In this document: in pieces, positions 1 to 32,000 of the stretch
Layout of the letters: each line of letters opens with the position of its first letter
How positions within the stretch are numbered: position 1 is the first letter of the stretch
Origin: Candidatus Nanobsidianus stetteri
GTDB lineage: Archaea; Nanobdellota; Nanobdellia; Nanobdellales; Nanobdellaceae
DNA: 32,000 bases
Assembly (NCBI GenBank): GCA_000387965.1
Contig: APJZ01000007.1
Span: 7,240 to 39,239 of the forward strand
Direction of reading: 5' to 3'
Made by a program: the position numbers and the translations under genes
The notes under the pieces: model-generated
What the model was told of the DNA's origin: nothing
Database searches by the model: none
Seen by the model: only the letters and a program-made list of their open reading frames with translations

Positions 1-656
1 GCTGTAGGAGAAAAAGATCCTGAATAAATATATCCATTCCATTCATCAAATGTATTATTAAAATATCCATATGCTATAAATGTATAATTACCATTATCAT
101 ATCCTGAAATTACCTGAGGAGAAGCACCAACATATGGATAATATTGAGAATAATAATTAGCATTATTTGGCCCTATATACATATATATTGTTATATTACT
201 ATTAGCAGGAATTCCATTTGGTATATTTACCCACCAAACATCACAATATATACTTCCATTAATTAATTGACCTTCATACCATGAATATAAAATATTTCCA
301 GAACCATTTACAAAATATACATTTTGTCCATTTGAATCTATTTCATTAAATAATGTTAGATTATTTATATATGCAAAACTATTACCAATATTTATGCTTC
401 CATTACATATTGCTATATCTTGTTGGAATGGAGAAGGAGTAGCTTTAGATTGAGTATTTGATATAAAAATAGGATATACTCCAGAATCTGATGCGGCAAT
501 ACAATAATATATATTTCCTTGAGTTAATGTTATACTATTTGCTTGAGCACTATTACTTCCAACAACATCTGCTCCGACTTGTGAATATATATTAAATGTA
601 GAAATTAACAATAGAAAACTTATTATAGCAAAATATAATATTCTTTTTATTCCCAT
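1..656 (-). CDS. Secreted protein with N-terminal signal-like segment and a DUF2341/LamG-like region; C-terminus runs off the window start
   Basis: Absent from the ORF track because the window edge truncates it. Hand translation of the minus strand from the ATG (complement of 654-656) gives MGIKRILYFAIISFLLLISTFNIYSQVGADVVG..., with no in-frame stop down to position 3. A later segment, ...PFQQDIAI...NVYFVNGSGNILYSWYEGQLINGSIYCDVWWVNIPNGIPANSNITIYMYIGP, resembles the core of DUF2341-type archaeal surface proteins. That family call is from memory. Confidence 0.6.
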   Translation of the reverse strand, partial: MGIKRILYFAIISFLLLISTFNIYSQVGADVVGSNSAQANSITLTQGNIYYCIAASDSGVYPIFISNTQSKATPSPFQQDIAICNGSINIGNSFAYINNLTLFNEIDSNGQNVYFVNGSGNILYSWYEGQLINGSIYCDVWWVNIPNGIPANSNITIYMYIGPNNANYYSQYYPYVGASPQVISGYDNGNYTFIAYGYFNNTFDEWNGYIYSGSFSPT

Positions 657-729
657 GAAATATTAGAAAATATTATCCAATATAAAATTATGATTGTTAA
701 TAAGTTTTATCATTTATGATAATCGAACC

Positions 730-802
730 CGGGCCCGGGGGGATTCGAACCCCCGATCTTCGGGTTAAAAGCCCGACGCTTTACCAACTAAGCTACGGGC
801 CC
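730..802 (-). tRNA. tRNA-Lys (anticodon UUU)
   Basis: Reverse complement of 802..730 reads GGGCCCG TA GCTT AGTTGGTA AAGC G TCGGG CTTTTAA CCCGA AGATC GGGGG TTCGAAT CCCCC CGGGCCC G. This gives a perfect 7-bp acceptor, 4-bp D stem, 5-bp anticodon stem and 5-bp T stem, with anticodon TTT centred in a 7-nt loop. There is no intron and no encoded CCA. It is a GC-rich island in AT-rich DNA. Confidence 0.93.
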
Positions 803-827
803 AATATAAATTTTATGATAAAAAGAA

Positions 828-835
828 ATTATAAA
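828..835 (-). promoter_or_regulatory. Candidate TATA box for the tRNA-Lys gene
   Basis: The minus strand reads TTTATAAT about 26-33 nt upstream of the tRNA 5' end, inside the 33-nt spacer after the FKBP stop codon. TATA-like strings are common by chance in this AT-rich DNA. Confidence 0.25.
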
Positions 836-1414
836 TTATTCTATATTATACTCTTTTATTTCTGGTATGAAATTTTTTATAATTTCTTTCTGTTCTTTAC
901 TTAAATTCAAATCTTTAACATTTATAGATATTTTTTTATTATTCTCATCAATATTTACATCAATATTATTTTTAGAAATATTATATGTTATACTTAATAT
1001 TCCCAAAATTTTTTCTTTTAAATCCGTAACTTCTCTATTTAATTTTATTACATATAATAGATCTTTACCAGCATATGGATGGTTAAAATCTACAATAACT
1101 CTTCCACTATTTACAGATCTTATAATACCGACCATATTATCTACATTTACAACCAAATTTGGTATTGGATTTATATTTCTTTTATAAAATTCGCTAATAG
1201 GTATTATTTTAATTAAACTTGGATCTCTTTCTCCAAAAGGTCTTTTTAATAAAAAGCTATATTCTTTCCCATATTCTGCATTAATTAACCTTTCTTCAAT
1301 CTCTTTATTCAATATATTATATCCTAAAGGCATTATCACTGGTTCATTTGTTTTTTCCAATAATCTATTATCTTGATCATATATTGAATACTCGATCTCA
1401 ACCCACTTTACCAT
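836..1414 (-). CDS. FKBP-type peptidyl-prolyl cis-trans isomerase (archaeal short FKBP/SlyD-like with insert-in-flap region)
   Basis: 192-aa ORF. It contains ...RVIVDFNHPYAGKDLLYVIKL..., the DFNHPLAGK-type FKBP signature. N-terminal VEIEYSIYDQDNRLLEKT... and GERDPSLIKIIP are typical of archaeal FKBPs. Confidence 0.85.
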   Translation of the reverse strand: MVKWVEIEYSIYDQDNRLLEKTNEPVIMPLGYNILNKEIEERLINAEYGKEYSFLLKRPFGERDPSLIKIIPISEFYKRNINPIPNLVVNVDNMVGIIRSVNSGRVIVDFNHPYAGKDLLYVIKLNREVTDLKEKILGILSITYNISKNNIDVNIDENNKKISINVKDLNLSKEQKEIIKNFIPEIKEYNIE

Positions 1415-1509
1415 TGATGAAAAATCTAAATAAAATTTATATAAATTATTTAAAGTTTTTGATTATCTAAAAAGGATAATTTTATTAATTTTATTTTCAA
1501 AAAAATTTA

Positions 1510-2583
1510 ATGGTTAATGATACGGAGATTTTTGATAAAGAATTAGAAGAATATCTAGCACAGGCAACAAAGAGGATAAAAGTTATCGGATGTGGGGGTG
1601 GAGGAAGTAATACAATTTCTACATTATATAGTATGGGAATTGAAGGTCCAGAATTAATAGCAGTAAATACTGATGTTAGACATTTGTTAATAACAAAAGC
1701 ACATAAAAAAATATTGGTAGGAAAACAATTAACAAAAGGCTTAGGTGCAGGAAAAGATCCTAAAGTTGGAGAAGAGGCTGCAAAAGAATCAGAACAAGAA
1801 TTGAAAAAAGCAATAGAAGGTTCTGATGTTATATTTATAACTTGTGGTCTAGGTGGAGGAACTGGAGGTGGTGTAGCTCCAGTTGTTGCCGAAATTGCAA
1901 AAAAGATGGGAACATTGGTAATTGCTATATGTACATGGCCTTTCTCCGTAGAAGGTGCAAATATATGGGATAATGCTTTATATTCTTTAGAAAAATTAGA
2001 AAACAATGTTGATTTATTGGTAATTATTCCAAATGATAAATTACAAGCTTTATATCCAAACATTCCATTAATGCAAGCATTTAAAGTTGCAGATTCGTTA
2101 TTGGCAAATGCATTAAAAGATCTAACAGAATTATTAACAAAACCAGGATATATAAATGTAGATTTTGCAGACTTTAGATCAATTGTAGCTGGTTCTGGAT
2201 ATGGTGTATTTGGAGTTGGAGAATCAAATTCAGAAAATAAAGCTACAGAAGCTGTTCAAAGAGCATTAAACAATCCATTAGTTGATGTAGATGCTACGGG
2301 AGCAAAAGCTGCATTGGTAAGAATTGTTGCATCACCAGATGTAACACCTACTGATATAAATAAAATATTAGATACAGTAAAATCTGTATTAGATCCAAAG
2401 GCAAAAATAATACAAGGTATTACATTTGAAGAAGATAAAAAGAACTATGTAAGAGTATCATTAACAATTACAAAATTAAAGGCTCCTCCATCATTTGTAT
2501 TAGGAATAAAATCTGGTGAAAAAGAATTAAAACCTGAGGAACAGAAAAAATTAGAAAGCGATCTTGGAATTGAAGTTATTTAG
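1510..2583 (+). CDS. ftsZ: Cell division GTPase FtsZ
   Basis: 357 aa with IGCGGGGSNT (N-terminal G-box), the tubulin signature GLGGGTGGG, and NTD...L / IPND motifs. Confidence 0.95.
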   Translation: MVNDTEIFDKELEEYLAQATKRIKVIGCGGGGSNTISTLYSMGIEGPELIAVNTDVRHLLITKAHKKILVGKQLTKGLGAGKDPKVGEEAAKESEQELKKAIEGSDVIFITCGLGGGTGGGVAPVVAEIAKKMGTLVIAICTWPFSVEGANIWDNALYSLEKLENNVDLLVIIPNDKLQALYPNIPLMQAFKVADSLLANALKDLTELLTKPGYINVDFADFRSIVAGSGYGVFGVGESNSENKATEAVQRALNNPLVDVDATGAKAALVRIVASPDVTPTDINKILDTVKSVLDPKAKIIQGITFEEDKKNYVRVSLTITKLKAPPSFVLGIKSGEKELKPEEQKKLESDLGIEVI

Positions 2584-3013
2584 ATTTTTCTATTAATTTT
2601 AAGCTATTTATAGGTACATTTAATTGTAATGGAACTGGAACATCAATTAATTCTATTGTTACTTCCTTCTTCTTTTCATCTATATTTATTATTTTTCCTC
2701 TAGTTCCCTTAAATGCTCCAGATAATACTTCTACTATATCATTTATATCATATTTAACCTTTTCTTCTTCAAAGTATTTCAATAAATCTTCTATTGGAAT
2801 TTCTTGAGGTATTACTCTTTTAACATGTCTTATTCCCAATACAGCTCTCTGTAATTCTAAAGAATTTGTTGTTTCAACAAATAGATATCCTTTTACACCA
2901 GGTATTTGCATTATAGAATATATAGCATACTTTCCATTTTTTCCTTCATTTGCTAAAATATCTGCTACAAGCTCTTCTCTCCCAGATGTTACAACTATGG
3001 CGTATATTGGCAT
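2576..3013 (-). CDS. spt5: Transcription elongation factor Spt5 (archaeal NusG)
   Basis: 145 aa. NGN-like N-terminus IYAIVVTSGREELVADIL...GYLFVET and a KOW-like C-terminus IVEVLSGAFKGTRGKIINIDEKKKEVTIEL. It lies directly downstream of secE, as in the conserved secE-nusG pair. Its stop overlaps the ftsZ stop convergently by 8 nt. Confidence 0.9.
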   Translation of the reverse strand: MPIYAIVVTSGREELVADILANEGKNGKYAIYSIMQIPGVKGYLFVETTNSLELQRAVLGIRHVKRVIPQEIPIEDLLKYFEEEKVKYDINDIVEVLSGAFKGTRGKIINIDEKKKEVTIELIDVPVPLQLNVPINSLKLIEKSK

Positions 3014-3180
3014 ATCATTATACTATACTGTAAACTTATAAATATAGGCAATACAATGGCAGCAACCAAAGCAAAGAATAATAATGTGACATAAACCAAT
3101 TTCTTTACTTCATCCCAACTAGGTTTATTGGCTGTTTCATATACCTCTCTCATTTCCTTTATACTATCAATAATACCCAT
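2995..3180 (-). CDS. secE: Preprotein translocase subunit SecE (Sec61 gamma)
   Basis: 61 aa with ...NKPSWDEVKKLVYVTLLFFALVAAIVLPIFISL, i.e. a KP..E motif followed by a single C-terminal TM helix. Supported by synteny with spt5 (19-nt overlap). Confidence 0.7.
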   Translation of the reverse strand: MGIIDSIKEMREVYETANKPSWDEVKKLVYVTLLFFALVAAIVLPIFISLQYSIMICQYTP

Positions 3181-3220
3181 CTATATAATCTTTAAAATAT
3201 ATTTTAAAAAACAAATCTAT

Positions 3221-3700
3221 ATGGGAAAGGAAGTTATAGAATTATTAGTAGAAGGTGGAAATGCTAAACCAGGACCAAACATAGGACCAAAATTGAGTCA
3301 ATTAAAATTAAATGTTGGAGAAGTAATAAGTAAAATAAATGAAGCTACAAAAGAATTCAAAGGTCTACAAGTACCTGTAAAAATAATAGTAGATACAGAA
3401 ACAAGAAAATATGAAATAGAGGTAGGATTACCACCAACATCATCATTATTAAAAAGAGAAGCAAATATAGAAGTTGCAAAAAGAACAAAACCAGATGAAG
3501 TAGTTGGAAATGTTACAATAGAACAAATAATAAAAGTCGCAAAAATGAAAATGAAAGATTTAAATACCAATAATTTAAAATCTGCAGTAAAAATGGTTCT
3601 AGGAACTGCTTTATCTATGGGATTAACAGTAAATAATAGAAATCCAAAAGAATTAATAAAGGAAGTAGATCAGGGTTTGTATGATAATCTATTAAAATGA
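3221..3700 (+). CDS. rpl11: 50S ribosomal protein L11
   Basis: The ORF track begins at 3128, but conserved L11 sequence begins at the internal ATG at 3221 (MGKEVIELLVEGGNAKPGPNIGPKLSQLKLNV...). The 31-aa extension is hydrophobic, overlaps secE on the other strand and is not L11-like. Confidence 0.92.
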   Translation: MGKEVIELLVEGGNAKPGPNIGPKLSQLKLNVGEVISKINEATKEFKGLQVPVKIIVDTETRKYEIEVGLPPTSSLLKREANIEVAKRTKPDEVVGNVTIEQIIKVAKMKMKDLNTNNLKSAVKMVLGTALSMGLTVNNRNPKELIKEVDQGLYDNLLK

Positions 3701-3701
3701 T

Positions 3702-3854
3702 ATGTTTGATATTTTAAGTTTTTTTATTGGTCTAATATCTGGGATAATTATATCATTTATTATAATCTTTCTGATTATAAGACATTATATAAAGAAATAT
3801 TTCTCATCTAAAAAATCAATAAGGGATATAATAGAGCTATTTGCTAAAAAATAA
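3702..3854 (+). CDS. Possible 50-aa single-TM micro-protein (hypothetical)
   Basis: Hand-translated as MFDILSFFIGLISGIIISFIIIFLIIRHYIKKYFSSKKSIRDIIELFAKK*. Its ATG lies 1 nt after the L11 stop. It fills an otherwise unusually long 185-nt L11-L1 gap and ends just before the TATA-like box of L1. It is below the ORF-track size cut-off. Confidence 0.3.
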   Translation: MFDILSFFIGLISGIIISFIIIFLIIRHYIKKYFSSKKSIRDIIELFAKK

Positions 3855-3885
3855 TTTTTAAATATATTCCATATTTCATTTTTCT

Positions 3886-4539
3886 ATGGATGTTAAAAAT
3901 ATACAATCACTCATAGAAAAATCAAAAAAGAGAAGATTTAAACAAACAGTAGAATTAATAATTAATTTAAAGAAAGAATATGATTTGAACAAAAGTGAAA
4001 ATAGATTTACAGAATATGTTGAATTACCTAAAGGTAGAGGAAAGAAAGTAAAAATTGCTGCAGTTGTTGGACCAGAATTAGAAAAATCTGCAAAGGAAAT
4101 ATTTGATTTTGTATTAGTTAAGGATAAAATAAAGGAAATTGCTGAAAATAAGAGAGAAGCAAAAAAATTGGTTAGGAGATATTATATTTTTGTAGCTCAA
4201 GCATCAACTATGGCAGACTTGGGAAGATATTTGGGTAAATATTTATCTACAAAAAATAGAATGCCAAATCCAAAATATGGTATGATAATTCCAGATAATG
4301 CAAATCAAGATTTCTTAAGATCAATTTATAATAGATTACAAAATATGGTTAGAGTTGTTGTAAAGAATCATAAAACTATTGGTATACCAATTGGAACTGA
4401 GGATATGAAATACGAAGATATATTGGAAAATGCTAATCATGTACTAGAATATTTTATTAATAGAGTTCCTGGAAATAAGAATAGCATAAAGAGTGTTTAT
4501 ATAAAGCTAACAATGAGTGATTCTATAAGAATAATGTAA
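3886..4539 (+). CDS. rpl1: 50S ribosomal protein L1
   Basis: 217 aa with ...ADLGRYLGKYLSTKNRMPNPKYG..., matching the L1 LG..LGPRGKMP.P motif. It sits in the canonical L11-L1-P0 position. Confidence 0.9.
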   Translation: MDVKNIQSLIEKSKKRRFKQTVELIINLKKEYDLNKSENRFTEYVELPKGRGKKVKIAAVVGPELEKSAKEIFDFVLVKDKIKEIAENKREAKKLVRRYYIFVAQASTMADLGRYLGKYLSTKNRMPNPKYGMIIPDNANQDFLRSIYNRLQNMVRVVVKNHKTIGIPIGTEDMKYEDILENANHVLEYFINRVPGNKNSIKSVYIKLTMSDSIRIM

Positions 4540-4540
4540 A

Positions 4541-5404
4541 ATGGTATCCCAACAAAAAATATTATATGTAAATGACCTATATTCTAAATTATCAAATTCT
4601 AAGGTAATTGGAATAGCGAATGTAATGGATATCCCAACAAATTCTTTACAAGTAATTAGAAAAAAGCTAAAGGAAATGGGTATTGATGTAAAAGTTGTTA
4701 AAAAGAACCTTTTCGTTAAATCTTTAGAAAAAATTAATGATCAGAATATCAAAAAAATGATAGATATAATTGAAGAAAATAAAAGAATTACAGTTCTATT
4801 GATATTACCAAAAGAGGAAATAAATCCATTCGTATTAAACAAAATATTGGAAGAAAATAAAAGTTATAGAGCAGCTAAAGAAGGAGATATATTGGAAGAG
4901 GATGTAATAATAAGAGCAGGACCAACCAATTTAACACCTGGTCCTGTATTAACAGAATTAAAGAAATACAATATAAAAACAAAGGTTGAAAATGGAAAAA
5001 TTGTTATAACCGAAGATGCATTAGTAGCAAAAAAAGGTCAAAAAGTTGATAGTGGTCTGGTATCATTATTACAGAAATTTAATATAACTCCAATACCTGT
5101 AAAAATAAAATTGTTATTAGTATACGATGGAAAAACATTATATACATATGATATACTATCAACACCTTTAGAAGAATATATAAATCAATTAAGATCTGGA
5201 TACAGAAAAGCAATATCACTAGCAGTAGAAATTTCATATCCAACAAAAGAAAATATAAAGATATTATTAACCAAAGCATATCAAAACCTAGTAAAATTAT
5301 CATTAAATACTGGAATACCAACAAAAGATACAATAAAAGATTTATTGAAAATTACAAACAGAAGATCTATAACATTAAAAGAAAAGCTAAATATTAAAGA
5401 ATAG
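4541..5404 (+). CDS. rplP0: 50S ribosomal stalk protein P0 (L10)
   Basis: 287 aa. It starts 1 nt after the L1 stop, is in canonical order, and contains ...IRAGPTNLTPGPVLTELKKYNIKTKVENGKIVI..., typical of archaeal P0. Confidence 0.85.
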   Translation: MVSQQKILYVNDLYSKLSNSKVIGIANVMDIPTNSLQVIRKKLKEMGIDVKVVKKNLFVKSLEKINDQNIKKMIDIIEENKRITVLLILPKEEINPFVLNKILEENKSYRAAKEGDILEEDVIIRAGPTNLTPGPVLTELKKYNIKTKVENGKIVITEDALVAKKGQKVDSGLVSLLQKFNITPIPVKIKLLLVYDGKTLYTYDILSTPLEEYINQLRSGYRKAISLAVEISYPTKENIKILLTKAYQNLVKLSLNTGIPTKDTIKDLLKITNRRSITLKEKLNIKE

Positions 5405-5504
5405 ACTTTTTAATATTTATAGTTTTACATAGATAATTTAGTTTTATTTTTTAGTAAATACATTACCAGTAATATTTATAAATATTTCTATGATATTTTT
5501 ATAT

Positions 5505-6107
5505 ATGTCACCACAAAATGATTATAAATTAACTGATAAAGCTACGATAAAAAACCTTGAGAGTATATTAAAAATACTTGGTGATGTAAAACCAGTATTA
5601 ATAGGTGGAATAGCTGTAGCTGCATATGCACATTATTATAATATAGATTATGATAGAAAAACTAGAGATATAGATTTTATAATAAATGAAAGTAAAAAGA
5701 TAGATACAAAAGTAATGATATATAAAAAATTATCAGACGTATCTATTAAAGAAGGACAAATATTTGGATATGATGGAATTGAAATTGAGTATAGAGATGG
5801 TCCTAGCATAAGTATATTATTTAAAGATAAAGAAGTGCCATATAATGAGATAGAACTAAAAATGGGAAAAAGAAAAGTAAAATTATATATTGCTAAGATG
5901 GAATATCTTTTAGTAGATAAAATATTTACTTATTTAGATAGAGGAGAAGAAAAAGACCTTAAAGATATAGAAATTCTATCTTATTTAATGAAAAAATATG
6001 GTTATGATAAAGGATTACTTGACAAAATATTTGATGAATATTCTAAAGAATATAAAAAATATTCTTTAGAAGCTAAGAATATTATGGAAAAAATATTATC
6101 GGAGTAA
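5505..6107 (+). CDS. Putative Pol-beta-fold nucleotidyltransferase-like protein (AbiEii/DUF6036-like), copy 1 with intact motifs
   Basis: The ORF track starts at 5490. Alignment with the paralogue and a TATA-like AATATTTATAAATA about 27 nt upstream favour the ATG at 5505 (MSPQNDYKLTDK...). It contains VLIGGIAVAAYAHYY...DRKTRDIDFII (GG ... R.T.DID, an NTase-like pattern) and EEKDLKDIEIL near the C-terminus. The functional call is tentative. Confidence 0.6.
   Translation: MSPQNDYKLTDKATIKNLESILKILGDVKPVLIGGIAVAAYAHYYNIDYDRKTRDIDFIINESKKIDTKVMIYKKLSDVSIKEGQIFGYDGIEIEYRDGPSISILFKDKEVPYNEIELKMGKRKVKLYIAKMEYLLVDKIFTYLDRGEEKDLKDIEILSYLMKKYGYDKGLLDKIFDEYSKEYKKYSLEAKNIMEKILSE
5982..6098 (+). repeat. 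Near-identical 117-nt tract, copy A (3' end of paralogue 1)
   Basis: tatttaatgaaaaaatatggttatgataaaggattacttgacaaaatatttgatgaatattctaaagaatataaaaaatattcttt[a]gaagctaa[g]aatattatggaaaaaatatta matches 6690-6806 with 2 mismatches by eye. Flanking coding sequence is much more diverged. Confidence 0.85.
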
Positions 6108-6194
6108 CCGTATTTATTTATTTTTCATAATCAAAGATTTAAAAGATCTTTTATTAGTAAAATTTGTAAATACTTTCTTAACTTATTATTATAT

Positions 6195-6851
6195 ATGTTA
6201 AATATAGAACCACGAAAAAGTTACAAATTATCTAATAGAATTGCGATAAGAAATCTTGAAAGAATATTAGAACTACTTGACGATGTGGAACCTGTATTAA
6301 TAGGCAAAATAGCTGTAGTTGCATATGAACATTATTATGGCTTACGTTATAACAGAATATTTAAATATATAGAAATTGCAATAAGCAAGCGTAAAAAGAA
6401 ACATATAAAAGAAATATTATATGATCCAACATATACAGAAGAAACAAAATATATAGAAGAAATAATATTTTATGATCATAACATTAAAATTATATATGAA
6501 AAGGGTCCCAGCATAATTATATTATTTAAAGACAAAAAAATACCTTATAATGAAATAGAACTAAAAATAGGAAATAGAAAAATAAAATTACGCGTAGCTA
6601 AACTTGAATATCTATATGTAGACAAAATATTCACTTATTTAAATGAAAAAGATAAACAAGGAGATTTCTATAGTATAAAAGTACTTGGCTATTTAATGAA
6701 AAAATATGGTTATGATAAAGGATTACTTGACAAAATATTTGATGAATATTCTAAAGAATATAAAAAATATTCTTTGGAAGCTAAAAATATTATGGAAAAA
6801 ATATTAAAAGATATAAAAGAGTCGGATATATTAGAGTTAGATACATTATAG
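6195..6851 (+). CDS. Paralogue of 5505-6107 with the putative catalytic motifs substituted
   Basis: 218 aa, collinear with copy 1. GG becomes GK, RKTRDIDFII becomes RIFKYIEIAI, and EEKDLKDIEIL becomes DKQGDFYSIKVL. The C-terminal 39 aa (YLMKKYGYDKGLLDKIFDEYSKEYKKYSLEAKNIMEKIL) are identical to copy 1. Confidence 0.65.
   Translation: MLNIEPRKSYKLSNRIAIRNLERILELLDDVEPVLIGKIAVVAYEHYYGLRYNRIFKYIEIAISKRKKKHIKEILYDPTYTEETKYIEEIIFYDHNIKIIYEKGPSIIILFKDKKIPYNEIELKIGNRKIKLRVAKLEYLYVDKIFTYLNEKDKQGDFYSIKVLGYLMKKYGYDKGLLDKIFDEYSKEYKKYSLEAKNIMEKILKDIKESDILELDTL
6690..6806 (+). repeat. Near-identical 117-nt tract, copy B (3' part of paralogue 2)
   Basis: See 5982-6098. The two differences are A/G in tcttt[a/g]gaa and G/A in gctaa[g/a]aat. 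Confidence 0.85.
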
Positions 6852-6872
6852 AAAAATATTGTAAAATTTTTA

Positions 6873-6922
6873 TCAGCGTAGCCGTATTCATCATTTTTTC
6901 AGTTTCAAGCCAACCACATCAT
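6873..6922 (-). ncRNA. Candidate C/D box sRNA (2'-O-methylation guide)
   Basis: The minus strand reads 5'-ggagaata ATGATGT ggttggcttgaaa CTGA aaaa ATGATGA atacggctacg CTGA taaaaatt-3'. This is a C box (one mismatch to RUGAUGA), a 13-nt guide, D' CUGA, a 4-nt spacer, a perfect C' AUGAUGA, an 11-nt guide and D CUGA. Box-to-box length is 50 nt, matching archaeal C/D sRNA architecture. It is intergenic and relatively GC-rich. Confidence 0.5.
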
Positions 6923-6929
6923 TATTCTC

Positions 6930-6979
6930 CCCTACCTGGAGGAACTGGTTCATATATCCCCAGTGCATGGCAGGTAGGG
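6930..6979. other. GC-rich nested hairpin (unassigned structured element, possible ncRNA)
   Basis: CCCTACCTG (6930-6938) pairs perfectly with CAGGTAGGG (6971-6979). Inside, ACTGG (6944-6948) pairs with CCAGT (6060+900: 6960-6964) around an 11-nt loop. It is the most GC-rich non-tRNA intergenic stretch in the window and abuts the C/D candidate. Confidence 0.4.
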
Positions 6980-7039
6980 ATAAAATTATAATATTTTTAT
7001 GATTTAAAATTTTTATATCACAAAGTTTTTGAAATATAA

Positions 7040-7879
7040 ATGAATGAAATCATTGAAGAATATAAAGTATGGTTAGAAATACAGGGGAAATCTAAAAATA
7101 CAATAAAAACATATTCGGGTATAGTAAAGAAATTTTTAGAATTTCTAATAAATAATGGAATAATTATTACAGATACAAAATCTATTAATGATTCTTTAGG
7201 CAAGAATTTAATTCTAAAATTTTTAGCTGAGATAAAGGTTAAGAAAAAATTAGATTCTAATTCATTAAGGTTATACGTTAGAGCTATATCATCATTCTTA
7301 AAATTCTTAGATAATGAAAGCTTAGCAAAGCAAATAAAAGCTCCAAAGGTAGATAAAAGATTGCCAAAGTTTATAACATATGATGAATTAAATAAATTAT
7401 TGGAAAATGCAGAAAATTATAGAGATAAACTAATTATTAAATTCCTATTTTATACTGGAGTAAGAGTCTCTGAGTTAATAAAAATAAAAAAGAATGATAT
7501 AATTTTTGAAGAAGGTTTTGTAAAAGTATATGGAAAGGGTGGAAAAGAAAGGATAGTACCAATACCAAAAGAATTATTAAATGAATTGAAAGATTATATA
7601 AATAAAATAAATACTGAAAATATATTTTCATTATCATCAAGACAGGTAGAAAGAATTATAAAAAATACTGCAAAGAAAGCTGGAATAAATAAAAAAGTAA
7701 CTCCACATGTATTGAGGCATTCTCTCGCAACAACATTATTATCAAAAGGCGTTGATATAAGATATATACAAGAAATATTGGGTCATAGTTCGCTAAATAT
7801 TACTCAAATATATACACATGTTGTTCCAAACCAATTAAAAGAAATATATAATAAGGTTTTTGAAAGCCAACTAGCTTAA
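7040..7879 (+). CDS. xerA: Tyrosine recombinase XerA (XerC/XerD family)
   Basis: 279 aa. N-terminal SAM-like core-binding domain (YKVWLEIQGKSKNTIKTYSGIVKKFLEFL), box I YTGVRVSEL, and box II HVLRHSLATTLLSKGVDIRYIQEILGHSSLNITQIYTHV with the catalytic Tyr. Confidence 0.88.
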   Translation: MNEIIEEYKVWLEIQGKSKNTIKTYSGIVKKFLEFLINNGIIITDTKSINDSLGKNLILKFLAEIKVKKKLDSNSLRLYVRAISSFLKFLDNESLAKQIKAPKVDKRLPKFITYDELNKLLENAENYRDKLIIKFLFYTGVRVSELIKIKKNDIIFEEGFVKVYGKGGKERIVPIPKELLNELKDYINKINTENIFSLSSRQVERIIKNTAKKAGINKKVTPHVLRHSLATTLLSKGVDIRYIQEILGHSSLNITQIYTHVVPNQLKEIYNKVFESQLA

Positions 7880-8767
7880 AATTGTTTTTATTTCAAAATA
7901 GTATATTCCAATTACTACTATTATTATTATAATTGATATTATGAATTCTGCAGATAATAATGGCATGCTTTGGGATAGTAATGAATTTATATTAATTGTT
8001 CCAAATATGTATGGAAATAATAATGTTGCTAATATTATTGCATTTAAATAATGAACAATTATGAATAATATTCTTTGTACAAGATCTTTTAAATTCACAA
8101 ATGTTAATATTAGTAATACTATTAGTGGAAAGATAAATAGATAAGGTATTGTATTTTCATATAAATATATATCTAATAATACTAACAAATATCCCATTAA
8201 TCCGTATATTTTAAACTTCTTTACATTAAATATATATCCAAGAATACCTAAAACAAATAATATTGTTGATAACAATAATAATAATGTAAAGTAATTAAAT
8301 ATAATTGAAAGTCCCCAAACAATATTTCCATTTATAATTTTAATGCCATAACCAGTAATAGCTGTAGATAATATAGAAACTAATAATATTGCCATTATTA
8401 AAGTTCCAAATAGATATATTAATATATCTCTTTTACTGTATTCTTTATTTATACTTTTTCCTTCGAAAAATCCTATTCCAATATTTCTAAATATGAATAA
8501 AAATAATATAATAAATATTAGTGGATAAAATGAATATGCGATAGGTATTAATAATGATGGTAATAAAGCTTCATATTGTACTACAAAGAAAACAATTGAT
8601 GTACCTGTTATTTCCCACATTGATAAAAACAAATTTTCATATTTTTTATATAAATCGTTATTTATAAAGAACGATAATGCTAAGGCTATTTCTATTCCTA
8701 TAAGTAATAAAATTGTTGCTGCAATTAAAAATATATATGTATAAAAGTAAAATGAATAGTTCATCAT
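7871..8767 (-). CDS. cydB: Cytochrome bd-type oxidase subunit II (CydB-like)
   Basis: 298-aa, very hydrophobic polytopic protein. Its start overlaps the cydA stop (ATGA overlap at 8764-8767). The call rests mainly on this coupling; the sequence is short and divergent for CydB. Confidence 0.6.
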   Translation of the reverse strand: MMNYSFYFYTYIFLIAATILLLIGIEIALALSFFINNDLYKKYENLFLSMWEITGTSIVFFVVQYEALLPSLLIPIAYSFYPLIFIILFLFIFRNIGIGFFEGKSINKEYSKRDILIYLFGTLIMAILLVSILSTAITGYGIKIINGNIVWGLSIIFNYFTLLLLLSTILFVLGILGYIFNVKKFKIYGLMGYLLVLLDIYLYENTIPYLFIFPLIVLLILTFVNLKDLVQRILFIIVHYLNAIILATLLFPYIFGTININSLLSQSMPLLSAEFIISIIIIIVVIGIYYFEIKTILS

Positions 8768-10125
8768 AATTTATCAATAAAATATCTTTTTATAGCCCAT
8801 ATAGATAAAACAAATAATGCTATATATATTAATTCGAAAGTTATTGCAATGGGAACAATTCCTGGATTTAAATTTGCAGCATCAACTGTTAATAGTATTC
8901 CATATATTGTCCATGGCTGCCTTCCAACTTCTGCAGCAATCCATCCAGTTTCCAAAGAAATTAAAGATAATATTGATAATAATATTAATCCATACAATAA
9001 TAATTTATTCATATAGAATGTATATTTTGGGTTTAAAGTAAATTTTTTATCTTTTTTATCTTCTTTTGAAATTATTAAAGATATCAATCCATATAATGAT
9101 ATAAAGAATATTAAAAATCCAAATATTGCCATTATATCAAAAGAATTGTGTGCTATGGTAATATCATTTGGCGAAGGTATATAAGATTCATTTACATATA
9201 TTCCAGGAACAATTGTATTTGGATTAAAACTCTCATATAATAATAAACTTTGCAAATTTGGAATTTGTATTGAATCAATTAATGTATAATTGTTTGTAAC
9301 AATTCCAAATAAATTTTCAGGTGCATTAGAAATATTTCCATTTAAATTAGCTTCCAATATTGAATACTTAACTGGTTGATATTTTGCCAATGTATCTATT
9401 GAATTTATTCCAAATATTCCTAATAATAATATTGATAGGAATAATATGGGAATTATTAATTTCAATGCTTTTCCATATATTTTTATATTTTCAATATCCT
9501 TTTCTTTCAATATTTTATAGGAAATAAATAATACAAACATTGATAAACCAAATTCTAGTGATGCTAAAATTCCATGAGATACTTCAATAAATTCTATTGG
9601 AGTAAAAAATATTGAATATGGATTTATATCAATATATTGACCATCCAAATACTCAATTCCTACAGGATAATTCATAAAAGAATTTAATGTTATTATTAAA
9701 AAACCAGACATGGTTGCAAATATTCCAATTATATACATAAATATCGGATGTAATACTGAATTATTATATTTTTTAAATGAATAGAAATATATACCCACAA
9801 ATAAAGATTCCATGAAGAATGCTAAAATTTCTATATATAATGATATAATTGCTGTATTACTCACTATTTGCATAAATTTTGGGAATAAAGTATACATTTC
9901 AACAGCAACAATTGTACCTGACAATGTTCCTATTGCAAATAAAACTAATATTAATGTAGATATCCTTTGAGCTAAATTTTTTATATTTTCATCTTTTTTT
10001 AATATTCCATATAATTCTAATGTTCCAATTGCAAAAGGCATTCCAATTGTAATTGATGCTATTATAATATGTATAGCAAGAGAAGATGCAAAAACTACCC
10101 TATCAATATCATATACAGGTAACAT
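8764..10125 (-). CDS. cydA: Cytochrome bd-type oxidase subunit I (CydA)
   Basis: 453 aa with the signature AAEVGRQPWTIYG, an N-terminal His at residue 19 (SSLAIHIIIAS) and ...FIEVSHGILASLEFG..., at the positions expected for heme ligands. The Q-loop is short. Confidence 0.88.
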   Translation of the reverse strand: MLPVYDIDRVVFASSLAIHIIIASITIGMPFAIGTLELYGILKKDENIKNLAQRISTLILVLFAIGTLSGTIVAVEMYTLFPKFMQIVSNTAIISLYIEILAFFMESLFVGIYFYSFKKYNNSVLHPIFMYIIGIFATMSGFLIITLNSFMNYPVGIEYLDGQYIDINPYSIFFTPIEFIEVSHGILASLEFGLSMFVLFISYKILKEKDIENIKIYGKALKLIIPILFLSILLLGIFGINSIDTLAKYQPVKYSILEANLNGNISNAPENLFGIVTNNYTLIDSIQIPNLQSLLLYESFNPNTIVPGIYVNESYIPSPNDITIAHNSFDIMAIFGFLIFFISLYGLISLIISKEDKKDKKFTLNPKYTFYMNKLLLYGLILLSILSLISLETGWIAAEVGRQPWTIYGILLTVDAANLNPGIVPIAITFELIYIALFVLSIWAIKRYFIDKL

Positions 10126-10162
10126 AAAATATTTATAGTTTATATATTTAAAAAAATTCTAT

Positions 10163-10648
10163 TTAAAGAATAAATACTGCTGCCGATATGACGGTACTAT
10201 ATTTTTCTACCTTTGTTTTTCTAAATATTTCAAATTCCCTATCTATTTCTATATTATATATAGACTTTAACATGTTCTTTGCCATATTTTTTGCATATCC
10301 TTCCTCTTTTCCAGTATAATATCCATGGTATTCTGTAAAATACCCATTATATTTTTTATCCTTAGGTAGTGCTACTCCAACCGATGAAAATATTTCTTTG
10401 CCCTCTTCATTAGAAGTAAATCTAGATAAAACACAGAATACAACCTGGCCTGCTTTTAAATGTTTTAATCCTTCATCTATGTCTATAATTTTTACATTTG
10501 GTGGTGCTATACTGGATACTGGAACTAAATTAAATCTCTCTATTTTTGCATCTCTCAATGCATATTCAAAACTTAACAATGGATCATCTGCTACACCTAT
10601 ACCAGAAGTAAAGAAAACCTTTTTTGGTACCAGACTCCGCGGGTTCAT
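10163..10648 (-). CDS. pdaD: Pyruvoyl-dependent arginine decarboxylase
   Basis: 161 aa with VPKKVFFTSGIGVADDPLLSFEYALRDAKIERFNLVPVSSIAPP, which matches the PdaD family including the Ser-Ser self-cleavage site (residues 45-46 here). Confidence 0.88.
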   Translation of the reverse strand: MNPRSLVPKKVFFTSGIGVADDPLLSFEYALRDAKIERFNLVPVSSIAPPNVKIIDIDEGLKHLKAGQVVFCVLSRFTSNEEGKEIFSSVGVALPKDKKYNGYFTEYHGYYTGKEEGYAKNMAKNMLKSIYNIEIDREFEIFRKTKVEKYSTVISAAVFIL

Positions 10649-10679
10649 AAAATAAAAAATTAACTTTATGATTTATAAG

Positions 10680-11285
10680 TTATCTAGAAGATGAAGCCAA
10701 CCTTTCTAATTCTAATTTTTTCTGTATTGCAAATGATTCTATAGAATTTTTATATGCATTTATTATTTCTTTTGCCAATGCACTTGCCATATCTTTTTTA
10801 TTTCTAGAACCATGATATGCTCCCCAAACAATATGTCTTATAGCCAAATCAATCCTTCTTAAAGGTGAAATGTCTACTGCTTTTGGATATCTTGCACCAC
10901 CCATTTCTATATTTGTTATTTCTTCTCTTGGAGCAGCATTTTCTATTGCCTTTGTTAATACTTTTATTGGATTTTGTTTTGTTTCCTTTTCAATTATTTC
11001 AAATGTCTTTATCAATATTTTTAGTACTTTATGATATTCTCCAGAAGCATAATATGAAGTAAATTTATGTTTTCCACCATAATGACCTGGTGTCATTAGT
11101 CTACCAATTAATCTCTCTATAATTGGCATATTCCTTCTTCCAAATCTTCTATTTTGATATCTACCATTTGTTTTTGGAACAATATATGGTTTCAAATTCA
11201 TAAAAGCTCTTAATGTTTCATCTTCTACATCTACTTCATATTCCCATCTTCCAAGAAATTTCAAATCATTAATATTATTTACCAT
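10680..11285 (-). CDS. rps7: 30S ribosomal protein S7
   Basis: 201 aa with ...IERLIGRLMTPGHYGGKHKF...AIENAAPREEITNIEMGGARYPKAVDISPLRRIDLAIRHI..., typical archaeal S7. Confidence 0.92.
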   Translation of the reverse strand: MVNNINDLKFLGRWEYEVDVEDETLRAFMNLKPYIVPKTNGRYQNRRFGRRNMPIIERLIGRLMTPGHYGGKHKFTSYYASGEYHKVLKILIKTFEIIEKETKQNPIKVLTKAIENAAPREEITNIEMGGARYPKAVDISPLRRIDLAIRHIVWGAYHGSRNKKDMASALAKEIINAYKNSIESFAIQKKLELERLASSSR

Positions 11286-11316
11286 TAAAAATAATATTAA
11301 AAGATAAATTAAAAAA

Positions 11317-12132
11317 TTATTCTGATTCTCTTATTGCCTTAACTAAAACTGGTACTAATGTTAGTACAAACAATATTACAAAGCCCCATGCAAATATATT
11401 TTCTACACTTGCTGAAATGTTTGAATATCCAACAGTTAATACTGATAATGATGATATAACAAATATTGAATATATAAATATTTGAATAAATGGTCTTACA
11501 TTTTTATAATATGTATTTTCACTTATATTTTCTGTTATATATTTCATTACAATTAGTCCAATTGATAATATTACAAATACACCTATTATATTATCAAATA
11601 ATGTATATTGGAATCCTAACAATTGCAAAGAATAATATGTTATTATCCATACAAATCCTAAGAATAATAGTAATCTCAATAATTCTGCTATATGTGAATT
11701 ATATCCTTCAATTAGTATATATAGATATGATGTAAAGAATATTGAAAATATTACACCAGCTGCTATTATTAATACAACTATTGATATTAATAATAATGTT
11801 GAAGAAACCATCATTGTCAATTGCAATATATTAGATACATAAGAATATTGTGTTGCTGTTAATAGATTTGGCATCAATGATAATACACTATTAAATACTA
11901 ATATTCCCAATATTACTCCACCCAAATATGATAATAATACTGCTACATTTATTTCTGGCATTTTGCTAAATGTTGATTTTAATTTCTCATATATATTCTC
12001 TATCTTTACATACTTTGTAAATAGCCAGTTCAATACTTTATATACTATCCATCCTACAAAATAACCTATTATCCCACCTAATACTAAAAAACCAATAAAA
12101 TAACCTATAGATATCAATAAGTCATATACCAT
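11317..12132 (-). CDS. Hypothetical polytopic membrane protein (about 7 hydrophobic segments)
   Basis: 271-aa ORF with repeated long hydrophobic stretches. It has its own TATA-like ATTTATATAAT about 25 nt upstream. No recognisable family. It sits between rps12 and rps7. Confidence 0.7.
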   Translation of the reverse strand: MVYDLLISIGYFIGFLVLGGIIGYFVGWIVYKVLNWLFTKYVKIENIYEKLKSTFSKMPEINVAVLLSYLGGVILGILVFNSVLSLMPNLLTATQYSYVSNILQLTMMVSSTLLLISIVVLIIAAGVIFSIFFTSYLYILIEGYNSHIAELLRLLLFLGFVWIITYYSLQLLGFQYTLFDNIIGVFVILSIGLIVMKYITENISENTYYKNVRPFIQIFIYSIFVISSLSVLTVGYSNISASVENIFAWGFVILFVLTLVPVLVKAIRESE

Positions 12133-12216
12133 TTATTTTTTGTATATTAAAATTATATAAATATTGATTTTGTTATCAAAAAATGACAACTATTTCTTTA
12201 TAACTCCTCTTAAAGA

Positions 12217-12645
12217 CTATCTTCTAGCTTTTTCTATCTTACCTTTTCTTAATAATTCTAAAGGTTGTCCATTTACAAGTATTACTTTATATCTTACTCC
12301 TGGTATTGAACCTATGGTTCTACCTTTTGGTCCACCTATTCCAACTATTAATACATCATCATGCTCATCAATATATTTTATTGCCTTATCACCTGGAGCA
12401 AAGGCTGTAACAATTTTTCCATTTTTCTTTAATTGAACTTTTACACATTTTATCATTCCAGAATATGGCTGCCTTTTTTCAATCTGTACTTTTTCTAATA
12501 CAATTCCAGATGCCATTGGACTTCCTTCCAAAGGATCATATTTCTCTTTTAACTTTAATATCCTTCTTTTCCATTCTTTCTTACTCCATCTAAATTTTTT
12601 TCTATTTTCAATTAATTTCTTAGCAGCAAACAATCCATTAGCCAT
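12217..12645 (-). CDS. rps12: 30S ribosomal protein S12
   Basis: 142 aa with ...[47 protein letters not shown]..., the archaeal S12 signature. Confidence 0.93.
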
Positions 12646-12910
12646 TCTTTAATATAGATATAACAGAAATTTTAAATGGCTTTTTCAATAACAAGCCTAC
12701 CTCTTCATTTGAATAATCCAATACCTCTACTTCAAAATTTCCCAATTTCTGATAGTATTCTATATCCTTTTTTATATTTTCCGGAACATTTTTTGCTAAA
12801 AATATCTTTTCTACTTTTCCCCTTTTAACCATTTTCAAAGTTCTATTATATCCAATAATTATTTTCTTCTCATCAACAATTTTCTTTCTTAAATCATCAA
12901 ATGTTACCAT
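12638..12910 (-). CDS. rpl30e: 50S ribosomal protein L30e
   Basis: 90 aa, L7Ae/L30e-fold pattern ([26 protein letters not shown]...[18 protein letters not shown]). It occupies the conserved position directly after rpoA''. Confidence 0.75.
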
Positions 12911-12936
12911 AAAATCTATCTATATAAAAAATATTT

Positions 12937-14031
12937 TTATTCCTTATCTTCCCTCTTATTTCCTACAAAGTATACATCATATAAACCAGTACCTAAATAT
13001 ATTGGTTGATTCATTATAACATTATCTATTCCACTCAATACCTTATCAGATTGCCCCATCATTGAAGATCTAACAAATATAGAAACTGGAGTTTCAAATG
13101 CTGCCTTTGATAATGTAGATTCTTTTTCTGCATGCAGTCCATATCTATTTATACCTAAATATATTCCATACCATGTCAACATATCTGCTACTAACATAAA
13201 ATGCCTTACATCTACACTAAGACCTTGTTGTTCGTATAATTTAACTAATTCTTGTAATATTGCAGCTCTAGCAGCTTCTATTCCCAATACTCTTTCTATT
13301 TCTCTTAGATCGTTTGTATATACTTTTGTATAATCTACCTCTGGTATTTTCATAACCTCCAATAAATTAGATCCAATAGTATATATTACATATTCATCAT
13401 CTTCTTTATGTATAGTTACATCCTTAATTCCTTTTATTCCCTTTATTAATATTTTCTTTATCATTTCTTTAAGCAAATATAATTCTTTTGCGGATAATTT
13501 AGGAGCACTTACATATATATTTTGCTTATCATTCTCGACCTTATATTTCTTTATTTTCTTTTTTAATATTCTAAATACTTCATCAAATTTTAATTCTTCT
13601 TTTTTCAATTTTTCTTTATCCAAAACAATTATTATTTTATTTTCAAATACATCTATTGTTATTGATGATAATATATCTTCCAATAATAATTCCTTTATCT
13701 TTTTTGCAACATTTTGAGCTACGCTTAAATCATTTTTATATTCATCCAATAACCTTATTATCATATATTTTCTTTTCATTTTCTTTTTTGCATCTGTTAT
13801 TTCTGTGAGTCTGGGTAAACCCAAAGAAACCTGCTGAGCAGATATACCTACAAAGTGAAATGATTTTAATATCATCTGTGTTGTTGGTTCTGCAATTGAT
13901 TGAGCAGCAACTATACCAACAGGTTCACCCGGATCTATTATAAATTTATATGAAAAATCTTCTACTATTTTTCTTAATTTTTCATCTTCTATTTTTTCTA
14001 GATCCTTTTTTATTTTTTCCGGTAGTTCCAT
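12937..14031 (-). CDS. rpoA2: DNA-directed RNA polymerase subunit A''
   Basis: 364 aa with ...DPGEPVGIVAAQSIAEPTTQMILKSFHFVGI... and ...RHFMLVADMLTWYG...STLSKAAFETP.... The ATG at 14031 overlaps the A' 3' end by 50 nt, and no alternative in-frame start lies before the conserved region. Confidence 0.92.
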   Translation of the reverse strand: MELPEKIKKDLEKIEDEKLRKIVEDFSYKFIIDPGEPVGIVAAQSIAEPTTQMILKSFHFVGISAQQVSLGLPRLTEITDAKKKMKRKYMIIRLLDEYKNDLSVAQNVAKKIKELLLEDILSSITIDVFENKIIIVLDKEKLKKEELKFDEVFRILKKKIKKYKVENDKQNIYVSAPKLSAKELYLLKEMIKKILIKGIKGIKDVTIHKEDDEYVIYTIGSNLLEVMKIPEVDYTKVYTNDLREIERVLGIEAARAAILQELVKLYEQQGLSVDVRHFMLVADMLTWYGIYLGINRYGLHAEKESTLSKAAFETPVSIFVRSSMMGQSDKVLSGIDNVIMNQPIYLGTGLYDVYFVGNKREDKE

Positions 14032-16654
14032 CTTTATTATTTTCTACATAAGGTTTTAAAATTTGGGCCATTAAATTTACGTCTAATTTTCCATTTATTG
14101 ATTTATGTACTGCAACTCCATCTCCTCCATAAACAAATTGTACAATTCTATTATATGCATCTCTAACAGTTAAATCATCATTTACATGAAGGTCATATAA
14201 ACTTAGTACTAATCTTCTATAGAAGTATCCAGATTGAGCAGTTCTTATTGCAGTATCCATTAAAGAGTCTCTACCGGGTAATGCGTGGAAGAACATTTCC
14301 CATGGTTGTAAACCATCTCTAAAAGAACTTATTACCCAACCATAATATTTTGGATGATATATGTTTCTCTCAAATATTGATAAATTCCTCCCTTTATAAC
14401 CAAAGTCTATAAATCTTCCTCTAAATGCCTGAAATCCTAAAGATCCAGCCATTCTAACGGCGTTTTGCCAATCACCTCTTGCACCAGTTATAGACATAAT
14501 ATATGTACCTGTATCTTTTTTCATATATTTTCTAAGAACATCTTGTATTTTTGTAACACTTTCAGATATAGCCTGCATAGATTTTAATTCATATGTTTCC
14601 TGTAAACTTCTACCAGCAATTCTTTCAAGAGTTCCTTCGGTATATTGTTTATATAAATCATTTACTGTTTTTTCTGTATTATCTATTATCTTTTTTATTT
14701 CCTCTTTTGCCTCTTCTGGCAAATCAAAATCAGAAATAGACATTGTAATTCCCAAATTATATTGATAATATATTCCCAATAAACTATATTTTTCTAATAG
14801 ATCATTTACATATTCTTTTCCATACAATTTATATAATATAACAAATAATCTTCCCTTCTCTGCTTTTATTAAACTTGAATCCAAATGCCCTCTAACAATC
14901 ATTCCATTTTCTATCTTTATTTTATCATTTTCAAAATTAAAGTCATCTGGTAAGAATACTGAGGCAATTTCTTTTCCAGTTAAATAATCTCTTCCTTCCT
15001 CTTTTGCTTTTTTAATAATATTAGACAACTTATCTAAATCTTTATCATTAGCGTTTGACATATATATTAACTGTGCAGCTTGATTAATAGGTATTTTTAC
15101 ATCATCTTGTGTTATTAAATACAATCCTGTTATCATTTCTTGTATCATACCAACAATAAAATCTCCATACCTTGGAGTAATATAATTATTTGATATTTCT
15201 GTTAAAAATTCTGCTTCTGCTCTTGCTTCTTCACTTCTTGGTAAGAATACATTCATTTCATCCCCATCAAAATCTGCATTATATGGTTTACATATTATTG
15301 GATTTATCCTAAAGGTATTTCCAGGAAGTATTTTAGCATAATGACCCATCATAGATAATCTATGTAAGGATGGATATCTTAATAATAATACAATATCTCC
15401 ATCCATTAAATGTCTTTCAACAATCCATCCTGGCGCAATCATTGAAGCAAGTGTTTCTTTATTTTCTTCTGTAATTATCCTTTTTCTTCCATCTGGAGAT
15501 ATTACATAATTTGCACCAGGATATTTTTCAGGTCCATTCAATATATATTCCTTCATTTTTTCAATATTCCATTCAGTAACCCTTTCAGGAACTGTCAATA
15601 TTTTTGCAACATATATTGGTATTCCAACCTCATTTGGTTTTATTTTTGTATCTGGAGTAATAACTGCCCTTGAACTATAATTTATTCTCTTTCCGAGCAA
15701 ATATCTCCTAATTATTCCTTCCTTTCCAGAAATTCTTTCAACCAATGATTTTAATGGTTTTCCAGATCTTTGTTGAGCTTTAGGTACATATGGTAAAGTA
15801 TTGTTAAAATATGTAAATATATGATATTGTAATAAATTATATATATCATCTACAATAACTTGTGGGGCTCCTGTTGTTATATCTTCTTTTAATCTTTGAT
15901 TTGTTCTTACAATATCAACTAATTTATGAGTTAAATCATCTTCCGCTCTTTCACCGGTTTCCAAAACTATTGAAGGTCTCATTGTTACTGGAGGTACTGG
16001 TAAAACTGTTAATATCATCCATTCTGGCCTAGAAAATGAAGGATCGAATCCAATTAATGGTAAATCTTCATTTGGTATTTTTTCAAATATTGCTCTAATT
16101 TCAACTGGATACATTCTTCTTTCATTTTCCTTATCCTTAACATAAAAGTAAAATGGTTTTCTAAATTCTACTTTTGGATTTTCATATCCACATACTGGAC
16201 ATTTTGATCTTTTTTTAGCTTTGGAATATACAAACTTAATTATAAATTTATATAATCTATTCCATCTTCTTGAATGTCTATACTTTTCTATCTTATTTAA
16301 TGCAAACTCTCTTTCTTCCTTTGTTAATTTCACATGACCACAATTATGACAAACCGCATTTACCAATTCTCTAACAATTGGTAAAAATTCTGGATGTAAT
16401 ACTGGCCTTGCCAGTTCAATATGACCAAAATGTCCCAAACATTTTCCCGCAGTTTTTCCACATGTTTCACATACATAACTTGGATCTACTACTCCCAATC
16501 TTAAATCCATTAATCCACCCCTTATTGGGGTTCCATCTTCATCATATAACTCTGATACAATTATTTTTGCTGCAGACATTTTTCTTATTGCATCGGGACT
16601 TAATAAAGAATATTGAATTTCAGAAATTCTTTTGAAAAATATATCCTTCATCAT
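13982..16654 (-). CDS. rpoA1: DNA-directed RNA polymerase subunit A'
   Basis: 890 aa with N-terminal zinc motifs (CETCGKTAGKCLGHFGHIEL; CHNCGH), the catalytic YNADFDGDEMNVFLP, and RYPSLHRLSMMGH. Confidence 0.96.
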   Translation of the reverse strand: MMKDIFFKRISEIQYSLLSPDAIRKMSAAKIIVSELYDEDGTPIRGGLMDLRLGVVDPSYVCETCGKTAGKCLGHFGHIELARPVLHPEFLPIVRELVNAVCHNCGHVKLTKEEREFALNKIEKYRHSRRWNRLYKFIIKFVYSKAKKRSKCPVCGYENPKVEFRKPFYFYVKDKENERRMYPVEIRAIFEKIPNEDLPLIGFDPSFSRPEWMILTVLPVPPVTMRPSIVLETGERAEDDLTHKLVDIVRTNQRLKEDITTGAPQVIVDDIYNLLQYHIFTYFNNTLPYVPKAQQRSGKPLKSLVERISGKEGIIRRYLLGKRINYSSRAVITPDTKIKPNEVGIPIYVAKILTVPERVTEWNIEKMKEYILNGPEKYPGANYVISPDGRKRIITEENKETLASMIAPGWIVERHLMDGDIVLLLRYPSLHRLSMMGHYAKILPGNTFRINPIICKPYNADFDGDEMNVFLPRSEEARAEAEFLTEISNNYITPRYGDFIVGMIQEMITGLYLITQDDVKIPINQAAQLIYMSNANDKDLDKLSNIIKKAKEEGRDYLTGKEIASVFLPDDFNFENDKIKIENGMIVRGHLDSSLIKAEKGRLFVILYKLYGKEYVNDLLEKYSLLGIYYQYNLGITMSISDFDLPEEAKEEIKKIIDNTEKTVNDLYKQYTEGTLERIAGRSLQETYELKSMQAISESVTKIQDVLRKYMKKDTGTYIMSITGARGDWQNAVRMAGSLGFQAFRGRFIDFGYKGRNLSIFERNIYHPKYYGWVISSFRDGLQPWEMFFHALPGRDSLMDTAIRTAQSGYFYRRLVLSLYDLHVNDDLTVRDAYNRIVQFVYGGDGVAVHKSINGKLDVNLMAQILKPYVENNKDGTTGKNKKGSRKNRR

Positions 16655-18456
16655 TAAAACTTATAATCCAACTTAAGTTTAGGCCAAATTCCGAGAGAAA
16701 TTAATTCATTTAATAATAAATTGAATGCATAAGAAACTTTAACTTTTGATATTTTTTCAGTTTCACCACAAATAGGACAATAAACTCTATTTCTTATATT
16801 ATCTTCAACAGCAAGAGAACCACATTTTTCACAAACATAAATAGTTGTATCATCAGAAGAATACATTTCTCTTAATAATATAGAAGCACCATGGGCAGCA
16901 AGGACCTCATGTTCCATTTCACTAAATTTCAAACCACCTTTCTTTGATTTACCCTCTGTTGGTTGCCTTGTTAATAATGTAACTGGACCTGTCGCTCTTG
17001 CCTGTAATTTATTCTTTGCCATATGCTTTAATCTTAAATAATAAATGCTTCCAATAAATATTTTAACCTTAAATTCATCCCCAGTTAGAGGATTATATAA
17101 TGTTTCTGTTCCATCTTCTCTAAATCCTAAAGATAACAATTCTTTCCTTAATTCTTCCTCACTTTCTCCATACCATGGTGTTCCGTCAACATATCTTCCA
17201 TTTAAACTTCCAACCTTTCCAGCAAGCAATTCTAATAATAAACCAACAGTTTCTCTTGAAGGAATTCCAGCAGGAGAGAATATTATATCAGGAACAAGAC
17301 CTGAAGATGACCATGGCATATCTGATGGATCAACAATCATCCCCAAAACACCTTTCTGTCCATGTCTTACAGAAAATTTATCTCCAAGTTCTGGGATTCT
17401 TAAGTCTCTTAATTTTATCCTAACAAGTAAATTTCCATCATTAGATTCTGTTATTACAACCCTATCTACCCATCCTTCCTCCCCACTACCAGTAGTTAAT
17501 GAAGAATCTTTCTTTCTTAAACCGGTTGCAATAGATTCAGAAGTTAAACCAATAAATCTGGGAGGTGATATCCTACCAACAAGGACTTCTTCTGGGTTTA
17601 CAAATGATTCGACAGCAACAATTCCGTCCTCTTCCAAATTTTTATATTTATCTTTTCCTCTATATAATTCCACGGAAGGATCTGGAATTGTAATTTCATC
17701 TTGTAATCCTCCAGAATATCTTAATCTTTCTATTTCATAAGATCTAAAATATACAGATCTAAATAAACCCCTATCTATTGAACCTTTATTCATGATAATT
17801 GCATCTTCAATATTATATCCTTCCTGTGTCATTACAGCAACAATTACATTTTGTCCTATTGCATAATCATCCTTAAATATATTAAAAGAAAATGTCCTGG
17901 TAATCGGGTATTGTGGATAATATAAGATTGATATATCAGTATCAAATCTATTATGGAAATTTAAAGAATATATAGCATGAGCCTGTCTCTGTGGTCTAAC
18001 ACCTCTATTTAATCTTGCAGATTGATTTCTATTTGAAAATGGAACCAAAGATGTAGCTATACTAAATATTACTAAAGAAGATAACTCTAAGTGAGTTGTA
18101 TCTTCCTTTATATCTTCAGGATATAATGCAACATTTAAATTTTCTTCTTCTGCAGGATCAACCCATTCAATTATACCTTCCTTTTCTAAATCTGACCATT
18201 TTATTTCTCCTCTCTTTAATTTTTCAATATGCTCTTTTGTTAATAATGGTTTTCCATCTTTTACAACAATTAAAGGTCTTAAAATCCTTCCCTTTCTAGT
18301 TAATATTTCTACAACATTTCTTGTTTCATCAAAATATATGTTTACAAAATATGGAATAATACCCTTTCTTCTTTTTTCCTTAAATTCTTCAATAAATTTA
18401 TTAGCATCATCTACATACCCAACAAAAATATTATCTATATAAACCTCATATGCCAT
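16654..18456 (-). CDS. rpoB1: DNA-directed RNA polymerase subunit B' (C-terminal half of B)
   Basis: 600 aa with ...GDKFSVRHGQKGV..., ...LRLKHMAKNKLQARATGPV..LTRQPTEGKSKKGGLKFSEMEHEVL..HGAS..., and a C-terminal zinc ribbon CEKCGS...CPICGE. Confidence 0.96.
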   Translation of the reverse strand: MAYEVYIDNIFVGYVDDANKFIEEFKEKRRKGIIPYFVNIYFDETRNVVEILTRKGRILRPLIVVKDGKPLLTKEHIEKLKRGEIKWSDLEKEGIIEWVDPAEEENLNVALYPEDIKEDTTHLELSSLVIFSIATSLVPFSNRNQSARLNRGVRPQRQAHAIYSLNFHNRFDTDISILYYPQYPITRTFSFNIFKDDYAIGQNVIVAVMTQEGYNIEDAIIMNKGSIDRGLFRSVYFRSYEIERLRYSGGLQDEITIPDPSVELYRGKDKYKNLEEDGIVAVESFVNPEEVLVGRISPPRFIGLTSESIATGLRKKDSSLTTGSGEEGWVDRVVITESNDGNLLVRIKLRDLRIPELGDKFSVRHGQKGVLGMIVDPSDMPWSSSGLVPDIIFSPAGIPSRETVGLLLELLAGKVGSLNGRYVDGTPWYGESEEELRKELLSLGFREDGTETLYNPLTGDEFKVKIFIGSIYYLRLKHMAKNKLQARATGPVTLLTRQPTEGKSKKGGLKFSEMEHEVLAAHGASILLREMYSSDDTTIYVCEKCGSLAVEDNIRNRVYCPICGETEKISKVKVSYAFNLLLNELISLGIWPKLKLDYKF

Positions 18457-18458
18457 TT

Positions 18459-19931
18459 TTATTTTTTATCTGAAATATTTTTAATTATTGGCCTTAATCC
18501 TATATCCTCTAACTTTCTAATCAATTCATTTTTATCAACCTCTTCAAAACTTATCTTTGCCAATATTGTTTTATTTTTTCTTAATCCAGTTTCATGACCT
18601 TCTGGTGTTTCTATTAAATCCAATCTACCCCAATGAGTACCATGAGCCATTCTTGCTTCTAATAATTCAGCTTCACCAGATATTGAAGAAACAACCCTTG
18701 TTAAATGAGATAAAACAGAAATTTTATTTGTTCTATCTAAAGCCTGAGAAATTCCTGTTCTATTCCTTGTCCATTTTCCAATGGCCATTACATTTTCAAA
18801 TCTTTCAGTAAATATTTTTGATCTAAATATAGATGTATATGAAGGTATTTTTCCTCTTTTTACCAACCTTTCATATTGATACATTGCATCTGTCATCAAT
18901 GTTCTTAAAGCAACTAAGAAATATTCTCTAATTAATTCTCCAGGTGTTCTAACTATTTTATTTGCAAAGTGATCTTTTATGTCTTCATCAATTTTTCCAT
19001 GAGCCAACAATAATAATTTTCTTGCCATCTTTAATAAATTATATGCTTTTAATAATCTATCATTTGGAGATGTTCCAATATTCGTTAATAATAAATTATC
19101 CAATATTGATAATAATTTTTCTCTTTTAACTTCTGGAGATCCTGTTAATTTTAATTTATCAGCTAAATATCTTATTGCATCTTCAGATGTTTTTATATTT
19201 TGAAATTCTAATAAATTAATATATACTTCTTCAAAATCTTCTCCTTCAGAAATTAACTGATTTATTTCAACATCCTTTTCTAAACCTAAAGCCCTTACTA
19301 AAGGTATTAACGGAATCTTTTTATATTTCTCAAATGTTAAATATAATAAACCATCTTTTGTCATCTCCATTCTATGAGCTTTTAATTGAGTTAAAGATTC
19401 AGATAATAAATATCCACTATATTTTATAGAACCTGATTCTCTTTGAACATAAAATTTATTTGTACCAAGTTCTTCAGATAATATAATTAATTTTTCATTT
19501 CCATTAATAATAAAATATCCACCTTTATCTGTCGGATCTTCTCCAATTCTTATTAATTCTTCTTCAGATAAACCATAAGTATTACAATATTTTGATCTAA
19601 CCATTATTGGCAATCTACCAATAGCTACTTGATATTTACTTTTAAATGTTTCATTTTCATATACAGAAAATTCCATAAATACTGTTCCGGAATATGTAAG
19701 TTTTCTAATCCTAGCCTCCATCGGATATATTAATCTAGAAACACCCTCCTTCTCCATAAAGTCTGCCTTCTCCAACCACAATTTCTCTATTTTAAATTGC
19801 AAATCCCTTAATCCTGGAGCTAATAATCTTGGAGAGAATGTTCCCAACTCTCTTCCTATCTTCGTCATTTCTACATCAACAAAATATTCAAAAGATCTTA
19901 GTTGTACTCCTAACAGATCATTTTCCTCCAA
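18459..19931 (-). CDS. rpoB2: DNA-directed RNA polymerase subunit B'' (N-terminal half of B)
   Basis: 490 aa with ...GRLPIMVRSKYC...DPTDKGGYFIINGNEKLII... and ...ISQALDRTNKISVLSHLTRV.... It is followed after 2 nt by B', so rpoB is split. Confidence 0.93.
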   Translation of the reverse strand: MEENDLLGVQLRSFEYFVDVEMTKIGRELGTFSPRLLAPGLRDLQFKIEKLWLEKADFMEKEGVSRLIYPMEARIRKLTYSGTVFMEFSVYENETFKSKYQVAIGRLPIMVRSKYCNTYGLSEEELIRIGEDPTDKGGYFIINGNEKLIILSEELGTNKFYVQRESGSIKYSGYLLSESLTQLKAHRMEMTKDGLLYLTFEKYKKIPLIPLVRALGLEKDVEINQLISEGEDFEEVYINLLEFQNIKTSEDAIRYLADKLKLTGSPEVKREKLLSILDNLLLTNIGTSPNDRLLKAYNLLKMARKLLLLAHGKIDEDIKDHFANKIVRTPGELIREYFLVALRTLMTDAMYQYERLVKRGKIPSYTSIFRSKIFTERFENVMAIGKWTRNRTGISQALDRTNKISVLSHLTRVVSSISGEAELLEARMAHGTHWGRLDLIETPEGHETGLRKNKTILAKISFEEVDKNELIRKLEDIGLRPIIKNISDKK

Positions 19932-20009
19932 ATATTTATAGAATAAGATATAATTTATCTGTATTATTATTAGCCACTTTTTATTTATATATATGATATC
20001 TTTATAAGC

Positions 20010-20324
20010 TTAATCTTCTACAACAACTCTATAATATATTTCTTCTCCAGTCCATGGATTATTTCTTATAATCTTAACAATATCTCCAGGCTTAGCATTT
20101 AAATTCTTTAATGCTGGATCTGAAATTTTGATCTTTGGTAAATCTGATAAGGATACTTTATATTTTTCTAATAATTCTTTCTTTTCCTCTTCAGATAATA
20201 TTATATGTTTTGGTACTAAATAATGTTTTGTTATATCAATTTCCGATAATTCCCTTGAACTTTCTTTATGTTTATTAGCCTTAGAATCTTTTTTAGACTT
20301 AAACTTTTTAGTAGATTTAACCAT
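20010..20324 (-). CDS. rpoH: DNA-directed RNA polymerase subunit H (Rpb5 C-terminal domain homologue)
   Basis: 104 aa. The C-terminal 75 aa ([25 protein letters not shown]...[26 protein letters not shown]...YYRVVV) match RpoH. They are preceded by a Lys-rich extension of about 28 aa. Confidence 0.88.
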
Positions 20325-20374
20325 TTATTTAATTTTTATAAAAAACTTATAACTTTACCTCTTAGATATTAGGA

Positions 20375-21226
20375 ATGGGCGGAATAGCCATATTCACAAA
20401 AACCAATTTACAAGATTATAGAATAATAAAATTAAAAGAGGAAATAAAAAATTATAATAACATTAGCATCATTGATATAGAAAAAGAAAATATATTTCCA
20501 TATAGTGAAAAAATATTAAACTATGAATTATATTACTTTTTTGTTGGATCAAATTTTTTATCGGATATACATTTTTTGGCAAAATATCTCGAACAAAATG
20601 GAAAAGAAGTAATAAATAAAATACATGTTAAAGAATCTATAATATCAAAAACTTTATTTTATAGTATCTTAAATAAATATATAAAAATTCCAGAATTTGT
20701 GAAAATATATTCGATAGATAATATAGAATATGTAATAAATAAGATTGGATTTCCAATGATAATAAAGCATCAATTTATTCATAGAGGAGAATTTGTACAT
20801 AAAATAGATAATGAAAAAGAGTTATATGATTTTTTAGAAAAATATTTATTAGAAAAGAAAATAAACATAAAAAATTTAATATTTCAAAAATATATACCTT
20901 ATGAGAAAGATATAAGAGTAATTTTCGTAGGAAAACCAATTGGTGCAATGGAAAGAATTAATAAAAATAGTTTTAAAGCAAATATTAGTCAGGGAGGATA
21001 TGGGAAAGAATATAAATTGGATGAAGAAATAATAGATATTGGATATAAAATTATGGAAAAATGTGAATTACAAATATTTGCATTCGATCTATTATTAAAA
21101 GATAATCAATATTATTTGATAGATTTACATCATATATTCCAATATGAGGGATTTGATAAATATTTAAATAAAAATATTACAAAAGAAATATTAAAATACT
21201 TAAATGAAATTAGTAATAAAAGCTAA
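20375..21226 (+). CDS. ATP-grasp ligase, RimK-like family
   Basis: 283 aa with ...GFPMIIKHQFIHRGEFVHKI..., ...FQKYIPYEKDIRVIFVGKPIGAMERINKNSFKANISQGGYG..., and ...FAFDLLLKD..YYLIDLH.... The pattern matches RimK/LysX/MptN-type ATP-grasp enzymes. The substrate is unknown. Confidence 0.75.
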   Translation: MGGIAIFTKTNLQDYRIIKLKEEIKNYNNISIIDIEKENIFPYSEKILNYELYYFFVGSNFLSDIHFLAKYLEQNGKEVINKIHVKESIISKTLFYSILNKYIKIPEFVKIYSIDNIEYVINKIGFPMIIKHQFIHRGEFVHKIDNEKELYDFLEKYLLEKKINIKNLIFQKYIPYEKDIRVIFVGKPIGAMERINKNSFKANISQGGYGKEYKLDEEIIDIGYKIMEKCELQIFAFDLLLKDNQYYLIDLHHIFQYEGFDKYLNKNITKEILKYLNEISNKS

Positions 21227-21611
21227 AGGAAATAAATTAATAAAGGCAACACATAAAAGTACTTTAGAACTTACTAAGGATAATTATCTAACTGAAAGGG
21301 GTGATTGTATAATTGGTATAAGTGCAAATTATTCTGTAAAAGACTTACCAGAAGATCTTAAAGATCATTTATTAAATGAAGGAAAGATAAAGATTGTAAT
21401 TAAAGTTGATGATTTAATAGATGATATAATTGCATATGGTTCGAGAAAATTATTGTTAACAAATGATAGAAGTATTGTTATAAGAAAAAGCAATTATATT
21501 GATGATAGAACTTTAGCAATAAATTCAAATAAGAGTGCTATTGATATTGATAGAGAATTGATAGAAAGATTAAAAAATGAAAGGGAAATGGAATTTATTA
21601 TATACTACTAA
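21204..21611 (+). CDS. DUF371-like protein
   Basis: 135 aa. KATHKSTLELTKDNYLTERGDCIIGISAN resembles the archaeal DUF371 core (H..T.E.T....LT..GDCI.G). It overlaps the ATP-grasp gene by 23 nt. The family call is from memory. Confidence 0.55.
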   Translation: MKLVIKAKGNKLIKATHKSTLELTKDNYLTERGDCIIGISANYSVKDLPEDLKDHLLNEGKIKIVIKVDDLIDDIIAYGSRKLLLTNDRSIVIRKSNYIDDRTLAINSNKSAIDIDRELIERLKNEREMEFIIYY

Positions 21612-21616
21612 AAATA

Positions 21617-21624
21617 TTTATAAA
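21617..21624 (+). promoter_or_regulatory. Candidate BRE/TATA promoter of the surface-protein operon (leaderless start)
   Basis: AAAATA TTTATAAA is centred about 27 nt upstream of the ATG at 21648, which implies a leaderless or near-leaderless mRNA. Similar TATA-like boxes lie 24-30 nt upstream of other first-in-unit genes (3886, 5505, 7040). The chance rate is high in AT-rich DNA. Confidence 0.3.
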
Positions 21625-21647
21625 GAATAAAATGTTTATCCTTAATT

Positions 21648-22409
21648 ATGAAAAGGAGAGGTATAGATATGGCTGTCCAATTAATATTTGTAATAATAAT
21701 AATGCTAGTAGTAGCAGTTATTGTAATTAAGTTATTCCAGCAACAATCGTCAAAGATTAGTCAAATATCAAATACACAAATACAACAGGCAGTTTCTGAT
21801 TGTTCAAGCTATTGTTCAAGCCCATATACATTTTGTACAAAGTATGAAAATATAGGAAATGGGCTTGTAGAAGTAAGTCCTGGATATTATGTTTGTTCAA
21901 ATGCTGTTCCATGTAGTGTAGCATTACAATTATATGGAGGCTCTTCTAGTCAATGCCAATATGAAGGATTTACTATAACACCCCTTGATTGTATGTATCT
22001 AGAATGTCAAAATTATATTGATAATTTATATTATGATCCATTAGCAGCAACAAGTTATGTATTTGGAAATTATTCTTCTACTACATATTTTAATGCAACA
22101 ACTGGACAAGAAAATATACAAATTTCTTCTCCATCTCAAATATTAAATCCAGGTCCAGTACAATGTTCTGCACAATTACCAACATGGATTACAAATCAAG
22201 TATTTGGTGCATTATTAAAGATTATTAACTATTATGATACTGCAGATAATTGTAATTTGAATTTAACAGTTATTAATGGAGCATTAATGGTAACTGGAAA
22301 TTGTACAACATTGGGTATAAATAATAATGTCAATGGAATGCCATTATGTCAATTCTTATTGCAAGTACCATATTCCCAGTTAAATAATATACCAAGTACA
22401 ACAAGCTAA
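21648..22409 (+). CDS. Cys-rich extracellular protein with class-III (prepilin-like) signal candidate
   Basis: 253 aa. The N-terminus MKRRG/IDMAVQLIFVIIIMLVVAVIVI has basic residues, then Gly, then a long hydrophobic helix. There are 12 Cys, many N-x-S/T sequons, and no recognisable enzymatic domain. Confidence 0.7.
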   Translation: MKRRGIDMAVQLIFVIIIMLVVAVIVIKLFQQQSSKISQISNTQIQQAVSDCSSYCSSPYTFCTKYENIGNGLVEVSPGYYVCSNAVPCSVALQLYGGSSSQCQYEGFTITPLDCMYLECQNYIDNLYYDPLAATSYVFGNYSSTTYFNATTGQENIQISSPSQILNPGPVQCSAQLPTWITNQVFGALLKIINYYDTADNCNLNLTVINGALMVTGNCTTLGINNNVNGMPLCQFLLQVPYSQLNNIPSTTS

Positions 22410-22413
22410 TGTA

Positions 22414-24384
22414 ATGAGTTTTTTTGAATATTTTTATAATAACTTCAATTTAATAAAATTAAAAGCTCCTAGTCCAATATATAAAAAATATGCATTTCAT
22501 TTATGGTTAAATAGATTAAATACAAATCCGGATAATATATTTTCTTCTGTAATAACTCTTATAGTATTTTCTATAATCATATATTTCATTTTAAGTTTAG
22601 TAAGCTTTCAATTAGCTTTTTCTTTATTAATATCATTATTAATATTATCATTTTACTTTGCATATTATCCAATATTTTATACACAAGTTGTTAGAATACA
22701 AGTAACATCAGAAATTGTATGGATAATATTATATTTGTCATTATATCTAAAAAGGAATCCAAATTTAGAAAATGGAATAAAATATGTAGCATATTATATG
22801 AAAGGTTATATTGCAACAGACTTTAGATCATTATTATATAATTTGGAAACAAATAAATTTAATGATATTGAATCTGCATTGGAATATTATCAGAGAAGAT
22901 GGTTTTATTTGAGTCCGGATTTCGTATATGCAATGACCCATATTGTAAATATTAAATATAAGAATTCTATTGATGATATAAATAAATTATTAGATAGAAT
23001 TTTGGAATGGGTATTGAAAAAGTCTTTAGAAAAATCTCAAATATATGTAGATGCATTAAAGGAACCAGCAACAGTTATAGTATCTTTCCTAGTAATGATG
23101 CCAATAGTTAGTTTGATGATGTTACCAATAATATCTGTATTTTTATTAAATACTGTAAGTTTCTATTTCATAGCATTTTCATATATAATAATTTTACCAG
23201 TTATTACATTTTTAATAATTCAAAATTTCTTATCAAAAAATCCATTTGCATTTTCTGTTCCAGATTTATCTTTAGCAAGAGATCTACCAAAACCTGGAAA
23301 ATTTAAAATCGGAAATAAAGAAGTTCCAGCAATAATAATTTCAATAATATTAGGATCAATTGCAGTTTTAGGAATATATCATTTAATTTCCCTAGCTATA
23401 AAAATTACATTTATTCCACAGGGATTTTTAAATGATTATTTAAATATAGTTTATCAAGATAGAGCATTAATATATTCTGTTTTAACTTTAACATTACCTT
23501 TAGGATTGGGTTTGGGTATAGGATCTTATTATTATCTAACATCTTTCCAAAAGGTTAAAAAAATATATCAAATTGAAGAAATAGAAAATGAGTTCCCTAT
23601 TGTTGTATATGAATTCGCATCATTATTAGAAGATGGCTATCCATTTGAGATAGTAATTGAAAAAACATATTACAATTATAAAATAATAAAATCTTCAGGG
23701 GTTATGGAAAATTTTCTAAAAACAACATTATATAATTTAAGAAGAGGTTATGATTTAATTACTTCTGTATTCGATCCAAAAATTGGTTCATTAAACTTAT
23801 ATCCATCAAAATTAGTAAGAGAATCAATGCAATTGTTAGTTACTTCTGCATCAAAAGGTCCTGAAGTTTTATCAAAAATTGCATATAATGTATCAACAAA
23901 TTTAGAAAATGTGGATAATATAAGATATAATGTAAGGAAAATATTAAATGAAATAATTGGATTAATAGATATGACATCAAGAAATCTAGTACCATTAATT
24001 TCTGCAATGGTTACGGTTTTTAATAATGGAGTAGTTTCAATGCTTTTTGCACTTGCATATTTCTTTCAATTAATAGACCAATCTTTTGGTTTAGGTGGGG
24101 GATCAAACTTATTCAATTTCGTTGTAAATACATTTAATTTATATAATTTAATACCACCAACATTTTTTGAAGCAATAATCGGTATATTCTTTATAGAATA
24201 TGTAATAATAACCTCATATATGAGTGCTGGAATAAAATATGGATTTGATAGAACAATGACATCATATTATATAGGTAGAAATTTATTATTCGGAACAATA
24301 TTTTATGTAACATTTTCAATAATAGGAATATTAATAGTATATACAGTATTTGGCCCATATTTACCAACAAATATACAATTATGA
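22414..24384 (+). CDS. Polytopic membrane protein, FlaJ/TadC/PilC-like (two T2SSF-type repeats): candidate type IV pilus-like assembly platform
   Basis: 656 aa with two internal repeats of a soluble helical segment followed by TM clusters. Repeat 1 is ...VTSEIVWIILYLSLYLKRNPNLENGIKYVA...DIESALEYYQRRWFYLSPDFVYAMTHIV.... Repeat 2 is ...EFPIVVYEFASLLEDGYPFEIVIEK...LRRGYDLITSVF...YPSKLVRESMQLLVTSASKGPEVLSKIA.... Both resemble the FlaJ/T2SSF pattern (lp..l..la.l..aG....al......G.d...Al....PS..l.e.l..l....sGg.l...L). No Cys. Confidence 0.55.
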   Translation: MSFFEYFYNNFNLIKLKAPSPIYKKYAFHLWLNRLNTNPDNIFSSVITLIVFSIIIYFILSLVSFQLAFSLLISLLILSFYFAYYPIFYTQVVRIQVTSEIVWIILYLSLYLKRNPNLENGIKYVAYYMKGYIATDFRSLLYNLETNKFNDIESALEYYQRRWFYLSPDFVYAMTHIVNIKYKNSIDDINKLLDRILEWVLKKSLEKSQIYVDALKEPATVIVSFLVMMPIVSLMMLPIISVFLLNTVSFYFIAFSYIIILPVITFLIIQNFLSKNPFAFSVPDLSLARDLPKPGKFKIGNKEVPAIIISIILGSIAVLGIYHLISLAIKITFIPQGFLNDYLNIVYQDRALIYSVLTLTLPLGLGLGIGSYYYLTSFQKVKKIYQIEEIENEFPIVVYEFASLLEDGYPFEIVIEKTYYNYKIIKSSGVMENFLKTTLYNLRRGYDLITSVFDPKIGSLNLYPSKLVRESMQLLVTSASKGPEVLSKIAYNVSTNLENVDNIRYNVRKILNEIIGLIDMTSRNLVPLISAMVTVFNNGVVSMLFALAYFFQLIDQSFGLGGGSNLFNFVVNTFNLYNLIPPTFFEAIIGIFFIEYVIITSYMSAGIKYGFDRTMTSYYIGRNLLFGTIFYVTFSIIGILIVYTVFGPYLPTNIQL

Positions 24385-24665
24385 AATTACAACAATCAGT
24401 ATATTGGATTATAATAACTTTTATATTAATTATAGCTGCTGGTCTATTTTCTTTTTATTATATTTATAATGTAAAAAATAATTTAAGTGGAAATAATATA
24501 CAAACAATTAATTGCCAACAGTTGGAAAATTTATATAATAAAAGTTTTCAGGAAATAATTAATATTAAAGTATTTCTTAATGAAAATTGTACAATAAATG
24601 GAATAACAATACCTGCTGGCTATAGAATTATATATATTTATAACGGAAGTATTAATTATATATGA
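24381..24665 (+). CDS. Small pilin-like protein 1 (N-terminal hydrophobic helix plus small 2-Cys domain)
   Basis: 94 aa, MKLQQSVYWIIITFILIIAAGLFSFYYIY... The ATGA start/stop overlaps the upstream gene. The C-terminus is beta-strand-like (YRIIYIYNGSINYI). Confidence 0.65.
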   Translation: MKLQQSVYWIIITFILIIAAGLFSFYYIYNVKNNLSGNNIQTINCQQLENLYNKSFQEIINIKVFLNENCTINGITIPAGYRIIYIYNGSINYI

Positions 24666-25141
24666 AAAATGATATAGCAATAGATACTGTATTTATTATC
24701 ATAATAGCAATAATATCTGTTGCAGTTATATTAGATATTATTTACACAAAATTCTTTTACAATTCTCAAGCATATTATTGTCAATCATTAATATCACAAG
24801 GTGGTTTTTCTCCATCATGTGAAAAATATTATCCTTCAGCAATAAATATTATATATACGAATGAAAGTAAGGATACAATTTATTCAGATATAACAGGATT
24901 GATATTAAATTGCTACAATAATAATGTAAATACAAATAAATTATTTAACATATGTTATGATATTTATATAGATGAAAATATTACTCTACATTCATCAACA
25001 TTAATTCAATACATACAAACTTATACTTCATTTAATCCAAATAATGTTATATTTCATTTAAATAATAGTGATGGAAATATTTATCCATACAATAGTATAT
25101 TTATAATATACAACAATAGTTATATTGTAATATGGCAATAA
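24662..25141 (+). CDS. Small pilin-like protein 2 (N-terminal helix plus 4-Cys domain)
   Basis: 159 aa, MKNDIA/IDTVFIIIIAIISVAVIL..., with ATGA overlap. It has 4 Cys, including a ..NCY..(13)..ICY.. pattern shared with the next gene. Confidence 0.65.
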   Translation: MKNDIAIDTVFIIIIAIISVAVILDIIYTKFFYNSQAYYCQSLISQGGFSPSCEKYYPSAINIIYTNESKDTIYSDITGLILNCYNNNVNTNKLFNICYDIYIDENITLHSSTLIQYIQTYTSFNPNNVIFHLNNSDGNIYPYNSIFIIYNNSYIVIWQ

Positions 25142-25545
25142 AGTCTCAAGAACTTCCAATTAATTATACCTTCTTAATAATTATAGGAATAATTGTTGTA
25201 TCAGTAATTACTGGAATAATATTTTTATTAAAAGGAAATATAACTTCTTATATTAGTAATACAATACCTAAATATAATAATACGCAAACTGTAGTAGAAA
25301 CAAATGTAAGTTCAGTACAAGATGTTGCAATGGATGTTGTAGCATGTTATTATAAAAAAGCGCAGGGTCTTTGTTATTTAATTAATTATCAAGGATCTCC
25401 ATTTACATGTCAAGATTTAATAAACAATGTAAGTAGTATAGATCCAAACGTAGTAATGCAAAATTGCAATTATAATATAAATCCTGGAGAATATATATTA
25501 GTATATTCGGCAGGAAATTATGTTTATATTAATGTTCAAGGATAA
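25132..25545 (+). CDS. Small pilin-like protein 3 (N-terminal helix plus 4-Cys domain)
   Basis: 137 aa, MAIKSQELPINYTFLIIIGIIVVSVITGIIFLL... It overlaps the upstream gene by 10 nt and has 4 Cys (..VACYYKKAQGLCYLINY..). Confidence 0.65.
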   Translation: MAIKSQELPINYTFLIIIGIIVVSVITGIIFLLKGNITSYISNTIPKYNNTQTVVETNVSSVQDVAMDVVACYYKKAQGLCYLINYQGSPFTCQDLINNVSSIDPNVVMQNCNYNINPGEYILVYSAGNYVYINVQG

Positions 25546-25547
25546 AA

Positions 25548-25988
25548 ATGGAAAAGTGGTTTTGGATAATTGTAACAATTATTGCATTTGGTTTATCTTT
25601 ATATTTATATTTTAAATTTTCCAGTATAAATAATCAGACTCAATTATTATATCAGGATATATCTTCATGCCAAAATTTATATACAACCATTGAAAAAGTA
25701 TGTTATTCAAACAATGGAACGGAATTGTATATTAATATTGAAATAAATAAGTATTTAAATTATATATATGCTAATAATAATTTATTAAGTTGCTATATAT
25801 ATAATGAATATTATAATTATACAATACCATGTAATGTAATAATAAATACAGCAAATAATATGATTCAATATTATACTTCCGGACTATTTTATGAATTATC
25901 ATATGGATATCCAAATGAAAAAATTCCATTACTTGTTGAAAAAACTTCTCCAACAGAAGTAACAATTTATATAGAAAATCCAAGTTAA
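25548..25988 (+). CDS. Small pilin-like protein 4 (N-terminal helix plus 4-Cys domain)
   Basis: 146 aa, MEKWFWIIVTIIAFGLSLYLYF... It starts 2 nt after the upstream stop and has 4 Cys. Confidence 0.65.
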   Translation: MEKWFWIIVTIIAFGLSLYLYFKFSSINNQTQLLYQDISSCQNLYTTIEKVCYSNNGTELYINIEINKYLNYIYANNNLLSCYIYNEYYNYTIPCNVIINTANNMIQYYTSGLFYELSYGYPNEKIPLLVEKTSPTEVTIYIENPS

Positions 25989-26024
25989 AACATTTTTAAA
26001 ATTTTTAAATATTATTAGATCATA

Positions 26025-27524
26025 ATGAAAAGATATCAATTAAATTTACTTTCAGTAGCAATAATATTGGTAATTATATCTTTAGCTTTTATAATATATT
26101 ATCAATATTCTATGAATGTTAAAGAACAACAAGAAAATTTAATATTTGAAAATTTTATTAATAACTTACAAAATTTAGAAAATACAATAAATAGTATTCA
26201 AGGTACATATTATATAAAAGTCAATATACCAAATGGAATTATATTATATGCAAATGGCCCAAAATTAATAATACAATATAATAATAATAATTATACAATT
26301 GATTTTCAAAACAAGACAGTAGTTTTATATAATAATAATCAAAATGTGAACTTTTTATATCCAAATAATCATATATATATTGTTAGTACAAATAATACTA
26401 TTTTTGTTACAACAAATCTTCAAAATTCAATTACAATATTAAATGAATATCTATCAAATGGAAATCTTGTATATATAAATCCTGAAAACATAAATAACAA
26501 TAATGAAGGAAATAATCAAGGAAATAACAATAATAATATTAACCAAAATGTTCAATGCTTATTTCAATATAATGGACAAGCAAACTTTTTCTGGGGTGAT
26601 GTAAATGGAAATAATTATTTACCTCCAATAGGAGATCAGGGAGAATGTGGAGATTGTTGGGCTTTTGCATCTGCAAATGGAATTGCTTCAATATATATGA
26701 TAAGAAATAATCAACCAAATGATGGATTACAATTATCCCCAGCATATTTAGCAATAGAGTGCAATAATGGATATCCAAACACTCCAAATTATTGTAATTC
26801 CAATGAAGGTTGTACTGGTGGTGTTGTATATCCTGCTCTATTATTTACATCTCAATATGGAATTCCACCTGATCAAGGATGGAACTATTATAATTCTACT
26901 TTAGCTAACTGTTTAGAAAATAATAATCAAAATTATCCTGGTGATGTATGTAATTACAATTATAATGGACCTAACTCTCCATTATATTATTCGCAAGGTG
27001 TTATATTTCTTACACAAAATGGACCTTTAACAGATCAACAAGTAATTCAAGATTTATTATGTTATGGACCATTAGTAGCTGCCGGATTTCTAGGAGGTAG
27101 TGGTGGATCAAATCCAAATATAAATCCTCAACAACCAATACTTAATACAGGACATGCTATGTTATTAGTTGGTTATACCACTAGCAATACTATATATTCC
27201 CAACTATGTCAAGAAGTATATGAAACCCCTAATTGTTGGATATTTGAGAATCAATGGGGAGATAATTCAGCTTGTATAGTTCTTACTACAAGCGGAGTAC
27301 CAGTACCTGGACCAAACAACCCTAATCAGTGTGGTGAATTATATCAAAATTATCAGGATTGTAATAATTATCTACAATTGGTTCTTAAAGTACCCGGAGT
27401 ATCATGTGGAGGTGTGTATTGGATGCAAGATGGATATTTGCTTGTACCATTCGATCAATCCTCATATGGCCAAACATTTCCATACTATATAGTTGCAATT
27501 CAAAATGTCACTCTCGCACAATAA
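26025..27524 (+). CDS. Papain-family (C1) cysteine peptidase with N-terminal hydrophobic helix, pilin-like module and Asn-rich linker
   Basis: 499 aa. Catalytic motifs are GDQGECGDCWAFASANG (Gln plus Cys211, codon at 26655-26657), GCTGGVVYPALLFTSQYGIP, NTGHAMLLVGY (His377, 27153-27155) and CWIFENQWGDN (Asn409). N-terminus MKRYQLNLLSVAIILVIISLAFII. Linker NINNNNEGNNQGNNNNNINQN is at 26487-26549. There are 15 Cys. Confidence 0.85.
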   Translation: MKRYQLNLLSVAIILVIISLAFIIYYQYSMNVKEQQENLIFENFINNLQNLENTINSIQGTYYIKVNIPNGIILYANGPKLIIQYNNNNYTIDFQNKTVVLYNNNQNVNFLYPNNHIYIVSTNNTIFVTTNLQNSITILNEYLSNGNLVYINPENINNNNEGNNQGNNNNNINQNVQCLFQYNGQANFFWGDVNGNNYLPPIGDQGECGDCWAFASANGIASIYMIRNNQPNDGLQLSPAYLAIECNNGYPNTPNYCNSNEGCTGGVVYPALLFTSQYGIPPDQGWNYYNSTLANCLENNNQNYPGDVCNYNYNGPNSPLYYSQGVIFLTQNGPLTDQQVIQDLLCYGPLVAAGFLGGSGGSNPNINPQQPILNTGHAMLLVGYTTSNTIYSQLCQEVYETPNCWIFENQWGDNSACIVLTTSGVPVPGPNNPNQCGELYQNYQDCNNYLQLVLKVPGVSCGGVYWMQDGYLLVPFDQSSYGQTFPYYIVAIQNVTLAQ

Positions 27525-28332
27525 ATATTTAATAGCATTATCTATTCTCTTTTTCATAATTTTATCTTACAATATATATTCTATGAGGAATCCATTTGCA
27601 GTTTATTGCGAATATGGTGGAGGAACATATTATATAAATAGTACAGGATCTTATTGTATTGTAAATGGTACATATTTTAATGCTCTACAATATTATGAGA
27701 ATAATGTGCCTCCCCAATATTCTTTCTGTGCCCATTATGGATTAATATATGTAAATAACAGTTATTGTGAATATCCAAATGGAACATTAGTTAGTCCATA
27801 TACATTAATCCCTCCATCAACATATCAAGACCTAATTTTACCTACACCACCTATATTATGTAATAGTTTATTAAATTGTTCAAATACTCCTTGGTATTAT
27901 CAACCATGTTCAAATCAAATCTATCCATGCTTTAATCCTCCATATATACCCCAATCTTACTTAACAGGTAATACTTCTTATCAAACTCTTTTATCTACAT
28001 ATCAACAAGAATATCAATGTGGGTATTGTCCAGAAAACTTATCATTTGAAGGAGATTGGTTTAGATGTCCATATAATTATTCATTAAATCAGTTATATCA
28101 AGAATTTCTAAAACAATGTCCACCACCAAATATTGTTTATATATCATGTACAGGAGTATTTGAATGCGTAAATCAGACTGAAATAAATTTAACAAATAAT
28201 ACACAGCAATTAATTTATCCACAACCAAATATAAGTAATAAAAGTAATAATGTTAATTTAATTTTACCAATAGCAATAGTAATAGTAATAATTATAATAG
28301 GCCTAGTTATTCTTTTATATTATCTAAAATGA
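27505..28332 (+). CDS. Cys-rich protein with DUF333-like ('putative hemolysin') module, N-terminal helix and C-terminal TM anchor
   Basis: The ORF track starts at a TTG (27493); the ATG at 27505 (MSLSHNKYLIALSILFFIILSY...) is preferred. NPFAVYCEYGGGTYYINSTGSYCIVNGTYFNALQYY matches the DUF333 pattern NP[AS]..YC...GG.........G..C....G.....W/Y..Y. A second, weaker repeat is FCAHYGLIYVNNSYCEYPNGT. There are 14 Cys. The C-terminus is NVNLILPIAIVIVIIIIGLVILLYYLK*. Confidence 0.6.
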   Translation: MSLSHNKYLIALSILFFIILSYNIYSMRNPFAVYCEYGGGTYYINSTGSYCIVNGTYFNALQYYENNVPPQYSFCAHYGLIYVNNSYCEYPNGTLVSPYTLIPPSTYQDLILPTPPILCNSLLNCSNTPWYYQPCSNQIYPCFNPPYIPQSYLTGNTSYQTLLSTYQQEYQCGYCPENLSFEGDWFRCPYNYSLNQLYQEFLKQCPPPNIVYISCTGVFECVNQTEINLTNNTQQLIYPQPNISNKSNNVNLILPIAIVIVIIIIGLVILLYYLK

Positions 28333-29942
28333 AAAATCAGATAAATACATTAGCATTTGTTATTATTATTTCAATAATAATTTTATTAATTGTTTTAGTT
28401 TATCTTTTATCAACTAGTTCTAGTTCTAAAATAACACAAACATATAATGTAGAAAACCAATATACATTAACAATTCAAAATAGCGTTGATTTATTACCTT
28501 ATATTTATGATAATAAAGTTAATTTATCCTATGCATTTTTATTATCATATTTTTCATCTTCTGGAAATGATACATATTGTATAAATCAAAATACATGTAC
28601 AAACATATCGGAAGATTTAATAAATTACTTTGACAGTATATATGGAAATAGATGGAATTTAACTATATATTTTATCCCACCAGTAACTGGATGGGTTGTT
28701 CAGATGTTTATAATAGGTGGTAATATTGGAAATTGGGATCCGTGTTCAATGAATCCTCCCCCAGATCCCAATGGTACGCAATGGTATGAATGGAATTACA
28801 CATATTTCTTTGTAGATAATTATACAGAAAATATTAATCTACCGAATGTATACAATCCAATTACTAATACGCCAATAAGTCAAACCTTATATGGAGCAGG
28901 ATGGGTAAATGCAACAGCACCTTTTCATCAGTCTAATTCAATAAGTTCTTGGGGATTACCAACATTATATAATAACCTGGATCAATCTCAGGCAATACAA
29001 ACAGGTTTCTGTACACCATTAACAAAAATATTTCCAAATTATAATTTTACAGAAGCTTCTGTATATTGCCCTCAAGGTAAATGGAATCTATTTCCAAATT
29101 TTGGAACTTCGCCAACTTCTTCATTACCACAATTTTTCTCTGGTTGGATAGGAATTGGAACTCCAGTAGCAGGCTCTCAATATTTAACAGATGTTGGTTA
29201 CTATTATTATGGACCTCCAACATATAAAACAGCTACTGATATAAATAGATTAGCAGAATTTATAATCCCACAACAATATTTAGATAAAATATGCCAAGAA
29301 GAATTTGGTACTCAGCAATGCGGGAGTCAAGAATTGATTGTTGGGTCATTTTATAGAGGTGTAGTAAATATACCACCAAATTGTCAGCAAGTATTTATAG
29401 ATTATCCCTGGCATGAAGTAATAAGATTATATATTTCATTTTTGAATAAGAGCGGAGAACCAGATTATGTATTTTTAGCGGCAGATCCTCTATGTGAATA
29501 TAATTTAAATGGAAAATTAATAGATTGTCCAACTGGTGTATTTGATAATATACAAAATGTAAATGGAATTATTGTTGGAAAAGACTGTCCTCTAGTTTAT
29601 TTAATGGATCAAAATTCATATGCCGAAGGATTGTATAGATTTAATATTACTAAATGGGTAATAGATGATAGAGATTCAAATACAAATCAATTTATAATTT
29701 CTGCAGTATATTATGATCCTCATAATGGAGGAAATGGAGTTGCAATGGCAAGAGTATATTGTATTACAAATACTGGAAATAAAGAAGAATTAAACGCATA
29801 TATTTATCAAGGTAATGAAGAAAGTATAAATCTAGGATATCCAATACCTCCGAATACAAATATATATGTTTATTATATATATTTACCAGTAGATGTATCA
29901 TTCTTGGGCGGATATTTAGTTGCTAAATTAACAGTATGGTAA
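28329..29942 (+). CDS. Large extracellular protein, N-terminally anchored, no recognisable domain
   Basis: 537 aa, MKNQINTLAFVIIISIIILLIVLVYLLSTSSSS..., with ATGA overlap. It has 12 Cys, many sequons, and is rich in W/Y/N/P/G. Confidence 0.7.
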   Translation: MKNQINTLAFVIIISIIILLIVLVYLLSTSSSSKITQTYNVENQYTLTIQNSVDLLPYIYDNKVNLSYAFLLSYFSSSGNDTYCINQNTCTNISEDLINYFDSIYGNRWNLTIYFIPPVTGWVVQMFIIGGNIGNWDPCSMNPPPDPNGTQWYEWNYTYFFVDNYTENINLPNVYNPITNTPISQTLYGAGWVNATAPFHQSNSISSWGLPTLYNNLDQSQAIQTGFCTPLTKIFPNYNFTEASVYCPQGKWNLFPNFGTSPTSSLPQFFSGWIGIGTPVAGSQYLTDVGYYYYGPPTYKTATDINRLAEFIIPQQYLDKICQEEFGTQQCGSQELIVGSFYRGVVNIPPNCQQVFIDYPWHEVIRLYISFLNKSGEPDYVFLAADPLCEYNLNGKLIDCPTGVFDNIQNVNGIIVGKDCPLVYLMDQNSYAEGLYRFNITKWVIDDRDSNTNQFIISAVYYDPHNGGNGVAMARVYCITNTGNKEELNAYIYQGNEESINLGYPIPPNTNIYVYYIYLPVDVSFLGGYLVAKLTVW

Positions 29943-31144
29943 AAAAAGAAGATAAGATTTTATTTCTTATATATTTAATTTTGTTTTTACTTTTTATTTA
30001 TATTAGCAACTTTAATATTAATATAATTATCTTTGGTACAATATATTTATTCTTATTGTCCTTTATATTAAAAAATTCGAAGAATACATCTTTAATATAC
30101 AAATTAACATTTTTATATATACCAATTGGGATTTTTGGAATTTATACCAATCTACCTTTACCATTTCCATTTCCGTCAATATTTACTTATGTAGTAAATT
30201 ATTGGATATTTTATTTTATAGCATTTTCTTTAGGATATTATCTATTTGAAAACAACTTTTATATTTCAAAAAAATCTCTAATATTCTATATAATTTCTAT
30301 AATTTTATATATAATATTATTTTTCTTTGAATTAATATATAATTCTGTAACTACAGATTTAGATGTATCAGTGGGAAATATAATAATTTTATTTCTTATC
30401 TTTGTCTCTCTATATCTATATATTTTCAAAATAATATATTCATCTCTATTTATAATATTTGCCATATTCTTATTTCTAGTTGCATATTTTAATAGCAATG
30501 AAATATTAATAGTAAAAACAAAAATATATGAAAAGATATCAAAAATATATAAATACAAAAAGTATATATTTCTGTTAATATTTCTTATAATAATATTACA
30601 GATTATCATTGCTATAAACAAATTATTATTGTATAATGGTTTAATTATAGAAAGTTCAACTGGAAAATATATTATCTACGAATATGAATCTCTAATATTT
30701 TTATCTATATACGAATTTATAATTTACTTTTTAGTTTATAGAAATTTAAGATATAATAATTATACAAGTTATTTCTTACTTTTTACTATGGTTTTAATAA
30801 TATTTTTTGGAGAACTATATTTATCAAATGTAGATTTTACTTCTGCAGCTTTACATACTAGATATCTAATAGCTATGCTATTTTTCTTTATGGGTATACA
30901 CCATAAAATATATAAAAATAGTAAAAGAGTAATTACAAAAGCTCTAGGTATTTCTATTGGTATTTTAATCTTGTTACAAAATATAACTGGAGAATTCCTT
31001 GAATCAGTATTGTTTGGAGGACCAAGTAGTATACATTTAGTATCTATACCAAATATATTAATAGCACTCGGAATTATACATGGATTAGTAACGCCAATTC
31101 TTATATTAACATTTATATATTTACATATTAAATTAAAAATATGA
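29936..31144 (+). CDS. Hypothetical polytopic membrane protein (about 10 or more hydrophobic segments), Cys-free
   Basis: 402 aa, overlapping the upstream gene by 7 nt (ATGGTAA). Extremely I/L/F/Y-rich. No Cys and no GxGD motif. Two pairs of His spaced 15 residues apart lie in the C-terminal third. Confidence 0.7.
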   Translation: MVKKEDKILFLIYLILFLLFIYISNFNINIIIFGTIYLFLLSFILKNSKNTSLIYKLTFLYIPIGIFGIYTNLPLPFPFPSIFTYVVNYWIFYFIAFSLGYYLFENNFYISKKSLIFYIISIILYIILFFFELIYNSVTTDLDVSVGNIIILFLIFVSLYLYIFKIIYSSLFIIFAIFLFLVAYFNSNEILIVKTKIYEKISKIYKYKKYIFLLIFLIIILQIIIAINKLLLYNGLIIESSTGKYIIYEYESLIFLSIYEFIIYFLVYRNLRYNNYTSYFLLFTMVLIIFFGELYLSNVDFTSAALHTRYLIAMLFFFMGIHHKIYKNSKRVITKALGISIGILILLQNITGEFLESVLFGGPSSIHLVSIPNILIALGIIHGLVTPILILTFIYLHIKLKI

Positions 31145-31731
31145 GAAATCAAACAGAAATTATTTATGTAGTTTTATTTCTAACAATTGCTATATTAATA
31201 ATCCTTCTATCTTTCTATGCATTGACATATAATTATAATCAAAATATTGTTTTTAATAGATTCACTTCTTTATCTACACTATCAAACTATTTTTTGGGAT
31301 ATTTACAAACATTATTAACACAGGAAAGTTATGCAGAATCATATTTAGCTGGAACAAATGGATGGGGAAAAGAAAATTGGGCTTCTTATCCTTACGGATG
31401 TATATTACCTCAATCATGTCAAAATGCAATTCAATATTATAATAACTTGCTAACTTCTGGATATCAAACTTTATTAACTTTTGGAGAACAATATTTAACT
31501 GCATATCAATATTATTATCCTTATAATGTATCTTTCAATTTTTCAAATAATTATCAGGCAGGAATCTTCGGAGATTGTAATAATATAATTTCCGGAGAAT
31601 ATAATTATAATTTTCCTGTCTATGTTCAAGGATTATATATAAATATTACTGGACCTTCTTCAGGTTCAATAATTCCATATGCAAGTACATCAAATATAAC
31701 AAACAATCCCGCATTCTATTTATTTAACTAA
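31141..31731 (+). CDS. N-terminally anchored extracellular protein, hypothetical
   Basis: 196 aa, MRNQTEIIYVVLFLTIAILIILLSFYALTY..., with ATGA overlap. Y/N/Q-rich with 3 Cys. Confidence 0.65.
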   Translation: MRNQTEIIYVVLFLTIAILIILLSFYALTYNYNQNIVFNRFTSLSTLSNYFLGYLQTLLTQESYAESYLAGTNGWGKENWASYPYGCILPQSCQNAIQYYNNLLTSGYQTLLTFGEQYLTAYQYYYPYNVSFNFSNNYQAGIFGDCNNIISGEYNYNFPVYVQGLYINITGPSSGSIIPYASTSNITNNPAFYLFN

Positions 31732-32000
31732 TCAATCATCAATAATTGGAATAGCGGTTGCAACAAATGTAATAAGTTTATATGTTGGACAAGAATATAA
31801 ATATTCTGTCTTAATAAAAAATCTAGTACCAGCAGATATTCAATGTTCTTTAGTACCAACTCCATCAACTACAAACGATAAAGCAATTGTTACAAATTAT
31901 AGTATAAATGGAATAGTTAGCAATGAATTTACTATAGGTCCTTATGGATCTGCAGAATTAGATATAAATATTTTAGGATCTTCCAGTGGTGTAAGTAGTT
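31730..32000 (+). CDS. Further open reading frame of the operon with no canonical start codon; continues past the window end
   Basis: Hand translation in the +1 frame relative to the upstream gene is open from 31700 to 32000 (about 100 codons without a stop in very AT-rich DNA). It reads ..YLTNQSSIIGIAVATNVISLYVGQEYKYSVLIKNLVPADIQCSLVPTPSTTNDKAIVTNYSINGIVSNEFTIGPYGSAELDINILGSSSGVSS. There is no in-frame ATG, GTG or TTG anywhere in it, so the start coordinate is uncertain. Confidence 0.45.

Follow-up and report, generated by a model that had tools for sequence, protein, structure and literature searches.

Cultured Nanobdellota (YN1, YN4 and Nanobdella aerobiophila) attach to their hosts via a large organelle that comprises a cone, a portal and a filament of 6.6-8.2 nm. 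No part of this organelle has a gene assigned to it. The diameter of the filament is in the range of type IV pili (T4P), and the filament displaces the host S-layer. Unlike an extracellular pilus, however, it is reported to run between two cytoplasms. The authors who described YN4 list T4P genes only as scattered hits. A census of archaeal T4P found secretion ATPases of subclade 4F in nanoarchaea, but neither pilins nor a prepilin peptidase (Makarova, Koonin and Albers, 2016).

Subclade 4F, with its halobacterial loci of an arCOG01818 ATPase and an arCOG01814 TadC (Makarova, Koonin and Albers, 2016), shares several features with the locus described here: a platform protein with about 9 transmembrane (TM) segments and two T2SSF domains whose N. 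acidilobi orthologue is listed under arCOG01814, a platform gene followed by several small pilin-family genes, and, in distant DPANN homologues, a long ATPase gene kept directly upstream. In contrast to subclade 4F systems, the present locus has no ATPase, and TadC is duplicated, with the other copy retaining the ATPase. Its pilin-like proteins match no 4F pilin arCOG by name and have K-[N/S]-Q leaders, and a papain fusion and two polytopic orphans are present in addition. The minor-pilin tips of bacterial T4P and type II secretion systems (T2SS; PilY1/PilC, GspK-type) likewise combine non-identical small pilin-like proteins with large pilin-anchored ones, and the ultrasmall episymbiotic Saccharibacteria use such a T4P set for host contact according to the literature. 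However, no sequence or fold relationship was detected between these tip complexes and the cluster proteins.

Euryarchaeal Epd/Tad-like pili, which are built from EppA substrates such as Methanococcus maripaludis EpdE, resemble the cluster in their short basic leader, in a Gln as first residue of the predicted mature protein, in the long hydrophobic helix, and in that several different minor pilins are encoded together. Epd pilins have Gly at position -1 and require a dedicated A24 peptidase, EppA. The cluster proteins instead mostly carry Asn or Ser at this position, and the lineage has no recognised A24 peptidase.

We analysed a window of 32,000 nucleotides from Candidatus Nanobsidianus stetteri, and we consider it probable that one region of it encodes the pilin-and-platform half of a T4P-like (Tad/subclade-4F-type) system specific to Nanopusillaceae. 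The initial annotation of the window had stated that no characterised system has this composition. This still holds for the composition, but the kind of system is known, as arCOG01814 is the TadC of subclade 4F and a FlaJ/TadC homologue of Nanoarchaeota had been flagged in the literature before. With a platform, one canonical pilin, seven pilin-like proteins of non-canonical type and a tethered protease, the cluster constitutes a conserved candidate set and thus supplies candidate genes for how tiny symbiotic hot-spring archaea grip or breach their hosts. Since cultivable strains carry the set, the question of host attachment becomes testable.

Operon structure and conservation in Nanopusillaceae

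Eleven genes, designated W1 to W11, occupy positions 21648-31731 of the forward strand at a coding density of about 100%. They overlap or lie at most 4 nt apart, with the exception of a single 36-nt gap. Start and stop codons overlap as ATGA at 24381, 24662, 28329 and 31141 and as ATGGTAA at 29936, and the other junctions are a 4-nt gap (22410-22413), a 10-nt overlap at 25132 and a 2-nt gap (25546-25547). Rereading of the sequence bore out the coordinates, strand and junctions of the initially annotated ORFs, and the view that the source is a reduced, AT-rich archaeal genome was also supported. The number of N-terminally anchored proteins had been put at at least nine. We count eight in the window, excluding W8, whose signal is of the Sec type and whose TM segment lies at the C-terminus, so that it is not N-terminally anchored. 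The exported proteins contain 12, 2, 4, 4, 4, 15, 14 and 12 cysteines, and the polytopic proteins none.

Two stretches may have promoter function. The leader upstream of W1 (21612-21647, +) contains a TATA-like TTTATAAA some 25 nt ahead of the ATG and possibly holds the operon promoter. The sole real intergenic gap (36 nt, 25989-26024, +) contains a TATA-like TTTTTAAATA and possibly holds an internal one. At about 75% A+T, TATA-like matches are expected by chance in both.

Gene order is kept in six Nanopusillaceae genomes, including those of the cultured YN1 and of N. acidilobi, whose published gene table shows the same arrangement. The five loci other than the one in the window contain the same genes in the same order, next to the same rpoH/RimK/DUF371 neighbours, with 36-97% protein identity. 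Given this conservation of gene order and neighbours in relatives, the cluster is no chance run of AT-rich ORFs. The complete cluster in relatives has 13 genes, with a Cys-rich protein of 215 residues and another polytopic paralogue encoded beyond those seen here. Comparison with phage and virus families (PHROGs) yielded no match, except for W10, which matched a family of unknown function at E = 0.0056.

The genes 3' of the 36-nt gap evolve about twice as fast as those 5' of it. The platform W2 equals RNA polymerase in conservation while the distal exported proteins evolve fast, a pattern to be expected of a core machine that bears host-facing parts. An alternative is a decaying or functionally unlinked neighbourhood, in which the TadC paralogue would be a remnant after ATPase loss and the downstream genes would encode unrelated, fast-evolving surface proteins. 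In its favour, the ATPase has been lost from the locus, 0 of the 13 cluster products were detected in the published N. acidilobi proteome, in which flanking gene products were detected, and rearrangements and domain losses have occurred (the C1 domain is absent from locus L007, and there is a breakpoint at 31725). However, W2 is 71-78% identical across the family and free of frameshifts, with a conservation comparable to that of RpoB. Moreover, even deeply diverged loci keep the gene order and the start/stop overlaps, the Cys positions of W1 and W4 are all invariant, and the shared N-terminal motif described below is maintained. We regard decay as very improbable.

The platform protein and the secretion ATPases

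W2 (22414-24384, +) is a protein of 656 residues with about 9 TM segments. It matched no Pfam family at E <= 1 and no NCBIfam family either. Its full-length homologues P0010, P0012 and P0013 (E = 3.7e-59 to 2.7e-52, 95-98% query coverage), however, scored 36.6, 31.0 and 26.5 bits against PF00482 (T2SSF; gathering cutoff 25.2). Each has two PF00482 stretches, and the best match falls in the first domain (153-281) or in the second (433-570). In W2, hydrophobic blocks at residues 39-89, 214-370 and 528-652 are separated by two soluble regions, and the family profile matched the cytoplasmic domain of GspF/EpsF (E = 0.0086). In N. acidilobi the orthologue is Nps_00520, which is listed under arCOG01814 (TadC, T4P subclade 4F). 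Judged from its homologues, W2 is a divergent double-T2SSF platform of the TadC/FlaJ family with two predicted cytoplasmic T2SSF domains. The FlaJ/TadC/PilC-like assignment first made for 22414-24384 is thereby borne out, by way of full-length homologues that pass the PF00482 threshold.

No ATPase homologue is encoded in the window or within 10 kb on either side of the six Nanopusillaceae loci. Prepilin peptidase and archaellum genes are likewise missing from the window, as initially noted, and from 10 kb around the cluster in relatives, and FlaB/F/G/H/I/J are absent among the window's proteins. This contrasts with distant DPANN relatives. In four of four such loci (L003, L009, L011 and L012), a T2SSE ATPase gene directly precedes and overlaps the platform gene, which is itself followed by series of small proteins that contain Cys and bear canonical KRG↓Q or KKG↓ signals (arrows mark predicted class III cleavage sites). 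ATPase and platform are also paired in 28 of the 54 metagenomic ATPase loci that could be judged.

According to published tables, secretion ATPases are encoded elsewhere in these genomes (five in Nst1). In N. acidilobi, a second arCOG01814 TadC is paired with an arCOG01818 ATPase, and the archaellum genes lie at Nps_00925-00940. Of the two partners for which the initial annotation had pointed to the rest of the genome, an ATPase is thus listed. For the other, the literature reports that no A24 prepilin peptidase is recognised in nanoarchaea.

Pilin-like N-termini and their possible roles

W1 (21648-22409, +) is a pilin-like protein of 253 residues that starts with the class III signal MKRRG↓IDMAVQLIF... 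All orthologues share MK[RK]R[G/S/A]↓[IV][DE]MAV followed by a hydrophobic helix, with G, S or A at position -1, and all 12 cysteines are invariant across them. The initial impression of a Cys-rich protein with a class-III-like signal was correct, and the signal (KRRG↓IDMAV) is canonical. A W1 profile matched a class III pilin-like protein from an ATPase-platform locus of Woesearchaeota (E = 3.9e-6). The AF2 model of W1 (pLDDT 70) has an N-terminal helix (residues 3-38) and matched no PDB fold. We consider W1 a candidate for the major subunit.

JGI named a W1 orthologue 'type II secretory pathway pseudopilin PulG'. This name would suit a T2SS-like pseudopilus, in which a small pilin-like piston exports or positions the large Cys-rich proteins and the protease, instead of an adhesive pilus. 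Several different small pilin-like proteins are encoded beside large exported ones, including the Sec-type W8, and the protease is a plausible secreted payload. However, archaea have no outer membrane and no secretin, so that a T2SS piston would have no obvious role. The protease and the large proteins also bear the same pilin-type N-terminus and therefore resemble subunits rather than cargo. Taken together, we find a pseudopilus improbable.

Four small proteins, all encoded on the forward strand, follow the platform. W3 (24381-24665, 94 aa, 2 Cys) is pilin-like and starts with MKLQQ here and with MK[NS]Q in relatives, followed by a hydrophobic helix. W4 (24662-25141, 159 aa) is pilin-like, begins with MKNDIA↓IDT... 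and has 4 invariant cysteines. W5 (25132-25545, 137 aa, 4 Cys) is also pilin-like and contains ..IKSQELP.. near its start. W6 (25548-25988, 146 aa, 4 Cys) is N-terminally anchored and lacks the K-x-Q motif. The four had been taken for paralogues, but W3 has no detectable homology to W4-W6, and the small proteins are not detectably paralogous.

A [KR]-[N/S/x]-Q start followed by a helix of at least 20 hydrophobic residues is common to most of the anchored proteins other than W1. The combination of [KR][NS]Q and helix is exclusive to cluster genes, which account for six of six matches both in YN1 and in L007. The KSQEL of W5 aligns with KRGQEL of a canonical class III protein in L009, and the Q of the motif aligns with the +1 Q of the canonical KRG↓Q proteins of that locus, placing mostly Asn or Ser at -1. 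To our knowledge, N at this position is not a class III cleavage residue of PibD/FlaK substrates. If the K-[N/S]-Q leaders are truly processed, this would imply a prepilin peptidase of a novel type or less strict rules of cleavage.

The initial annotation had also pointed to archaeal pilin models and to structure prediction of the small proteins. In HMM searches, pilin and archaellin profiles matched none of the window's products and none of 39 orthologues. The confident AF2 model of W4 (pLDDT 83.6) has a 43-residue N-terminal helix (3-45) and an alpha/beta head. Its outline is the lollipop of a pilin, but the head matched no solved pilin. It had no significant match in the PDB (best E = 0.9) and looks beta-alpha-beta, in contrast to the antiparallel sheet or beta-sandwich of known pilins.

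The heads of the W1 and W4 models, which match no solved pilin, bring up a membrane-anchored surface complex without a filament, in which single-pass proteins, retained in the membrane by signal anchors that are not cleaved, would form a fixed extracellular assembly (for example part of the portal or cone) and the ATPase-less TadC paralogue, W10 and W13 would act as a membrane scaffold. Such an assembly would also fit the locus without ATPase, the lineage without a recognised prepilin peptidase, W6 without the motif, the C-terminally anchored W8, the two conserved, lineage-specific polytopic proteins W10 and W13, and the existence of an attachment organelle to which genes have yet to be assigned. 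However, the canonical class III site of W1, with G, S or A at -1, would be purposeless in an uncleaved anchor, the platform is strongly constrained, and homologous loci elsewhere are standard ATPase-platform-pilin operons. The non-detection of the products in the proteome additionally makes it less likely that they build an abundant structural lattice like the cone. Overall, a fixed complex seems unlikely to us.

The tethered protease and the distal genes

W7 (26025-27524, +) consists of an anchor module (residues 1-140, MKRYQ and helix), an N-rich linker and a papain (Peptidase_C1) domain at about residues 186-499. Residues 197-414 matched PF00112 at E = 1.8e-17 (64.6 bits, cutoff 20.7), three W7 orthologues matched it as well (best E = 3.7e-18), and 61 papain-family sequences of the PDB match W7. 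The region of the catalytic Gln and Cys, DQGECGDCWAFAS, aligned to NQGRCGSCWAFAS of ananain, with QGECGDCWAF opposite QGRCGSCWAF. The His motif (GHAMLLVGY) and the Asn-x-Trp motif (ENQWG) were assigned by motif and not by alignment. The papain protease in the fusion proposed at the outset is confirmed by the above-threshold PF00112 match, its anchor module is pilin-like, and, with the active-site motif intact, the enzyme looks active. We know of no described pilin with a papain-family payload.

The papain domain is fused to different anchor modules in different genomes. The N-terminal module of W7 is a stand-alone gene in YN1 and L007, and the C1 domain is joined to a W6-like module in YN1 and absent from L007. 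Both this exchange of anchor modules on the protease and the rapid change of the distal genes would fit a role in host specificity.

Returning to the T4P-like system that we favour, W2 would be the membrane platform, and the main polymerising subunit would most plausibly be W1. W3, W4, W5, W7, W9 and W11, together with W12 in relatives, would be accessory pilin-like substrates, inserted via a very short K-[N/S/G/A]-Q/I leader and a long hydrophobic helix. Each would present a disulfide-bonded extracellular domain, with the papain protease of W7 tethered by its N-rich, flexible linker. Extraction of the helices from the membrane, to give a short filament or a pseudopilus, would be driven by a secretion ATPase from another part of the genome, possibly the arCOG01818 protein that pairs with the second arCOG01814 TadC or an arCOG01817 protein that stands alone. 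Where the cell meets its crenarchaeal host, which is walled by a protein S-layer, the filament may expose the protease and adhesive domains, and so may serve attachment or host remodelling.

A doubtful extension of this model is that the cluster encodes the working parts of the Nanobdellota attachment organelle that lie outside the cell. W1 would then form the filament of about 6-8 nm, extruded via the portal by the ATPase-less TadC paralogue and tipped by pilin-anchored Cys-rich adhesins and a papain protease that cuts the S-layer of the host, and the K-[N/S]-Q leaders would be cut by a non-A24 peptidase or left uncut. YN1, which has the organelle, carries the cluster in the same order, a purely circumstantial link. 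If true, this reading would explain archaella and pili in a lineage without a recognisable prepilin peptidase.

W8 (27505-28332, +) is an exported Cys-rich protein (275 aa, 14 Cys) with a Sec-type signal, an N-terminal DUF333-like motif and a C-terminal TM anchor. Its ATG at 27505 agrees with the starts of its orthologues. The likeness to DUF333 (PF03891) noted initially is real as regards the motif, which was matched by four of seven family members (best E = 1.3e-4). W8 itself remained below threshold (E = 0.02; 15.6 bits, cutoff 25), with an alignment to no more than positions 1-23 of the 47 in the profile, and is not a demonstrated member of the family. A shorter W8 paralogue is present in YN1 and L007.

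W9 (28329-29942, +; 537 aa) is Cys-rich with a predicted pilin-like anchor (MKNQ and helix) and had no match in Pfam, NCBIfam, PDB-profile or PHROG searches. W10 (29936-31144, +; 402 aa) is Cys-free and, by hydrophobicity, polytopic with about 10-13 TM segments, as expected from the earlier description of a second polytopic membrane protein. No match was found in PDB or Pfam, and only 7 representatives of W10 are present among 1.84 billion proteins. Its paralogue W13 (about 350 aa, 28-30% identity) lies at the far end of the cluster in relatives. E260, H322 and H397 are invariant in W10/W13, and there is no invariant Asp.

The last gene of the cluster in the window encodes an MRNQ-anchored module of 196 residues (W11N, 31141-31731, +). 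Its counterpart in relatives is the N-terminal half of a protein of 409-439 residues, the C-terminal half of which holds about 20 cysteines. Homology breaks at about 31725, and an open frame without a start codon (31700-32000, +), shifted by +1 relative to W11 and unrelated to the relatives' C-terminal domain, continues to the end of the window. This stretch represents either a module replacement, a rearrangement breakpoint or an assembly join. The numbering of the Nst1 orthologues likewise breaks between W10 and W11.

The gene cluster and its conservation

The cluster consists of eleven forward-strand ORFs (products W1 to W11, 21648-31731) with a coding density of about 100%, as described in the initial annotation. 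The junctions agree exactly with that annotation. Neighbouring ORFs overlap at ATGA in four places, at ATGGTAA in one, and by 10 nt and 20 nt in two others; the gaps measure 4, 2 and, in a single case, 36 nt. An identical gene set in identical order follows rpoH, RimK and DUF371 in five more Nanopusillaceae loci (L005, L006, L007, L010, and L008 from strain YN1), with protein identities of 36-97%. The published N. acidilobi gene table contains the same series (Nps_00525 to Nps_00465). This conservation indicates that the cluster is not an artefact of AT-rich sequence (G+C content of the window, about 25%). A viral or mobile origin was rejected after a PHROGs search of the window products, which gave no significant match.

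In the five loci and in N. acidilobi, the complete cluster has 13 genes, with W11 followed on its 3' side by a 215-aa protein with 8 cysteines (W12) and then by a second polytopic protein (W13). In the window, homology to the close relatives L005 and L006 ends abruptly at about position 31725, at the stop codon of W11 (31141-31731). An open +1 frame without start codon and without Pfam match (31700-32000) extends for 300 nt after this stop, and is unrelated to the Cys-rich C-terminal half present in all relatives. A simple frameshift in W11 was ruled out, because homology stops outright. In the published table, Nst1 orthologue numbers jump from Nst1_646 (W10) to Nst1_658 (W11), suggesting a real inversion or module replacement and not an assembly error.

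Conservation differs between parts of the cluster. At the distance of YN1, the platform protein W2 matches RNA polymerase subunit B in conservation (77-78% versus 80-86% identity). The other products encoded 5' of the 36-nt gap (W1, W3-W6) are 60-72% identical, similar to RimK and DUF371, and those encoded 3' of it (W7-W11) only 41-57%. In public data, W1 forms 37 clusters at 90% identity, versus 8 close relatives (at least 54% identity) for the platform. This pattern fits a conserved core with variable, host-facing parts. [quoted passage not shown]

Platform, anchored proteins and distal products

The initial annotation had proposed a T2SSF platform for W2 (656 aa, 22414-24384). Neither Pfam nor NCBIfam gave a direct match, so that this assignment needed a check of its own, which it withstood. 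Over its full length, W2 is homologous to DPANN proteins (E = 1e-52 to 1e-59, 95-98% coverage) that score above the T2SSF gathering threshold, with two T2SSF-matched stretches in each. These map to two soluble regions of W2 between hydrophobic blocks. Among PDB entries, the family profile matched GspF/EpsF (cytoplasmic domain, E = 0.0086). The N. acidilobi orthologue is listed under arCOG01814, defined in the archaeal type IV pilus (T4P) census as TadC of subclade 4F. W2 shares 96% identity with proteins from Nanoarchaeota/Candidatus Nanopusillus MAGs and 77% with YN1_4460 of strain YN1, a cultured member of the Nanobdellota. A Candidatus Nanobsidianus stetteri (Nst1) protein belongs to the 90%-identity cluster of the best match.

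The class III-like signal noted for W1 was found throughout its family, as MK[RK]R[G/S/A]|[IV][DE]MAV, which leads into a long hydrophobic helix. The -1 residue is always small and 12 cysteines are invariant. In comparisons between cluster protein families, made with hmmsearch, the W1 profile matched a canonical pilin-like protein of a Woesearchaeota locus (E = 3.9e-6), and one W1 orthologue was named 'pseudopilin PulG' by JGI; the profile had no significant match among PDB sequences. The start of W4 (MKNDIA|IDT) is similar to the G|IDM of W1. The N-termini of W3, W5, W7, W9, W11 and W12 share the pattern [KR]-[N/S/x]-Q, followed by at least 20 hydrophobic residues, and all six ORFs with this start pattern, in YN1 as in L007, are cluster genes. 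KSQEL of W5 aligned with KRGQEL of a canonical protein of the Woesearchaeota locus L009. The motif was not found in W6. With a mixed-family profile, the families of W1 and W4 were detected, but not W5 or W9. Cysteine counts of the exported proteins are mostly even, and the three polytopic proteins have none. W8 (27505-28332) has an N-terminal motif that is DUF333-like but below threshold, and instead of an N-terminal anchor it has a Sec-type signal and a C-terminal anchor.

The predicted papain fusion was borne out in W7 (26025-27524), which contains a Peptidase_C1 domain (64.6 bits). Its QGxCGxCWAF motif aligned with the active site of ananain, and GHAxxxVGY and NxWG motifs are also present. 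YN1 and L007 encode the N-terminal module of 140 residues as a gene of its own. The YN1 protease is fused to the W6-like module instead, L007 lacks the protease, and the arrangement in L010 and N. acidilobi is like that of the window. Thus, the protease is tethered in every case, though to different membrane-anchor modules.

W9 (28329-29942), W10 (29936-31144), W11 and W12 had no match in Pfam, NCBIfam or PDB-sequence profiles, and no significant match in PHROGs. An exhaustive search of 1.84 billion proteins yielded seven lineage-restricted representatives of the W10 family, and transitive annotation of W10 was therefore not possible. W10 and the second polytopic protein (20748-21818 in L006) are Cys-free paralogues with 28-30% identity that bracket the distal part of the cluster. 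Glu260, His322 and His397 are invariant in both. No aspartate is, so that a divergent A24 peptidase is not favoured. One idea is that the paralogues are putative pilin-modifying enzymes, for example GT-C or Wzy-like pilin glycosyltransferases.

ATPase, prepilin peptidase and proposed function

In agreement with the initial annotation, no secretion ATPase, A24 peptidase or archaellum gene was found in the window. An ATPase was also not detected within 10 kb of the platform in any Nanopusillaceae locus, and W1 occupies the position 5' of the platform in all of them. In four distant DPANN loci (L003, L009, L011, L012), the platform is only about 27% identical to W2. There, the gene for a 757-772-aa T2SSE ATPase overlaps the platform gene start, and the platform is followed by genes for six to ten small proteins that contain cysteines and carry canonical archaeal class III signals (e.g. 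KRG|QELS, KRG|QIEM, KKG|ISEY). Among metagenomic loci of the 4F-type ATPase with enough downstream sequence, a platform was detectable directly 3' of the ATPase in 28 of 54. The order ATPase, platform, pilins is therefore ancestral, and in Nanopusillaceae the ATPase was lost from the locus or moved elsewhere. When metagenomes were scanned with the 4F-type ATPase, 80 DPANN loci were obtained, none of them from Nanopusillaceae, and the partner ATPase was not located.

Some of these loci had further features. The ATPase of the L012 T4P locus (6283-10032, 1249 aa) carries an intein with LAGLIDADG homing endonuclease, flanked by two extein halves according to tblastn. In L003, an IS605 OrfB/Cas12f-like TnpB gene (15893-17041) interrupts the run of pilin-like genes. 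A platform homologue with 29% identity (L093, contig CAZJBU010000013.1, 459-2402) stands alone on a DPANN contig of 31.6% G+C, with no ATPase or pilin-like genes beside it, and TadC uncoupling is therefore not unique to Nanopusillaceae. The homologue P0009 was rejected as a second Nanopusillaceae TadC, because its upstream gene is not an ATPase and its contig has 31.6% GC.

Published tables list three clade-2, one archaellar and one clade-4 secretion ATPase for Nst1. For N. acidilobi they list four arCOG01817 entries, including FlaI and a solo VirB11-like gene, and a second arCOG01814 TadC (Nps_02245) adjoining an arCOG01818 ATPase (Nps_02250) that was detected in the proteome. We infer that the window cluster is the obvious candidate for the missing pilins of the nanoarchaeal 4F system.

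The best-supported reading, which we consider probable, is a T4P-like system, of which the window cluster would encode the pilin-and-platform half and another locus the ATPase. This reading is weakened by the non-pilin heads, the unusual -1 residues and the missing peptidase (the N. acidilobi table has no prepilin-peptidase arCOG entry and signal peptidase I only). It is also weakened by the absence of all cluster products (0 of 13 detected) from the N. acidilobi proteome. The main alternative, a non-polymerising membrane-anchored surface complex with the TadC paralogue and the polytopic orphans as scaffold, appears unlikely. The operon described in the initial annotation stands, and its interpretation there is supported in part. 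The system is a variant of a known T4P-like kind with a 4F-type TadC rather than a machine of an entirely new category.

YN1, YN4 and N. aerobiophila possess an organelle with cone, portal and a filament of 6.6-8.2 nm by which the host S-layer is displaced; no gene assignments exist for this organelle. YN1 carries the cluster, and a protease is the lytic enzyme appropriate to a protein S-layer. The tie between cluster and organelle is circumstantial, and we regard it as doubtful. This uncharacterised gene set contributes candidates to an open question of DPANN biology. Convergent genes at the ends of two T4P-like operons, in L011 (18346-20355, reverse strand) and L012 (21312-22046, reverse strand), encode large proteins with peptidoglycan-hydrolase domains (Peptidase_M23 in L011, Peptidase_M15_4 and SLT in L012). 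For walls of the bacterial type, these proteins may correspond to the papain protease of Nanopusillaceae.

Genes upstream of the cluster

The housekeeping genes 5' of the cluster encode FtsZ, Spt5, L11, L1, L10, S7, arginine decarboxylase, cytochrome bd subunit I, the rpoH-rpoB-rpoA operon, RimK and DUF371. The L1/L10 ribosomal genes are separated from the cytochrome bd genes by a segment (5490-7879) with an AbiEii/DUF6036-like nucleotidyltransferase (5490-6107), an ORF without family (6195-6851) and a tyrosine integrase (7040-7879), which could represent a small integrated element or a toxin-antitoxin island of this strongly reduced genome. On the reverse strand (7871-10125), the gene for cytochrome bd oxidase subunit I (E = 7.5e-86) precedes a 298-aa ORF without Pfam match, where subunit II would be expected. 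The Nanoarchaeota cytochrome bd-I oxidase was flagged for high non-synonymous SNP density (Jarett et al., 2018). A 271-aa reverse-strand ORF without Pfam family (11317-12132) lies between the genes for ribosomal S12 and S7, which is unusual, as these two are normally closely paired.

Follow-up and report, generated by a model that had tools for sequence, protein, structure and literature searches.

A papain-family peptidase with a putative pilin-like carrier module in a conserved operon of Candidatus Nanobsidianus stetteri

Results

Genes at the locus

In the window analysed here, that is, the whole stretch of 32,000 nucleotides from Candidatus Nanobsidianus stetteri, an open reading frame with an ATG start encodes a protein of 499 aa. 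The product, Nst1_643, is 100% identical to P0001, which is annotated as "Peptidase C1A subfamily [Candidatus Nanobsidianus stetteri]". Its gene belongs to an operon with overlaps of 4 to 20 nt between gene ends and a gene order conserved in nine Nanopusillus/YN1 genomes (Table 1). For example, the gene for the 94-aa protein has 4-nt overlaps with its neighbours and is syntenic in all loci.

Table 1. Features of the operon and of the peptidase Nst1_643 (positions in the window; a slash marks the putative cleavage site; aa, amino acids)
Feature	Position	Strand	Remarks
253-aa Cys-rich protein, MKRRG/IDMAVQLIFVIII, canonical archaeal class III signal	21648..22409	+	first operon gene
656-aa polytopic membrane protein, predicted T2SSF/FlaJ/TadC-type platform (Nst1_638, arCOG01814)	22414..24384	+	
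94-aa small pilin-like protein, MKLQQSVYWIIITFILII	24381..24665	+	K-x-Q motif, then hydrophobic helix
159-aa small pilin-like protein, MKNDIA/IDTVFIIIIAII	24662..25141	+	family HMM match in L071; syntenic
137-aa small pilin-like protein, MAIKSQELPINYTFLIIIGI	25132..25545	+	family HMM matches in L069 and L071
146-aa small membrane-anchored protein, MEKWFWIIVTIIAF	25548..25988	+	YN1 orthologue carries C1 domain
Nst1_643, papain-family peptidase, 499 aa	26025..27524	+	
N-module of the peptidase, aa 1-153	26025..26483	+	AF2 model, stand-alone YN1 orthologue, N-terminal similarity to 537-aa protein
Low-complexity Asn-rich linker, aa 155-175, NINNNNEGNNQGNNNNNINQN	26487..26549	+	61% Asn
Papain-family (C1) catalytic domain, aa 178-499	26556..27524	+	Pfam, PDB sequence matches, Foldseek, conservation
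Catalytic codon Q205	26637..26639	+	
Catalytic codon C211	26655..26657	+	
Catalytic codon H377	27153..27155	+	
Catalytic codon N409	27249..27251	+	
Divergent DUF333-domain protein (predicted), 275 aa	27505..28332	+	from ATG 27505; 279 aa from TTG 27493
537-aa protein (p537), pilin-like N-terminus MKNQINTLAFVIIISII, large Cys-rich ectodomain	28329..29942	+	syntenic
402-aa polytopic membrane protein	29936..31144	+	syntenic
196-aa pilin-like protein, MRNQTEIIYVVLFL	31141..31731	+	first 196 aa only of 409-458-aa orthologues

The first protein of the operon is a candidate major pilin, as its sequence suggests: the N-terminus is conserved in 10 orthologues, and its N-terminal hydrophobic 19-mer is the second strongest among the window genes, behind that of p537. 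No Pfam family was found in either of these two proteins. The 656-aa protein has a weak match of its own to PF00482 (E 1.2), though the whole profile is spanned. Its distant homologues P0051, P0053, and P0054 (E 1e-52 to 1e-59) do have PF00482, its homologues in L005 and L006 lie directly 3' of T2SSE ATPase genes, and it falls into the same arCOG01814 as an annotated T2SS protein F; judged by these comparisons, it is a predicted T2SSF/FlaJ-type platform protein. Among Nanopusillus species it is 93-96% identical. No assembly ATPase gene was found within the 32,000-nt window. In N. acidilobi, Nps_01175, a VirB11-type ATPase encoded on its own, is one candidate partner for the platform protein. 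The counterpart of the 402-aa protein in N. acidilobi, Nps_00480, is listed with 10 TMD.

The small proteins upstream of the peptidase have relatives at other loci. The 159-aa family HMM matches a 161-aa protein of L071 with the canonical signal MKG/LVFSEY (E 5e-6), the 137-aa family HMM matches a 144-aa protein of L069 with MKSKG/SMSLEM (E 2e-5) and a 133-aa protein of L071 (E 3e-3), and the 146-aa family HMM matches a 149-aa protein of L071 (E 1e-8). Across the operon, five of the 11 locus genes encode a [KR]-x-Q motif and, after it, a strongly hydrophobic helix; among the 23 other window genes, one has the motif, and that one is without the helix.

A C1 peptidase domain with conserved catalytic residues

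A full set of C1 catalytic residues had been read from the letters of Nst1_643, and database comparisons bear this out. Pfam PF00112 (Peptidase_C1) matches aa 197-414 over profile positions 12-193 of 220, with E 1.8e-17 and 64.6 bits (cut-off 20.7), and all homologues have this family. The catalytic motifs are GDQGECGDCWAFAS (Q205, C211), GHAMLLVGY (H377), and ENQWG (N409, W411), and in an alignment of the family profile with human dipeptidyl peptidase 1 (DPP1, cathepsin C) the catalytic residues fall on QASCGSCYSF, NHAVLLVGY, and YWIVKNSWG. Here C211 and H377, at the positions of papain Cys25 and His159, align with C234 and H381 of the human enzyme, so the misassignment of Cys, His, or Asn that the original prediction had proposed to check for was not seen; CWIFENQWG is aligned with YWIVKNSWG, and Q205 and N409 take the positions of papain Gln19 and Asn175. 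A Foldseek search with the AF2 model returned cathepsin B and cruzain (E ~3e-5, probability 1.0), with pLDDT below 50 in the L-domain (aa 178-324).

The Gln, Cys, His, and Asn in canonical motifs (QGxCGxCWAF, HA..LVGY, and NSWG-like) are thus common to Nst1_643 and the papain family (MEROPS C1A; PF00112; cathepsin L/B, dipeptidyl peptidase 1, papain). In contrast to that family, Nst1_643 has an insertion of ~45 aa after NQWG and a Cys-bridged C-x3-Y-G-x3-CW before the Asn, and is only ~25% identical to any characterised enzyme. Its C1 domain contains 15 Cys. About 40 full-length homologues at 54-82% identity, together with pairwise dN/dS of 0.25-0.5, mark the reading frame as a real gene that did not arise by chance.

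All sequences of a family alignment of 24 have C211, H377, and N409, and conservation reaches at least 90% for Q205 and W411; Gln205, Cys211, His377, and Asn409 are kept in ~40 orthologues, two of which, P0038 and P0039, have Lys in place of the oxyanion-hole Gln. These two replacements, and the fact that the protein was not detected in the N. acidilobi proteome, could be taken to mean that the C1 fold serves for binding rather than catalysis, as in a pseudo-enzyme or adhesin. We consider this very improbable, since lineages with as little as 27-45% identity still have the same Cys, His, and Asn, and nearly always Trp411. Nst1_643 is apparently an active C1 peptidase with conserved catalytic residues, to judge from these alignments.

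The N-terminal module and its linker

Rather than the I29 propeptide and Sec signal of the papain family, Nst1_643 has a pilin-like module and a low-complexity linker. The module begins with a short basic start that runs straight into ~20 hydrophobic residues (MKRY-QLNLLSVAIILVIISLAFIIYY), an arrangement conserved among orthologues, with an invariant Gln5 and a hydrophobic stretch at aa 6-28 (mean Kyte-Doolittle hydropathy of the 19-mer, 2.93). Over aa 1-153, Asn makes up 21% of the residues, Ile 15%, Leu 10%, and Tyr 9%, and Cys is absent. In an AF2 model restricted to the module (pLDDT 81.6), a continuous helix at aa 3-57 is followed by 8-9 strands (62-129), that is, an extended N-terminal helix and a beta head, as in pilins. 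The first 30 aa resemble those of p537 (hhalign 86%). A homologue search with the module alone returned only four fragments.

The original prediction of a separate N-terminal module joined to the enzyme by a poly-Asn linker was exact down to the coordinates of the linker. Linker length and composition vary among orthologues, from poly-N/G/Q to Gly/Ser-rich stretches of ~60 aa in P0038 and P0039, with poly-Gly in P0059 and Pro/Ser in strain YN1, and in the AF2 model of Nst1_643 its pLDDT is below 50. Only ~10 residues separate it from the start of the mature C1 domain in the family alignment. A search of aa 1-177 with a cut-off as loose as E<=10 gave no I29 or other prodomain family, in agreement with the earlier reading that a papain-type propeptide is not evident; a Sec signal peptide was likewise sought and not found, the h-region being too long for a cleavable one. 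In the N. acidilobi orthologue, one N-terminal TM segment and no Sec signal are predicted. The single TM segment, and the 15 Cys of the enzyme domain against none in the N-module, suggest that the enzyme domain would be extracellular.

As for processing, the putative SPase III site R-Y/Q departs from the K/R(-2) G/A(-1) rule, having R at -2, Y at -1, and the invariant Q at +1; position -1 varies among orthologues (Y, N, D, G, L, or S). Neither Foldseek with the N-module model (best E 0.23) nor sequence profiles of the module against the PDB gave a pilin match. For two nanoarchaea, an A24 prepilin peptidase is reported as not found (PMC4858521), and the N. acidilobi gene table lists none, whereas the host has one.

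The module had also been thought akin to the four small proteins upstream. BLAST without composition correction does match it to them (E ~1e-6 to 1e-7), and we treat these matches as driven by composition and TM segments, given that hhalign similarity is confined to the first ~30 residues and the globular parts score below 2%. Hence what stands of this kinship is a common place in a T2SSF-containing operon and a shared N-terminal [KR]-x-Q with a hydrophobic helix, and homology of the globular parts does not. The "strand-like endings" that were said to recall the upstream proteins amount to a short, non-significant motif.

Carrier swapping in strain YN1

In YN1, the N-module is a stand-alone gene (L007:15785-16210, 141 aa, 44-46% identity), and the C1 domain is fused instead to the orthologue of the upstream 146-aa protein (P0207, L007:13201-14940, 579 aa). 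P0207 consists of the aa 1-146 region (63% identity), an extra segment of ~100 aa, a Pro/Ser linker, and the C1 domain. Since the two parts occur separately, with the C1 domain placed on another protein, the N-module is an independent carrier. The same free-standing gene and the replacement by another carrier led us to reject a prodomain role, which the original prediction had raised as a question. In the 146-aa protein, the alternative carrier, the K-x-Q motif was not found.

A probable DUF333 protein next to the peptidase

The gene conserved directly 3' of the peptidase gene encodes a protein that has a hydrophobic segment at its N-terminus and is anchored by a C-terminal TM segment; its counterpart in N. 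acidilobi is Nps_00490. Its direct PF03891 score is below threshold (15.6 vs 25 bits), and sub-threshold matches, always to the first half of the profile, occur in three of the five homologues (four orthologues and one YN1 paralogue); hhalign of the family with DUF333 gives 69.6%. The family HMM matches a 324-aa protein of L071 over its full length (E 1.4e-19), and this protein is a bona fide DUF333 member (PF03891 E 2e-20, 73 bits). Through this full-length match, the downstream protein is placed as a probable divergent homologue of DUF333-containing proteins. A search by sequence for a solved DUF333 structure found none.

Across many lineages, members of this C1 clade have DUF333 either in the same protein or in a neighbouring gene. 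The order of a C1 gene and then a DUF333 gene also occurs in L069 and L070, and 80 of the 145 representatives of the nearest C1 outgroup have DUF333 N-terminal of the C1 domain. That outgroup, the nearest by profile search, is made up of DUF333-C1 peptidases of bacteria and archaea (P0064, P0068, P0151; some annotated "putative hemolysin"), in which a Sec signal precedes a DUF333 domain fused in cis, and dockerin, cohesin, or beta-helix domains are often present too. In contrast, the DUF333-like protein of the window is separate, C-terminally anchored, and encoded in the next gene, and the peptidase sits on a pilin-like carrier. The DUF333-C1 fusion or adjacency is a new observation here, and the downstream gene is probably that of a divergent DUF333 membrane protein.

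Relatives and divergence of the C1 domain

The sub-clade of Nst1_643 is marked by the signature C-x3-Y-G-x3-CW, and the gap in score to all other C1 clusters is wide (182 to 94 bits). Relatives occur in Methanosarcinales, Altiarchaeales, and Aenigmatarchaeota, and an arCOG03611 exists, so the earlier remark that C1 peptidases are uncommon in archaea was overstated. We looked for a donor by horizontal transfer and no clear one emerged; the nearest outgroups, at 22-28% identity, come from both bacteria and archaea. Within the sub-clade, some peptidases carry canonical class III signals (P0069, MRKG/IAILTE; P0138, MKA/AVTLSEY). P0069 sits in a run of at least 10 genes with [KR]G signals, which include VWA and C25-peptidase proteins, and in L071 four small genes, homologous to those of the window, are followed by C1 and then DUF333.

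These class III relatives, the operon shared with a T2SSF/FlaJ-type platform and a canonical class III-signal protein, and the stand-alone gene in YN1 support the original prediction of a pilin-like module in part, while the non-canonical cleavage site and the Foldseek search without a pilin speak against it. It is from comparison with other genomes that the pilin-like reading draws most of its support.

No part of the locus evolves faster than the C1 domain, which shows 54-80% identity against the 93-96% of the platform. Its dN is 5 to 18 times that of the platform protein, and dS is also elevated. Positive selection was considered and set aside, the pairwise dN/dS being not above 1. The C1 domain thus diverges fast yet is under purifying selection, a pattern that fits an interface protein.

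An ordinary feeding protease is a reading that we regard as rather unlikely. In such a case the helix would be no more than a signal anchor in the membrane, the enzyme would digest environmental or host-released proteins into peptides, and the pilus-like neighbours would be coincidental or would reflect a common export route only. The organism cannot make its own amino acids, and papain-type enzymes generally work at acidic pH. N. acidilobi is cultured at pH 3.6 with peptone (PMC4935971). A plain anchor would also accord with a non-canonical cleavage motif where no prepilin peptidase is known, with an N-module that has no pilin fold match, with the look of the 146-aa carrier in YN1, and with the lack of an ATPase gene nearby. 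However, a feeding enzyme would not lead one to expect a strictly conserved operon shared with a T2SSF platform and class III-signal proteins, homologues that have textbook class III signals inside pilin clusters, or a predicted N-terminal helix of 55 residues where an anchor needs 20, and fast evolution of the enzyme domain is unexpected for a general digestive protease.

Discussion

The explanation that we favour is a C1 peptidase held at the cell surface on a pilin-like carrier, which would reach host surface proteins and have the DUF333 protein as its partner; taken as a whole, we give it an even chance of being right. Nst1_643 would be a catalytically competent, extracellular papain-family peptidase without a classical propeptide, held at the nanoarchaeon surface by a pilin-derived module. 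A flexible linker of variable length would join this module, with its basic N-terminus, helix of ~55 residues, and small beta domain, to the disulfide-rich enzyme. Its genetic setting is a translationally coupled operon for the class III-signal protein, the predicted platform, the four small pilin-like proteins, the peptidase, the DUF333 protein, and further pilin-like or membrane proteins. Type IV-filament-like machinery might insert or display the carrier, by analogy with the Sulfolobus bindosome, and the linker would let the protease reach proteins beyond the cell's own envelope. For an obligate ectosymbiont, the most plausible substrates would be proteins of the host S-layer or surface where the two cells touch. 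The neighbouring DUF333 protein may be a partner of the protease, possibly a chaperone, regulator, or inhibitor. The export topology, the handling by pilus machinery, the substrate, the DUF333 role, and the action on the host surface are inferred, whereas C1 membership, the conserved catalytic residues, the modular architecture, and operon synteny are shown by the sequence comparisons. Nanoarchaeal type IV pili have been proposed to serve in host attachment (PMC6142677), and the N. acidilobi co-culture proteome table includes no protein of this locus. In the literature searched, we found no discussion of an Nst1_643-type peptidase, its pilin-like module, or the DUF333-C1 link.

The likeness to the Sulfolobus bindosome lies in a globular cargo on a type IV pilin-like N-terminus, encoded alongside small pilin-like proteins and parts of a pilus-type assembly system (PMC3387779). 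In contrast, the cargo of Nst1_643 is a protease and not a solute-binding protein, its cleavage motif is non-canonical, the nanoarchaeon has no known PibD-type peptidase, the ATPase is not adjacent, and the system described here is a prediction. Another parallel is offered by the transglutaminase-like surface peptidases of methanogens (arCOG02164, arCOG09555, and arCOG03450; Makarova, Koonin and Albers 2016; PMC4858521). They are likewise cysteine peptidases of the papain-like superfamily tied to archaeal type IV pilus loci; unlike Nst1_643, they are transglutaminase-like rather than C1, have no reported fusion to a pilin-like module, and belong to different lineages.

For surface peptidases of this kind, a part in pilin processing or degradation has been suggested (PMC4858521), and the enzyme described here could similarly mature or turn over the pilin-like or Cys-rich surface proteins of its own locus, or the symbiont's own S-layer. 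Its tight operon linkage with at least eight secreted or membrane proteins would suit this, and, with no A24 peptidase known, processing stays unexplained otherwise. Cwp84 of Clostridioides difficile is a surface-anchored C1A protease that matures the S-layer precursor. It appears among the structural matches of Nst1_643, if weakly (rank 15, E 1.2e-2), and the likeness would be that of a surface-anchored C1A protease acting on an S-layer; Cwp84, however, comes from a bacterium, and it combines a propeptide, a lectin-like domain, and cell-wall-binding repeats, without a pilin-like module. Prepilin leader removal takes place at the cytoplasmic face of the membrane, whereas the disulfide-rich domain should be outside. 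In addition, the enzyme domain diverges much faster than the putative substrates encoded next door, and the long flexible linker suggests a reach beyond the cell's own membrane. We hold a maturation or turnover role to be improbable.

Returning to a host-directed surface peptidase, a bolder version may be sketched, which we offer as a speculation and consider improbable. The operon would build a short type IV filament or bindosome-like assembly with a protease head, which would cut the S-layer or surface proteins of the Sulfolobales/Acidilobus host and so open a feeding contact. DUF333 would be a dedicated inhibitor or immunity factor that guards the symbiont's own envelope, and the degenerate K-x-Q would be a sign that assembly proceeds with no classical prepilin peptidase.

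On how nanoarchaea and other DPANN ectosymbionts breach or remodel the envelopes of their hosts, published work, to our knowledge, has singled out type IV pilus genes and surface proteins that evolve fast, and leaves the enzymes unnamed. Our analysis gives a concrete candidate that is available in culture, Nps_00495 of Nanopusillus acidilobi, a protease coupled to a putative pilin-type carrier and conserved family-wide. Peptidases on class III-signal modules (C1, and C25 in L069) recur in several archaeal lineages. The DUF333-C1 linkage gives a first lead on what this widespread domain does and, if DUF333 is indeed an inhibitor or immunity factor, it would be a regulatory partner domain, so far unrecognised, for a large clade of prokaryotic C1 peptidases.

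The peptidase and its catalytic residues

The product of the peptidase gene is 100% identical to the NCBI entry 'Peptidase C1A subfamily [Candidatus Nanobsidianus stetteri]', and its N. acidilobi orthologue, Nps_00495, is listed by Wurch et al. 2016 (Supplementary Data 1) as 'Peptidase C1A subfamily' with one TM domain, no signal peptide, arCOG03611, and Nst1_643 as the Nst1 orthologue. The C1 family assignment was therefore already public; no discussion of the protein's N-terminal architecture or genomic setting was found in the searchable literature. PF00112 matches aa 197-414 (E 1.8e-17; 64.6 bits, threshold 20.7 bits), Cys211, His377, and Asn409 are invariant across an alignment of 24 family members, and Gln205 and Trp411 are at least 90% conserved among the same members. 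In a family-profile alignment, the catalytic residues fall on the Gln, Cys, His, and Asn motifs of human dipeptidyl peptidase 1, and the full catalytic set proposed in the original prediction is thus borne out. A single-sequence alignment placed the last motif 6 residues off; the profile alignment overruled it, as did the pairing of CWIFENQWG with YWIVKNSWG, and both identify Asn409 as the catalytic Asn. That the protein is a pseudo-enzyme strikes us as scarcely credible.

The predicted lack of a papain-type propeptide also held, as neither I29 nor any other prodomain family was detectable in aa 1-177, and the Asn-rich linker lies at exactly 26487-26549. The enzyme domain contains 15 cysteines versus none in the N-terminal module (N-module), and a family-specific insertion of ~45 residues after NQWG is predicted with high confidence in the AlphaFold model. 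The full-length model is poor for the linker and first enzyme lobe (pLDDT <50 over aa 142-324), yet retrieves cathepsin B, cruzain, and procathepsin B (Foldseek, E about 3e-5). In one Nanopusillus-type lineage (P0038 and P0039; L003:4742-6388 and L004), the oxyanion-hole Gln is replaced by Lys (AETKFCGACWAV) with Cys, His, and Asn retained, and the linker is Gly/Ser-rich and about 60 residues long; activity in this lineage may be altered.

A conserved operon with a predicted platform protein

The window is archaeal, with about 25% G+C, and carries split RpoA and RpoB genes, RpoH, FtsZ, ribosomal proteins, and cytochrome bd. Among these housekeeping genes, upstream of the operon, are an AbiEii-like nucleotidyltransferase (a borderline Pfam match), a phage-integrase-family tyrosine recombinase, and cytochrome bd subunits I and II; published work picks out cytochrome bd as fast-evolving in nanoarchaea. 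Genes are tightly packed between 21648 and at least 31731, with small overlaps of 4 to 20 nt, and the sole sizeable gap among operon genes, 36 nt (25989-26024), lies immediately 5' of the peptidase gene. This gap holds a TATA-like TTTTTAAAA about 27 nt 5' of the peptidase ATG; it could mark an internal promoter from which a leaderless mRNA starts, though such a motif could easily occur by chance in a 24% G+C genome. Gene order is identical in eight Nanopusillus species (N. acidilobi 7A included) and in Nanoarchaeota archaeon YN1.

Features of the operon and of the upstream region (a slash marks the putative signal cleavage site)
Feature	Position in window	Strand	Product	Remarks
AbiEii-like nucleotidyltransferase	5490-6107
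Tyrosine recombinase	7040-7879
Cytochrome bd genes	7871-10125
Operon gene 1	starts 21648		253 aa	textbook archaeal class III signal, MKRRG/IDMAV...
Operon gene 2	22414-24384		656 aa	polytopic membrane protein
Operon genes 3-6			94, 159, 137, 146 aa in order	N-terminal hydrophobic helix in each
Operon gene 7	26025-27524	+	499 aa	C1 peptidase
Operon gene 8	27505-28332		about 275 aa	C-terminal anchor
Operon gene 9			537 aa
Operon gene 10			402 aa	polytopic membrane protein
Operon gene 11	31141-31731		196 aa

Judged by its relatives, the 656-aa protein is a predicted T2SSF/FlaJ/TadC-type platform protein. Pfam gives it a single weak match, to PF00482, which covers the entire profile; PF00482 is present in its homologues found at E 1e-52 to 1e-59, and such homologues lie directly 3' of T2SSE ATPase genes in other DPANN contigs. 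No assembly ATPase gene was found within the 32,000-nt window. Two distant DPANN relatives (L005:6283-12046 and L006:7756-12028) have the T2SSE ATPase followed by the platform-protein homologue; the ATPase of the first is 1249 aa and carries an intein with a LAGLIDADG domain, and within 10 kb of these pilus genes there are large genes for cell-wall hydrolases (M23 or M15+SLT).

At the other end of the operon, the 196-aa protein matches only residues 1-196 of its 409-458-aa orthologues, and the sequence 3' of 31731 (window 31141-32000 region) is unrelated to their C-terminal halves. Together with a jump in Nst1 locus-tag numbers at this locus (Wurch et al.), the truncated match suggests an assembly junction or rearrangement rather than a genuinely short gene.

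The N-module as a proposed pilin-type carrier

In YN1, the N-module orthologue is a free-standing 141-aa gene (44-46% identity) that ends where the linker would be expected to start; the C1 domain (P0207) is fused instead to the upstream 146-aa protein's orthologue, with about 100 additional aa and a Pro/Ser linker in between. Across genomes, then, the C1 domain appears attached to two different small proteins of one operon, which rules out the N-module as a prodomain and places it with the small proteins. The resemblance to the four small upstream proteins claimed earlier does not extend to their globular parts, between which homology was undetectable (hhalign <2%).

The strongest evidence for a pilin-like N-module is comparative. 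In a profile search of 1.84 billion representatives, just five clusters fell below 1e-30. The three that could be named are all nanoarchaeal (P0003, named through its ~79% identity to the window protein, P0040, and P0059), and scores beyond the five fall from 182 to 94 bits. The signature C-x3-Y-G-x3-CW-I-x2-N-S-W-G occurs in 15 of 150 listed proteins, nanoarchaeal family members included. Two signature-bearing proteins have canonical class III signals (P0069, MRKG/IAILTE...; P0138, MKA/AVTLSEY...), and in another (P0092/P0214) the first 80 residues align to the N-module, beginning right at the N-terminus (E about 4e-4 against a database of about 150 sequences). P0069 sits in a stretch of an archaeal contig (L069:5566-17253; 33% G+C) where at least ten genes in a row encode textbook [KR]G/ signals. 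Alongside the C1 peptidase itself (524 aa), their products include an 883-aa VWA protein and a 688-aa protein of the gingipain family (Peptidase_C25, E 1.4e-11), so that several enzymes and adhesins in one locus sit on pilin-like N-termini. L071, the contig of P0214, shows the same succession as the window, with four small genes, C1, and the next gene; family HMMs of the window's 159-aa and 146-aa proteins retrieve its 161-aa (MKG/LVFSEY; E 5e-6) and 149-aa (E 1e-8) proteins, and that of the 137-aa protein retrieves an L069 protein with MKSKG/SMSLEM (E 2e-5). An outgroup peptidase of the same signature sub-clade, P0063 (768 aa), has a sub-threshold T4SS_pilin match (PF18895, E 7e-5) in a TM region N-terminal of its enzyme domain, and may be a further peptidase joined to a pilin-type segment.

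Within the locus, 5 of 11 proteins start with [KR]-x(0-2)-Q and run straight into a strongly hydrophobic 19-mer; the motif occurs in one of the 23 other window genes, there without a hydrophobic helix. N-termini are linked by hhalign between the N-module and the 537-aa protein (86%) and between the 537-aa and 196-aa proteins (80%). Modelled alone (pLDDT 81.6), the N-module combines a continuous helix spanning aa 3-57 with an 8-9-stranded beta domain, a predicted layout that follows the general type IV pilin plan rather than that of a simple anchor.

Operon context, model, and comparative data favour a pilin-like module, but not a canonical one: the putative cleavage site is R-Y/Q, and Foldseek and sequence-profile searches retrieved no solved pilin. 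Orthologues carry Y, N, D, L, S, or G at position -1, where substrates of archaeal SPase III require G or A (PMC3387779). No A24 prepilin peptidase was found in two nanoarchaea (Makarova et al., PMC4858521), and none is in the N. acidilobi gene table, whereas the host has one. We read the N-module as a probable derived, degenerate descendant of class III-signal proteins.

A candidate DUF333 partner

The protein encoded directly downstream has a DUF333 (PF03891) match that is sub-threshold. Of the four further homologues, two score likewise, and each of these matches falls in the first half of the profile. We consider these matches meaningful because, of the 145 nearest C1 representatives outside the nanoarchaea, 80 (P0064, P0068, P0151, and 77 more) have DUF333 fused ahead of the C1 domain, the downstream family aligns with these fused domains (hhalign 69.6%), and its HMM matches over full length, at E 1.4e-19, the gene 3' of C1 in L071 (L071:3033-4004), a bona fide DUF333 protein (73 bits) with the same C-terminal anchor. 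A DUF333 gene also directly follows C1 in L069 (L069:11613-12539) and an Altiarchaeales contig (L070:10193-10978), making three other archaeal lineages, so DUF333 accompanies this C1 clade, either fused to the enzyme or encoded by the gene after it. The DUF333-like protein has two YN1 paralogues (283 and 172 aa; L007:14937-15788 and 16223-16741), one on either side of the stand-alone N-module gene. DUF333 proteins are often annotated 'putative hemolysin'; searches for a structure and relevant literature on the domain found none, and its association with papain-family peptidases appears undescribed. It could reflect an inhibitor, chaperone, or targeting role.

Divergence along the locus

Between the window and other genomes with the locus, identity is 93-96% for the platform protein, 76-97% for the small proteins, 65-86% for the N-module, and 54-80% for the C1 domain. 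The enzyme domain has diverged more than any other part of the locus and is still under purifying selection (Nei-Gojobori dN 0.10-0.35 versus 0.02-0.03 for the platform; dN/dS 0.25-0.39). Its dS (window 26556-27524) is raised too, for example 1.4 in the comparison with L003 against 0.33 for the platform gene, and both rates are several-fold above those of the platform gene in the same genome pairs. This raised dS, with the mosaic of divergence along the locus, hints at old enzyme-domain alleles having been exchanged or recombined rather than at simple positive selection.

Possible action at the host surface

The C1 annotation is known, the Sulfolobus bindosome is a known case of functional proteins on class III signals, and transglutaminase-like peptidases have been linked to archaeal type IV pilus loci (Makarova et al., PMC4858521). 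As far as our searches reach, what is new is a C1 peptidase fused to a pilin-type carrier, the conservation of this fusion in a defined operon of Nanopusillaceae and relatives, the YN1 carrier swap, degenerate signals in a lineage reportedly without a prepilin peptidase, and the DUF333 partnership. No locus proteins were seen in the N. acidilobi co-culture proteome, which limits claims on abundance; proteomics often misses membrane glycoproteins. A plainly anchored nutritional protease seems to us rather unlikely, and one that matures the proteins of its own operon improbable. Taken as a whole, we give an even chance to a mechanism in which an active C1 endopeptidase would work outside the cell, its pilin-derived carrier displayed by the operon's own type IV-filament-like system in the manner of the bindosome, with the DUF333 protein as its partner. 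The flexible linker would tether the enzyme and let it reach proteins beyond its own envelope, most plausibly those of the host surface.
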